Made by a program: the position numbers and the translations under genes
Notes under the pieces: model-generated
Told to the model about the DNA's origin: nothing
The model's database searches: none
What the model saw: only the letters and a program-made list of their open reading frames with translations
Part shown: positions 1-64,000 of the stretch, one piece after another
Numbering within the stretch: position 1 is the stretch's first letter
Layout: the number at the start of each line of letters is the position of its first letter
Assembly: GCA_977017645.1 (NCBI GenBank)
Contig: OZ360221.1
Span: 135,532,001-135,596,000 of the forward strand
From: Torpedo marmorata
Taxonomy: Eukaryota
Reading direction: 5' to 3'
Length of the DNA: 64,000 bases

Positions 1-1710
1 ATTAAATTATTTACCATTATTTATCAAAATTAAAAAAGATTTAGAGAGTTGGAAGGATTTACCTATAACTTTAATGGGATGGTTAAATTGTATCAAAATG
101 AAGGTTTTTTCCAAGAATTCAATATATTTTTCAATCAATACCTTATGAAATCCCTCAAAAATGTTTTAAAGATTTAAATTTAATTATTAGGAAGTTTCTG
201 TGGAAAGGAAAGTTGGCTAGAGTAGGTATAGAGAAATTAACTTGGAATTATGAAATAGGTGGTTTACAACTTCCTAATTTTCAAAATTATTATAAAGCAG
301 CTCAATTAAAATTTGTTAATGAATTTTTTGATTTAACTAAGTCTTCTGCTTGGATTAGAATAGAATTAAATAATATAGTAGAAGATTTCAAAGAAGAAGT
401 TATTTATAAATGGAATTCTAAATTAATATTAACAAGAAGGAAGAACTCTCCTATTTTTAAACATTTGTTAGAAATATGGAATAGAGTGGATAGGGAAATA
501 GGAGGAAAAGGGTTGATTTCTCCAAAAATGCCTCTATTTCAAAATGAACATTCCATTTACTGTTGATAATCAATTATTTAAAATTTGGTTTCAAAAAGGA
601 ATTAAGAAAATAAATGACTGTTTTGAAGCTGGTAAATTTATTACCTTTCAAAGAATGAAAGATAAGTTCAATATATTGGATAATACACATTTTGCTTATT
701 ATCAAATTAGAGCATTTTTAGTTGGGAAATTAGGTTATAATTTGATTTTACCAAGACAGAGTGAGTTAGAATTATTAGTTACTAATGGAGGTATAAATAA
801 ATTTATTTCCCAAATGTATAGATTGTTTCAGAGAAAAATGCCTAAAGTAGGAATTCATAAATCAAGATTAAAATGGGAATCAGATTTGAATGTAACAATA
901 GATGAAGATCATTGGAAAGAATTATGTAAACTAAGTATGACGAAGATTATTAACGTTAGATATAGATTAGTTCAATATAATTTTTTTCATCAATTATATT
1001 TAACGCCTAAAAAATTAAAGACATTTAACGCGACATTATCAGGCTTATGTTTTAGATGTAATAGAGAGGAAGGTTCTTTTGTACATTCTACATGGTTTTG
1101 TCCAAAGGTTTATGATTTTTGATTGAAAGTTAAAAAGGTTTTAAAGTATTAAAAATTACATTCCCAATGGACCCTATGATATTTTTATTAGGAGATATTA
1201 AAAGAGTTAGTATTAAGATGAAATTAAATATGTATCAAATAGAATTTTTGCGAATTGCTTTAGCTATTTCTAAGAAGTGTATTGCTATTACTTGGAAATG
1301 TGATGTAGATTTAGGGTTAGAAAGATGGCATGCAGAACTTCGTTCTTGTATACCACTTGAAAAAATTACTTATAATTTACGTAATAAATATCATTTCTTT
1401 TTGAAAATATGGAGCCCTTATATGAAGGTTGTTGGTTTAAGGATTTGAAGATCTCTGGACATTGGATCTGACTGGCGAACCTATCCTCCATAATAAAATT
1501 ATTTATAGATGTATTTTTTAGATTGACATTCTCCTAATACTATCTTTTTCTTTCTTTCTTTTTATCTTTATTAGATTAGAAGTGGTCAGAGGGTTAGGGA
1601 GGGGAGGGAGGCAGGGGGGTTGAAAATGTATCACATGTAGTTTGACAATTTTATATTTTATCTTATGTATTTTGTGATTTAAAATTTTAAATAAAATATT
1701 TTTTAAAAAA
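1..1710 (+). mobile_element. L1-clade LINE, 3' part of ORF2 (frameshifted) plus 3' UTR and A-tail
   Basis: ORFs 213-566, 544-1122 and 1167-1448 are near-copies of the C-terminus of ORF2 at 30607-34401 (GGLQLPNFQNYYKAAQL, CFRC..HSTWFCP zinc knuckle). Ends with AATAAA and an A-rich tail. Confidence 0.93.
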
Positions 1711-2003
1711 GCAAGTGTAAGCAAATGGAAAAGAATTTAAGCGAACAAACTTCCATAGCAGATATCTGAACCCAGATGTCAAAGACAATAAAAGGGGCCA
1801 GGTTTACATCAGAGTTGAAAGAACCAAGAGGAGATGGGGACTGGAAGTATTGCAGAACTAGTGAAGGGCTAGGCTAAGCAATGCAGCAATATCTATTTAC
1901 ATTGGCTTTGCTGAACAATGATCTCCCTCTGAAAAATGCATGTATGCTTTGCTTAACTTTCACATTGTTTTTGTGTGGAAGTTTTTTGAAAAGATTCACA
2001 ATA

Positions 2004-2479
2004 CAGGTTTCCCCCGCTATCCGAAAGTAGAGCGTTCCTATGAAACCTTTCGTAAGCCGAAATGGCGTAAAACGAAGAAGCAATTACCATTAATTTATAC
2101 GGGAAAAATTTTTGAGCGTTCCCAGACCCAAAAAATAACCTATCAAATCATACCAGATTCATCTAACGGATGCACAAAATAAATCGAAATAAAGCACAGA
2201 TGCTCACAGACACAGTTCAAAGCCATGGCGGCTTGATGCTGAGTGTAGTTCCCAGGGAAGGAGCTTGGTGGCGCCACTCTCGCTGCTCGAGGTGCCCGCT
2301 GCCTCTATAACGGCTAGCTGCAAAACAAACGATGAACGCTATTTTTGCTTTTCACCTTTTTTCGTAAAAGCGAAAATCCTCTTCGGATTTCTTTCAGTTA
2401 GCAAAAACAGGTACTAATGTATGTCTTTCGTAAAAGCGAAGTGGCGTAAAGTGAACTTTCGAAAAGCGGGGGATACCTG
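2004..2479. mobile_element. Non-autonomous Tc1/mariner (Tigger/pogo-like) MITE
   Basis: Imperfect TIRs: CAGGTTTCCCCCGCTATCCGAAAGT and ACTTTCGAAAAGCGGGGGATACCTG. TA dinucleotides flank both ends (2002-2003, 2480-2481). Confidence 0.85.
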
Positions 2480-2904
2480 TACTCCCAAGTTTGAAGACTT
2501 TTAGCAAAACACAATCTAATGGAGGAACTCAGCAGGTTGAGCGGCGTAAGTGGGAGAACAAAAAGTGTTGATGTTTCAGACCAGAACCCTTCATCAAGAC
2601 TCTGAATGAGAAGTAGTTTACATCTGTCAACTCTTTAAAAAAACCAAAGCTCGATTCTAAAATAAAAACAGAAATGTTGAAAATACTCGTGAGGTCAGGC
2701 AGCATCTATGAAAAGACAGACAAAGGTTCTGTGACCTGAAATTTTAATTCTGTTTCTCTTATTATAGATCCTCTCTGACCTGCGAGAATGTTTCCAACAT
2801 TTTCTGTTTCTCTTTATTCTGCATTGAAGTATTAAGATTCAAGGAGTTAATACTGCTCATAGTTAGTCTATTACTTTATTCACAGTTACCTTGTTACAGA
2901 GTTA

Positions 2905-3181
2905 GTAAAAACACAAAAATGCTGGAGGAACTCAACAGGTCACGCAACATCCATAGGAGGTAAAGACATATAACAAATATTTCTGGCCTGAGGGAGGAGC
3001 GAAAACCAGGCAGACGCCCGAATAAAAAGTCTGGGGGAGGAGGGAAGAGAACAAGGAGGAGCACTGGCAAACAGGCAAAAGGCCATAATTGGACATGGAT
3101 AGGAGAGGAAAGGTGAGAGTTGAACGAGGAGGGGATGGCTCTGTGAATGCAGAGCTGGACGAAAAGTGACAGAGGGAAAGG

Positions 3182-3213
<32 letters not shown>

Positions 3214-3290
3214 AGATAGTGGAAGGGGAGAGACTGGGGGAAGGGCGGGAGGGGGCTAACGGAAACTGGAGGTCAATGTTAATGCCATTG
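2905..3290 (-). mobile_element. Penelope-like element 3' end (pLTR/tail), inverted against the adjacent body
   Basis: Reverse-complement similarity to the Penelope tail at ~12660-13070 (TGCTGGAGGAACTCA..AGGTCA motif). An inverted tail abutting the body is typical of Penelope insertions. Confidence 0.65.
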
Positions 3291-4672
3291 TCGCAAACTC
3301 TCGCCCAAGCCACCCTAGCCCCGGTGGCCGACATGGCCAAGCCTCCATCGTGAACTCTCAACCTGGCCTCTAAATCCCTCCCCCTCCCCCCTCTGACTTT
3401 CCCAACACTCCCCTTCCTCCCTTGGATCCATCCACCCTCCACCTCCTGATCCACCCCATCCCCTGACAACCTCCACCCCATTGACCCCCCCACTCCAGCC
3501 CCTGCCTGATCTTTACCATCCTCTCTGACCTTCCCCTCTCAGATACAGAACGTTCTATCCTCAGTAGAGGCCTCACCTTCGACCTCTTTGCCCATGATGC
3601 CAAACTCTTCTTCCCTTGGCTCCGTCTCTGTGCCTACTTCTTTCATCAGGATTCTCCAACCCAACTACAGACCCCTTCTCCCAATTTATACCTTTTTCTT
3701 CCTCTTGGGCACCGTGTTCTGGTCTTCTGCCCGCTCTGGATCGTTACATTTCTAACTGCCGCCGAAACATCAAGCATCTTGACTTCACCACTCCCCTCAC
3801 TTATTTTAATTTTAACCCCTCGGAACGCTCTGCCCTCCTCTCTCTCTGCACCAATCCCAACCTCATTATCAAACCCCTAGACAAGGGTGGCACTGTTGTT
3901 GTCTGGTGAGCTGGCTTTTATCTGGCCGAAGCAAAATGGCAGCTTTCAAACACCTCCTTTTACTTTCCCTTTCAACAGGACCCCACCAAAACTCATCAAA
4001 CCATTCTCTCATGCACGATCTCTGACCTCATCACTTCCCGTCATCTCCCTTCCACGACCTTCAACCTCTGTTTCCCAACCCCGCACTGCCTGGTTCCACC
4101 TCTTACCCAGGATCCACAAATCCAATTGTCCCAGCAGACCCATTGTTTCTGTGTGCTCCTGCCCCACCGAACTGATATCCGCTTAACTCGATTCAGTTTT
4201 GTCTCCCCTGGTCGAGTCCCTTCCCACCTACATCCGCAATACTTCATATGCCCTCTCTGGTGACATACCAAATCTCTTCCAACTCCCAATGACATATAGC
4301 CGCTGGCGTGCCTTCTTCATGATTGCATCACATAATGGCCCCAGGATAGGTCTTTAGAGATGTTGACACCCATATCAACAACTTCCAGTTCCCTGAACTC
4401 GACTGCCTCATCTTCACCATGGACATCCAATTGCTATAAATCTCTATCCCTCATACTGAAGGCCTCAAAACCCTTTGTTTCTTCCTCGATAACAGACCCA
4501 ACCAGTCCCCCTCCAGCACCATCCTCCTCTGCCTGGCAGAATTCGTCCGCACCCTAAATAACTTCTCCCTTGACTCATCCCACTATCTACAAGTCAAAGG
4601 GGTAACTATGGGTACACACATGTGCCCCAACTATGCCTGTGTTTTTGTTGGCTAAGTGGAGCAATCCATGCT
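3291..4672 (+). mobile_element. Degenerate Penelope-like element, RT N-terminal half
   Basis: Peptides NPNLIIKPLDKGGTVVVW, LLPRIHKSNCPSRPIVS and GVTMGTHMCPNYA match PLE RT motifs (IKPADKG, LPKIHK, RPIVS, G.AMG...P.YA). A small minus-strand Rex fragment interrupts at ~4260-4375. Confidence 0.8.
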
Positions 4673-4880
4673 GGAAGAAGAAGAATGAAGAGGACGAATG
4701 AAGAAGAATCAGGTTTATTGTCATGAACATGTGTTATGAAATATGTAGTTTTGTGGCAGCAGTATTGTGCATTACAGGTGCAAAATTGCTATAAATTAGA
4801 AGATTTAAATTAGTGCAAAAAAGAGAAAAAATGTGAGCTTGTGTCTCTCGGGGTCTCTAGGTTCATTGTCTGTTCAGAAA

Positions 4881-5417
4881 TAGACCAAAGTTGAAGTTAT
4901 CAACATACCAACCGAAATTTGTAAAAATTGCTTTAGCAGTAGCAAGGAAGTGTATAGCAGTAACTTGGAAATCAGATACAAATTTAGGTATGGATAGATG
5001 GAATATAGAGATGCGGAGTTGTATCCCACTGGAAAAAATAACATATAATATGAGAAATAAATATGGGGTCTTTTTGCAAATTTGGCGTCCATATATCCAA
5101 TCATTAGGTATGAATATTTAAATGTGTTGCTCTACATCCTAGACCCTGTTGACTCTCTCAAATTTAAATAATAAAAATACTGTTGAATACCATGCGTCGA
5201 GCTGTGGACCCAGCAGCGATCCGTACAGATGTTTTTAATAAGTAATACTAATGCCTTCTTTTCTGTTTTCTTTTTAGTTTTTTAGTAAGGGGAGGGAATT
5301 AAAGGGAGGGGAAGGGTGAGATACACTATGTAATACAAATTATGTTTTTTTATTTACTGGAATTAATAATGAATATTATATACATTGTATTACTGTGTAA
5401 AAAATTTAAAAATTTAA
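4881..5417 (+). mobile_element. 5'-truncated L1-clade fragment (different subfamily) inside the Rex 3' region
   Basis: ORF 4891-5121 (ALAVARKCIAVTWKSD..CIPLEKITY) matches the L1 ORF2 C-terminus, followed by a distinct 3' UTR, AATAAA and A-tail. Confidence 0.85.
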
Positions 5418-7750
5418 AATAAAATATTTTTAAAAAATGTGATAGCAGAGGGCAAGAAGCTGATTTTGTAACATTGGGTATTATCTTCAGGTGCCTGTAC
5501 CTCCTTTCTGCGGTAGCAGTGTGAAGAGGGCATGGCCTGGGTGGTGAGGGTCCTTGAGGATAGAGGCTGCTTTCTTGAGACACCGCCTCTTGTAGATGTC
5601 CTTAATGGAGTGAAGACTAATGCCCATTATGACAATGGCCGAGTTCACAATTCTCTGTAGCCTTCTCCTGTCCATCAGCACCTCTGTACCAGACAGTGAT
5701 CAACCAGTCAGAATGCTCTCCACGGTACACCTGTAGAAAGAGTCCTTGGTGACGTACCAAATCTCCTCGAACTCCCAATGAAATATAGCCGCCTGCGTGC
5801 TTTCTTCATGATTGAATTGACATGATGGCGCCAGGAGAGTTCTTCAGGGATGTTGACACCCAGGAATTTGAAGTTCCTTACCATCTCCACTGCTGACCCC
5901 TCGCTGAGGACTGGTTTATGATCCCCTGGTTTCCCCTTCTTGAAGTCCATAATCAATTCCTTAGTTTTGCTAATGTTGAGTGCAAGGTTGTTGTTGTGAT
6001 ACCATTCAACTGGTTGATCTATCTCACTCCTGTACGCTTCCTCATTGCCGTCTGTGATTCTGCCAACAACAGTGGTGTCATCGGCAAATATGTAGACAGC
6101 ATTTAAATTGTGTCCAGCCACACAGTCATGGGTGCAGAGGTAGTAGAGCAGTGGGCTAAGCACGCATCCTTGAGGTGCGCCTGGGTTGATTGTCATTGAG
6201 GAGGAGTTGTTGTTACCAATCCACACTGACTATGGTCTTCGGATGAGGAAGTCAAGCATCCAGTTGCAGAGGGAGATACAGAGGCCTCGGTTTTGAAGCT
6301 TGCTGACAAGTACTTAGGGGATGATAGTGTTGAAAGCAGAGCTGCAATCGATGAAAAGTAGCCTGATGTAAGTGTTGCTGTTGTCCAGGTGATTGAGGGC
6401 TGAGTGGAAAGCCAGTGAGATTGCATTCGCTGTGGAACAATTGTGGTAGTAGGCAAATTGCAATGGGTCAAGTTCTTTTCTTAGGTACGAGTTAATTCTG
6501 GCCATGACCAATCTCTCAAAGCATTTCATCACAGTAGATGTGAGTGCTACTGGGTGATAGTCATTGAGGCAGCTCACTCTGCTCTTCTTGGGCACCGGTA
6601 TGATTGATGCCCTTTTGAAGCAGGTGGGAACCTCCGACTGCAGCAGTGAGAGATTAAAAATTTCTGTGAACACTCCAGATAGTTGGTTGGCGCAGATTTT
6701 CAGTACCCTGCCAGGTACACCATCAGGGCCTGACGCCTTAAGAGGGTTCACCCTCTTGAAAGATGTTCTGACGCTGACCTCTGGAACAGATACCACAGGG
6801 TTGCCAGCTTATGCAGGGATTCTCAATGGTGCAGTTGAATTCTCCTTTTCAAAGTGATCATAAAAGGTGTTCAGTTCATTGGGGAGTGAAGCATTACAGC
6901 CATTTATGATGTTAGGCTTCACCTTGTAGGATATAATGGCCATAGCAGCTGGCGAGTATCTGATTCTGTTTCTAACTTCAATCAGAATTGCCACTTTGCT
7001 GTTAAGATAACTTTCCGTTGGTCATACCTGGACTTCCTGTAGAGATCTGGATCACCAGTCTTAACCTCAGCAGGTTGTGAATCTTTTGATTCATCCACGG
7101 CTTTTGGTTGGGGTACTCACAGTATCCAGCCCTCGATCACCTGGACAACAGCAACTCATCCACAGAGGTTCTGATGAAATCGGTGACAGCTGTGGCACAG
7201 TCATTCAAGTTTGAAGATAAATCCTGGAATATGTTCCAGTCCACTGACTCAAAGCAGTCCTGCAGGCGCTCACCCGCCTCTCTTGACCATACTTTCACCG
7301 TCTTCACTACTGGTGCTGTAGTCCTCAGTCTCTGCTTGTACGCCGGGAGAAGTACAGCCAAGTGATCAGACTTGCCGAAGTGCAGGCGTGGGATGGCATG
7401 GTAGGTGTTCTTGATGGTGGTGTAGCAGTGGTCAATTATGTTGGCTCCTCTGGTTGCACAGGTAATACGTTGGTGATAGTTTGTCAGAGATTTCTTCAGG
7501 CTGGCCTGGTTGAAGTCCCACACAATGATCGTGAAGGCATCAGGGTATGCTGTCTCCAGGCTGCTGATTACAGTTCTCAGCCCCTCCAGTACCAGCCTGA
7601 TGTACGCCTGGGGCGGAATGTACACTGCAACCAGGATGATTGTGGAGAACTCTCTCAGTAGATAGAATGAAAGACACAATAGCCACATGATCCAGGTCGG
7701 GGGAGCAGGACTGGGACATGACCATTACGTTTGTGCACTATAATGAATCA

Positions 7751-8698
7751 TTGTATTTGACAGCACATAAGACCGCCCTTTTATTCCCCAAATATCGCCT
7801 CAAAAACCACCCCTGGTCTTATACGTGAAGGTGACATTTTGGTGCCGCCATTTTTGGCACCGAGTGGAGTCCAGGAAGCGGGCCCGCAGCTTCACGCACC
7901 ACCTTCCCTTGGGTGGCCCGTGCTTTCCGGAGTCTCCGCCACCGCCGCTCACTTCCACCGGTAAGAAGGCTCGCTCTCTCCCTCCTTCCCGCCCGCTCTC
8001 TCCCTCCCGTTCGCTCTCCCTCCCCACCCGCTCGCTTTCTCCCCGCCCGTTCGCTCTCCCCACCCGCCCGCTCTTCCCGCCCTCACCCGCCCCTGCTCGC
8101 TACCCGCCCTCGCCCACTCGCTCGCCCTCACCCTCTCGCCCTCTTTCGCTCTCACCAACAGTACTTTGAGGGGAGTGCTGGGCCTCGATGATCAGCCTTT
8201 GTTCGACAAGCACGGACCCTTGAGCAAATTGAATGAGGCGCGGGGGCGAGTGGCAGTGAGCAAGTGGCCTGTCAAGCTCAGCTCAATAGGCCGCTGGCTC
8301 ACTGCCACCCACCCCTCTTTCAATCTGTCCGGGGGGCCGTGCGCGTCGAACAAGAGCTCAGCATGGAGCCTGATCACCGAGGCCCAGCGCTCCCCTCAAA
8401 GCAAAGCAAGCGATTGATTGTCAGCTCCCCGCGACGTTGGGCCTGGGCCCTGCCCATTGTTCTGGCTTCTCTCCCTCCCACCCTCGCGCGCCTGCAGGTC
8501 CCGGCACACCTGTCAATCAATTAGCGTTTGGACGGTGGGGGGAAGCAGCCTGAGCCTCGGCGTGTGGCGGGCAGGAGGACGTGTTGCTGCTGTGAAGGTA
8601 AATACACTAAAACAATTTTTTCCTGAAATCTCACGCTAAAAATGGGGGAGGGGGGGGAATCCTATATGTCAGTGGGTCCTATATGCCGTCAAATACAG
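7751..8698. mobile_element. Non-autonomous Tc1/mariner (Tc2/pogo-like) DNA transposon with GC-rich interior
   Basis: Imperfect TIRs: TTGTATTTGACAGCACATAAG and CCTATATGCCGTCAAATACAG. TA follows the right end, CA precedes the left. It interrupts the Rex APE region. Confidence 0.75.
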
Positions 8699-9226
8699 TA
8701 ACGATGAAGCGAACGCCGCCGCCTCTGCCTTTACCTGACACCGGTGTCAGTCCGCACATTGGAAGGTGAAGCCCTCAGACTACAGAGCTCTGTCCGAAAT
8801 GCTTTCATTCAGCCATGTCTCAGTGAAACACATCACACAGCAATCCCTGATGTCGTTCTGCTGCTTTAAATTCGGAGTTCATCAAGTTTATTTTCTAAAG
8901 ACTGTACAGTACATAGGCCGGGAAGATGGTAGGGAGTGGAGGCCTCAGGGCCCCGCGTTTTAGTTTAACCTGTCGCTGCCCTGCTCCTCTGCGTCCATTT
9001 GTTTGAATCTTCCTTAAAGGTCCCATGGGCCGGCTGCCTGAATCGCCCGCGTTCCGCCGGATTTTGCCGTTTCTGCCAATCACCAAGATTTTCAACACAC
9101 TTAATACAATGTTACAGGTTCATTGGTTTCTGTGGCTGTGGGTTCGAGCTGAAGTAGTTCTAAACGGGAATATTTGAAGATTCCCATCGTAGCTGCAAGC
9201 AAAGAGTTGCCGCTACAAAGCGCCAT

Positions 9227-9868
9227 AGCCTACACAAGTAAGGCTACTCAACTCTTCCCCCACTTCATTGACGACTACATTGGTGCTCGTCGACTTTATC
9301 CACTTTGCTGCCAACTTCCACCACAACATCAAATTCACTTAGTCCATCTCTGGCAGCACTCTTCTCTTTCTCGATCTCTCTGTCTCCATCTTGGGAGACA
9401 AATTCACAACGGACATTTTCCACAAACACACCAACTCCCACAGCCACCTCGACTACACCACTTCATACCCTGTCCCCTGTAAGGATTCCATTCTTTACTC
9501 TCAATTCCTCCATATCTGTCGCATCACCTATCAGGATGAGGTCTTCGACACAAGATCTTCCGAGATGTCCTCCTTCTTCAAAAAAACGTGGCTCCTCTAC
9601 TTCTATTTACTCAGCCCTTACCCATCCTCCATTATCCGCACATCTGCCCTGCCCTCCTCCACCCCAACGTGCAACAAGGGCAGGATTCCCCTTGTCCTCA
9701 CTAACCACCCCACCAGCTTTTGCATCCAACAAATCATCATCCGCCATTATGCCACCTACTAATTGATCCCACCACCAGACACATCTTCCCTTCTCCTCCC
9801 CTCTCCTCCTTCTGCAGGGACAGATCCCTCTGTGATTCCCTTGTCTACTCCTCCCTTCCTACCAATCT
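9227..9868 (+). mobile_element. Penelope-like element, continuation (RT catalytic region and thumb)
   Basis: QLFPHFIDDYIGA (YIDD motif), TDIFHKHTNSHSHLDYTTSYPVPCKDSILYSQFL and GRIPLVLTNHP. Follows collinearly from the 3291-4672 segment. Confidence 0.8.
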
Positions 9869-10815
9869 GATTTGTAGATTTTGGGAAGGGAAAACCAGAG
9901 GTGTACGATCCAGTGATCAATGGGAAATCAGAGGTGGAGAGCATGAGAAAATTGAAATTCCTGGGAGTCACTATCTCGGAGGACCTTTCTGGACCCAACA
10001 TACTAATGTCATCGTGAAGAAAGCACGTCAGCACCTCTACTTCCTCAGGAATTTGCAGAGGTTCAGTAGGACATCGGATACATTGGCAAACTTCTACAGA
10101 TGTATAGTGGAACGTGTGCAGACCAGCTGCATCACGGCGTTGTATGGGGGCACCAATACCTCTGAGCAAGAAAGCCCTACTAAAGGTAGTGGGCTACAGC
10201 CCAGTACATCACAGGCAAAACTCTCCCCACCATTGAGAAAATCTATGTGGAACATTGCAGTCAGAGAGCATCAGCAATCATCAAGGATCCACACCACCCA
10301 GGACATGCTATGTTCTCACTACTGCCATCAGGAAAGAGGTATTGGTGCTACAAGACTTGTATCACAAGTTTCAGTTACAGTTGCTACCCCAACACCATCA
10401 GACTCCTAAACAACAGACTAAGAGACTTTTGAGGACTCTTAGTTTGCACATTATTTATTACTGAATATTGTTTTCTGTATTTGCGCCGTTTGTATTCTGT
10501 ATTTGCAAACTTCCCACGGGCAGTGAGAATGCTGAATGACCAAAGGAACTGCTCACGCTAACCATCCGAGACTCTCATATGTACAAAACAATATTTATTT
10601 ATTTATTTGTATAGATAAAATATTTGTCCTGCATATGTATTGTTTGTCTTTATGTGTGTTATGTTTGGTTGTGTGTCTGCAAGTTTTGCACCGAGGCCCG
10701 GAGAACTCTGGTTTCGTCGGGTTGTACTTGTACAATCAGATGAAAATAAACTTGACTTGTTTACATTTCTTTCTTTGTTTGCATTTCTCTCTTTTGTATA
10801 CATGTATTAGAATAT
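9869..10815 (+). mobile_element. Rex1/Babar-type LINE 3' fragments (two nested 3' ends)
   Basis: KKARQHLYFLR and [23 protein letters not shown] second 3' UTR with (CTTGA)n tail lies at ~10505-10760. Confidence 0.75.
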
Positions 10816-11220
10816 TTCTTACCTGCCATCTCTGCTCACCACCACTCAATCCAGCCCTACTTACCCACCTCCAAACTAATACCCATAGTCACACCTAAAG
10901 AAAGACAACATTATCCAATCCCAAGTCCTTCTAAGAAGTGGAGCAGATTTTGAGTTGCTCGCATAAAGCCAAAGAGCCAAAAGCAAAATGCATCCTCTCC
11001 TCATCTCAGTACAATCCAGAGCCACTGCTAAACTCCACAGCAAGTCCAGCAGCAGAAAAGAAACTCTCGTGCATTATTATATGACCTCCATCTTATCTCT
11101 AACTTTCAAGCAAACCAATGAATATATGTCGTAGAACAGGTAACCAATGGCTCCTGGGAGAACCTCTGCCCACAACAAAGCACAATACTGTCCAATACAT
11201 TGTCATGGAAAAACACTCAT

Positions 11221-11363
11221 CTCTTTGACCAATGTAAATATTTGATTAATTGGTGTCCAGACAAATGACCAAATACAAGATGTTTTTGGTAATTCTCTTT
11301 TAGAATGGGAGATCTAACTTTCTTGAAGATGTATACAGCTTTATTTTTCAATTTTGATGGCAA
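11221..11363 (-). pseudogene. DNAH11: DNAH11 exon 2, apparently inactivated
   Basis: Acceptor TTTTTAAG| then LPSKLKNKAVYIFKKVRSPILKENYQKHLVFGHLSGHQL, aligning to recalled human [48 protein letters not shown] (48 aa). The exon is 143 nt. After a -1 shift it reads QIFTLVKE and is followed by ATGAGT instead of GTGAGT. Synteny with SP4 supports the call. Confidence 0.8.
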
Positions 11364-12382
11364 CTTAAAAATTAAAATATTAGAATGTTTAGTTATTGTC
11401 AATTAATATTTACTGATTTGCATGCCAGTTGATAAACAAGAACAAATGTACAAAATAAACATTGCACACACAGCAGGATCATAAGTTGTGCAATTGTAGT
11501 CTCTCTCCCTCCATGTTTTACCAAGGACATACATCTTTCTTGTAATATTTACTTTGCTTTTCAATATTCTCCTGCTTCTCTTTCTTGTCCTTTTGGTGGC
11601 GCTGTATTAAAATAACATCTCTGTGTACCTTTATAGGGCAAACAAAGGAAAGATCTTTGTGTATTTTGGGTACATGACAATAAATGGAATCTTTAATTTT
11701 GAAATAACACACCATTCACAATGCTAGAGTCACATACTCACCTCTGCTAAATCCCACATTCCCATCACAAATAATATTTTGACAGAATTTTCATGGGCCC
11801 CTCATGTCCCAGTTAACAGAATTCATTTTCTTTGCCATTACTTTCAAATCAGTGCCAAGGCAGAAAGACTTCATCCATGTTATCTTAGTACCTACTTAGC
11901 AGCATAACAGTGAACTGTTTCTGAGTTTTAAGTACTTAGCTCTATTTGTATCACACAAGTGCTAAGTATCACCACCTCCAACAAGTCTCAACACATGACC
12001 TGCACAATTCCCATTCAATGACTTACCACAGTATTCTCCAAAGTAAGGGCATTGGATTCCAATTATCACTGACTAGAATCCTGATTGGACAAGGTTTTTT
12101 TTTAAACATACTGTCAGACCAGAGCCTGGATATTCTTCAGAAGGCAACTTGCTTTCTAACTTCCAATCCCCTTCCACCATCTACAAGCCACAAGTAAAAA
12201 GTGTTACAGAAAATACTCAATTTGCCTTGATAAGTGTGATTCCCACAATAAGTAGCAGAACATCATTCAGGATAAAGAAGCCATTTTATTGATTAGTGCC
12301 TGCATTAGAAATGTTTGCCACAAAAAAATGTGATCATTAAGAACAAGCCAAACCAATTCCAATGGCATTTGATGAGATTACC

Positions 12383-13072
12383 ATTACACCTCCTCCATCA
12401 CCACTATTCAGGGTCACAAACAGTCCTTCCAAGTGAAGCAACACTTCACCTCAATCTGTAGGGATTTATTCATCCTGATGCGGCCTCCTCTACTTCAAGG
12501 AGACTGGACGTAGACTGGGAGATCATTTTATTGAGCACCTTTGCTCCATCTGCTGCAAGCACCTCCCAGTGCCCAACCATTTTAATTCCACACACCATTG
12601 CCACACTAACATGACTCATGTACTGCCAAATCACAGCCACCCGTAAATTGGAAGATTCCATCTCGGCAGTCTCCAACCAAACGACATCAATATCGAGCTC
12701 TAATTTCTGTTATCCCCCTCCCCAGTCTCTCTCTTTCCTTCTCTCCTTTCCTCCAGCTCCCCACCCCTTTTCCTTCCTTCTCCAATCAGAGAGCTACCCT
12801 TCTTAACCCTCTACGCTCCGCTTCTTTTTCTTCTATGCTCCCATTTGTTCTTACCTATTACCTTTTACCTGTTAACAGGTGCTCCTCCCCCTTCCTCCGT
12901 CCTCTCCCCACCTTTTTATTCAGGTATCTACCTGTTTTTCCTGATTCCTGAGGAAAGGCTCAGGCCAGAAACACCGGCTGCCTTTTACTTCCTGTGGATG
13001 CTGCGTGACCTTCTGAGTTTCCCTTGCACTATTGTGCATTGCACTCAACCCCAGCATCTGCAGATTCTCGTT
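12383..13072 (+). mobile_element. Penelope-like element 3' portion (decayed GIY-YIG endonuclease, tail with hammerhead-like motif)
   Basis: TSSITTIQGHKQSFQVKQHF and CGLLY..ETGRRLGDHFIEHL are GIY-YIG motifs. CTGAGGA..GAAAC at ~12948-12972. Confidence 0.75.
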
Positions 13073-13465
13073 TAATTAGTGTGTCACACAGTCACCTTGT
13101 ACTGCAGCATATGACACATCACATCTGCACTGATCATTTTGCCCTTCTACTCCAATCCAATTTGCCAGCATTAAGATTGTATCCTTCAATGCTCGACAAC
13201 TTGTGTCTTGTCCGATTGTACTGGATTCTGTCTTCTCCTCTGGCAGCACATTGCAGCTGTCAATCCTTATCCTCAAATCCCCTTGAAAACTCTTACCTCT
13301 CATCTTAAACCTATACCTGTCGTATTGTAAAAAAGTTTTTGACAGTCTACCCTTCCTACGTCTCTCAAAATCTTTTATACTTCTTTCAGGTGCCACTCCT
13401 CAGCCTCCTTTGCTCCAGGAAAAACAAATCCAGCCTTTCCATTCTCTTCACAATGGCACAGTTAG

Positions 13466-14148
13466 TCAAGTCAAGTGTATTTGCCATCTGATTGTATGAG
13501 TACAACCCGACGAAACAGCGTAACCTGGTCCTCGGTGCAAAACATGCAGACACACAACCAGACATAACACACATATAGACAAACAGTACATATGCAGGAC
13601 AAGTATTTCATCAATACAAATAAATAAATAAATATTGCTTTGTACATATGAAAGCCTTGGATGGTTAGTGTGAGCAGTTCCTTTGGGTGTTCAGTATTCT
13701 CACTGCCCGTGGGAAGAAGCTGTTCCTCAGCCTGGTGGTGTTAGCTCTGATACTCCTGTATCTCTTCCCCGATGGGAGCAGCTGAAAGATGCTCAGTGCA
13801 GGGTGGAAGGGGTCCTCAACAATTATACGCACCCTCTTCAGACAATGATCCCGGTAGATCACATCGATGGTCGGGGGGGGGGGGGACGGAGTCTCCAGTG
13901 ATCTTCTCTGCCACTCTTGTGGTCTGATGGATTGACCTCTGATCCATTTCTCTGCAGCAACCGTACCACACTGTGATGCAGCCGGCTAGGACGCACTCAA
14001 TAGAGCTCCTATAGAAGTCTGACATAATGGTGGCCGGTAGCCTTGCCCACTTCAGTCTTCTCAGGAAATGCAGTCGCTGTTGCGCCTTCCTGCAAGTGAG
14101 ATGTTGAGTGTCCACGATAGGTCACTAGTTAAGTGAACTCCAAGGAAC
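13466..14148 (-). mobile_element. Rex1/Babar-type LINE 3' fragment
   Basis: ORFs 13816-14115 and 13665-13862 (KAQQRLHFLRRL, DPFHPA..LLPSGKRYRS), with a (TCAAG)n tail. Confidence 0.8.
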
Positions 14149-14385
14149 AAGTTAGCGCAGCTGTTAGTGGAGTGCAATTACAGCCCAGCAGCCCGGGTTA
14201 GAATCTGATGCTGTGTGTAAGAGGTTTGCACGTTCTCCCCGTAACCTGTGTGGTTTTTTTTACAGGTGCTCCGGTTTCCTCCCACCCTCCAAAAACATAC
14301 AGGGTTTGACAGGTTAATTGGGCGGCACGGGTTTCATAGGCTGGAGGGGCCTTCTAACGTGCTATATGATTTTAAAAAAAAAGTA
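14149..14385 (+). mobile_element. V-SINE (HE1-like)
   Basis: V-domain core GTTTGCACGTTCTCCCCG..GGTGCTCCGGTTTCCTCCCAC, a tRNA-like head and an A-rich end. Related copies at 44028 and 45916. Confidence 0.7.
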
Positions 14386-14549
14386 AAGTCAACATGCTAT
14401 GAATCTCCTTTGCAATCTTTCCAGTGGGGAAGCCCATGGTGAAAGTTGAAAACTAGTATGATCATTTTAAAATCAGCAGATGCTTAACCAGAACTCATGT
14501 AGGTCAGAGAAAATACACAGGTAATTAATGTGTTTTCCGATTCTTTACA

Positions 14550-16232
14550 ATAAGTCCTGGCACGACCTGCGGAAGGCCATCTCTGAAGCAAAGTGGCAAT
14601 TCCGGAGGAGGCTAGCGACAGACAGACATACACCAGCTATGGCAGGGAGTGCAGGCCATTACAGCCTACAGAGCGTGGGCAAACACTATAGACGGCTGTG
14701 ATGCTTCACTACCCGATGAGCTGAACACCTTCTATGCCCACTTTGAGAAGAAGAACCAAACAGTGCCTACTAGAATCCCTGAAAAGGCTGAGGACCCTGT
14801 GATATCTGTCTCTGAGGGTGACGTCAGAACATCATTCAAGAGGGTGAACCCTCGCAAGGCATCAGGCCCTGACGGCGTACTGGCAGGGTACTGAAAATCT
14901 GCGCCAACCAACTAGCCGGAGTGTTCACGGACATTTTCAACTTCTCATTGCAGCAGTCAGAGGTTCCCACCTGCTTCAAAAGGGCATCAATCATCCTGGT
15001 ACCCAAGAAGAGTAGTGTGAGCTGCCTCAATGACTACCGCCCAGTAGCACTAACTTCTACTGTGATGAAAAGCTTTGAGAGGCTGGCCATGGCCAGAATT
15101 AACATGTACCTAAGCAGAAATCTGGACCCACTGCAATTCGCCTATCGTCACAATCGCTCCACAGCATATGCAATATCACTGGCTCTCCACTCAGCTCTGG
15201 ATCACCTCGAAAACAGCAATTCATACATACGGCTGCTCTTCATCGACTACAGCTCGGCCTTGAATACCATTATTCCTTCAGTGCTGGTCAAGAAGCTACA
15301 AACTCTCGGCCTCTGTACCCCACTCTACAACTGGATCCTTGACTTTCTCATCGGAAGACCACAGTCAGTAGGAATTGGAAACAACGTCTCCTCCTCACTG
15401 ATTATCAACACAGGCACACCCCAAGGATGCATGCTTAGCCCACTGCTCTACTCGTTATACACCCATGACTGTGTGGCCAGGTACAATTCCAATACCACCT
15501 ACAAGTTTGCTGATGACACCACAGTTGTCGGCAGAATCACAAACGGCAATGAGGAAGCATACAGGAGGGAGATAGATCAGCTCGTTGAATGGTGTAACGA
15601 CAACAACCTTGCGCTCAACATCAGCAAAACCAAGGAAATGATTGTGGACTTCAGGAGGAAGTCAGGGGAATGTTTCCTCCATGTTGATGCAATCACAAAG
15701 AAAGCTCGCCAGCGGCTATACTTTGTGAGGTGTCTGAGGAGATTCGGTATGTCACCGAAGACTCCAGAAAACTTCTACAGATGTACCGTGGAGAGCATTC
15801 TGGCTGGTTGCATCACTGCCTGGTATGGAGGTACCAACTCTCAGGACAAGAATAAACTCCAGAGGGTTGTTAACTCGGCCTGTGACATCACAGGCACCAG
15901 ACTTCACTCCATCAAGTGTCTTAAAAAAGCAGCCTCTGTCCTCAAAGACCCCCACCACCCAGGCCATGCCCTCTTCACTCTGCTACCATTGGGAAAAAGG
16001 TACAGGAGCCTAAAGACGAGTACTCACCGGCACAAGGACGGCTTCTTCCCCGCTGCCATCAGATTCCTGAATAATCAATGAACCAAAGACACTGCCTTAC
16101 TTTTCGTGCACTATTATTTATCTTTTTTTATAGTAATGTCGTAAGATGGTTATAATATGAATGTTTGCACTATGATACTGCCGCAAAACACCGAATTTCA
16201 TGACTTGTTCATGACAATAAATTCTGATTCTG
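14550..16232 (+). mobile_element. 5'-truncated Rex1/Babar-type LINE with frameshift and internal deletions
   Basis: ORFs 14649-14894 and 14921-16081 are near-identical to 36082-38106 (YKFADDT). (ATTCTG)n tail. Confidence 0.9.
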
Positions 16233-16354
16233 AAATGGATGTCAAGTAGATAAGAAATAGTCAAGGACAACCAAATTAATGGCTTAGAGAAGAGAACCCA
16301 CTCGAGAGTAGTTTCCACCTCTGAGTGGATAGCTAAAAATGGAAGCAGGCTAGT

Positions 16355-17090
16355 GTGGTCCTGATAGAGGTGGGTAAGTTATTTCCATTGGTAGGGGAGA
16401 CCAGAACTGGGACATCGCCTCAAAATTCAGGGTAGTAGATTTAGGACAGAGATGAAGAGGAACTGCTTTTCCCAGAAGGTGGTGAATCTGTGGAATTCGC
16501 TGCCCATTGAAGAAGTGGAGACTACCTCAGTAAGTATATTTAAGACAAGGTTGGATAGATTTTTACATAATAAGGGAATTAAGGGATATGGGGAAAAGGC
16601 AGGTAGGTGGAAATGAGTCTATGATCCAGGGTCGGTGCCAAGGGGTGGGGGGGGCGGCATTCACGGGTATTGCCCCCTCCCCCAAGCGAGGTTCTGTGCC
16701 CCCCCCCCACATTGCTCGCTGTCAGACCCGCCCCCGCCACTTGTGTGCGTCAAGCATCATTAGCGTCTAGTTTTACGTACACGATACTCTCCACCTGCCC
16801 CTGTTACCAGCGCAGACTAGTGACTCTCGACGCAATAAAAGCAGCACTTTTGGCTGCTACCGTCCGAGGAGGTTTACGTCCATTCCGAAGGTAGTCCAGC
16901 AGCACCCCGCTGAGCGAGTTTATGACTGTCGGACTGTGCCACCCCCGTTACCCTAATGCCCCCCTCTAACACTCGTTCTGGTGCCGACCCTTCTATCATC
17001 AGATCAGCCATGATCTCATTAAACAGCGGAGGTGGCTTGACGGGTCAGATGGCCTACTCCTGCTCCTATTTCTTATGTTCTAACGTTCTT
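16355..17090 (+). mobile_element. CR1-type LINE 3' end, interrupted by a hAT MITE
   Basis: Encodes FRTEMKRNCFSQKVVNLWNSLP (CR1 C-terminal motif). The 3' UTR ends in a TTCTTATGTTC-type tail. Confidence 0.7.
16627..16992. mobile_element. Non-autonomous hAT MITE
   Basis: Ends CAGGGTCGGTGCCA and TGGTGCCGACCCTT. 8-bp TSD CTATGATC (16619-16626) and CTATCATC (16993-17000). Confidence 0.8.
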
Positions 17091-17935
17091 ATATTCATCA
17101 GATGGTTGATGGTGCACAGCTACAAAAGTGGATGACTTGTTCAACCATGTCAAAGGCTGCAATGAGGAGTTGAAGAGTGAGGAGAAAGAGATTACATTTG
17201 TCATTATTACTGGATGCCACAGGTAAATGTGATAAAAGGCATTTCAGGACTGTGTTGGGTGTGGAACTAGATTGGAGGTATTCAAACAAGTGCTTCCAGA
17301 AGTAAACAGTAAGTCTGCAGATGGTGGAAAACTGGAACAGTACACAAAGTGCTGGGGAACTGAGCAGGTCAGGCTGAATCCATGGAAAGAGATAGACCTC
17401 CTGAGTTCCTCCAGCATTATGTGTACATTTCCAGAGGTGATGGGCACAAATGTGGGAGATTACAAGGCGTTTGCCAGACTTAAAACTAAGAAATGTTACA
17501 AATTGATGGCGGTTCCTGAAATCCAATTCTGCAAGGTTCGATCCTTCCACACTTGATCTTTGAGATCCCCTGTAAATATCATGCAACACTATCAATACAA
17601 GGCAAAGATCAAGTTCTGAATTTGAAATTGATCACAAGATAGTTTAATAATTTTTTAAAATATCAAAACCCTTAAGTTTAATAAAACAATCTAACGTAAA
17701 GGTCATTACATTCTGCCAAACAAAACTAAGGGAAGATCAAATACCATATTATTTAAGGTTGTTCTAGTATTTAAATTGCATCTTTCTAGTAGGATCGGAT
17801 GTAATTCGCTCATGTATATGTAACATGTAACTTCGGCGATAATTGACGGATGTGGGGGAGGAGGTCACAAAGCAAAACCTTTTGCAACTTTTAGCTCACC
17901 AGAAGCCATTTCTAAGATTAGTCGAATGTCCTTAC

Positions 17936-18208
17936 TTTATAGGAGGCTGCCGCGAGCCCCGTGCCACTGAGGAAACACATCATCAAACGCTCTCTTTCCA
18001 GAAACTCTTCCAAGACCTTCTGATTCTCTGCCCTCTTCATGAACTGGACCCACTCGTCTGTTCGGAGGTTCAGCGACGAGATGACCCGCTGTGAATTGTA
18101 CTGCACCCTCATCGTCTGCTAGAATTGCCTCCTGCTGTCCCTTCTTTTCTTCGATTATTCTTTCCGCTTTTGGAGTTATTTTTTTTCGCAACTTCCAACA
18201 ACGTTCAT
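17936..18208 (-). pseudogene. DNAH11: DNAH11 exon 1, 5' part disrupted
   Basis: RVQYNSQRVISSLNLRTDEWVQFMKRAENQKVLEEFLE..GLAAASYK|GTAAGG resembles recalled human [48 protein letters not shown]. The phase-0 donor matches exon 2. The upstream ATG at 18208 is in frame but hits TAA at 18178-18176. Confidence 0.75.
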
Positions 18209-18733
18209 TTAAAACCCGTACCTAACTTTTATTTTACTTGCATCCGCCCCACTCTACACATGCCTCCGAACTGCGCAGCCTGGCAGCCCATGAACAATTC
18301 CACTCCACAGTCTCTCCCCGGAACAAACCAGTGCAGCCCAGGGTGGAAATTGCAATTTGTAAGTGTAAAAAAAAATCAGGTTACATAAAGCAAACAATGT
18401 GGACACATTGAACCAACAGGGGCAAACATGCCCACACGAGCGAAAGCTGAGTCTTTGCTGATAGAATCTATTGTTTAGATACAGTAATAGCCACACTAAT
18501 CATTCGCAGGATATTTTAAAATCAGAAAACGTTGAGTGATATTCGCTTTTTATTTCACAAATGTCCTGAGTTATTTAAAGTAACTCCCTCTCCTTCATAG
18601 TATCAAGGACGACGCTTCCACTCCAGTTTTATGGTTCTGAGGTGTCTAATGAAGTCAGTGTCCCACTGCAGAACCTTCTAGAGACAGTTGTAGAATTCAA
18701 AAGTAAACACGAAAATCTGTAGACACCGTGAAT

Positions 18734-18957
18734 GAAGTAAAAAACACAAAAGCTGGAGAACTCAGCAGGTCAAACAGTGTCTTTTATGTAGCAAAGGTAG
18801 AAATACATAACCGACGTTTCAGGCTTGAGCCCTTCTTCAAAGTAGATACTTTGAAGAAGGGCTCAAGCCTGAAACGTCGGTTATGTATTTCTACCTTTGC
18901 TACATAAAAGACACTGTTTGACCTGCTGAGTTCTCCAGCTTTTGTGTTTTTTACTTC
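18734..18957. repeat. Inverted repeat (111-bp arms, 2-nt spacer) of a short Penelope-derived element
   Basis: 18734-18844 reads as the reverse complement of 18847-18957, with no mismatch found by eye. The left copy extends unpaired to ~18699. Confidence 0.9.
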
Positions 18958-19385
18958 TAGAGACAGGGCTGGGTGGTTTGTGAGGTAATGCACTCCTGCT
19001 GCTCACATATGACTGCGGTGTGCCTGGCCTCACGTTTCTCAATACCATCCCACATGCTCCTTTTCCACTTTGGCCAGTCATGGGCAGGAGGTTCCCATAG
19101 TCAATGAGATTGTCTCATTTCTTCAAGGATGCTTTGAGTACACTTTGTATCTTTTTCTCTGTTGCCTGTTTATCTCTTTTCAAGATAGAGCTCAGAAGAA
19201 AGTATGCAAAAAAGATGATAAACGTTTTTTTCTAATATATTTTGGTGTAATGGGTCAAGTTTAAAGATACAAGTCATTACATGCCATTGCAAGTCTTATG
19301 TCAAACTCCATAGAATTATCTGAGAAATATTTCAAGGGTGTGTAGAACCAGTGAAATCGTGCACACTGAATGCCTAACTGGGGAG

Positions 19386-19923
19386 CAGGGGTGCAGTGCT
19401 AATTTTTTAGGTGCTGGAGCTCACCAAAAACGATCAAATATCCTAATGTTATTAGTGGTATTTTTCCCCTGCCAGCCACCAACCCCTCTCCCCATCCCCC
19501 ACCCCAACACCCGCTTCTGTAAAATCCCCTGTATTCAGAGTCGGCGTCAGAACAAATCTAATAGAGGGGCATTAGGGAAACAGCGGGGGGGGGGTAATAG
19601 GGTAATAGCGCCTATGGCAGAGGTGGCCAATGCGTCAAAATAAACGGCGACAAGGAGGTCGCTGGCTGCCATGTTGTATTTGGCGTTGTATAATTGAGAG
19701 CGAACGGAAGGACAAGGAAGGAGGATAAGTGTACCGGTCGTGGAAGAAACAGGTTCCTTGTATGTTCAGAATAGCGCTCAGCTGGGGGGGGGGGCATGAC
19801 GCTGACCTGGCCGCTGTTAAATTCCCCACTAGTTAAAATTCCTCGCTTGTTTATTTTGCCCTTTTTTTTTTACAGAGGTGCCGGAGCGGCGCTCCAGTGA
19901 GCTCCGGAAGCACTGCACCCCTG
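19386..19923. mobile_element. Non-autonomous hAT MITE
   Basis: 15-bp TIRs CAGGGGTGCAGTGCT / AGCACTGCACCCCTG. Exact 8-bp TSD CTGGGGAG (19378-19385, 19924-19931). Confidence 0.92.
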
Positions 19924-21037
19924 CTGGGGAGGAAAAACCTGAGTGGTCGGCTGCCATTAATTATTTATGTATTACTTTAAATTACAATAATGAAACATAG
20001 TATTCATCCATAATAATCCAATGGCAAATGATGTTGGAGAATTTCACACATGGTTTCTGACATACAAAGCAGTGAATATTACAAACAAGTCTGATGTCAT
20101 ATTTGTAATGTAAAGCGTTGAGATTCAGCTATTTCACCAAACATGTGACAAAGTTTTGTTAAACATTTCACTTAGAAATAGAAAACCTAGATCTAATCTG
20201 CATACTTATCGGGCTTTCAATGATTGGGCTATTAACACATAACAAATGGGGCTATTCAACATTGTAGAAGTTTGGCTAGCTGTTATGGATTGCATAAATT
20301 TATTTTCGATTGATATGATGAGGATCAATGCACCAAGTCATCAGGGGGATTGAGAGTTTCTGGGGAAAAAAAACTGTAAAAATGGTGTGGCTTACAGGAA
20401 CTTTTGCACCTTAATATCAATAAATCTGGAAATGTTAATAAGATCATGGAAGTGATGTAGAATGAAATACCCTGTGGAAGCAGTAACCATTTTTACAGCT
20501 GGTGCCACTAAAAGGCAGATGGTAAAGGATTGCTCCACCTGGAACCTCAGTAATGATCACATTAATGTTTGGATCATTGGAAACAAAGCATTGGAGGCAG
20601 AGAAACAATGCAAGATGGGCATACAGAGAAGGTGATGGAGTGAACAGCACAATAAGCTCCAATAACTCCAGAGGAAGGTCAGGGAGAGATAAACCACCAC
20701 AATCACAGATAAGATAAATGCTGCCAGCAGGGATCAAACTAGACTCCAAATAATTGTAGCAGAGGCAAGTGTCATGACTTTGATAGAGTTGCAAGGAGAC
20801 TGGATCTGTAGTGAAATTTCTTTATTGGGTATGACAAGCAGGCATGCTGGAATAATTACTCTGAACTCAAAGTAGCTTGAGGTTAAATATTCTTTCAAAA
20901 CAAACAGCTAGTGATTAAATACAGTTTCAATCATGACAATTACTTCAGGACTTTGGGTTTAGGCTAATGGCTCGCTGGATTTACATATTTAAAATGGGAG
21001 CACATCTAAACAGACAAGAGCACCTTGCATATAAAAA

Positions 21038-21280
21038 CAAAAGTAAAACATGAAAATCTGTAAACACTGTGGTTGAAGTAAAAAAAACACATGCTGGAGA
21101 AACTCAGCAGGTCAAACAGTGTATTTTATGTAGCAAAGGTAGAAATACATAACTGACGTTTTGGGCTTGAGCCCTAAAGTAAAAAACACAAATGCTGGAG
21201 AAACTCAGCAGGTCAAACAGTGTCTTTTATGTAGCAAAGTTAGAAATACATAACCGACGTTTTGGGCTTGAGCCCAAAAC
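21038..21280 (-). repeat. Tandem dimer of the same short Penelope-derived element
   Basis: Two direct ~100-bp copies of AAGTAAAAAA..GCTGGAGAAACTCAGCAGGTCAAACAGTGT..GACGTTTTGGGCTTGAGCCC. Confidence 0.85.
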
Positions 21281-22600
21281 ACCTTGGTTGGGATTCCAGA
21301 CACCCAAAACAACTTTCTTTTACCAGTGCATTCAGAGATGGCTCTCTCTACGGTGATGTTCATTCATGCAGCTATCTTGTCTTTGAATGAAGACTGGTGC
21401 TTGTTTGGATAAACTGGCTGCTATACCCTTCCCCTTAACTCCTGAATGATGTTACACATATAACATATGAAAAATATATGTTATGAATTGGGTAGATGAA
21501 CAAGTCAAGAATGGGCTTTGATAGCAGTGTCCAAATAGAAAAGAGAGAGCAACTGAATTGAAGAAGCCATTCCCTGTATCACTGAATTTTGGGCAAACAA
21601 AGGGTGCATATTAATTGATGAAACAGCTGAACCATTGAGGGAGACTTTGTCAGAAGGAACTCTTATTGAAATACAGATTATACAATTAAAGTCTAACAAT
21701 ATTACAGATTGGCTGATTTCCAGTCATATTATTTATATTAGTTATATTCCGCAATATATTTAACTCCTATTTTGATATATTTCTGAGAATACTCAGTCTT
21801 TGCATGAACACTGCAGCTCATATGGCCACCACCATCCCGAATTTCCCAAAATTTAAAAAAGTTTCCAACACCCTGGTAGGAGACAGCAGATTTCTTTCAT
21901 TAGATCACGTGAGCTGGGCTGAAACACTATTGTTACATAAACCCATGGGACACTATTAATAGTCCAGTAATGAATATATAAGTACTGTTGGTACACCGGA
22001 TAATATATCATGGAGCAAAATGAGGCACTTTACTCAAGTGCATTAAAAGTGCTTGAGTGATTTAGATACATTTCCATAAGCAATCATACACAGTACTTTG
22101 ATACTAAATGTTGGTTAATTGTACATGATGATTTATGTAATCTATTCTCGCTTATTGTGTGAGGAGACTACTGTATTCTCTGTGTGTTTTTGTACAGTCA
22201 GGTCAATGTGAGCCTGCGCAGGCGTGAATTCACTTGGTCAACACTGTTTAATGAATACAAAAAGCTGCAAGCAGTGCAGTTAACTTAATATAATGGAATT
22301 CAAATAGTGCAATAATGCTTTATTGAAATAGGAACTCTAACATCAGGGGGATTGAGAATTTCTGACGAAACCTGTATAAATGGTGTGGCTTTTGCAGTCA
22401 AGGTATTTTCTATGTATTTGGAAAATATCTGTTATATTGATCTCTTGATCACAGTTTTAGAAGTGATCACTAAGCAAAGATATGATCACAAAGATTGTAG
22501 TTAGTATTAACTATCATCAAAATTATCAATTCATGTAGATTGGCTGCAATCATTCAAAGGAGAATGGGCAGACTCTCCCCATCAGTCTCATTGTTTTATG

Positions 22601-22872
22601 CGAATAAAACATGATGGTCTACAGACACTGTAATTGAAGTAAAAACACAATGCTGGAGAAACTCGGCAGGTCAAACAGTGTACTTTATATAGCAAAGATA
22701 ATGATACATAACCAACGTTTCGGGCTTGAGCCCTTCATAAGGTACCTTTGATGAAGGGCTCATACCTTGATGAAGGGATCAAGCCTGAAACATTGGTTAT
22801 GTATCATTATCTTTGCTACATAAAGTAAACTCTTTGACCTGCTGAGTTTCTCCCGCATTGTGTTTTTTCTTC
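22601..22872. repeat. Imperfect fold-back of the same Penelope-derived element with duplicated TTGATGAAGGG centre
   Basis: Arm ~22636-22743 is the inverse of ~22763-22872. The centre contains TTGATGAAGGG twice. Confidence 0.85.
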
Positions 22873-22984
22873 GTTTTATGGTCCTGATGGTTAAAGTTGA
22901 TTTGCTTCCATTCCAGTTCTGAAAATTCTAAGGTGACCGATGAGCACAATCTGGGATCTGCAGATGTTACCACAGCTGGGCAAC

Positions 22985-23686
22985 AGAGAATATAGAACAG
23001 TACAGCACAGGAACAGGCCCTTCAGCCCACAATGTTCATACTGTACATGATGCCAATTTAACATTTTACATATCTGCCTGCACACAGACCATATCTGTCT
23101 ATTCCCTGTCTGTTTGTGTGCTGTCTAAATGCTTCTTAAATGTTGCCATTATATCTGCTTCCACCACTTCCCTGGCAGTGCATTTCAGGCACCTGCCACT
23201 CCATGTGTAAAACACTTTCCACGTAAATCTCCTCTAAACTTTCTCCCTTTCACCTTAAAGTTATGACCTCCAATTTTTGACATTTCTATCCTATCTATGC
23301 CTCTCATAATTTAGGGGAGACATTAGGAGTAAGTTACTTACACAGTGTGGGTGCCTGGAATGCCTTGCCAGGGATGGTGGTGGAGGCTGAAACATTAGGG
23401 GCATTTAAGAGACTTAGGCACATGGATGGAGGAAAAATAGAGGGTTACGGCGTAGGGAGGGTTGAGTATTTTTTAAGGAATATATGGGTCGGCACAACAT
23501 CGAGGGCCAAAGGGCCTGTACTGTGCTGTAGTGCTCTATGTTCTATGTTCTATCAGGCATCCTTCAGCCTCTGACACACCAGACAAAACAATCGAAGTTT
23601 ATCCAACTTCTTCTTATAGCTAATACTCTACATCCAGGCAGCATCCTGTTAAACCTCTGCACCATTTCTAAAGCCTCCACAGCCTT
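22985..23686 (-). mobile_element. CR1-type LINE 3' fragment (minus) with a nested plus-strand CR1 3' end (~23315-23553); continues at 35627-35945 after the BEL insertion
   Basis: (TAGAACA)-type tails occur in both orientations. ORF 35614-35796 (-) contains LEYCVQFWS. The sequence is continuous across the GCCTT TSD. Confidence 0.7.
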
Positions 23687-24294
23687 TGTAAGAGCCGTAG
23701 GCACAATAACTTACCTTGGTCGCGGTGCTCCGGTGCTTCGACGGGTTATGTAGGAGTCGCGATGTCTGTAGGCCGTCCTCGGCCTGTTCTGTGCTCTGCG
23801 CATGCGCTGGAGTGCCGACGGGCGCATGCGCAGTCTGGAATTGACGTCATTGTGTGCGGTGTATTGTGGGAGATGTAGTGTGCGCGGTGGAGCGTGCGCA
23901 ATGGAATAGGAGCGATGTGAGCATGCGCGAATCGGAAGGAATAGGATAAAGATGGCGACGTAGGAGGGTGAGTGAGATCGCCATATCTTTATTGACCGTT
24001 TCATAGCGTTTCATAGATAGTTTCATTGAACTTTTAAATTAGTTATTTTGTGGTTTAAAATCGTTTATTTGAACATCTAAATACAGTCTAAGGATTCATT
24101 TAAAGGAACTCATCATACATCGTTTTCAAGAACTGTTTATATTAAAGTGATTGAAGATTACTGCAAGTCACGTGTGTAAATAAAGTTTTTGAACATATTG
24201 GACTTTGTTGGTAAATTAATTGAAACGCGTCAAAGACAAGTATCTCACTTAGCCTCCAGGTGACTAAAGGTTGGATAGAAGTCACCATATTATA
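23687..24294 (+). repeat. 5' LTR of the BEL/Pao element
   Basis: Direct repeat of 35019-35626 (about 11 substitutions by eye). Starts TGT, ends TTATA, internal AATAAA. Confidence 0.93.
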
Positions 24295-24745
24295 GTCAAT
24301 AAAGTGGCTGTTTGGAACAGAAAATTGAAGGAACGAAGATAGAATAATCTCTCTGTGCTTTGGACTGATATTTAAAATAAAATGGTGGCCATCTTGAAGA
24401 TGCCTCGAGTTGGGGGCAGTTTGTAATCCACATCCATCTGCCATGAGTAACAGCCAGAGAGGGATTTAAAGCTTCAAATCTTATAGTAAAGTGTCCGATA
24501 AATACGTTGGAGAAACCATTTTTGGAAAATCAGTGATATTATTGACGGATGTTGTGGTTGAAACTCGTTTGTGGATAGCAGCACATTACAGTCATTTGAA
24601 GTGGTAGGCATAAGTCTGTGGACTCCTTCTGTGTATCTTTAGCAAGTAAGAACACAGATTGAAATTGCTGCCGCTGGTCCATTGGGGACTGTTGATTTGG
24701 CTAGTGTTGTGTATGCTTGAAGGACAGAGGAACAAGACGAGTAAA

Positions 24746-27700
24746 ATGGCCGCAGCAGCCTCTGATACAGCAGCTACTGATGTATCAGCAGCTAACGCAG
24801 CAACCGCTGATATTGCTGTTGAGGACCAATGTATTGAAGACATGAAGATTGCGGATATTAAAGAAGAATTGAAGCGACTGAAAAAGGACATAAGTGGAAA
24901 TAAAAAGGTTCTTATCGCAAGATTGAAGCTGGCAAAGGATGAAGAGGCAGCTTCATTAGATGAACAAGATGATAACTTGGAAATGGCTGAAATTGTGTCA
25001 CCAAATGATGAAGAAAATGTTGAAGAAATTGAAGAGGTTGAAGATGCAAAGGATATACAATTCGAATTGGATAAAGAGATAAGTATGAAGACAACATATG
25101 AACTGCAGGATGAAATACAAGCAAGTGACAGTGTCTCAAATGCTGAAAGCAGGAGAAGCAAAAGAAGTTCTGGTTCGAGCTCCAGAGTTTCTCGTACTTC
25201 AAGTTCTGCATCGTCACGTACAAAGATTGATGTTAAATTGGCCGGTTTTCTTGCACAACAAAAAACGCTTAAGGATAAATATATTTTAGAACAAGAGGAG
25301 GAGCAGCTAAGACAAAAGGAGGAGCAGCTAAGACAAAAGGAGGTGCAGCTAAAGGAGCAGCTAAGACAAGAGGAGGAGCAGCTAAGACAAAATGAGAAGC
25401 AGCTAATGGAGCAGCTAAGACAAGAGAAGGAGCAGCTAAGGCAGAGAAAAGAACAGCAGGAGCTGGAAGCAAACATTGCTATTGCCAAGGCAGAAAAGAA
25501 AGCAATAAAAGGCTCAATGGTATCTGGTGCTGGAAGTAAATTATCTAAATTGTCTGATAATAAAAGGTCATATTTAAAAAATGAGTCACAGGAAAAGAAA
25601 CCAACCAAAAGGATAGATATTTTAGAACCAAGGATACAAAACTTGCATATACAAGGACAAACCTTTCAAGAGCATATTGGTATCGAGTCACATGTACCAA
25701 TGGTAACATCTGAAAGCAAAGCTGCGGCTTGGGTTCGGTCGAATGAAGCAGCTTCTTTGTTATTTGAGTCAAGCATCAGAAATATGGAAGAAACTACACC
25801 AGTGAGGTTTCCAGATACATTGCATGCAACAAGAGACGGTGAACAGAGCAATGTATTGTCATCCAAGGAAAGACAAAATGAAATTGCTGCATCATTGTTT
25901 CAGTTACAGTCTCTCTCTTCTTTACCCAAGAAAGAGATACAAACTTTTGATGGTGATCCACTTCAGTATCAATCATTTATGAGATCTTTCAAACGCAATA
26001 TTGAAGATAAATGCCAAGATCGTGATGAATGTCTTTATTATTTGGAAATGTTCACAAAGGGACATCCAAAAGAACTGGTAAAGAGTTGTAAACAAATGTC
26101 TTCAGAAAGAGGATTAGACAAAGCTAAGGCTTTACTGGAACAATATTTTGGCAACAAGCATCGAATTGCTTTAGCTTATATAGATAAAGCTCTTAAATGG
26201 ACATCAATAAAACAAAATTATGTAAAGGCTCTGCAAGAATATACTCTGTTTTTAAGAGGATGTTGTAATGCTATGGAAGATATCGATAATATTCGTGAGC
26301 TTGAAGTGCATAGTAATATGCGAATCATCTTAGAAAAATTACCTTACAAGTTATGGGATAGATGGAGAAATTTGGCTTGTGATTTACAAGTAAATTACAG
26401 TCGAAAAACGACTTTAAAGGATTTGGTAAATTTTCTTGAACAACAGGTGTACGTTGAAACAGATCCACTATTTGGAAATACCAAAGATAATTCAATGGGC
26501 AAAGATGTAAGGAAGTCTAATTCACAGCCTAGTCCGAAATTGAAAAGGAGTACTTTTGCTACTAATGTGTCAGTTATAAGTAAAGAAAAGGACAAAGTAA
26601 ATAAGGAAAAGGAAAGTTTGCCTGATGAAAAGAGTTGTTTGTTCTGTAAAGGTGGACATGCTTTGGAAATGTGTTTACGATTAGAAAATAAGGAACATAA
26701 GGAAAAGATCGCTTTCTTAAAGGAAAATGGAATATGTTTTAGCTGTCTGTGTAAAGGGCACATCAGTAAAAACTGCAAGAAGCGAATTAATTGTAACATA
26801 TGCAATTTGAAACATCCTAGAATTTTGCATATCCATAACAGAAACAAGGAATTGGGAAAGGAGCAAACAGAAACAAAGGAAACAACAGAAAATAATGTTA
26901 TAACCTCAGTTCAGACAAGTGGTCTTACCGGGGCCGATGTGGATAACTGCAAACTTTCGATAGTACCTGTACAAGTCAAGACCAAGAAAGGGGATGCAAT
27001 AGTAAAAACATATGCATTTCTAGACCCAGGCAGCACTGCATCTTTTTGCACGGAAGGACTAATGAATAAACTTAATATTCAAGGAAGAAGATCAAGAATT
27101 ATGTTAAAAACCATGGGACAAGAAAAGGTTGTTGAAACTAACATTGTTTCAGGCTTAGAGGTTGCTGGATTGAAAGACAAAAAATTTTGTGATCTTCCAC
27201 GTTTATATACTCAGAAGACTATGCCTGTGCATGAAGGAAATATTCCTCATCAAAAGGATATCCATCATTTAGCTTATCTGTGGAAGGTTTATTTACCTGA
27301 AATTAATTCTGAGATAGAAATGCTGATTGGTTCAGATATGCCAAAGGCTTTGGAACCACAAGAAGTAATACAGAGTAAAAGGAATGGACCATACGCTATT
27401 AGAACCAAGTTTGGTTGGACAATCAATGGACCATTGGAAAGAAATAATGATATTGCTCAGGAACAGTTAGCGATAAATATTAATAGAATTTCGGTTGTGA
27501 AAGTTGAAGAGTTAAGCGAAGAGCAAAAAACTGTGAATAAGAAAATCACGTTTGAAGAAAAGAAAACAGGTCAATGTGAAAATAAATCAAGGATATTTAA
27601 AACAACATTGAAAGAATTATTTTCACCAAAAATGGATGAAAGTGAAGTATTAGAAGATTTTGCAAATAATACTATTGATTATTCATGTGTAATTGAATCA

Positions 27701-28180
27701 GATACAGGAATAAAACAAGTGACTGAAAACAAATCTGAATGTAGATTTTGTAGTTCAGAGATTACAACAGACAAAGCTAATGAAGAAATATTGCAATGTG
27801 ATGTAAAACTGGAGAACACAGAAAATTGTGCTGATGGAATAAAGAATAATGTGAATGATAATTTAATGCAATTGAATTCAGAGAACAAAATGTTGAAAGG
27901 GGAATTGGAAATATTAGATAATCAAGAAAACAGTAAACAGAAAGATTTAATTGTAAGTAAAACTCGCAAAGTCAGAAAGCGGAAGAAAAGAATAACTGCT
28001 GAAGAAATGAATACAGTTATTGAGGAAAGAGATTCAGCATTATCAAAATGTAAAAGGTTGGAGGAAGAGATTAATGTTTTAAAAGAGAACAAGTTATTGG
28101 TTAATAACACAAAACAGTTGATTACAAAAAACAATCAAGATTGTAAATTGAATGTTCAGCTATTAACAATGCAGAAATAA
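24746..28180 (+). CDS. BEL/Pao Gag-protease polyprotein: N-terminal SAP-like motif, coiled coil, DUF1759-like region, three zinc knuckles, aspartic protease, then a MIPOL1-like coiled-coil C-terminus
   Basis: The ORF is open from 24659, with a likely ATG at 24746. Motifs: FDGDPLQY, CLFCKGGH..C / CFSCLCKGH..C / CNICNLKH, AFLDPGS, PYAIRTKFGWTINGP and RITAEEMNTVIEERDSALSKCKRLEEE. Confidence 0.85.
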   Translation: MAAAASDTAATDVSAANAATADIAVEDQCIEDMKIADIKEELKRLKKDISGNKKVLIARLKLAKDEEAASLDEQDDNLEMAEIVSPNDEENVEEIEEVEDAKDIQFELDKEISMKTTYELQDEIQASDSVSNAESRRSKRSSGSSSRVSRTSSSASSRTKIDVKLAGFLAQQKTLKDKYILEQEEEQLRQKEEQLRQKEVQLKEQLRQEEEQLRQNEKQLMEQLRQEKEQLRQRKEQQELEANIAIAKAEKKAIKGSMVSGAGSKLSKLSDNKRSYLKNESQEKKPTKRIDILEPRIQNLHIQGQTFQEHIGIESHVPMVTSESKAAAWVRSNEAASLLFESSIRNMEETTPVRFPDTLHATRDGEQSNVLSSKERQNEIAASLFQLQSLSSLPKKEIQTFDGDPLQYQSFMRSFKRNIEDKCQDRDECLYYLEMFTKGHPKELVKSCKQMSSERGLDKAKALLEQYFGNKHRIALAYIDKALKWTSIKQNYVKALQEYTLFLRGCCNAMEDIDNIRELEVHSNMRIILEKLPYKLWDRWRNLACDLQVNYSRKTTLKDLVNFLEQQVYVETDPLFGNTKDNSMGKDVRKSNSQPSPKLKRSTFATNVSVISKEKDKVNKEKESLPDEKSCLFCKGGHALEMCLRLENKEHKEKIAFLKENGICFSCLCKGHISKNCKKRINCNICNLKHPRILHIHNRNKELGKEQTETKETTENNVITSVQTSGLTGADVDNCKLSIVPVQVKTKKGDAIVKTYAFLDPGSTASFCTEGLMNKLNIQGRRSRIMLKTMGQEKVVETNIVSGLEVAGLKDKKFCDLPRLYTQKTMPVHEGNIPHQKDIHHLAYLWKVYLPEINSEIEMLIGSDMPKALEPQEVIQSKRNGPYAIRTKFGWTINGPLERNNDIAQEQLAININRISVVKVEELSEEQKTVNKKITFEEKKTGQCENKSRIFKTTLKELFSPKMDESEVLEDFANNTIDYSCVIESDTGIKQVTENKSECRFCSSEITTDKANEEILQCDVKLENTENCADGIKNNVNDNLMQLNSENKMLKGELEILDNQENSKQKDLIVSKTRKVRKRKKRITAEEMNTVIEERDSALSKCKRLEEEINVLKENKLLVNNTKQLITKNNQDCKLNVQLLTMQK

Positions 28181-28818
28181 TGTGATATTGCATTGCAGAA
28201 ATGTAACAAGCAAGATGAAGAAATTTAAAAAATTCAAGTTTGCCACAACAGGATTGACAATGGAAATATCAATGTATCACATGATATTTTGACTTCAAAT
28301 CAAATTATTAATTTCTCAGAAAGAACTGAGACTGAATTGAAAGTTGCAAAATTGGATTTGGAATTGCAGGAAAGAGCAATAGAAACCAGAGTGGTTAAAC
28401 AGACCTGTTTAAAATCGAAAGGAACAGATAAATATTCAAATTCTAGTTCTAAGAGTTTAAATTCTTCACATGAGAAGTGGAATGCTGAAGAAAGGAATAA
28501 AGTGAAACGACATGCTGAAGAAGTGCCTTGTGTTAAATTCAAAAGAAAAACTGTATCTATTTTGTCTGAGGAAGATTTGAGGTTTACTGGTTGACATTTT
28601 TAACTCAAAGATTATGGAGATAAAAGAACTTTAAAGAGACATTGTGATTATTATGGATAATTCAACTTCAAGAAACTCCTGGTTGGGGGGGCGTGGCGTG
28701 ATGGCGTAGGTTGGAGTCGTGGAAATACACTCCTCCCACAGAATTAATTAAAAACTGTAATTTAAAACTTCATCTGATTGTTAAAAAATATTTAAAAGTT
28801 TTTGTTAAGAAACTAAGA

Positions 28819-30333
28819 ATGACTACAAGAAAAACCAAAGATCAGAAGACAAAGAAACCAGGGATTAAAGAAAATCGGATTCAAGAAGAAGATTGGCCTA
28901 CCGTAATGAAGGAGCCTCGGGACGAAGTTCCTCTCCCTCCACGAAAGATGCAGACGCGGCTGGGTAAGCCTGTAGTGACGCCAGCGCCGTCCTCTCGGGG
29001 AGCTGGGGAAGATGGCGCTGGTGCTCGGAAGAAAACGGGACTACAAAAAGAGGCGGACCTATCGCGCGTGCGCGAAATGACGCGCGCGATTGAAATACAA
29101 AGGGAGCTGTCAGCTTCAGCTGACAGCCTAAAAAAGTCATCCCGTTCGATTCAGTATATCGTTGGACAGGATGAATCTTCATCAGGTTCAACGGATTCAG
29201 AAGAAAAAGGAAGAAAGAAGATACTTTCTGTAGAAGATGATAGACGATCAGAAGAAATGGAGGGAGGGGAAAGAAATATTAGTGGAGGAGAAAAAGCTGA
29301 CTTGTTGCAAGGAAAACAAGAGATTTCAACTACTTTTGTTCAAGCACTGAATTATTTGACAGAGCAAGTATCTACAATGAATAAGCGTATTGAGAATGGA
29401 TTTAAAGGTATGGATACTAATTTTACACAATTTAATGAAGAAATAAAAGATATTAAATATAATTTGAAGAAATATTCTACTGTTGTGGATAAAGTTATAT
29501 TGAAAGTTCAGAAAGTTGAAGATGATGTTGAAGAATGTCGTAATGAAGTGGTGGATTGTAAAGATACGGTGGACAAAATGGAAAATACATTTACTGCCTG
29601 GGAACTGCAAAGAAATCAACTCTTACAAAAAGTAGATACATTGGAGAATCAAAGTCGTAGAAATAACGTTAAGATTGTGGGACTTCCAGAAGATTATGAA
29701 GGGCTAAATCCAACTGATTTTTTTCAAAAATGGATCCCAGACATTCTGGGTAAGGATAATTTTCCTTATGGTCTTGAATTGGATAGAGCCCATAGAGATA
29801 ACAGGAGGAAGCCATTTCCTGGACAAACGCCACGCTCAGTGTTGATCAGATGTCTTCGTTACCAGGATAAGGAAAAAATTTTGAGATTAGCAGTTCAGAA
29901 TGCGAGAGAGAGGAAAGCTCCATTGATTATTGATAAAAATAGAGTGTTTTTCTATGCTGATTTAAGTGCAGTAATATTTAAAAATCGGAAAGAATTTAAT
30001 CCAGCTAAAGCAATCTTTTGGAATAAGGGTTACAGATTTTCTTTTAGATATCCCGCAATATTGAAGGTTCAATTGCGAGACAATCAATCAAAATTTTTTG
30101 CGGACTGCCAAGAAGCTTTGGAATATGCTAACAATCTACCGAATATAAAACAAGATCAAGATGTGTCTGGACATTCTCAAGTTAACATGCCTGTTAATCC
30201 ATTTGTTCAAGATTTGCTACATTTGACCGAGAATCTCCAAGTACGTCCAAGAAGAGATGAACTGGTGGAATTAATCGAGGATCTGTCCGATGAACAAGTT
30301 AATAAGGATTTGGAAGAAGCTGCATTTAGATGA
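28819..30333 (+). CDS. L1 ORF1p (coiled coil, RRM and CTD; Transposase_22-like)
   Basis: LENQSRRNNVKIVGLPE, ELDRAHR, PRSVLIRCLRYQDKEKIL, FYADLS and YPAIL. First ATG at 28819. Confidence 0.9.
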   Translation: MTTRKTKDQKTKKPGIKENRIQEEDWPTVMKEPRDEVPLPPRKMQTRLGKPVVTPAPSSRGAGEDGAGARKKTGLQKEADLSRVREMTRAIEIQRELSASADSLKKSSRSIQYIVGQDESSSGSTDSEEKGRKKILSVEDDRRSEEMEGGERNISGGEKADLLQGKQEISTTFVQALNYLTEQVSTMNKRIENGFKGMDTNFTQFNEEIKDIKYNLKKYSTVVDKVILKVQKVEDDVEECRNEVVDCKDTVDKMENTFTAWELQRNQLLQKVDTLENQSRRNNVKIVGLPEDYEGLNPTDFFQKWIPDILGKDNFPYGLELDRAHRDNRRKPFPGQTPRSVLIRCLRYQDKEKILRLAVQNARERKAPLIIDKNRVFFYADLSAVIFKNRKEFNPAKAIFWNKGYRFSFRYPAILKVQLRDNQSKFFADCQEALEYANNLPNIKQDQDVSGHSQVNMPVNPFVQDLLHLTENLQVRPRRDELVELIEDLSDEQVNKDLEEAAFR

Positions 30334-30606
30334 AGAATTGACATTAATTGTTATGTTTATTCTGTTGGGAGGGGTGGACTTTTTCTTGTCTGCTCCGTAC
30401 CTAACCACACACCACTTTAGTGGCGAGGGCCACTTCCCGAACAGAAGAGGGGGGTTATACTGGTGTAGTACCAGTTATTTTATATAGGGGTTTTTTTAAT
30501 ATTCTTTTTTCTTTCTTTTCTTTGTTTAAGGAGATGTCAGATTTATTACAAATGTGGAAGGGGGAACCGCCTGGTCTGATGAGGAGAGAATTATTAAATA
30601 ATAGTA

Positions 30607-33600
30607 ATGGCAGATAGTAAATTAATAAATGTTGTAAGTATTAATATAAATGGGCTAAATAATCCGATTAAACGGAAAAGAACATTGGCATATATTAAAA
30701 AGTTAAAAGTTGATATTGCTTTTTTGCAAGAGACGCATTTGACAGATGTAGAACATCAGAAATTGAAGAGAGATTGGGTTGGTCAAGTGATTGCGTCTTC
30801 ATTTAATTCTAAAGCAAAAGGAGTCGCTATTTTAATTAATAAAAAATTACCTTTTAAGTTACAGTCTATGGTATTAGATGTTTCAGGAAGATATGTTTTA
30901 ATAAATTGTCAGATATATTCGGAAATGTGGACACTTATGAATATATATGTGCCAAATACGCAAGATGAACAATTTATTCAAGATTCTTTTCTGCATTTAT
31001 CAGAAGCAAATGAGAATATTCTAATTGGGGGGGACTTCAATTGTTGTTTAGATCCAATACTAGACAAAACATCCAAATCAATAGTTAGAACCAAAATTGC
31101 AAAGAAAATTCTTTCTTTGATGAAGGACTTGAATTTAGTTGATATTTGGAGAAAGTTGAATCCAAGAGAAAAAGACTATTCCTTTTATTCTTTTAGACAC
31201 GATTCTTATTCTAGAATAGATATGTTTTTATTGTCATCTCATTTACAAGATAGAGTTACTGAAATACAATATAAAGCAAGAATAATTTCTGACCATTCGC
31301 CCTTAATAATGTCATGTATAATTCCGGAAAAAGAGAAAATGACATATAGATGGAGATTTAATTCTTCTTTATTGAAAAGACCAGATTTTTGTAATTATAT
31401 AAGAAGAGAAATTCATGAATTTTTACAGATTAATTCTAATTCAATGGATAATAAATTTATTATTTGGGACACTTTAAAAGCTTATTTAAGAGGTCAAATA
31501 ATAAGTTATTCAGCAAAGGTCAAAAAGGAATATACTCAAGAATTAGATAAATTGGAGAAGGAGATTGAATTTTTGGAGAAAGATTTACAAAAGAGAAAAT
31601 CAGAAGAAAAAAAGAGGAATTTAATTGGAAAGAAATTGTATTATAATACACTGCAAACATATAAAATGGAAAAAGTAATTGAAAGAACTAAACAAAGATA
31701 TTATGAACTGGGTGAAAGAGCACATAAAGTATTGGCATGGCAATTAAAAAAAGAACAAACTTCTAGAACTATAAATGCTGTAAAAAAGAATTCAAAGAAA
31801 ATATCGTTTAAACCTCGGGAAATAAATGATTCTTTTAGGGAATTTTATTTAAATTTATATAAATCTCAAACTGATAAAGATGATTTTAAAGTGAATCTGT
31901 TTTTATCTAAGATTAAATTGCCTAGATTGAATACTCGAAGTAAGGAATTTTTAGATTCAACATTTACGATGAGAGAAGTTAATGAGGTCCTTAGTTCTTT
32001 AGCAAATGGGAAATCTCCAGGTGAAGATGGTTTCCCACCAGAATTTTATAAGGAATTTAAAGATTTATTGATACCCCCATATATGGAGGTATTAAAACAA
32101 ATAATGGAAACTCATTCTTTACCGGAAACATTTTCTAATGCAATAATAACAGTTATACCAAAAAAAGATAGAGATCCGTTGAAAACAGAATCATATAGAC
32201 CAATTTCATTGTTAAATGTGGACTATAAGATAATGGCGAAAATATTAGCAAATAGACTTGCTAAATATTTACCAGATTTAATTCATGAAGATCAAGCAGG
32301 TTTTATTAAGAATAGATATTCAAAAGATAATATAGCTAGGTTAATTAGTTTAATTAATGTGGCACAAAAGAAAGAGGAATTATCATTAGTATTAACACTA
32401 GATGCTGAAAAGGCTTTTGACAGATTAGAGTGGAATTATTTATTTAAAGTATTGGAAAAATTTGGTTTTGGAACTACATTTATTAATTGGATTAAAACTA
32501 TATATAAAGAACCCTCTGCTAGGGTGGTTACAAATGGACAAATTTCTTCTAAGTTTTTGTTGACTAGGTCGACACGACAAGGGTGTCCGTTATCACCCGC
32601 ATTATTTGTTTTAGCAATTGAACCTTTGGCGGAATTAATTAGACAAGATATTAAGATTGCGGGTATTAAAGTTGGAAATGAAGAACATAAGATTAATTTA
32701 TTTGCAGATGATGTATTGATATATATGACAAAACCTATTACTTCTTTAATACATTTGGATGTTATATTGAAGGAATATGGAGAGATTTCTGGTTATAAAA
32801 TCAATTCCGATAAAAGTGAAATTATGGCATTAACACAAGGTGATTATAGTAAATGTAAAGAAATTACACAATTTAAATGGTCAAACGAAGGAATTAAATA
32901 TTTAGGTATAAAGATAGATACTAAACTAGCCAACTTATATAAATTAAATTATTTACCATTATTTGCGAAAATTAAAAAAGATTTGGAAAGTTGGAAGGAT
33001 TTACCTATAACTTTATTAGGAAGGGTAAATTGTATTAAAATGAATATCTTTCCAAGGATTCAATATCTTTTTCAATCAATTCCATATGAAATTCCTCAGA
33101 AATTTTTTAAAGATTTAAATTTTATTATTAGGAAGTTTTTGTGGAAAGGTAAATTGGCTAGAGTAGCTATGGAAAAATTAACTTGGAATTATGAATTGGG
33201 TGGATTACAACTGCCTAATTTCCAAAATTATTATAAAGCAGCTCAATTATGGTTTATTAATGAATTGTTGGATTTAACAAAAGATTCGGCGTGGATCCGA
33301 ATAGAATTAAATAATATAGGAGAAGATTTGAAGGAAGAAGTTATTTATAAATGGAATTCTAAATTAATATTGATAAGTGGTAAAAATTCTCCTATTTTTA
33401 AACATTTATTAGAAATATGGAATAGATTGGATAAAGAGATAGGAGCGAAAGGTTTAATTTCGCCAAATATGCCTTTATATCAAAATAGACTTATTCCATT
33501 TGCTTTTAATAATCAGTTATTTAAAATTTGGTTTCAAAAGGGAATTAAGAATGTAAATGATTGTTTTGAAGCTGGTAAATTTATTACTTTTCAAAGAATG

Positions 33601-34401
33601 AAAGATAAATTTAATATATTAAATAATACATATTTTGCCTATTTCCAAATTAAAGCTTTTTTAGTTGAAAAACTGGGTCCTAGTTTGGTTTTACCTCGAC
33701 AAAGTGAATTTGAATTATTAGTTATAAATGGAGGTGTAAATAAATTTATCTCTCAAATGTATAAATTATTACAGAGGAAAATGCCCAAGGTAGCAATTCA
33801 TAAATCAAGATTAAAATGGGAATTAGATTTGAATGTAACTATAGAAGAAAAACATTGGAAAGAATTATGTAAGTTAAGTATGACTAAAATTATTAATGTC
33901 AGATATAGATTAGTGCAATATAATTTTTTTCATCAATTATATCTAACACCTAAAAAACTAAAGAAATTTAATCCAGCGTTATCAGATATGTGTTTTAGAT
34001 GTAATGGGGAAGAAGGTTCTTTTGTACATTCTACTTGGTTTTGTCCAAAGATTCAGGATTTTTGGTTTAAGGTTAAGGAATTTTTAGACAAAGTATTAAG
34101 AAATATACTCCCAATGGATCCGATGATATTTTTATTTGGAGATATTAAAAGAATTAGTATTATGATGAATTTAAATATGTATCAAATTGAGTTTTTGAGA
34201 ATTGCTTTAGCTGTTGCTAAGAAATGTATTGCTATCACTTGGAAATCTGATGTAGATTTAGGTTTAGAAAGGTGGCACGCAGAACTTCGTTCTTGTATAC
34301 CACTTGAAAAAATTACTTATAATTTACGTAACAAATATCATTTCTTTTTGAAAATATGGAGCCCATATATAAAAGCGGTTGACTTAAAAATAAAAATTTG
34401 A
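30607..34401 (+). CDS. L1 ORF2p (APE endonuclease, RT, zinc knuckle), intact 1264 aa
   Basis: NINGL, FLQETH, GGDFN, SRID, SDH, KSPGEDG, YRPISLLN, LDAEKAFD, TRQGCPLSP, LFADD and CFRC..H..WFCP. Confidence 0.96.
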   Translation: MADSKLINVVSININGLNNPIKRKRTLAYIKKLKVDIAFLQETHLTDVEHQKLKRDWVGQVIASSFNSKAKGVAILINKKLPFKLQSMVLDVSGRYVLINCQIYSEMWTLMNIYVPNTQDEQFIQDSFLHLSEANENILIGGDFNCCLDPILDKTSKSIVRTKIAKKILSLMKDLNLVDIWRKLNPREKDYSFYSFRHDSYSRIDMFLLSSHLQDRVTEIQYKARIISDHSPLIMSCIIPEKEKMTYRWRFNSSLLKRPDFCNYIRREIHEFLQINSNSMDNKFIIWDTLKAYLRGQIISYSAKVKKEYTQELDKLEKEIEFLEKDLQKRKSEEKKRNLIGKKLYYNTLQTYKMEKVIERTKQRYYELGERAHKVLAWQLKKEQTSRTINAVKKNSKKISFKPREINDSFREFYLNLYKSQTDKDDFKVNLFLSKIKLPRLNTRSKEFLDSTFTMREVNEVLSSLANGKSPGEDGFPPEFYKEFKDLLIPPYMEVLKQIMETHSLPETFSNAIITVIPKKDRDPLKTESYRPISLLNVDYKIMAKILANRLAKYLPDLIHEDQAGFIKNRYSKDNIARLISLINVAQKKEELSLVLTLDAEKAFDRLEWNYLFKVLEKFGFGTTFINWIKTIYKEPSARVVTNGQISSKFLLTRSTRQGCPLSPALFVLAIEPLAELIRQDIKIAGIKVGNEEHKINLFADDVLIYMTKPITSLIHLDVILKEYGEISGYKINSDKSEIMALTQGDYSKCKEITQFKWSNEGIKYLGIKIDTKLANLYKLNYLPLFAKIKKDLESWKDLPITLLGRVNCIKMNIFPRIQYLFQSIPYEIPQKFFKDLNFIIRKFLWKGKLARVAMEKLTWNYELGGLQLPNFQNYYKAAQLWFINELLDLTKDSAWIRIELNNIGEDLKEEVIYKWNSKLILISGKNSPIFKHLLEIWNRLDKEIGAKGLISPNMPLYQNRLIPFAFNNQLFKIWFQKGIKNVNDCFEAGKFITFQRMKDKFNILNNTYFAYFQIKAFLVEKLGPSLVLPRQSEFELLVINGGVNKFISQMYKLLQRKMPKVAIHKSRLKWELDLNVTIEEKHWKELCKLSMTKIINVRYRLVQYNFFHQLYLTPKKLKKFNPALSDMCFRCNGEEGSFVHSTWFCPKIQDFWFKVKEFLDKVLRNILPMDPMIFLFGDIKRISIMMNLNMYQIEFLRIALAVAKKCIAITWKSDVDLGLERWHAELRSCIPLEKITYNLRNKYHFFLKIWSPYIKAVDLKIKI

Positions 34402-34680
34402 AGATCTCTGAACATTGGATCAGACTGGTGAACCTAATTTCCACAAAATTTAGTTTATAGTTATTCTTATTGTAGATTGACATTCTCCTTAGTTTATCTT
34501 TTTCTTTTCTTTACTTTATTTTATTTTATAGATTAGTAGGGGTGGGGGGGTTAGGGTGGGGAGGGTGGTTGGGAGGGAGAAAATATATCACATGTATTTT
34601 GATAATTTTGCAATTTATACAATGTATTTTGTGATTTAAAATTTTAAATAAAATATTTAAAAAAAAAGAAACTCCTGGTT

Positions 34681-34813
34681 ACTTGGAAAAATTATTGAGA
34701 CTTTTCAAGACAAAAAGTGACTTGTGCGTCAAGTGCGAATTAAAACTAAGACTGGTTTTCTAAACAGACCTATTAACAAGGTCTGTCTTTTGTTGGAGAC
34801 AGAGGAACTTTGA
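34681..34813 (+). pseudogene. C-terminal remnant of BEL/Pao integrase (DUF5641-like), split by L1; 5' part at ~28620-28684
   Basis: Joined across the TSD it reads DIVIIMDNSTSRNSWLLGKIIETFQDKK*LVRQVRIKTKTGFLNRPINKVCLLLE, matching the typical BEL end (PR..W.LGRI..D..G.VR.V.VKT..RP..K.CLL). Confidence 0.8.
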
Positions 34814-35018
34814 TAAATATAAACTGACTTTATTTGTTGTTGTATACTTCACAGGTTACAGACTTTTGTTGATTCAGAGTTATGGTAAACTCTGGGTTTA
34901 TGAAGAAGGAAGAAAGAAGATTTGTATATTGTTTGAATGTTATGGTTATTGTTATTTATAATTTATAGTGTAATTATTATTTAAGACATTGCGTCTAATT
35001 ATAATAATTAGGGGCCAG

Positions 35019-35626
35019 TGTAAGAGCCGTAGGCACAATAACTTACCTTGGTCGCGGTGCTTCGGTGCTTCGACGGGTTATGTAGGAGTCGCGATGTCTG
35101 TAAGCCGTCCTCAGCCTGTTCTGTGCTCTGCGCATGCGCTGGAGTGCCGACGGGTGCATGCGCAGTCTGGAATTGACGTCATTATGCGCGGTGTATTGTG
35201 GGAGATGTAGTGTGCGCGGTGGAGCGTGCGCAATGGAATAGGAGCAATGTGAGCATGCGCGAATCGGAAGGAATAGGATAAAGATGGTGACGTAGGAGGG
35301 TGAGTGAGATCGCCATATCTTTATTGACCGTTTCATAGCGTTTCATAGATAGTTTCATTGAACTTTTAAATTAGTTATTTTGTGGTTTAAAATCGTTTAT
35401 TTGAACATCTAAATACAGTCTAAGGAATCATTTAAAGGAATTCATCATACATCGTTTTCAAGAACTGTTTATATTAAAGTCATTGAAGATTACTGCAAGT
35501 CACGTGTGTAAATAAAGTTTTTGAACATATTGGACTTTGTTGGTAAATTAATTGAAACGCGTCAAAGACAAGTATCTCACTTAGCCTCCAGGTGACTAAA
35601 GGTTGGATAGAAGTCACCATATTATA
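35019..35626 (+). repeat. 3' LTR of the BEL/Pao element
   Basis: Preceded by AATTAGGGGCCAG (PPT) and followed by the GCCTT TSD. Confidence 0.93.
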
Positions 35627-36015
35627 GCCTTCCTATAATATAGTGACCAGAACTGCACACAATACTCCAAATTTGGCCAAACCAAGGTTTTATGCAGCCA
35701 CAACCTGACTTCCTGACTTTCATACACAATTCCCTGACCAATAATGGCAAGTATGCCGTATACGTTCTTTACCATCCTATCTATTTGGATTGCCACACTC
35801 AGGAAGCTTATGGACTTGCATCCTCAATAAGTATCCTGCCGTTTATGGTAGACTTTCATAATACATTTAACCCCCCCCCCCCCAAAGTGCATCACCTCAC
35901 ACTTGATCATATTGAACTCTATTTGACATTTCTATGCCCACATTTCTATAGAGTAGAGCCAGAGAAAAGAGTAATTTGTTGGTACATCTCCAGTACTCTT
36001 TGATGTACGTATCTC

Positions 36016-38268
36016 ACAGAAGGGCATCACATCACTTGCGAGACCAGGGGAACCAACACACTCGACCACTGCTACACCACCGTGAAGAACGCATACCGAG
36101 CCATACCACGACCGCACTTCGGCAAGTCTGATCACCTGGCTGTACTTCTACTCCCGGCGTACAAGCAGAGACTAAAGTCCACAGCAACAGTGGAGAGGAC
36201 AGCGAAAGTGTGGTCAAGGGAGGCGGAGGAGCGTCTGCAGGACTGCTTTGACTCGGTGGACTGGAACATATTCAAGCACTCAGCCATAGACATAAATGAA
36301 TATGCAACAGGTGTCACCGACTTCATCAAGACCTGCGTGGATGAGTGTGTGCCCACGCGCAAATACCGGGTGTTCCCCAACCAGAAGCCCTGGATGAATC
36401 AAAGAATTCGCAACTTGCTGAGGACGAGAACAAGGGCGTTTAAAGACGGGGACCGGGATCTTTACAAAAAGTCCAGGCACGACCTGCGGAAGGCCATCTC
36501 TGAAGGAAAGTGGCAATTCCGAAGGAAGCTAGAGACAGAGACAGATACACGCCAGCTATGGCAGGGAGTGCAGGCCATTACAGCCTACAAAACGAGGGCG
36601 AACACTATAGACGGCTGTGATGCTTCACTACCCGATGAGCTGAACACCTTCTATGCCCGCTTTGAGAAGAAGAACAAAACGGTGCCTAATAGAATCCCTG
36701 AGAGGGCAGAGGACCCTGTGATATCTGTCTCTGAGGGCGACGTCAGAACATCATTCAAGAGGGTGAACCCTCGCAAGGCGTCAGGCCCTGACGGCGTACC
36801 TGGCAGGGTATTGAAAATCTGCGCCAACCAACTAGCCGGAGTGTTCACGGACATTTTCAACCTCTCATTGCGGCAGTCAGAGGTTCCCACCTGCTTCAAA
36901 AGGGCATCAATCATCCCGGTGCCCAAGAAGAGTAGTGTGAGCTGCCTCAACGACTATCGCCCAGTAGCACTAACCTCTACGGTGATGAAATGCTTTGAGA
37001 GGCTGGTCATGGCCAGAATTAACACATACCTAAGCAAAGATCTGGACCCACTGCAATTCGCCTATCGTCACAATCGCTCCACAGCAGATGCAATATCGCT
37101 GGCTCTCCACTCAGCTCTGGATCACCTCGAAAACAGCAATTCATACATACGGCTGCTCTTCATAGACTACAGCTCGGCCTTCAATACCATTATTCCCTCA
37201 GTGCTGGTCAAGAAGCTACAAACTCTAGGCCTCTGTACCCCACTCTGCAACTGGATCCTTGACTTTCTCATCGGAAGACCACAGTCAGTACGAATTGGAA
37301 ACAACGTCTCCTCCTCACTGATTATCAACACAGGCGCACCCCAAGGATGCGTACTTAGTCCACTGCTCTACTCGTTATACACTCATGACTGTGTGGCCAG
37401 GCACAATTCCAATGCCATATACAAGTTTGCCGATGACACCACAGTTGTCGGCAGAATCACAAACGGCAATGAGGAAGCGTACAGGAGGGAGATAGATCAG
37501 CTCATTGAATGGTGTAATGACAACAACCTCGAGCTCAACGTCAGTAAAACCAAGGAGATGATTGTGGACTTCAGGAGGAAGTCAGGGGAACACAACCCAG
37601 TCCTCATCGAGGGCTCAGTCGTGGAGAGGGTCAAGAACTTCAAATTCCTGGGTGTCAACATCTCCGAGGATCTGTCCTGGAGCATCCACGTGGATGCAAT
37701 CACAAAGAAGGCTCGTCAGCGGCTATACTTTGTGAGGCGATTGCGGAGATTCGGTATGTCGCCAAAGACTCTCGTGAACTTCTACAGGTGTACCGTGGAG
37801 AGCATTCTAGCTGGTTGCATCACTGCCTGGTATGGTGGTGCCAACTCCCAGGACAAGAGCAAACTCCAGAAGGTTGTTACCTCGGCCTGTGACATCACGG
37901 GCACCAAACTTCACTCCATCGAGGACATCTACATGAGGCGATGTCTTAATAAAGCAGCCTCTATCCTCAAGGACCCCCACCACCCAGGCCATGCCCTCTT
38001 CACGCTGCTTCCATCGGGGAAAAGGTACAGGAGCCTAAAGACGAGCACTCAACGGCACAAGGTCAGCTTCTTCCCTGCTGCCATCAGATTCCTGAACAAT
38101 CAATGAACCAAAGACACTAGTGCACTATTGTTTATAATTTTTATATAGTAATGTCGTTAGAATGGTTAATATGAATGTTAATTGCACTATGATGCTGCCG
38201 CAAAGCACCGAATTTCATGACTTGTTCATGACAATAAATTCTGATTCTGATTCTGATTCTGATTCTGA
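36016..38268 (+). mobile_element. Young 5'-truncated Rex1/Babar-type LINE with uninterrupted RT ORF (36082-38106, 674 aa)
   Basis: [36 protein letters not shown] and DPHHPGH..LLPSGKRYRS. (ATTCTG)n tail. Confidence 0.92.
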
Positions 38269-38783
38269 TAACCACTGCTGCATTCTGATAATGAACTTTG
38301 TGGCAGGTTTGAGGTTTTGAACTTTGAACATTCTTTTCCTCAGGTGGCTAAAAGCTGTTTTAATCACTGGAGGCAGTGTGACCTTCATCATCAATGTCTG
38401 CTTTTGCTGAGAGATGGCTCCCGAGATATGGAATGTCATAAGGATATAAGTACCAGAAGCAAGAGTAGGCTACACAGCCCCTCACATCACAATATCATTC
38501 AGTAAGATCAAAACTGATCTCTTATCTCAGTGGCATTTTATGTACCAAAATCAGCCCTTGATATCCAAAAATCTACATTTGATGATGAAAGGATGAAGTA
38601 CCCGGCCGAGTATTAAAAATTTGTGCTGACCAACTTATCAATTTATTCATGGATAACTTCAACATCTCACTCCGGCAGGGCGTAGTACTCACCTGTTTCA
38701 AACAGGCGTCAATCGTACCGGTGCCCAAGAACAGTGTGGTAACCTACCTAAATGACTATCGACCTTAACAGTGATGAAGTATT

Positions 38784-41700
38784 ATAAAGCAAGAATAATT
38801 TCTGATCATTCGCCTTTATTAATGTCTTGTATAATTCCATAAAAAGAAAAACTATATATAGGTGGAGATTTAATTCCTCTTTATTAAAAAGAATGGATTT
38901 TTGTGATTATATAAGAAGAGAAATTCAAGAATTTTTACAGATTAATTCTAATTCGATTGATAATAAGTTTATTATTTGGGAAGCTTTAAAGGCTTATTTA
39001 AGAGGCCAAATAATAAGTTATTCAGCAAACGTTAAGAAGGAATATGTTTGGGAGGTGGATAATTTGGAGAGGGAGATTGAATTCTTGGAGAAGGACTTGC
39101 AAAAAAATAGATCAGAAGAAAAGAGGAAAAATTTAATTGGGAAAAAATTGCATTATAATATGTTACAAACATATAAAATGGAAAAATTAATTGAAAGAAC
39201 TAAGCAAAGATATTATGAATTGGGAGAAAGAGCACATAAAGTGTTGGCGTGGCAATTAAATAAAGATCAAACCTCTAGAACTATAAATGCTATAAAAAAG
39301 AATTCTAAGAAAATAACATATAAACCTCGAGATATAAATGATTCTTTTAAGGATTTTTTATTTGAACTTATATAAATCTCAGATTGATAAAGGTGATTCT
39401 AAAATTAATCAATTTTTATCTAAAATTAAGTTACCTAGATTAAATACTCAAAGTAAAGAATTTTTAGATTCGTCTATTTCAATGAGGGAAGTTAATGATG
39501 TTCTCAGTTCTTTAACGAGTGGTAAATCTCTAGGGGAGGATGGTTTCCCATCAGAATTTTATAAGGAGTTTAAAGATTTATTGATACCTCCGTATATGGA
39601 TGTGTTGAAACAAATAACGGAAACTCATTCGTTACCGGAAACATTTTCGAATGCAATAATTACAGTTATACCTAAAAAAGATAGAGATGTGTTGAAAACA
39701 GAATCATATAGACCAATTTCATTGTTAAATGTGGATTATAAGATAATGGCAAAAATTTTAGCAAATAGTGGCTAATTATTTACCAGATTTAATCCATGTA
39801 GATGAAGCTGGTTTTATTAAGAATAGATATTCAAAAGATAATATAGCTATATTAATTAGTTTAATTAATGTGGAAAAAAAAGATGACTTGGCATTAGTAT
39901 TAACATTAGATGCTGAAAAGGCTTTTGATAGATTAGAGTGGAATTATTTATTTAAAGTATTGGGGAAATTTGGTTTTGGAACTACATTTATTAATTGGAT
40001 TAAAACTATTTATAAAGAACCATCTGCTAAAGTGGTGACATATGGACAAATCTCTTCAAAATTTTCTTTGACTAGGTCAACTAGACAAGGATGTCCTTTG
40101 TCGCCAGCATTGTTTATTTTAGCAATAGAACCTTTGGCAGAACTAATTAGACAAGATATTAAGATTGCAGGTATTAAAGTTGGAAGAGAAGAGCATAAAA
40201 TCAGTTTATTTGCAGATGTATTGATTTATATGACAAAACCTATTACTTCTTTAACACAATTGACTGTTTTATTGAGAGAATATGGGGAAATATCTGGTTA
40301 TAAGATTAATTCTGATAAAAGTGAAATTGTGGCATTGACACAAGGGGATTATAGTAAATGTAAAGAAATTACACAATTTAAATGGTCAAAGGAAGGAATT
40401 AAATATTTGGGAATAAAGATTGATACAAAATTAGCTAATTTATATAAATTAAATTATTTACCATTATTTATGAAAATTAAAAAGGATTTAGAAAGTTGGA
40501 AGGACTTATCTATAACTTTAATAGGAAGGGTAAACTGTATTAAAATGAATGTCTTTCCAAGAATTCAATATCTTTTTCAATCAATTCCTTACAAAATCCC
40601 TTTGAAATTCTTCAAGGATTTAAATTTAATTATTAGGAAGTTTTTGTGGAAAGGAAAGTTGGCTAGAGTAGGTATGGAGAAGTTAACTTGGAAGTATGAA
40701 ATGGGTGGTTTGCAACTTCCTAATTTTCAAAATTATTATAAAGCAGCTCAATTAAAATTTGTTAATGAAATGTTTGATTTAGCTAAATCTTCTGCTTGGA
40801 TTGGAATAGAACTAAATAATATAGGAGAAGATTTGAAAGAAGTTATTTCTAAATGGAATTCTAAATTATTATTAATAAAAGGGAAGAATTCTCCTATTTT
40901 TAAACATTTGTTAGAAATATGGAATAGAGTGGATAGGGAGATAAGAGGGAATGGGTCGATTTCTCCAAAAATGTCTTTATATCAAAATAAACTTATTCCA
41001 TTTACTGTTGATAATCAATTATTTAAAATTTGGTTCCAAAAGGGAATTAAGAAAATAAATTATTTTTTTGAAGCTAGTAAATTTATTACTTTTCAAAGAA
41101 TGAAAGATAAGTTTAATGTATTGAACAATACACTTTTTGCTTATTATCAAATTAGAGCATTTTTAGTTGGGAAGTTAGGTTATAGTTTGACTTTACCAAG
41201 ACAGAGTGAATTGGCATTATTAGTTACTAATGGAGGTGTAAATAAATTTATTTCTCAAATGTATAGATTGTTTCAGAGAAAAATCCCTAAAGTAGGAATT
41301 CATAAATCAAGATTAAAATGGGAATCAGATTTGAATGTAACAATAGATGAAGAACATTGGAAAGAATTATGTAAACTAAGTATGACAAAAATTATTAATG
41401 TTAGATATAGATTAGTTCAATATAATTTTTTTCATCAATTATATTTAATGCCTAAAAAATTAAAGAAATTTAACGCGACATTATCAGGCTTATGTTTTAG
41501 ATGTAATAGAGAGGAAAGTTCTTTTGTACATTCTACATGGTTTTGTCCAAAGATATATGATTTTTGGTTGAAAGTTAAAACATTTTTAGATAAAGTATTG
41601 ATGATATTTTTGTTTGGAGATATTAAAAGAATTAGTATTAAGATGAAATTAAATATGTATCAAATAGAATTTTTGTGAATTGCTTTAGCTGTTTCTAAGA

Positions 41701-42258
41701 AATGCATTGCTATTACTTGGAAATCTGATGTAGATTTAGGGTTAGAAAGATAGCATGCAGAACTTCGTTTATGTATACCACTTGAAAAAATTACTTATAA
41801 TTTACGTAATAAATATCATTTCTTTTTGAAAATATGGAGCCCATATATAAAAACTGTTGGTTTAAGGATGTGAAGATCTCTGGATATCAGATCTGACTGG
41901 CGAACCTATCTTCCACAATAAAATCAGTTTATAGTTCTTCTTTTTAAGATTGANNNNNNNNNNNNNNNNNNNNNNNNNNNNNNNNNNNNNNNNNNNNNNN
42001 NNNNNNNNNNNNNNNNNNNNNNNNNNNNNNNNNNNNNNNNNNNNNNNNNNNNNNNNNNNNNNNNNNNNNNNNNNNNNNNNNNNNNNNNNNNNNNNNNNNN
42101 NNNNNNNNNNNNNNNNNNNNNNNNNNNGGGGTGGGAGGGTTAGGGAGGGGAGGGAGGGGGGTGAAAATTTATCACGTATTTTGATAATTTCATATTTTAT
42201 TTTATGTATTTTGTGATTTAAAAATTTTAAATAAAATATTTAAAAACAAAAAAACAAA
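38784..42258 (+). mobile_element. 5'-truncated L1-clade LINE, ORF2 with frameshifts and stops
   Basis: ORFs 38827-39375, 39338-39775 and 39768-41678 match ORF2. 17-bp TSD AACAGTGATGAAGTATT (38767-38783, 42259-42275). Confidence 0.92.
41954..42127. other. Assembly gap
   Basis: Run of N inside the L1 3' UTR. Confidence 1.
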
Positions 42259-44027
42259 AACAGTGATGAAGTATTTTGAAAGGCTGGTGTTGAAGCATAT
42301 CAGCTCCTGTCTAAGCAGCGACATGGATCCGTTCCAATCCGCCTATCATAGCAATAGGACTGTGGGGGCTGCCATCTTACTGGCTCTACACAAAGCCCTG
42401 GAGCACCTGGACAGCAAAGATGCATACATCAGGATGTTCTTTATCGACTATAGTTCAGCATTTAACATCATCATCCCCTCATAACTGATCAGCAAACTCC
42501 AAGACCTGGGAGTTAACACCCCACTGTGTAATTGGATCATGGATTTCCTCACCTCCAGACCACAATCAGTGAGGATTGGTAAGAACATCTCCTCCACAAT
42601 CTCCATCAGTACCGGAGCACCACATGGCTGCGTTCTTAGCCCCCTGTTCTAATTGTGTTACACCAACAACTGTGTGGCTCGGTACGACAACAACACAATC
42701 TACAAGTTCACTGACGATACCACGGTAATGGGTTGTATAAAAAGGGGTGATGAGTCAGCATACAGGATGGAGATTGAAAACTTGGCCGAATGGTGCAGCA
42801 ACAATAACCTTGCACTCAATGTCACCAAAACAAAGGAGCCGATTATTGACTTCAGGAAGGGAAAACCAGATGTGTGCGATCCAGTGATTATTGGGGGATC
42901 AGAGGTGGAGAGGGTGAGCAAATTTAAGTTCTTGGGAGTCACTATCTCGGAAGATCTTTCCTGGACCCATCACACTAATGGCATCATGAAGAAAGCACGT
43001 CAGCGCCTCTACTTCCTCAGGTGTTTGCGGAGGTTTGGTAAAACATCGGAAACCCTGGCAAATTACAACAGATGTGTGGTGGAAAGTGTGTTGAACGAAA
43101 ACCCACCTCTCAACTACCCTTCCCTAAGAACTAATACCAGAAATAGCTGTAAATTGGGATTGGAAAGTCATCAAGTCAAGTTTATTGTCATCTGATCTGG
43201 TATGGTCTGCATATGCATCATGGTCTGGTATGGGGACACCAATATCCCTGAGCGTAAAGCCCTACAAAAGGTAGTGAACAGATCCCAGGACATCACAGGC
43301 AAAACCCTCCCCACCATCGAGAACATCTACAGGGAATGCTGCCGTCGGAGAGCAGCAGCAATCATCAAGGATCCACACCACCCAGCACACACTACCAACA
43401 GGAAAGAGGTATAGGTGCCACAAGACTCGCACCACCAGGTCCAGGAACAGCTGCTACCCCTCCACCATCAGACTCCTCAACAATAAACTCAATCAAGGAC
43501 TCTTTTAATGATTCTTACTTTTGCACTTCATTGTTTGTTTTTTCCTCTCTATTGCACAGTCAGTTGTTTACATTTCTTTATTTGTTTACATGTGTACATT
43601 GTGTACAGTTTTTTTTGCACTACCAATAAGTGGTAATTCTGCCTTGCCCACAGGAAAAAGAATCTCAGGGATCTATATGATGTCGTGTACATACTCTGAC
43701 AATTAATCTGAAATCTGAAAGGTTTTGAACTGATACTTTAACAATTCTTCCCCCTCACGCCCCCCAATGCTGCTTCACCTGCGGAGTTCCTCCCACACAT
43801 TATTTCCATTTCACAAAACTATGTTGACTTTGCAGAATTATCTTGAATTTTTCTAGGTATCCTACCATATGGTTTTAAGAATAGCTTTGAGCATTTTCCT
43901 TATGACAAATGTTAAAATAGCTTGTAGCTTCCTGCTTTTTGCCTTTCTCTTCAAACCTTCCCGAAAACTACAAAATTTTGGACAATTAAAACAAACACAT
44001 CAACTATCTCATTCAGCACTTCTTGTG

Positions 44028-44262
44028 ATTAGCGTAACACTATTGCAGCACCAGCGACCTAGGTTAGAATCCGGCGCTGTTTGTAAGGAGTTTGTATGGT
44101 CTCCCCATGTCTGCGTGGGTTATCCCCAGGTGCTCCAGTTTGCTTCCACCCTCCAAAATGTACGGGGTTGTAGGTTAATTTAGGTGTAATTGGGCGGTAC
44201 GGTTGTATATGGCCGGAATTGGCTTCTGCTGTGCTATAAATAAAATTAAAAATTTAAAAATT
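44028..44262 (+). mobile_element. V-SINE
   Basis: GGAGTTTGTATGGTCTCCCCATGTCTGCGTGGGTT..GGTGCTCCAGTTT core and an A-rich tail. Confidence 0.7.
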
Positions 44263-44371
44263 CAGGACCCAGAAGCTTTCAGCCTATAGTTCCAACAATG
44301 TGCTCAATACTTTTGCCTTGCTGAATGGAGATTTCCTTGTATTTCCCTCTTTATTCCCTCCTTCCCTCCAT

Positions 44372-44925
44372 TATGTCAACCTTCTTTTGGAGATCTATCC
44401 AGAGCGTCCTGGCCGGCTGCATCACAGTGTGGTACGTTTGCTGCAGAGAAATGGATCGGAGGTCAATCCACAGGACCATAAGAGAGGCAGAGAGGATCAC
44501 TGGAGTCTCCCCCCCCATCGACGTGATCTACCGGGACCGTTGTCTGAAGAGGGTGCGCAAAATCATTGAGGACCCCTTCCACCCTGCACACAACATCTTT
44601 CAGCTGCTCCTGTCAGGGAAGAGATACGGGAGTATCAGAGCCAGCACCACCAGGCTGAAGAACAGCTTCTTCCCACAGGCAGTGAGAATGCTGAACAACC
44701 AAAGGAACTGCTCACACTAACCATCATAGACTCTCATATTCATGAAACAATATTTATTTATTTATTTGTATTGATGAAATACTTGTCCTGCATACATATT
44801 GTTTGTCTGTATGTGTGTTATGTCTGGTTGTATGTCTGCGTGCTTTGCACCAAGGACCGGAGAACACTGTTTCGTCGGGTTGTACAGTACTTGTACAATC
44901 AGGTGACAATAAACTTGACTTGACT
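44372..44925 (+). mobile_element. Rex1/Babar-type LINE 3' fragment
   Basis: ORF 44325-44720 (SVLAGCITVWY, DPFHPAH..SGKRY). (CTTGA)n tail. Confidence 0.8.
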
Positions 44926-45915
44926 TTCTAATCCCAATTTACAGCTATTTCTGGTATTAGTTCTTAGGGAAGGGTAGTTGAGAGGTGGGTTTTTGAAACA
45001 TACTAAACATAATAAAACAGGCTTTAATATTCTTATACCAAGAAGTAATATTCTTATACCATGTTTAATACATTTATATAGGATAACATGAATGTATGGA
45101 ATCACTAAATATATGAGTTCCAGTTATGTAAATGCATAAGTTGTATAAACTACAATTTAAAAGTATACTCTGCACTGCTGAAGCAGTGAATTCTGAAGTT
45201 GTTTGGCAAAGCTTGCTGGGATACTTGACCACAGAAAACATTTCAGGATACCAGGAAAAGGAGAGTCAGTAGCTTAATGATGACTGTTCAAACCGTACCA
45301 GACAGTCCAAGGACACTTGGATAAGAACATTTTGCAGAAGAATGTTAATTGCTTTTTTATCTCAAGAATTGGGAGATAAGGGGCTCTGCAGATGTCTGGT
45401 CTGTGTGGATCTACTGGCATCAATAAAGAGAACAAAGACCTCCTGTCCTGTCCTACATGCAAAGTGCTGAAAGCAATATTGGGCACCAGTGGGATGGGCT
45501 AAAGTGGTCACCTGTTCACTGGCATGGTCAATTATTCTCTCAATTGTGTTCAAAAATCAGTGTATTCTGGTGACTTACATCAGAAATTCTCCTTTGCATG
45601 CCCATTTCAATCCAATAAATACTTGTTATACTGTATCCATATCTCTCGACTCTGAGTGATGAATGAGCCACAACGCATTAAACGGTGAGGTTTAATGCAA
45701 AACATCTGTTGAATTCATTGGCTTTCTTGTTCTATATTATTAATTCCCCACACTCACTTTCTGTACGACCAATAATCATTTATTTTTTCTGTCTCTTCCA
45801 GGTTTTTATATATTTCAAGCTCTCTCAATTGCATACTCTAATTTTTCAGTCATTAGTCTTTTACTCGTTAATCTTTGCAGTTTTTTTTAATATTGTCCAA
45901 TATTTTCAAGTTCAA

Positions 45916-46165
45916 GGGTGGCACAGTTAGCGTATCCGTATCGGATAGCGCAATGCTATTACAGTGCCAGCGACCCGGATTCATATCCGGCGCTGTCTGT
46001 GAGGAGTTTTTATGTTCTCCCTGTGTTTGCGTGGGTTTTTCCCGCATGCTCTGGTTTCCTCTCACCCTTTAAAATAGATTGTAGGTTAATTGGTGTAATT
46101 GGACGGCATAGGCTCATGGGCTGGAAGGGCCTGTTACCATGCTGTACATCTAATTTAATTTACTT
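45916..46165 (+). mobile_element. V-SINE
   Basis: GGTGGCACAGTTAGCG head and GGAGTTTTTATGTTCTCCCTGTGTTTGCGTGGGTTTT core. Confidence 0.7.
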
Positions 46166-46169
46166 TTTT

Positions 46170-46915
46170 ATTATCATCTGATTGTACATATACAACCTGA
46201 TGAAATAGCATCTCTCCAGACCATGGTGCATGCACAAAAACTCACAATACACAGTACATAAAGATCACATAAATAATCAAAATAAATATTTGGGATGATT
46301 GTCACGGTTACAGGATACTGTTTATCAGTCTCATAGCCTGTGGGAAGAAGCTATTTCCCAGCCTGGCAGTCATGATTTTGATGCTCCTGTACCTTCTTTT
46401 TGATGGTAGTGGGTTGAAGATACTGTCGCTGGATGGAAGGTGTCTTCTATAATTCCTCGAGCCGCCTTTAGACAGCGCTCCCAGTAAATGTTGTCTATAG
46501 AGGAAAGGGATATCCCAGTGATCCTCTTGGCTGTTTTAATTATCCTCTGTATAGACTTCCAGTCTGATGCTGTGCCACAAGGCTCGTACCACCAGGTTCA
46601 GGAACAGTTGCTATCCTTCCACCTTCGGACTCCTAAACAACAAACTCAATCAGAGTCTCATTTAAGGACTCTTACTTTGCAAATTATTTATTACTGAATA
46701 TTTATTTTGTTCTTCTGTATTGCACAGTTTGTTTACATTTCTTTCTTTATTTATATTTCTCTCTTTTGTATAGATATCTTTTCTTGAGTACAGTTTTTCA
46801 ACTACCAATAAGTAGAAATTCTGCCTGACCCGCAGGAAAAGGAATCTCAGGTTGTATATTATGTCATGTATGCACTCTGACAATAAATCTGAACTTCGAA
46901 CTTTAACTTTGAACA
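46170..46915. mobile_element. Two Rex-type 3' fragments in opposite orientation
   Basis: Minus fragment ~46170-46572 and plus 3' end ~46573-46915, similar to 43415-43720 and 50240-50533. Confidence 0.6.
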
Positions 46916-47249
46916 CAATGATGCAGGACATTGTGCTGCTGTAAAAGGTTGTCAAGATGGGGGTCAGTAGCCTTGCGCAGCTCAGCCTCCTTTTGACCTG
47001 CCATCTGTCTTTATGCAATATGCTTTATTTTAAGTTTGTTGCTATCTAATTATTTTTTTGTTAACCAGGTCTGGCGTGCCCTCCCTTTTGATATTTTTTC
47101 TTTCCTAATGTATCTATTTTGTATGTGCTGAAAGATTCCCATAAAAGTCTACCATAGTATCTTGAATGATCATTGAATTTGATTTTAGTTAGCTCCATTT
47201 TCTTCTCTTCATAGCAATGCTTGTTTAAGTTTAAAATGCTTGTCATGTA

Positions 47250-48350
47250 CCCATTCTTCTCTCTCTTAAACTGAATGTAAAATGCAGTCATATGATGATT
47301 AATGCTATCTAGGGGTGCCTTCACACTAAGGTAATTAATTAATCCTATATCATTACACAGTACTAGTTCTAATGTAGCTTGCTCTCTTGATGTCTCTAGA
47401 GTATGCTGTTCTAAGAAATTATCCTGAAAATATTATGAATTCTTTATAAAGACAATGCATGCCAACTTGATTTTTCCAGTCTAAATGTAGATCAAAGTCC
47501 CCTATGATTATTTCTGACAGGCTCCTATTATTTCTAAGTCCTACCATGTGTTTACACATAAATGGCCTGCACACCACTCCCATGGATGACATTTTGCCTT
47601 TATTATTTCTTATTTCCACCTGTTTCCTGGATTTAGGTCATCCCTCTCCCGACTGTGCTAAACCATGATCAATCAACAGGACTGCTCTTTCTCTTTTTTG
47701 TTTATTTATATCTTTCATAAATCCAATCCCTTTTCAATATTTAGGACCCAAACCATATCATGTCACAGCCATGTCTCTATTGCTCTATATAATAATTATT
47801 TGTTTATATTGGAACTCTCAGTTATTTAGTTTTCTTTGAATTCTATGTGCATTCAGATACAGAGCTTTTGGCTTTGTCCTTTTATTATTTTTATAACCTC
47901 AACACTCAGACTTGAGGTTACAAAATATAATTTTAGATTTATATTCTCTGTCCCTTCCTATCACAGTCAATCATTATCCACATTCATAACTTTCTCTCCA
48001 GCTTCCTCTCTATTCTGTAATTCTCTTCATCTTTGGAATTTTGATCTTGCTCCCACTATTTAGTTTGAAACCTTCTCTACTTTCCTACTTAAGCGGTTCA
48101 CTAAAAATATAATTGGTCCCAGCGCAGTTCAGCTTTTAACTGCCTTAATGAAATAGCTCTCACTTTGTCCATTATGGATGCCAGTTCCCCCTGAACCAAA
48201 AGCCAGTTCTACCACAGCAATATTTAAACGAAGCATCCATTTCTCCAATCTTATTTGCTCCATATCAATTTTGATATGGCTCAGATAATGATCAAGAGAT
48301 TATTACATTTGAGGTTCTCCTTCTCCCTAATTTGGTGCCTAGTGCCTCCT
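47250..48350 (-). mobile_element. Old CR1-type LINE remnant (APE region)
   Basis: ORF 47419-47619 has MGVVCRP and IIIGDFDLHLDWKNQ, resembling CR1 endonuclease motifs GVVYRPP and GDFN. Confidence 0.5.
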
Positions 48351-48374
48351 ACCAACCACATAGACCTAAAAGAG

Positions 48375-50533
48375 GCGCCAAGGATGAGGACACCCAGAAG
48401 ATGGTCGCGGGAGGCTGAAGAACGGTTATAGGGCTGCCTCGGGTCGGTCAATTGGGCAGTGTTCAAGAACTCAGTTGAGGATCTGAATAATTACACCAGG
48501 GCCATTATGGACTTTATCAAAGCAGCCATAGACAAGTGAGCCCCCATCAAATCATTCAGGATTTTATCCAACCAGAAGCCCAAGATGAACAATGAAATCC
48601 AGAACCTGCTGGGAGCCAGATCACAGACATTTTAGTCCAGAGATCCAGAACGCTACACAAGGAGCAAGTACGACCTATGAAAAACCATCTCCTGGGCGAA
48701 GTGGAGATTCGGGACGAGAATGGAAACAACAAAGGATATCCGACCGCTGTGGTAGGGCCAAAATGACATAAACTGCTACAAAACCAAATCTGGTGAAATA
48801 GGAGGCACCAAAGCTTCACTCCCAGATGAGAGCAATGCCTTCCATGCCTGATTTGACCACCAGAACAAGGAAGAGCCACTGCGCACCCCCATGTCCCCTG
48901 ATGATCGACTTATGTCAGTATCCGACGATGATGTGCGGGCTGCCTTCAGGAGAGTGAATTCAAAGAAAGCATCCAGTCTGGACAGAATACCTGGCTGAGT
49001 ACTAAAAACCTGTGTTGACCAACTTGCCAATGTTTTCATGGATATCTTCAACATCTCACTCCGACAGGGCGTGCGTGGTACCCACTTGTTTCAAACAGGC
49101 CTCAATTGTTCCGGTGTCCAAGAAGAGTGTGGTAACCTGCCTAAATGACTACCAACCAGTAGCACTCACATCCACAGTGATTTATGTGTTGAGAGGCTGG
49201 CATTGAAGCATATCAGCTCCTGTCTGAGCGGTGACATGGATCCGTTCCAATTTGCCTACCGCAGCAACAGGTCTATGGCAGATGTCATCTCACTGTTTCT
49301 CCACAAAACCCTGGAACACCAGTTCGGTAAAGATGCATACATCAGGATGCTCTTTATTGACTACAGTTCGGCATTCAACACCATCATCCCCTCAAAGCGG
49401 ATCAGCAAAGTCCAAGACCTGGGCCTCAATATACAACTGTGTAATTGGATCCTGGATTTCCTCTCCTCCAGACCCGAATCTGTGCAGATTGGCAAGAACA
49501 TCTCCTCCACAATCTCCATCAGCACTGGAGCACCATAGAGCTACGTTCTTAGCCCCCTGCTCTACTCGCTTTATACCTACGACTGCTTCGCTTGGTACAA
49601 CAACATCATTTACAAATTTGCTGACGATACCACAATAGTGAGCTGTATCAAAAAGGTGGATGAGTCAGCATACAGGAGGGGGATTGAAAACTTGGCTGAA
49701 TAGTGTACTAACAATAATCTCTCACTCAATGTCACCAAAAACAAGGAGCTGATTATAATCAGCTATAATTATAGACTTTAGGAAGGGGAAACCAGAGGTG
49801 TACGATTCATGATCATTGGGGGATCAGAGGTGGAGAGGGTGAGCAAATTTAAATTTCTGGGAGTCACTATCTTGGAGGACCTTTCCTGGACCCAATACTA
49901 ATATCATCATGCAGAAAGCACGTCAGTGCCTCTACTTCCTCATGAGTTTGTGGAGGTTCAGTATGACATCGGAAACCTTGGCAAACTTGTAAAGATGTGC
50001 AGTGGAAAGTGTGCTGACCGCCTGCATCACAACTTTGTATAGGACTACCAATACCTCTGAATGGAAAGCCCTGCAAAAGGTAGTGGACACAGTCCAGTAC
50101 ATCTCAGGCAAATCTCTCTTCACCATCGAGAAAATCTATGTGGATTGCTGCTGTCGGAGAGCAGCAGCAATCATCAAGGATCCATACCATCCAGGACATG
50201 CTTTGTTCTCGCTACTGCCATCAGGAAAGAGGTATAGGTGCCACAAGACTCATAACACAGTTGCTACCCTTCCACCATCAGACTCCTAAACCACAGACTC
50301 AGAGACTCATTTAAAGACTCTTACTTTGCACATTATTTATCACTGAATATTTTTTTCTGTATTTGCAGCCTGTTTGTTTACATTTCTCTCTTTTGTATAT
50401 GTATCTTTTTTTTTAAATACAGTTTACACCACCAATAAGTAGAAATTCTGCCTGGCCCACAGGCAAAAGTATCTGAGTGCCGTATGTGATGTCATGTATG
50501 TACTCTTGACAATAAATTTGAACATGAACTTGA
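48375..50533 (+). mobile_element. Degenerate Rex1/Babar-type LINE
   Basis: Fragmented ORFs ([33 protein letters not shown]) with many stops. (TGAAC)n tail. Confidence 0.82.
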
Positions 50534-52115
50534 CCTCTTCTTTTGTCCTGCGTCATTTGGTACTTTCATCTACCACAATATTGGATCATCCCCCTTAAAT
50601 TTCCCATCAGTTCTGAACTCTTGCACCTGACAAACAACTCAGCCTTGGGATTCACCTTCTTTGCTGCAGGGAACAATGGAAACCCCTTTCATTATGCTTC
50701 CCTGGACTACAATTAATGTTTTGGTGAGAAAGATTGAGAAAAGAATTGGAGCAAAGACACTAGACTCCAGTCTCTTGTGTGATAGACATATTGATTACTT
50801 GCACACCTTCATGTACCAGATGTAAACTGGAAAATCATTTCCGAGGGCATTCAAATTTGAGAAGTGTCCTGCAGGGTCTCTCTCAGCTGACAGTCAAAGA
50901 TTATTGAAAAATAAAAAAAACAACCATGGATAATGCTTTTCATTGATGTCACATGGTGAAGATCATGTCCAATGTATGTTTAGTTGGGCAGAATCGATGC
51001 TGCAATTTGTGCCTTTGGCTGGTGGTAGTTGAGGAGGATCCTTGCAGTGACATTCCCTGTGACAGCCAGCTGGGAGACTTTCTCAGTTATGGCAATCACA
51101 TTTGTCCTTTTTTATAAAAATTCGGTCAGGGTTACCACATCTCCAAGATTCCCCGGATTTTCCTTATTCTTCAAGTAGTCTCAAGTATCACTGAACTGGA
51201 ATGAGTCGCCCAATCATAGTGGTTTCCAACAACTTTTCAAGACTTGAGGAAGGACATTCCAAGTACTTTTCCAAAATTAACCCTAATTTTATTTTACTCT
51301 TCCAGGTGCTAATGAGGTGTGTTTGATGATGCAGAGAAGTGGAAGTGTATATTTGTGTGTAAAAGTTGCTCCCTAACATTATAGCCACACTTGATGACTT
51401 CTACGTTTCACAAGTTCATTAATACATTTGCAAATAATTTTCTCCTCAGTGCAGAAAACTGATACACTTGCAAAGTGCTTATCTATTCTATGCATTCTAG
51501 ATTGGATGAAGATGATCTAAGTAAATTACTGTCTCAGTTAGAAAGATGTTGGTTGACAGTTTGGGGAAAGTTAAGAGGTTGTATCTGTTGCAGTGCAGGG
51601 AAACGTCCTTGCATAGGAGGCAGCTGTGGAAGTGATGGGGCTGAAGAGTGTATTTATATGATATTTCCAATACATTGAAACATCCCAAAATGCTTCACAG
51701 AAGCATTATAAAATAAATATTTCATACAATCCACAGAAATAGTCTCAGCTCTCCAGCTAAAGGAAATACCCTTTACATGTCATTGAAATCATCCTCACTT
51801 TTCTAAAATCCATGGAGTGTCAGCCAATCTGCAACATCATCTTCATAAATAAAGTCAATGTATACAAATGTCTCACTTACATTTACTGAGAAGCAGAGGA
51901 AGTCCACCATGGGCTGAATTAATCAGTCCTTTGAATTTGCCAGATACTTCACAATCAATATCTTAAGAACAAACTACCTCATTTGCTTTATAAAAAATAT
52001 GAGAGTGATGCTAAAATGTAAGCTACCATTAGGTCATGAATCTTAAATTATATATATGGATAAATATTTATTATAATTAGAAGAATCCTATTTGGCTAAC
52101 AATACACAACAGTAC

Positions 52116-52822
52116 TGTTATGGACCATGACTGACCATTTGGACTGCGGACGGTCAGCAGGAAGGATGAAGTCTTTTGGAGTACATACTGGGACCAGGTA
52201 CTGAAAGAGTTAACTTGCCCAGGACTTGGTGTACCCAGAGAGAGAGAGAGAGACCAGAGAGAGACAGGCTGTGGAAAAGATACTTTGTTGCACTTTTGCA
52301 AAAGCAGGTGCAAACCTCTGCAAAAAGCATTCAGTTTTGGAGTTGCAAAGGCTAGAGAACACAGCAAAATCTAGGCTTGTGCATCCCAGGGAAAAAGGCT
52401 GGGAGAATAGCACATGGCCTCCTGTCTCAGCAAAATCCTGAGTTAAAGCCACTTTTGTGGAGAACAGGCGTGAGATCAGCGAGACCAGCTGTGAGATCCA
52501 AGTACACGCCTCAATCAGTGGTATACTGATTTGGAGTCGCAATCCTCGTGCATCTCTACCAAAAGGGAAAGTCAACAGAGAAGAAAAACAAGCCAAGTAT
52601 TCGTAAGCATAAACAGTCTATTGTCTCTCTCCAACGTTCATTGAGAAGTCCTTCTGGCCAGCACACAGAGCTGAATTTGGATCCTGAACATAGAGAGTGA
52701 ATTTTTGTGGACTGTATTATTTTTCTGACTGACTTGTTTTTATGACTGACCTGGGGTTTTTGGGGAAAGTTTTTCCATTTTAACATGAGGGTTGGGCACA
52801 GACTGTAATGGTCTGGGCTTCA

Positions 52823-52863
<41 letters not shown>

Positions 52864-55800
52864 ACCTTTTTGATATGAATAGTGTTTATAGACGTTTATA
52901 GTGGGGTTAATTGTTGTGAAATTATATGTTTAATTGTCTTTAATAAATATAAATTTCAATTGTACCCCTTTTGCATTGCGTCTTCTGTCATTTTGCTGGT
53001 TTTGAGTTTGTAACAAAATTGGGGGCTCGTCCGGGATTTGAATTAAAAATCCATCTTGGTAATTGAAGGAATCCCATTCTGGTTTAAGACATTCCTTTTG
53101 TAAAGCTAATTAAAAAGCTAGAGTGTGTAACGAAAAACCAGCAACAATGGATGTAGGAAAATTTTTGGGATCACCTGAACCTAATACTTTAAAAAAGGCG
53201 AAAAAGGAACAGTTAGTGGCTATAGCAACAGATTGGGCATTGCTTCTGAAAAAGGCAGAGATTAGGAGAAAAATTGTCAAATACTATATAAAAGAAAAAA
53301 AAGTTTGAGGAGAGCATGTTAGAGTAGTTTCCCAAGGGTAAACCTTCTGAAAACATACAGTTGGAAATAAACAAATTGGAATTGGAACAAAAGAACAGGG
53401 AATTGGAACAAAGGAAATTGGAATTGGAGGCAGCCAGAGAACAAAAGAAATTAGAATTGGAGGAAGTCAGGGAACAAAAGAAATTTGACATGGAATTGGA
53501 ACAAAAAGAGATTAGACTTAGAGAACGAAGAGAAAAATAGGAGATATCAGCTGGAAAAGATGAGGTTGGAAAATGAGAGGAGACAAGAAGAGCACCAAGA
53601 TCAAATTCGTCATCCTGCTGTGGGGTTTTTGGCTAGTAGAGAAGTTAGGTTGGTTCCTCCTTTTGAGGAGGCAGAAATAGATAAGTACTTCCAACATTTT
53701 GAGAAGGTGGCTGTGAAATTAAAATGGCCACAAGACCAATGGTCTCTTATGTTTCAAGGTGTAATAAAAGGAAAAGCTCAGCAAGCTTATTGTACTCTTA
53801 CCACGGAGCAAGCTGCTGATTATGAAACGGTGAAAAAGGCTATACTCCAGGCTTATGAGTTAGTTCCAGAGGCTTATAGACAGAAGTTTAGAAATTTAAA
53901 AAGATCAGCAACCCAATCTTACACAGAGTTTGCCTATGAAAAAGTTGTGTGTTTTGACCGGTGGTGCACATCTAAGGCAGTAAACAATGATTACAATCAA
54001 TTGAGAGAATTGATAATAATCGAGGAGATAAAAAGGTGTGTTCCTGAGGATATTAAGGCATACTTAGGAGGTGAAAACTTGGCAAAATGCAGCTAAGTTA
54101 GCAGATGAATATGCTTTAACCCACAAGCCTAAGTGGACGTCAGGTAGAATTTTCCAAAAGGTCACTGTGGATAATCTCAAGCAAGTGGAAAGTAAATTTG
54201 GAAGTGGTGTTAAGGAAAGGGATGAAGGAAAGTGGAAAAGGGAAAACCCTTCGGGTCCCATTTGCCATACTGTAGGAAGGCTGGTCATATGCTAGCAAGT
54301 TGTCCAGTGTTGTAAAAGAAGAGAGAAAAGGATGCAACACCTAATGCTTGTATTCAGAGTGAGAAGAGGCATAACACCCAGGAAGGAAATAAATTTACTG
54401 ACAAAGTTAGGGATGTATTTAAACCTTTTGTGACTGATGGTTTTGTTTCAGTTAAGGCAGGATCAAAACAAGTTCCAGTGAAAATCATGCGAGATACTGG
54501 AGCTGCTCAGTCACTTGTGTTAGATAGTGTCTTGGAATTTTGTGAAGCTACTGACACCGGTGACATAAATTTAATTAAAGGAATTGGGGGTGATGTTGAG
54601 TCCATTCCTTTGCACAAAATAGTGTTGGACTCAGACTTGGTGGAAGGACCTGTTATAATAGGAGTGAGATCAGAGTTGCCAGCAGAAGGAGTCTCACTGT
54701 TGCTAGGCAATGACTTGGCCAAGGGTAAAGTAGTTCCTGCAGTGCGAATGACTACTAAGACAGTCATTGATAAGTCAGAGAAAGACTCTGATATTTATCC
54801 GACATGTGCCATAACCAGGGCCATGTCTAAGAAAAATGTCACTGTAGAGAAGGCAGTGGAAAATAACTTGGTGAAAGAAAGACAGTGATAATCAAGAAAA
54901 CCTGGAAAAGGTTGAGCAATCTACTATGTTACACCCATCCACTGATAAGACACCTATAGGCACAGATTTGTCACTATCCCGACAAGAGCTAATAGCAATG
55001 CAAAAGGACGATCCTGATCTTGCTGAGGTGAGGGATAAGGTTCTCTCTGAAGAGGAGATTAAAAAGGTGCCAGTGGGTTATTATGAAAAAGATGGGGTGT
55101 TGATGAGAAAGTGGAGACCACGTGATGTTCCTGCCAATGAAGAATGGGCAGTAGTGCAGCAGGTTGTGATCCCTAAAGTATATAGGGATGCAATAATAAC
55201 TTTGGGTCATAGTACACCCTTAGGTGGTCACCGTGAGGTGAAGAAAACTATAAGGAAGATAATGAAACAATTTTATTGGCTCAGTTTGAGAAGGGAGGTT
55301 GTAAGCTTTTGCCGGACCTGTCACACTTGTCAGGTGGTGGGTAAACCTAATCAGGGTCCCCTGGTGGCACCCTTGCAACCTATCCCTGTTTTCAGTGAGC
55401 CTTTCTCGAGAGTGATTGTGGACTGTGTTGGCCCATTGCCCAAAACCAAAGCGGGGAATGAATATTTGTTAACAATTATGTGTGCAGCCACCAGATTTCC
55501 AGAGGCCATTCCTCTGAGAAACATTAAAGCAAAGTCAATTGTAAAGGCTATGGTAAAGTTTTTCACCTTGGTAAGTTTGCCAAGGGAAATTCAATCATAT
55601 CAGGGCAGTAATTTCATGTCAGGCGTTTTCCAACAATTGGTTGATGGACTGGGAGTTAAACAGATTGTATCCTCTGCGTACCATCCAGAAAGTCAAGGGG
55701 CCTTGGAGAGGTTCCATTCGACTTTGAAAAACATGATTAGAACCTATTGTTGTGAAAAGGAAAAGAATTGGGATGAGGGGGTTCATTTGTTGTTATTTGC

Positions 55801-57957
55801 AGCGAGGGAGTCTGTCCAAGAATCACTTGGTTTTAGTCCATTCGAGTTAGTTTTCGGACATGAGGTGAGAGGTCCTTTAAGATTATTAAAAGAACAGTGG
55901 ATTAATAGTGATGTGCATTTAAATCTGTTAGATTATGTTTCAAAATTTAAGGATCGGTTGCATAGGGCTTGTGAGATGGCAAAGGAGACTTTAAAGGCCA
56001 CTCAACAGAGAATGAAGGTTTGATATGATCGAAAGGCTAAGATGAGAACTTTTAAACCTGGTGAGAACGTATTAGTTCTGTTTCCCATCCATTCAAATGC
56101 TCTTGGGCTAGATTTTCAGGACCCTATAGAGTTAAGTCAAAAATTAATGATGTCACCTATGTCATAGAAACACCTAATCGCAGACGAGACACACAGGTCT
56201 GTCATGTGAATATGATTAAGCCATATTTTGAACAAGTGCCGCACAAAGAGACTGAACATTTACCAGAGGTGCTGGTTATTGACAGGGGTAAGGAGGAGAC
56301 AGATAAAACCAGTTTCAGAGAGGGTCATGGGACTGTTAATTCTCTGAGTTATGTAGTAGGACAGGGGCAGTTGGCGCCAGTAGAGGCAAAGGTTGTGACT
56401 ATTTCCGAGTTCCCTGTTCCAACTGGTAAGAAAACTCTGAGGAGGTTCCTGGGAATGATTGGCTACTACCGCAAGTTCTGTAAAAACTTTGCTGATCTTG
56501 CGCTCCCTCTCACAAATTTGCTTAGAAAGAAAGAAAAATTTGTATGGTCGACAGGTTGTCAGGAAGCATTTGTTAAATTGAAAGCCATGTTATGCCACCA
56601 ACCTGTGCTTAAGTCACCTAATTTAGAACAGCCGTTTTCTTTAGCCGTGGATGCCAGCGATGAAGCTCTGGGCGCGGTGCTGTTACAGAGAAGTATCCTA
56701 TTTCTCGAAGAAGTTCAATGATCATCAAAGGAATTATTCAACCATAGAAAAAGAGTTGTTGGCTCTTGTATTGGCTCTACAACACTTTGATGTTTATATC
56801 TGTACAGCTCAAAAACCACTCATAGTGTATCCTGACCATAATCCATTGGTTTTTCTTTGTAAAATGAAAAATAAGAATCGAAGGTTGTTGAATTGGAGTC
56901 TAATTTTGCAAGAATATGATTTGGTAATAACACATATAAAAGGGAAAGATAATGTAATTGCTGATTGTCTTTCTAGATGTTAAAATTTATCAATGAAAAT
57001 AGTTCATATTTTGTATTTGTGGATGAACATTGTGGGTTTTGTTTATATTGTGACACCTCAATTAATTTCCGAAATTTTGTTCTTGCAGACCAAAATTTTC
57101 TTTGTGGGTGGGAGGTGTTATGGATCATGACTGACCATTTGGACTGCGGACGTCAGGAGGAAGGATGAAGTCTTTTGGAGTACACACTGGGACCAGGTAC
57201 TGAAAGAGTTAACTTGCCTAGGTCTTGGTGTACCCAGAGAGAGAGACCAGAGAGAGACAGGCTGTGGAAAAGATACTTTGTTGCACTTTTGCAAAAGCAG
57301 GTGCAAACCTCTGCAAAAAAGCATTCAGTTTTGGAGTTGCAAAGGCTAGAGAACACAGCAAAATCTAGGCTTGTGCATCCCAGGGAAAAAGGCTGGGAGA
57401 ATAGCACATGGCCTCCTGTCTCAGCAAAATCCTGAGTTAAAGCAACTTTTGTGGAGAACAGGCGTGAGATCAGCGAGACCAGCTGTGAGATCCAAGTACA
57501 CGCCTCAATACTGATTTGGAGTCGCAATCCTCGTGAATCTCTACCAAAAGGGAAAGTCATCAGAGAAGAAAAACAAGCCAAGTATTCGTAAGCATAAACA
57601 GTCATTGTCTCTCTCCAACGTTCATTGAGAAGTCCTTCTGGCCAGCACAGAGCTGAATTTGGATCCTGAACATAGAGAGTGATTTTTTGTGTACTGTATT
57701 ATTTTTCTGACTGACTTGTTTTTATGACTGACCTGGGGTTTTTGGGGAAAGTTTTTCCATTTTTACATGAGGGTTGGGCACAGACTGTAATGGTCTGGGC
57801 TTCACACACACACACACACCTTTTAGATAAGAATAGTGTTTATAGTGGGGTTAATTGTTATGAAATTATATGTTTAATTGTCTTTAATAAATATAAATTT
57901 CAATTGTACCCCTTTTGCATTGCGTCTTCTGTCGTTGCTGGTTTTGAGTTTGTAACA
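52116..57957 (+). mobile_element. Gypsy LTR retrotransposon, Gmr1-like domain order (gag-PR-IN-RT/RH), decayed
   Basis: LTRs 52116-53015 and 57116-57957 (TGTTA..TAACA), 4-bp TSD GTAC, PBS and PPT. SCAN-like gag (AYELVPEAYRQKFR), PR (IMRDTGA) and IN (H..GGH..C..C, VDCVGPLP, ESQGALER) lie upstream of RT-connection/RNase H (FLGMIGYYRKF, VDAS, YSTIEKE, DHNPL). Confidence 0.93.
53020..53037 (+). promoter_or_regulatory. Primer binding site, tRNA-Pro
   Basis: TGGGGGCTCGTCCGGGAT, 4 nt after the 5' LTR, is the canonical tRNA-Pro PBS. Confidence 0.92.
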
Positions 57958-58681
57958 GTACCAAAATCTCTTGAAGAGCATACAGGAGAATAACGAGCAT
58001 AAATACTGAAAGTGAATATTCTTTTTATATACCTGTTTATTTGCCACTTTTCACATGAAAAAGTGAAATTAAAAACAGAACGTTCTTAAAATATTTAGGT
58101 TATTTTTAGCAACAATAAAGAGAAATTATATTTGAGTGTTTGCCCTTTGTGAAACTGACAGATGAGTCACTAAACACTAAAAGGATGTATGGTGCCAAGA
58201 AATAACCTACTCAAAAGTTTAAAGAAACAAGGAATTACATCCTTATAAAAAGTGTTTAAGTGGTGAAAAGCATTTAAGCCTTCAGGCATTCCATTATCGA
58301 ATAGCATTGATGCTCAACATTTAAAATGTACAAGTTAGAGCTGGTTTATTTTTGTTTGACCAAAAATGTTTCATTTTTTGAACAAATTATGTAATGCATT
58401 GGCCTAGGACATCTTTATATGTCAAAACTAGCTGATTCCATATACTGCCTTTTGCTGGCTTTAATGTAACCAGCAGAAAATAGAATTTGAATATTTAAGA
58501 TAGAACAAACTGAAATATCTAATTCCTATGATTATTCTCATCCTTTGTTTGGAATACTTTGGAATGTAGCAGGGTGAATCAATGTTTTAGTCTTGATTTT
58601 TATTTTGCATCACAATCTCAAGATTAAAAAATAACAAATCTGTGAAATAAATTGTGCAACTAATTATCTAAAAGATTGCAT

Positions 58682-59038
58682 TGTAGCGCGTCGCTACGGC
58701 TATAGCTCTGCGCGTCGAGTTGGTCGTCGCTCTAGTTCTGGAGCTCAGGAGAGAGATACACACCCTCTCAGCGTCAAGACAGAACTGCCTATTCTGCCGT
58801 CGGCTCTGCCTTTTATAGGCGGGCCGAGCCTGACTGCTGCGTCACTGATGGGGCGTGGCCTAAGGCGCGACGCCCAAGATTGGTCGGGCCACGATCCATT
58901 TTTAGGGATTGACCCGTTCCCTCCTTGCCGTTGTGGCCTATGGGAACGGGCCGTCTGAATCACGTGCCGCCTGCGCGATCGCCGTGTTCGACTGCGGCTC
59001 CCTGTGTCGGCCTGCGGAGTAGGTCGCGTGCCGCTACA
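58682..59038 (-). mobile_element. Solo LTR (Gypsy-like), CpG-rich
   Basis: TGTAGCG...CGCTACA termini and 4-bp TSD GCAT. On the minus strand: CCAAT, GC box and TATAAAA in promoter order. Confidence 0.75.
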
Positions 59039-59539
59039 GCATCATACTTTAGTGTTCACTCTTAAAACACTGTAAAAGTGTAATAATTACTGACACAAGT
59101 TGTACCAGAATTAAGAACCAATGGGAAATATTGAATAGTTTGATGAAAATTCTTCTGAATATACTCATACCATAAGCTATATCCACAACTACATCTTGCA
59201 GCATAGCTGGGAGGAGAATGTTTTGACCCAAGTGCTGATCTAAAACCAGGGGTCAGAGCAATAGTGCAAAAGGAGTTTATTCTCAACTTTGATCTGAATG
59301 GCCAGCTCTTGTATGCCTCTATCTTTTCAAGCCCCTTAAAAATTTTGCAGCTTCAATGTTTTTTTTCTAAACTCACAAGTACTGGCCTAGTCTGGTCAAT
59401 CTCTCTCATACTACGTGCCTACCATCCTAGGAATCAGTCTAGTGAACCTTTGTTGCACTTTCACAAGTTCATCCTTCCTTAAATAGGGACACCACACCAG
59501 TATACATTTCAGATGTTACTTCACTAGGCTTCTATGTAG

Positions 59540-59675
59540 CTTGACAAAGGCCTCAGGCATGAAACATTGGTTACATATCTTTATCTCTAATGGACGCTGC
59601 GAGACTTGCTGAGTTCCTCCAGCATCTTTATGGTTTTTACTACAATCACAATGTCTGTAGACTTTTGTGTTTCAC
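59540..59675 (+). mobile_element. Diverged copy of the short Penelope-derived element
   Basis: TTGACAAAGGCCTCAGGCATGAAACATTGGTTA..GCTGAGTTCCTCCAGCA. Confidence 0.65.
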
Positions 59676-60599
59676 TCTATATGAATGAAGCAAGGTCTTT
59701 CATCTTGCACTAATCACCATTGCAATTGCATGGCTTTTCAAAGGAACACATTTCTTTGCTTTAAAATGAGATACTATTTTATTAACCCTGGCTACTATCT
59801 TCGTCATGCAAATTTATCCCCGAATCCCACCCAATTTTGAAACTTAAGGAGAACATTTCTTAACTCAATGAACTCGCTGCTGCAGCAGTAGTTGAAGCAA
59901 TAGCTTGATGCTCATTAAGAAATTATACACTTATAAAAGAGATACAAAAATCTGCTCCAAAGCTAAAATGAGGTACATCAAATGGGATGGTTGAGAATAT
60001 GTGCCACAAATTTGATGGATCAAACTACCAGCTTCTATACAGTGTATTTTGTCATTTATAAAAATAGCCAAGCCCATCTTTGGACACAACTACTTGGTAG
60101 AATGCGTCATTTGAAAATGTTACGAGTTAGTGCTCTCGAGTCCTACTGCACCCGACATTGTTTAAATGGACTCCCTCAAATATCACTGCAAAGAGGGTGA
60201 ACATGTCCTTGGCCAATCACAACAGATAAATTGTACTGCATTGATATGAATCCCACTGTATGGGAAAAGAGTCGGAATGGAGAAGCACTGGTTCAAATAA
60301 AAGTCTTTTCCATCCCAGTTGTTAGTACTAGAGGGGAGGAGGGGTGATAAATTATGAGAAGTTATTGCCTGGGCAGCTTTATAACAGCTAGCCATTTAGG
60401 GTACTGATGGGGGCCTGTGAATGAGTCTGTTCCACCCCACTGAGCTGTAGCAGTATAGATCAAACAGTCAGAACAAAAAGGTAAAATTGGTCAAAAAAGT
60501 CACATTGACCAAGAGGAAATTAAATCATGCACTGATTTCCACAGGGTATATATGAAGTCTTTCAGACCATCTAATCTAACATACTGACAAATTTGCTCA

Positions 60600-62983
60600 A
60601 CATTTAGTCTCACCCACACTTTAATATATACTGTTGATCTTATGTTTGTTCAGGTTATTTTCTACTTTAATATTTTTATTTGCCCATTGAAAGCAAATGA
60701 CAAGCCCTTTGTGGTTCATTGGGAAAAATAAAATCAAAATGTTAAAAATAAACATTTTATGAAGGAGTCTTTCCTGTCCTGCAGAAGAAAGCAAATAATT
60801 AACTATTGAAGAAACACACACCAAGTTTCTCAACTTAAAGGATATTTTAATGGACAAGTTCAGTTTTCTGCTGCAGGTGAAAAAAAAGCATTTCCGCCCA
60901 CAAAATGTACTCTTTTATACAAATCTGCATTATAAAAATGTGAACAAATCATGCCTTTAAGGCCATACTGGCAGAATCCATTTTTAAAAGTCTATGATGC
61001 CAGGAAAACACTTCTTGAAAAAAGATTTACAAGTGAATTATTGTAACAAAATATTCAGGTTAATAATCTTGTTGTAGAAAGTCTGATATTCAAAACCAAA
61101 ATTTCTTTCACTCCCCAAACACCACCAATAAAATTCCTTTTACTTATTTATTTTAATACATTGACTGTGTACTTTTTAATTCTTAAACATCTGTAAGTTA
61201 TTTAGAATTTAGTTCTATGGGCAATTATTCATTTTTAATCATTACATGCATGATTATAACCACGAATGGAAGCAGACACGTTAAAGCAAAGGTACCCTGC
61301 AAGGCCAGAAACAACCTGTATCATCACAATAAGGTAGTTAATGACTAGAATGAAGCAAATCATCTATATAAAAAATTTAGATTTCACTGCTCTCCAAAAA
61401 GACTAGTTTACTTGCACCTACAAATATATGAATTTCATTCCTGGCCTTGCATAAGAAAGTAAAAAACACGTGATAAATAATAAATCAAATGTAATTTTCT
61501 ACAGTCATGTCCACTTGCGACAGACACCAACTCACTGGAAAGAAATGCACCGATTACTCATGGCAACACTTACCATTTATAGAACTATACATAATTATTT
61601 CGTACAGCTTTTTGAAATTAAGACCAACAAAGTATACGTCAGTCAGTGATATAAACATATTTATACAAAAAGGAATGAGCACTGAATCAGTCTTCTGAAG
61701 ATTTACTGGGATGCCAGATGAAATCAGTGCCTAGCCTATCTCCAAGAGCAGGCTTCATCAAAGAAAGTTTAAATAGGTATAAAGCAGACACTAAATAATT
61801 CATCAAAGTTGGAACCAAGCAGCAAAATGAAAATACATCAGGACAAGAAGCAAATATAAAAGGCTGAATACATGAATGGAAGTTGAACAATCAAGTCCCC
61901 TCTCGCAAAGTTAGTAACAGTTATCTGGTCCATGAAAATATTTGAACAAATCAACAAATTTCTGCTTAAAATGATTACAGCTGAATTTAAAAAAAAATCT
62001 CAACAAGAATACAAAAATTACATGCTCAAGTTTAATTGCAAAAATTGTGAAGCAAGTATCTGACAAGAAGTATAGGAGCAGAATTTTGTTTTCAACCACA
62101 TAGGAGTTGCTCCTGTCATTCTTTATCTGAAATTTCCTCAGTAGATATCCTCCGACACTGGATCCTAGAAAGTTATTTGCAGAACTAAACAAAGCTGCAG
62201 ATGTCAAATCTGTCAGAAAATTATCACAATTAAATGTTAAATACAAATGGAGATTTATTCCATGTGTAAATAAAAGTTGGAATAAAATCCTTCCAGTAAG
62301 GCTGAATCAATAGTATCATTAAATGTCTCTACATCATTGCAGCAGATTATCAATGTTTTTGAAACCACTTTTCTTTAAAAAAAATTATATTTTTCAAAGA
62401 AAAATTGGATACTCGTCAAAGCAAATGGTAAGAAGGTAGTGAGTCTAAATTTCAATTGTCATCCACGTTAAGAGATCAGAAACTGATTTTTAAGAAAAAA
62501 GATTTAGCATCATCTTACACAACATGATTATCATCAGATACAACTTGCCCAAGATGGTGACAGGAAGCAAAGTTACAAGACATTTTTGTAAAAGGATTCT
62601 ATATATATTAGTAGATGTCTGCAGATTAAGATTGAACAATTAAACTATAAAAGCAGTTTCACTGAAAACATTTATTTTTGAATCATATCCAACAAGTAAT
62701 TTGTTTACAACAGAGATTATCCTAATAACATTTTCAGAGAAACAGTGGTAAGCTGCTGCACGTTGTTTAAATCCCAATATTCAATGATAGAACTGAACAG
62801 CTACTTTGCCCGTGGCTCCTTTGTCCAGCTAAAATGTCAGACTCAAATCTGTATTACAAGTAACAAACTGCAAACTAAAAGTTGCATTCTAATTTCTATA
62901 CAGAATTTTCTAAATTTTTAACATGGGTCTTAATTTGAAATAAACTGATAAGTACGCAATCTGGACCACTGCATATTATGTTA
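60600..62983 (-). other. SP4: Probable SP4 3' UTR (end uncertain)
   Basis: AT-rich sequence with no recognisable TE directly after the stop codon. Candidate AATAAA sites on the minus strand near 62253, 61147 and 60675. Confidence 0.55.
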
Positions 62984-63234
62984 TTAATATTCATCTATGC
63001 TATTCGCCACAGCTGACATTGTCGGACTGGAATCCTGGGAAGAGGTGGTTATGGCGACCATCCTGGGAGAGACTAGAACTTCTGCCACAGATGCCTCCAT
63101 GTCTGGTGATATATTCCCAACAGTTTGAACAACTGCAGCACCTTTCTTGTTCTGATGGGTTTTGACATGTTTTGAAAGATGATCACTCCTCATAAACCGC
63201 TTTGAACACTCTGGGCAGGAGAACTTCTTTTCAC
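62984..63234 (-). CDS. SP4: Transcription factor Sp4, last coding exon (third C2H2 finger and C-terminus)
   Basis: Acceptor TTGTAG| then [53 protein letters not shown], matching recalled human SP4 (SVTEVLGSPRIV..SQDSNP..MEEF). SP4 precedes DNAH11 on the same strand in human. Confidence 0.93.
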
Positions 63235-63706
63235 CTACAAGACAATGAGAATAAATTAACTGAGAATATACCATGATCTATTATCCTACTCGGGGGCTGG
63301 GGAGCTGGAAGAATGGTGGAATGCAAGGTTGGAAGCATTCCCATTGCAATGATATAGACTTGTTCATGTTTCATTCTTTGGATCCAGAGGAGCATTTGGG
63401 TTGCTATTTTCACTTCGCAAATTTCCATGAAGAAGCACTGTCCTTTGCAAAGTGCAACACAGAGGCCTTGAGCGCAGGATGAAATATGCAGCAAGTATAG
63501 CTTCCTTCAGGCAAAATTGTGCACGATATTCCAAGGAGATTGCACAGCCACAAAAACAAATAAGGGACAAAGGATGAAAATACTAGAGGATTCCTAAAGC
63601 CTATTTAAATGGAAGTTTTGTACAAGACAGATATCAAATTACATCATTGTGGATATTTTCAGTGTACCAAAAATACAAAACAGTATAATGACTTGTATGC
63701 AAATAC

Positions 63707-63843
63707 TTTGATGAAGGGCTCAAGCCTGAAACGTCGGTTATGTATTTCTACCTTTGCTACATAAAAGACACTGACCTGCTGAGTTCTCCAGCTTTTGTGT
63801 TTTTTACTTCAACCACGGTGTCTACAGATTTTCGTGTTTACTT
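63707..63843 (+). mobile_element. Short (~137 bp) non-autonomous retroelement with a hammerhead-like 5' end, in the SP4 last intron
   Basis: Flanked by a 14-bp direct repeat TTGTATGCAAATAC (63693-63706, 63844-63857). Nearly identical to the arm at 18847-18957. Confidence 0.85.
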
Positions 63844-64000
63844 TTGTATGCAAATACAGTGTCCTCCATAATGTTTAGGACAAAGTCACTTTTTTCCTTT
63901 ATTTGCCCCTGTGCTCCACAGTTTTAAATGTTTTTTTTAAATATTTTATTTTCATTTTTAACAATAAAACAAAATACTTCAAAAACAGATATCACATTAT

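What the first reader, a model, noticed from the sequence alone, without database searches (positions are those of the whole stretch)
11215..18208. DNAH11 (left-right dynein) appears pseudogenised at its syntenic locus
Seen: exon 2 is 143 nt between a good acceptor and the expected end, the protein-like reading continues only after a 1-nt shift (HQL/QIFTLVKE), and the donor reads ATGAGT, not GTGAGT. The unshifted frame stops at TGA 11219-11217. Known: DNAH11 follows SP4, its exon 2 encodes 48 aa (recalled), and it drives motile and nodal cilia (mouse iv/lrd, human PCD). Inference: gene loss in this lineage, which would bear on left-right patterning and motile cilia in cartilaginous fish. The 3.8-kb AT-rich L1 ORF2 nearby is intact, which argues against a generally indel-prone assembly.
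Basis: partly seen in the sequence, partly recalled or inferred. Interest (0 to 1): 0.88.

Follow-up and report, generated by a model that had tools for sequence, protein, structure and literature searches.

The report
Cartilaginous fish lost left-right dynein DNAH11
This cartilaginous fish carries only a broken copy of DNAH11, the cilia motor that mice and people need to set left from right, and its sister gene is broken too; it likely copes because the related motor DNAH9, unbroken in the parts read, would do the job.

Summary
Confirmed and extended. Exon 2 is 143 nt with an ATGAGT donor, as reported. The gene runs 665 kb between SP4 and CDCA7L and groups with shark DNAH11 (bootstrap 100). 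It carries 17 frameshifts and 17 in-frame stops, about 7 more lost splice sites, and 816 of 4,460 reference residues are absent, with no assembly gaps. Controls from the same assembly are clean: DNAH17 (80 exons, 13,374 nt, 0 lesions) and 26 sampled DNAH9 exons. No intact copy was found. No reads cover exon 2.

New: the sister paralogue beside CDCA7 is also dead and more decayed. Sawshark and bamboo-shark DNAH11 fragments are open at these sites, so the loss looks lineage-specific, not general to cartilaginous fish.

The left-right inference is weak. MMP21, a PKD1L1-like gene, two Nodal and two Lefty genes are open where read, and frog and zebrafish organisers need Dnah9. The best reading is loss of a redundant beta heavy chain; loss of the ciliary organiser is about 15% likely. 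Four paper searches and four look-ups of this scan's findings showed no earlier report.

The parts
17936..18112 (-). DNAH11 pseudogene exon 1, 3' coding part (59 codons, GTAAGG donor)
   Evidence: 20 of 65 aligned residues identical to human-type P0024, with the same exon end
18113..18208 (-). 5' part of exon 1. The frame from ATG 18208 has 3 stops; another frame is open but has no ATG. A frame change near 18110 is probable, not proven
11364..17935 (-). intron 1, containing retroelement fragments
11221..11363 (-). DNAH11 pseudogene exon 2, 143 nt (one base short), frameshift near 11258-11245
11215..11220 (-). dead splice donor ATGAGT; TGA at 11219-11217 ends the unshifted frame
1..11214 (-). 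intron 2. The gene continues beyond the window: exon 3 at G000:C5:135520090, last exon ending at C5:134885503
62987..63277 (-). open frame holding the last exon of SP4 (synteny marker; its first ~14 codons are intronic)
   Evidence: the name SP4 comes from recalled zinc-finger motifs and position

Best explanation
The locus is the true DNAH11 gene, dead through dozens of frameshifts, stops and exon deletions, and its loss was likely tolerated because DNAH9 would supply the outer-arm beta heavy chain in motile cilia, including any left-right organiser cilia. Shown: orthology, decay along the whole gene, a dead sister paralogue beside CDCA7, an intact DNAH17, and open DNAH9 exons where read. Inferred: the ancestor had four beta chains (DNAH9, DNAH17, DNAH11 and a DNAH11-like gene); the DNAH11-like gene died first and DNAH11 later (roughly 3-4% neutral change ago); DNAH9 now serves somatic cilia and DNAH17 sperm (roles recalled from other vertebrates). 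My odds: real pseudogene about 0.97; DNAH9 substitution with a ciliary organiser kept about 0.65.
For: Synteny SP4-gene-CDCA7L. In the tree it joins Pristiophorus and Chiloscyllium DNAH11 (100) within a DNAH11 clade (95). One search lists 38 lesions in the 71 of 90 segments kept; 16 frameshifts and 17 stops remain after dropping 5 edge cases, plus the exon 2 shift. Against sawshark DNAH11 alone there are 8 frameshifts and 7 stops in the last ~1,130 aa. Eight blocks (816 aa) are absent, and the gene has no N gap. AAA1 reads GCFNEFNR where DNAH17 has GCFDEFNR (Walker B label recalled). The rate is raised: 77 vs 38 lineage-specific changes against sawshark, chi2 13.2. Controls: DNAH17 80 of 80 exons clean; DNAH9 26 of 26 sampled exons clean (names). 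An orphan copy of one exon keeps the base that the main copy lacks. Dnah9 depletion disrupts organiser function in zebrafish and frog (PMC4199803, passages). Zebrafish Kupffer's vesicle is thought to use Dnah9- and/or Dnah11-containing arms (PMC6008050, passages). MMP21 exons 2-7, 10 PKD1L1-like exons, two Nodal and two Lefty genes are open.
Against: There are no reads over any lesion and no expression data. Only about 38% of DNAH9 was read. DNAH9 does not rescue Dnah11 loss in mouse (iv/lrd; PMC4199803), and dnah11 was detected in the zebrafish organiser but not in testis (PMC6008050), so losing both DNAH11-type genes could equally mark loss of organiser cilia. DAND5 was not found, though that search also missed NBL1. 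CIROP and C1orf127 could not be tested. The shark references are partial gene models, so their full genes may not be intact.
Confidence: 0.65

Rival explanations
1. The loss marks abandonment of the cilia-driven left-right organiser in this lineage, as in birds and reptiles. DNAH11 decayed because its organiser role went, and MMP21 and PKD1L1 are kept for other uses or have not yet decayed.
For: Both DNAH11-type genes are dead. DAND5 was not found here and is reported absent from batoids, holocephalans and most shark orders (PMC12344233 section 22). dnah11 is expressed in the zebrafish organiser. Two bird DNAH11 models sit on long branches and one is labelled low quality.
Against: After about 3-4% neutral decay of DNAH11, MMP21 exons 2-7 (6 of 6) and 10 of 10 PKD1L1-like exons read are still open. 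These genes are reported lost as a cassette in some vertebrate lineages (Szenker-Ravi et al., seen only as cited in PMC12344233; that those lineages lack organiser cilia is recalled). DAND5 absence is far wider than this loss.
Confidence: 0.17
2. DNAH11 was never the organiser dynein in cartilaginous fish. It served another ciliated tissue (brain ventricle, kidney, ear, oviduct) whose demands relaxed, so the loss says nothing about left-right patterning.
For: Beta chains are deployed tissue by tissue in zebrafish; dnah9l was seen only in the otic vesicle (PMC6008050). The left-right genes read here are open.
Against: No expression data for any shark or ray were found. DNAH11 is an organiser gene in both mouse and zebrafish, which suggests an old role.
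Confidence: 0.13
3. This is a dead duplicate, and an intact DNAH11 exists elsewhere or in unassembled sequence.
For: Genome searches score only the best candidates (47 of 215). A 727-bp orphan exon copy exists at C5:164.51 Mb.
Against: The broken copy sits at the syntenic site. DNA searches with exon 1 and with two late exons found only this locus, plus DNAH9 at 70-79%. Three dynein-domain searches showed no further full beta locus. No other DNAH11 exon lies in the 20 kb read around the orphan.
Confidence: 0.03
4. The lesions are sequencing or assembly errors.
For: No reads could be laid on exon 2. A 4.3-kb tandem triplication at 99.8-100% identity lies in one intron.
Against: 17 stops at aligned codons without a frame change, whole-exon deletions, exons split by inserted DNA and a raised amino-acid rate are not indel-error patterns. 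DNAH17 has 0 lesions in 13,374 nt. X1 contigs match the flanking intron with 2 differences in 230 and 3 in 162 bases.
Confidence: 0.02

Closest known systems
DNAH11 / left-right dynein (mouse iv/lrd; human primary ciliary dyskinesia gene)
   Same: Orthologous by synteny and tree; 869 of 1,018 residues identical to Pristiophorus DNAH11-like; same domain order.
   Different: It cannot encode a motor: it is broken from exon 2 on. Here it is an apparently fixed natural loss, not a disease allele.
Unitary pseudogenes of axonemal dynein heavy chains (Kollmar 2016, PMC5100056, passages)
   Same: Many frameshifts and missing parts beyond assembly error. That paper termed 7 of 3,272 dyneins pseudogenes, in fish and bird genomes among others, and calls loss of a single axonemal dynein rare.
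   Different: The losses listed there concern other classes (DHC6, DHC8, DHC9). The word 'shark' does not occur in the main text. One of its 3 supplementary files could not be searched.
Loss of the CIROP/C1orf127/MMP21/PKD1L1/DAND5 left-right cassette (as cited in PMC12344233)
   Same: Loss of a gene tied to the ciliary organiser; DAND5 not found here.
   Different: DNAH11 is not in that cassette, and MMP21 and a PKD1L1-like gene are open here.
Zebrafish dnah9l (third beta chain, tabled next to DNAH11 in PMC6008050)
   Same: Probably the counterpart of the second dead gene at C39:105.40-105.52 Mb, which groups with catshark GCB73975 and a Podarcis protein labelled DNAH11 (100).
   Different: No zebrafish dnah9l sequence was in the tree, so the identity is inferred.

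Membership tests
DNAH11 orthologue | Lies between SP4 and CDCA7L, tail-to-tail with CDCA7L | tested here: met
   neighbour names rest on recalled motifs, and the expected synteny is recalled
DNAH11 orthologue | Groups with named DNAH11 proteins, apart from DNAH9 and DNAH17 | tested here: met
   (21 sequences, LG+G4; support 100 and 95); the two C53 genes were named by best PDB hits, 2 of 2 and 3 of 3 exons
Functional outer-arm beta heavy chain | Open reading frame of about 4,500 aa with intact AAA1-6, stalk and tail | tested here: not met
Unitary pseudogene | Multiple disabling lesions, with introns retained at the ancestral locus | tested here: met
   17 frameshifts, 17 stops and 8 missing blocks over 665 kb
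Unitary pseudogene | No intact copy elsewhere in the genome | tested here: met
   the searches give lower bounds and cover assembled sequence only
Unitary pseudogene | Lesions confirmed by reads or shared with a sister species | tested here: inconclusive
   run X1 does not cover exon 2; no relatives' genomes are held
Unitary pseudogene | Relaxed selection (dN/dS near 1) | tested here: inconclusive
   No shark DNA was available for dN/dS. Protein proxy: 56 vs 27 and 24 changes at 481 conserved sites
Lineage that lost the ciliary left-right organiser | MMP21 and PKD1L1 lost | tested here: not met
   MMP21 exons 2-7 open, exon 1 not located; 10 PKD1L1-like exons open, rest of the gene not read
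Lineage that lost the ciliary left-right organiser | DAND5, CIROP and C1orf127 lost | tested here: inconclusive
   DAND5 was not among 6 DAN hits, but NBL1 was missed too; the CIROP and C1orf127 searches were blank and insensitive, missing even LMLN
Lineage that lost the ciliary left-right organiser | No motile cilia or flow at the embryonic midline | not testable with these tools
   needs embryos

The most novel reading that the evidence does not exclude
This lineage has lost the whole DNAH11 branch of outer-arm dyneins (both sister genes) on top of DAND5, and is dismantling the cilia-driven left-right organiser independently of birds and reptiles: a cartilaginous fish that breaks symmetry without nodal flow while still holding MMP21 and PKD1L1.
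Probability: 0.17. Interest if true: 0.85.

Novelty: new member of a known kind. Interest (0 to 1): 0.58.

Why it matters
DNAH11 loss randomises body situs in mice and causes ciliary dyskinesia in people (the human part is recalled). A vertebrate that lives without it and without its sister gene is a natural knockout. It makes two open questions testable: whether one beta heavy chain, DNAH9, can run all somatic motile cilia, and whether sharks and rays use ciliary flow to break left-right symmetry. For the second, my two searches listed no direct study.

Tried and rejected
Reads: one DNA run was listed and no RNA holder. Its contigs do not cover 11179-11519, so there is no verdict on exon 2.

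Homologue searches: exon 1 alone found nothing. No full-length shark or ray DNAH11 was obtained, because short queries reach only proteins up to 2,000 aa. Alignments A1 and A2 of exon fragments were misaligned and not used.

Left-right genes: the Peptidase_M8, DUF4556 and M8-motif searches were blank but did not find LMLN either, so they are uninformative. The PKD-channel search gave no hit at the PKD1L1-like locus. The protein atlas gave only REJ/PKD-like leads below 0.9. No X-box-like motif was found near exon 1.

Rows dropped before counting: 19 of 90 aligner segments as filler over deleted exons (low identity, no support); 4 stops and 1 frameshift at exon edges; 1 of 27 DNAH9 segments (25 of 99 identical); 1 stop in a filler stretch.

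Lineage: ray versus shark was not resolved; the grouping with sawshark has support of only 81. Earlier scan findings held nothing on DNAH11.

Full report
Setting. The window is G000:C5:135,532,001-135,596,000 in a 6.22-Gb assembly. Dynein-domain searches place one heavy-chain gene on the minus strand, from window 18.2 kb down to C5:134,885,503, about 665 kb. I fetched all of it. It contains no N run; the only one in the 864 kb held lies upstream, in the window. SP4 exons lie upstream and CDCA7L exons lie tail-to-tail downstream (names from recalled motifs).

Observation. Exon 2 spans 11363-11221 (143 nt), is followed by ATGAGT, and its first frame stops at TGA 11219-11217. The human-type reference has a 48-aa exon with the same 5' boundary. 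The shift is supported by exon length and by resemblance to Cyprinodon DNAH11 after it; the aligner did not call it unaided. Exon 1 ends at 17936 with a normal donor, and its DNAH11-like frame is open only from ATG 18112. The single run found does not cover exon 2.

Orthology. In a tree of the last ~1,150 aa (21 sequences), the gene joins Pristiophorus and Chiloscyllium DNAH11 (support 100) inside a DNAH11 clade with bony vertebrates (95). This also shows the organism is a cartilaginous fish; ray or shark was not settled. The two beta genes on C53 are DNAH9 (52 Mb) and DNAH17 (17 Mb) by best PDB hits.

Decay. I wrote a spliced, frameshift-aware aligner and ran it with Cyprinodon DNAH11. Of 90 segments I kept 71. 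They hold 38 listed lesions; after dropping 5 edge cases, 16 frameshifts and 17 in-frame stops remain, plus the exon 2 shift. About 7 more splice sites lack AG or GT (placement by the aligner). Against the much closer sawshark protein (85% identical) the last quarter alone shows 8 frameshifts and 7 stops, and the bamboo-shark reference gave the same lesions over its span. Eight blocks totalling 816 of 4,460 residues are absent, and 17 references searched interval by interval did not find them. One block is aa 2011-2179, which aligns at 61-68% in DNAH17. Two exons are split by inserted DNA. Amino-acid change is faster than in sawshark (77 vs 38, chi2 13.2), and 32 of 386 otherwise invariant sites are changed. 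That suggests roughly 3-4% neutral divergence since the loss; this is an inference and is not calibrated to years.

Controls. With the same aligner and reference, DNAH17 gives 80 exons, all GT-AG, 13,374 nt, with no stop or frameshift. Twenty-six DNAH9 exons (about 1,690 aa, 38% of the protein) are clean. A 727-bp orphan copy of one DNAH11 exon at C5:164.51 Mb (94.4% identical) keeps the base that the main copy lacks. DNA and protein searches found no second DNAH11; these are lower bounds.

Second loss. A further beta-chain remnant at C39:105.40-105.52 Mb lies tail-to-tail with CDCA7. It is riddled with stops and shifts against catshark GCB73975 and groups with that protein and a Podarcis protein at 100, as sister to DNAH11. 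Only its 3' quarter was found, with nothing in the 43 kb read upstream. It is about twice as decayed (34 of 215 invariant sites changed). It is probably the whole-genome-duplication sister of DNAH11 and the counterpart of zebrafish dnah9l (inferred). The genome thus keeps two of four beta chains.

Left-right genes. MMP21 exons 2-7 are open and splice in phase; exon 1 was not located. Ten exons of a PKD- and REJ-domain gene at C5:175.03-175.07 Mb are open. I call it PKD1L1 from its domains and recalled sequence features, and its 3' part was not read. Two Nodal and two Lefty genes are open in the parts read. DAND5 was not among 6 DAN hits, but NBL1 was missed too. Kuraku reports Dand5 absent from batoids, holocephalans and most shark orders (PMC12344233, section 22 and passages). 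CIROP and C1orf127 remain untested.

Mechanism. Shown: no DNAH11 protein can be made from this locus. Inferred: DNAH9 fills the beta position in somatic cilia. Dnah9 depletion disrupts the organiser in zebrafish and frog (PMC4199803, passages; PMC5872349, table passage), and zebrafish organiser arms are proposed to hold Dnah9 and/or Dnah11 (PMC6008050, passages). Against this, mouse DNAH9 does not cover for Dnah11, and no embryo data exist here. I give substitution 0.65, organiser loss 0.17, a role unrelated to the organiser 0.13, and duplicate or artefact 0.05.

Novelty. Searches for DNAH11 with pseudogene and shark, with chondrichthyan, and with gene loss returned 0 papers; dnah9l with dnah11 returned one. 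The library lacks most subscription journals. Kollmar 2016 (passages) notes 7 dynein pseudogenes among 3,272 and calls single losses rare; one supplementary file could not be searched and may list fish cases. PMC8393663 and PMC8836003 (passages) added nothing on loss. Szenker-Ravi et al. was not read, only seen cited. The verdict is a real, apparently unreported, probably lineage-specific double gene loss of a known kind; its bearing on left-right patterning is open.

Noticed in passing
G000:C39:105,403,371-105,519,167 (+), loci L180-L188 and L198-L202: Second dead outer-arm beta heavy chain gene, the sister of DNAH11, tail-to-tail with CDCA7. Its counterparts in catshark and a lizard are open gene models; the Podarcis protein labelled DNAH11 appears to be this paralogue.
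   Followed up: yes
G000:C5:164,514,978-164,515,704 (L178-L179): Orphan 727-bp copy of one DNAH11 exon with flanks, 94.4% identical, frame intact.
   Followed up: yes
G000:C5:135,230,680-135,244,579 vs 135,274,645-135,282,556: Internal duplication of a few DNAH11 exons at 96.5-98.6% identity, broken up by insertions.
   Followed up: partly
G000:C5:135,409,306-135,422,403: 4.3-kb unit repeated three times at 99.8-100% identity inside the gene: a young tandem array or an assembly expansion.
   Followed up: no
G000:C53:57.35-57.66 Mb: At least four partial copies of the 5' part of DNAH17, in both orientations.
   Followed up: no
G000:C52:39.37-39.39 Mb, C75:12.26-12.28 Mb, C1:338.76 Mb: Three MMP21-like genes, where humans have one (recalled).
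   Followed up: partly
window 24650-28177 and 28702-30330 (+): A 1,176-aa open frame with a SAP domain and a 543-aa frame with no Pfam match lie directly before the intact L1-like ORF2. Similar SAP frames occur nearby (C5:135,635,732), so this is probably a mobile element.
   Followed up: partly
proteins P0065, P0185, P0204: Bird DNAH11 models are on long branches, and two are labelled low quality, hinting at relaxed DNAH11 in birds.
   Followed up: no
G000:C53:76.5-76.7 Mb: A second PKD1-like gene besides the one on C56.
   Followed up: no

Follow-up and report, generated by a model that had tools for sequence, protein, structure and literature searches.

Capture of BRCA1, MIPOL1, and Elongin A pieces, one of them back-spliced, by a non-autonomous BEL/Pao retrotransposon family

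A BEL/Pao element with host coding sequence in place of its pol core

The window, a stretch of 64,000 nucleotides, contains a non-autonomous BEL/Pao LTR retrotransposon (23687-35626, split by a full-length L1) whose RT/RNase H/integrase core has been swapped, in frame with Gag-protease, for intron-less sequence from the host genes BRCA1, MIPOL1, and Elongin A (ELOA). This is a case of LTR-mediated gene capture that is multi-gene, back-spliced, in frame, and in BEL/Pao. Copies of the element fall into two groups: group A is older and host-like, with 92-98% identity to the host exons, whereas group B, to which the window copy belongs, is younger and diverged (~83% identity to host). Taken jointly, the observations are probably explained by a non-autonomous BEL/Pao element that captured BRCA1, MIPOL1, and Elongin A sequence through template switching, with a likely circular MIPOL1 template, and that has kept its frame open while the captured amino acids drifted.

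The window copy is flanked by a 5-bp target-site duplication (TSD; GCCTT, 23682..23686 and 35627..35631). Its LTRs (23687..24294 and 35019..35626, plus strand) are 608 bp long, end in TG...TA and not TG...CA, and are 98.2% identical (11/608 nt differ), matching the ~2% difference given in the initial annotation. The open reading frame runs from stop to stop over 24650-28180 (1176 aa), with its first ATG at 24746, and starts with BEL/Pao Gag and aspartic protease (24746..27520, plus strand), as assigned from profile matches and reading of the sequence. Within this region are a SAP domain of Gag (~24833-24928, Pfam), DUF1759 of Gag (~25946-26368; E 2.3e-5, just below the Pfam cut-off), Gag Cys/His knuckles read by eye (~26630-26830), and a DUF1758-like aspartic protease (~26981-27424; E 0.006, just below the cut-off). 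Pfam over the entire ORF returned SAP only, and there is no RT downstream of the protease, as had been annotated.

Beyond the captured pieces lies a remnant of the BEL integrase C-terminus (DUF5641), the first part of which (28613..28684, plus strand) is out of frame with the fusion. A later L1-type LINE (28685..34665, plus strand; ORF1 543 aa, ORF2 1267 aa) has inserted here with a 15-bp TSD (28670-28684 and 34666-34680), and the rest of DUF5641 (E 2.9e-6, above the cut-off), the 3' UTR, and the polypurine tract follow at 34681..35018 (plus strand). Of the BEL/Pao hallmarks, the element has DUF1759, the triple Cys/His knuckle, a DUF1758-type protease, and DUF5641 at the integrase C-terminus. 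The PR-RT-RH-IN pol with Peptidase_A17 that characterizes autonomous members is missing here but present in a 70%-identical relative (G000:C40:64.517-64.523 Mb), and for this reason the element is a non-autonomous derivative, as first proposed.

Origin of the three captured pieces

The initial annotation described a single host gene, MIPOL1, joined in frame to Gag-protease. MIPOL1 is indeed present and in frame, although it makes up only ~450 nt of the insert (27943-28393) and is preceded by BRCA1 and followed by Elongin A. The BRCA1-derived piece (27522..27950, plus strand) is the end of a 148-nt exon spliced to the start of the large central exon, with 80-85% nucleotide identity to the host BRCA1 locus (G000:C61:25.488-25.497 Mb). 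It is followed by the 3' part of MIPOL1 exon e with exons f and g, spliced and from the coiled-coil region (27943..28248, plus strand), and then by the 5' part of exon a and, after an in-frame deletion of 81 nt, exon b (28249..28393, plus strand). The ELOA-derived piece (28393..28612, plus strand) has 79-87% nucleotide identity to the host ELOA locus (G000:C41:38.99-39.01 Mb). All three pieces are in their native frame with Gag-protease.

A protein search with 27911-28177 matched MIPOL1 proteins only (6/81 candidates; best E 8.6e-24, 70% identity), and the top ESM Atlas clusters are MIPOL1. These MIPOL1-only matches and the exon mapping rule out a generic coiled coil. Pfam on 27941-28591 gave no MIPOL1 family match; the database entries of the MIPOL1 proteins matched by 27911-28177 list PF27918 and PF27921. 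A protein search with 28397-28591 gave 21 candidates, none at E<=10, and the ELOA identity of this part was recognized solely via group-A copies.

Capture of a spliced host mRNA had been suggested, and the splicing is borne out: the MIPOL1 match crosses exon junctions at which the host has introns, of 29 kb and 78 kb, that are absent from the element. In group A, the pieces cross 3 BRCA1, 5 MIPOL1 (one of them a back-splice), and 4 ELOA junctions, and the host sequence is intron-less and partial, with both LTRs kept. Because introns are gone from every junction, insertion of genomic host DNA is ruled out. The joins between genes and between gene and BEL fall mid-exon and share 2-6 nt, as seen against a single BEL reference that is 75-80% identical. 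The A-richness noted earlier for the captured part (A 0.43, GC 0.30) is mostly inherited from host exons, which are already at A 0.40 and GC 0.38. In group A, a linker of ~16 nt lies between MIPOL1 exon c and ELOA; its best BEL match is 20/33 nt, inside the shuffle range (mean 18.8, max 22), and lies ~100 nt ahead of the rejoin point.

A back-splice junction in MIPOL1

By tblastn, MIPOL1 ~452-548 comes first in the insert and ~295-372 afterwards. This reversal had been taken as a shuffled order, but it is an exact back-splice (28248..28249, plus strand) joining the donor of exon g to the acceptor of exon a, which lies 206 kb upstream in the host gene. The g-a junction is exact in 21/22 group-A loci holding exon g. 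At one copy, 30/30 nt match the end of exon g and 30/30 the start of exon a, compared with 8/30 for the normal next exon h. The host-identical 16-nt junction has 319 exact matches genome-wide and its control has 0.

The precision of this junction points to a circular RNA and not the linear mRNA originally envisaged, and the MIPOL1 piece was likely copied from such a circle, judging from the sequence. Host exons a-g add up to 780 nt, counting exon d as 34 nt, and begin and end in phase 2. The introns flanking them are 50 and 62 kb, and long introns at such positions are in keeping with back-splicing. The captured piece does not extend outside exons a-g and falls short of one lap of the circle, and neither exon h nor the large upstream exon had a match in the 32 group-A loci fetched, so that the MIPOL1 sequence there is confined to the circularized exons. 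Inverted repeats in the flanking introns were set aside as evidence because they are no commoner than direct repeats (59 inverted vs 65 direct matches).

A linear source is an improbable alternative, under which the g-a join would have come from repeated exons, from trans-splicing, or from a short-lived tandem duplication within MIPOL1. A linear transcript with repeated exons, or an exon duplication that has since disappeared, would leave an identical junction, a genomic fossil cannot distinguish circular from linear templates, and non-colinear junctions can arise by other routes (Dong et al. 2016, PMC4897178). Against this, each exon occurs once in host-type form across 400 kb of the host MIPOL1 locus, with no exon a downstream of g, and exons c-e matched one locus when searched against the whole genome; the confinement to less than one lap and the long flanking introns also speak for the circle.

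With a circular template, host RNAs co-packaged with the element would serve as templates, and template switching during reverse transcription would likely pick up the host pieces. RT would enter the 780-nt MIPOL1 circle in exon e, cross the back-splice, and exit near the start of exon c before completing a lap. The junction would then record a MIPOL1 circle likely made in the germline long ago. A literature search found no paper on "circMIPOL1" and no title or abstract opening describing this BEL/Pao family; the supplements of Dong et al. 2016 and Tan et al. 2016 may list comparable cases.

Copy number and spread of the family

The proposal that the chimera had spread as a family is well supported. 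The derived junction has 9,472 exact matches in the genome and its control has 0, an LTR pair at 90.6-99.7% identity was found in 26/40 copies fetched with flanks, and 5-bp TSDs are visible at other family copies. Thousands of dispersed, LTR-bounded copies with TSDs thus exist, produced by secondary rounds of retroposition, which rules out a single-copy accident. The host-like group A junction has 319 matches vs 9,472 for the derived one, with search patterns that differ. LTR pairs of group A were recovered at 2/20 loci (90.8% and 91.5%), too few for dating.

RT and integrase would be borrowed from RT-bearing BEL relatives. Those scored are decayed, and no helper was found among the 150 of 31,857 candidates scored, in which the longest open frame was 727 aa. 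Contigs of four runs with four other organism labels, none of them recorded as RNA, cover 27-30 of 30 bins. Gene annotation, read mapping, and circRNA calling in these genomes will all be disturbed by fragments resembling BRCA1, MIPOL1, and ELOA, which number in the thousands.

The frame is kept while the amino acids drift

The family reading frame closes at or soon past 28594, in the ELOA piece. The window copy has two stops within its MIPOL1 piece, at 28178 and 28226 (the second had been placed at ~28206), and as anticipated they are not family-wide but private or recurrent. Carriers of the 28226 stop (7 among 63 tree rows) are scattered over at least 6 places in the tree, which rules it out as a sublineage trait.

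The frame has been preserved through ~17% divergence. Along the amplified lineage, 0 stops were fixed vs 10.4 simulated (0/1000 simulations), stop-making C>T changes stand at 0/19 vs 27/101 for missense C>T changes, and fixed deletions in B vs A are multiples of 3 in 7/7 cases, while shared indels past the stop do shift the frame. The stop:missense ratio is 1:114 among shared variants vs 31:287 among private ones (p=0.0007). For the amino acids, the host-to-B dN/dS of the captured pieces is 0.75 vs 0.71 for simulated neutral evolution; that of the MIPOL1 part against the host gene is 1.27 (simulated neutral range 0.41-1.29), and for all three pieces the value is inside the neutral range or at its limit. 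Stops and frameshifts have been excluded along the amplified lineage while the amino acids drift about neutrally. This suggests that selection is likely to act on translation of the element's own RNA and not on host-protein function.

Missense variants in the insert are mildly depleted among shared variants within group B, where the ratio is 0.51 against 0.88 in private variants (p=0.012, or p=0.045 once CpG columns are left out), and the tail is therefore not wholly free to vary. This depletion would fit selection on the protein, with the fused tail as a functional domain (acidic spacer, coiled coil, and basic NLS-like stretch) for particle assembly or nuclear entry. The coiled-coil length is likewise unchanged save for a deletion in a single sublineage, the basic stretch (27956-27991) has more Lys/Arg than its host counterpart and is identical in 44/71 copies, and a MIPOL1 dN/dS at the top of the neutral range could mean adaptation. 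However, the overall dN/dS from host to B is what neutrality predicts, a bias toward G>A and C>A by itself raises Lys content, sublineages amplified after deletions of 45 nt (11 of 71 copies) or 24 nt (8 of 71), and group B has lost the Elongin A domain (part of PF06881) that group A carries. We regard a functional tail as possible but rather unlikely.

Much less likely still is that the captured fragments spread via small RNAs that either target host BRCA1, ELOA, or MIPOL1 for silencing or protect the element itself from being silenced. BRCA1 restricts retroelements, and the closeness of group A to the host exons would suit such a role. The Drosophila TART/nxf2 case provides a precedent for capture-driven anti-silencing with higher copy number (PMC13534243). 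This leaves selection on the frame unexplained, however, and the host-like group is the less numerous one, as counted with the two different patterns. The successful group B is down to 83% host identity, close to the 79-82% at which almost no host-targeting piRNAs are described in the same paper (PMC13534243).

Returning to selection on translation, we lean slightly toward the view that the frame is held open by a need to translate the element's own unspliced RNA, for escape from nonsense-mediated decay or for cis capture. The unspliced RNA would need translation to near its 3' end, keeping the frame open, and translation through the insert would either evade nonsense-mediated decay or allow capture in cis by the element's own Gag-protease fusion. 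The host-derived tail would be mostly translatable spacer and would not function as BRCA1, MIPOL1, or Elongin A. With thousands of replicates, the family is a natural experiment that separates open-frame selection from protein-sequence selection in a non-autonomous element.

Comparison with known captures and fusions

In acutely transforming retroviruses, a host coding sequence takes the place of pol as an in-frame fusion to gag, and replication relies on a helper. The initial annotation drew an analogy to such oncogene transduction. The in-frame host-gag fusion in place of pol is shared, but the window family has no env, its copies are germline, and fragments were captured instead of whole domains. 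The analogy finds no support, because the MIPOL1 residues show no sign of purifying selection and large parts have been deleted in frame; we see a mild within-family signal only and, unlike in gag-onc viruses, no sign of conserved captured-protein function.

A closer likeness for the open frame is mouse IAP 1-Delta-1, also a non-autonomous LTR element keeping an in-frame fusion ORF. That ORF is reported in a review to act in cis, the element out-transposing its helper (PMC6466679), which gives the cis-capture reading a precedent. The IAP fusion is gag-pol and arose via deletion, whereas the C-terminal part of the window element is host-derived and drifts near-neutrally.

For multi-gene capture, maize Bs1 combines three host parents in one element and a mouse case four (Tan et al. 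2016, PMC5131818). As in the window element, part of the internal ORF in these retrocopies is replaced by partial intron-less host RNA pieces from several parents, and we count as further likenesses the pieces often in frame and the secondary retroposition (PMC5131818). The microsimilarity at joins in those retrocopies may have a counterpart in the 2-6 nt shared at the joins here. The window family differs in being BEL/Pao, from a cartilaginous fish, and in at least 9,472 copies, in having all three pieces in native frame with Gag-protease through its divergence, and in the back-splice within one piece; "circ" is absent from the main text of PMC5131818.

For the back-splice, the comparison is with the mouse circRFWD2 pseudogenes, of which 33 high-confidence copies are described (Dong et al. 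2016, PMC4897178). Both have a genomic non-colinear exon junction that has been multiplied, lacks poly(A), and is LTR-associated. That paper did not settle how circRNAs come to be copied into the genome, and its LTRs were enriched in the flanks only (PMC4897178). In the window family, the back-spliced piece is enclosed in a defined LTR element, between mid-exon, template-switch-like joins and in frame with Gag-protease, which ties the junction to LTR template switching. A bolder reading would be that a circular RNA template-switched into an LTR element, where it came to be translated and selected as part of one of the most abundant mobile families in a vertebrate genome, with the tri-gene tail a new cis-acting module explaining how group B out-amplified its host-like ancestor many times over; this we hold to be doubtful. 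The window family has ~300 times more copies than the circRFWD2 pseudogenes described in PMC4897178.

Structure of the element

The BEL/Pao LTR retrotransposon at 23687-35626 is a single unit with 608-bp LTRs, which differ from each other at 11 positions, and a GCCTT target duplication. Its long ORF (24650-28180) encodes a SAP domain, a DUF1759-like Gag, Cys/His knuckles, and a DUF1758-like protease. As the initial annotation had observed, the pol core is absent and host-derived sequence is joined to the Gag-protease ORF. A full-length L1 with a 15-bp TSD occupies 28685-34665, and the DUF5641 remnant of the element is located after it. RT, Peptidase_A17, integrase, and DUF5641 are all found in a decayed relative with ~70% identity across Gag-protease. 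Since this RT-bearing relative has domains that are missing here, the window element is a non-autonomous BEL/Pao derivative.

The SAP DNA-binding domain lies at the Gag N-terminus (24833-24928; E 1.5e-6, above the cut-off). A QEEEQLRQK-like 21/33-nt tandem repeat in Gag (25278-25460) apparently differs in number of units between copies. Both ORFs of the L1-type LINE are open (543 and 1267 aa) and its A-tail is present; partial relatives with ~86% identity are found at 1-1711 and 38783-41953.

Three host genes in the insert

Protein search matched 27911-28177 to MIPOL1 only, in agreement with the top ESM Atlas clusters, and 27590-27940 to BRCA1 only, with 3 matches among 157 candidates and a best E of 1e-30. 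The host genes were found in the same genome, with MIPOL1 on contig C40, BRCA1 on C61, and Elongin A (ELOA) on C41. Proteins most similar to the genes of this genome come from rays, which apparently makes it that of a cartilaginous fish. Exon-by-exon mapping of the window copy onto these genes, at 78-91% identity, placed the BRCA1 piece at 27522-27950, the MIPOL1 piece at 27943-28393, and the ELOA piece at 28393-28612. No intron sequence is carried in these three pieces, and the MIPOL1 match crosses exon junctions. The earlier interpretation is thus partly supported and extended: MIPOL1 identity, spliced capture, spread, and non-autonomy stand, while MIPOL1 as the sole host source does not, since BRCA1 and ELOA are also present. 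A second Elongin A-like gene (G000:C25:175318134-175337050) has 75-77% identity to the captured exon and is not the ELOA donor.

Copy number and two groups of copies

A 29-nt pattern over the derived junction had 9,472 exact matches in the 6.2-Gb genome (4,753 + 4,719; control 0), a lower bound on copies, which bears out the proposal that the chimera spread as a mobile family. Forty copies were drawn from a position-ordered list and fetched with flanks. LTR pairs were obtained in 26 of these, one further pair having been thrown out as not LTR, and their identities of 90.6-99.7% indicate that amplification was long-lasting and continued until recent times. An unbroken frame of 1,250-1,307 codons runs through the insert in 6 of the 40. 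The insert is also covered by contigs from four runs that bear the labels of other organisms.

A search with a BRCA1 stretch missing from the window uncovered older, host-like copies (group A), mostly 90-98% identical to host exons. We fetched 32 such loci (27 without re-fetches), picked from BRCA1 and PF06881 match lists, partly for long open frames. Every locus not truncated or internally deleted has the same layout: BEL protease and RT start, four BRCA1 exons, MIPOL1 exons e-f-g-a-b (exons lettered a-h in transcription order), ~20 nt of exon c, a short linker, five ELOA exons including PF06881, and the BEL integrase end. All three host pieces are in sense orientation and native frame, and in one natural copy they are read through without a stop. 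The younger, diverged group B, to which the window copy belongs, is ~83% identical to host and shorter. One group-B copy sits within a group-A copy (L077), and five lie within 400 kb of sequence at the host MIPOL1 locus. Relative to the one A copy that was aligned in detail, B retains a longer part of the integrase end, which suggests that A and B are sister lineages or that B recombined with a helper.

The element also forms a tandem array (G000:C1:1498507-1518391, L122-L126), in which five matches to the group-B junction recur every 4,964 bp. In L080 and other copies of group A, the ~16 nt that link MIPOL1 exon c to ELOA may derive from the integrase end of BEL; if so, ELOA was captured at a separate site. 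Nine nt at the start of the BRCA1 large exon are missing from the host gene (G000:C61:25488548 region, L109), though database protein P0007 retains them, as do the window copy and several copies of group A; host BRCA1 therefore changed after capture, and this difference is a possible dating marker.

A back-splice in the MIPOL1 piece

The MIPOL1 order had been described as shuffled. The order is indeed reversed, through an exact exon g-to-a back-splice rather than a loose shuffle. In the host, a GT donor closes exon g (C40:64385712), and exon a, which lies 206 kb upstream of exon g in transcription order, follows an AG acceptor at C40:64591881. In element copies the first base of exon a directly follows the last base of exon g. 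One group-A copy matches g and a at 30/30 and 30/30 positions around the junction; for h, the exon that normally comes next, the figure is 8/30. Of 22 group-A loci holding exon g, 21 have the exact join and the remaining one has a 5-nt insertion. A 16-nt junction sequence identical to that of the host exons was counted 319 times genome-wide (control 0). Exons a-g sum to 780 nt, and as both ends are in phase 2, the reading frame is preserved across the join. The span taken from MIPOL1 begins within exon e and ends early in exon c, less than one lap and confined to exons a-g, and 400 kb of sequence at the host locus has a single host copy of each exon. The simplest reading of this arrangement is that a circular RNA would have been the template of the MIPOL1 piece.

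The acceptor of exon a is a tandem NAGNAG (G000:C40:64591881, L043), with the proximal site in the back-splice and the distal one apparently in database protein P0001.

Tests of selection on frame and protein

The stops of the window copy are not family-wide. That at 28178 recurs in 1 of 50 other copies and in none of 71 copies picked by position, a set that excludes the window's 19 top matches as well as 4 tandem repeats; that at 28226 is found in 8 of the 71, scattered over the tree. Between host and B, no fixed stops were observed versus 10.4 expected (0 of 1000 simulations), and C>T changes made stops at 0/19 sites versus missense at 27/101. The seven B-vs-A deletions (285, 24, 120, 81, 195, 3, and 111 nt), judged over four A copies, are all multiples of three; gaps that shift the frame in single comparisons either occur in one copy only or lie where the frame ends. 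Within B, indels in the insert are in frame in 5/6 shared versus 12/51 private cases, and shared indels past the stop shifted the frame freely.

Could the host-derived tail have a true function? Shared variants within B are missense-depleted in the insert (0.51 vs 0.88, p=0.012), which counts against a purely neutral tail, and the same measure is lower in Gag core (0.31) and protease (0.34). Against this, host-to-B dN/dS, comparing host codons with the commonest codon per column (342 codons, 71 copies), is 0.75, versus 0.71 (0.51-1.05) when neutral evolution was simulated with CpG taken into account; the single genes have 0.53 (BRCA1), 1.27 (MIPOL1), and 0.56 (ELOA). Gag and protease remain under constraint. 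The tail has to remain translatable, though both drift and large deletions are tolerated in it. We consider such a function doubtful. Small-RNA anti-silencing by captured fragments, as described in PMC13534243, is very improbable. Over both rivals we lean toward the view that the frame of the element stays open because translation of its own RNA is under selection. Such selection could act via NMD escape or cis-capture by the element's own Gag fusion; a review (PMC6466679) reports a comparable cis-acting fusion for IAP 1-Delta-1.

Origin and relation to known systems

The joins between pieces are mid-exon with 2-6 shared letters, a candidate counterpart of the microsimilarity at joins in the retrocopies of Tan 2016 (PMC5131818). 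Host RNAs were likely packaged together with the BEL genome and copied as reverse transcription switched from one template to the next. Gag and protease were retained in the chimera, and RT and integrase would have to be borrowed. RT-bearing BEL relatives are abundant in the genome; among those scored (150 of 31,857 candidates), no helper element was identified.

Multi-gene capture by LTR elements (Bs1, Tan 2016, PMC5131818) and pseudogenes that derive from circRNAs and are flanked by LTR-rich sequence (Dong 2016, PMC4897178, and a review) are already known, and the element is therefore no new category. Its novelty lies in bringing together an exact back-splice inside a defined LTR element, three host genes whose native frame continues that of Gag-protease, a family of about ten thousand copies, and selection at the level of the frame through 17% divergence. 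No earlier description of the family was found in literature titles and abstract starts.

Other repeats in the window

Near-perfect palindromes at 18734-18957 and 22636-22872 consist of ~100-nt repeat copies head-to-head, with 111-nt arms, 100% complementary, and a 2-nt spacer. Another LTR retroelement lies in fragments at 53455-56718, with Gag-like and integrase-end-like ORFs.
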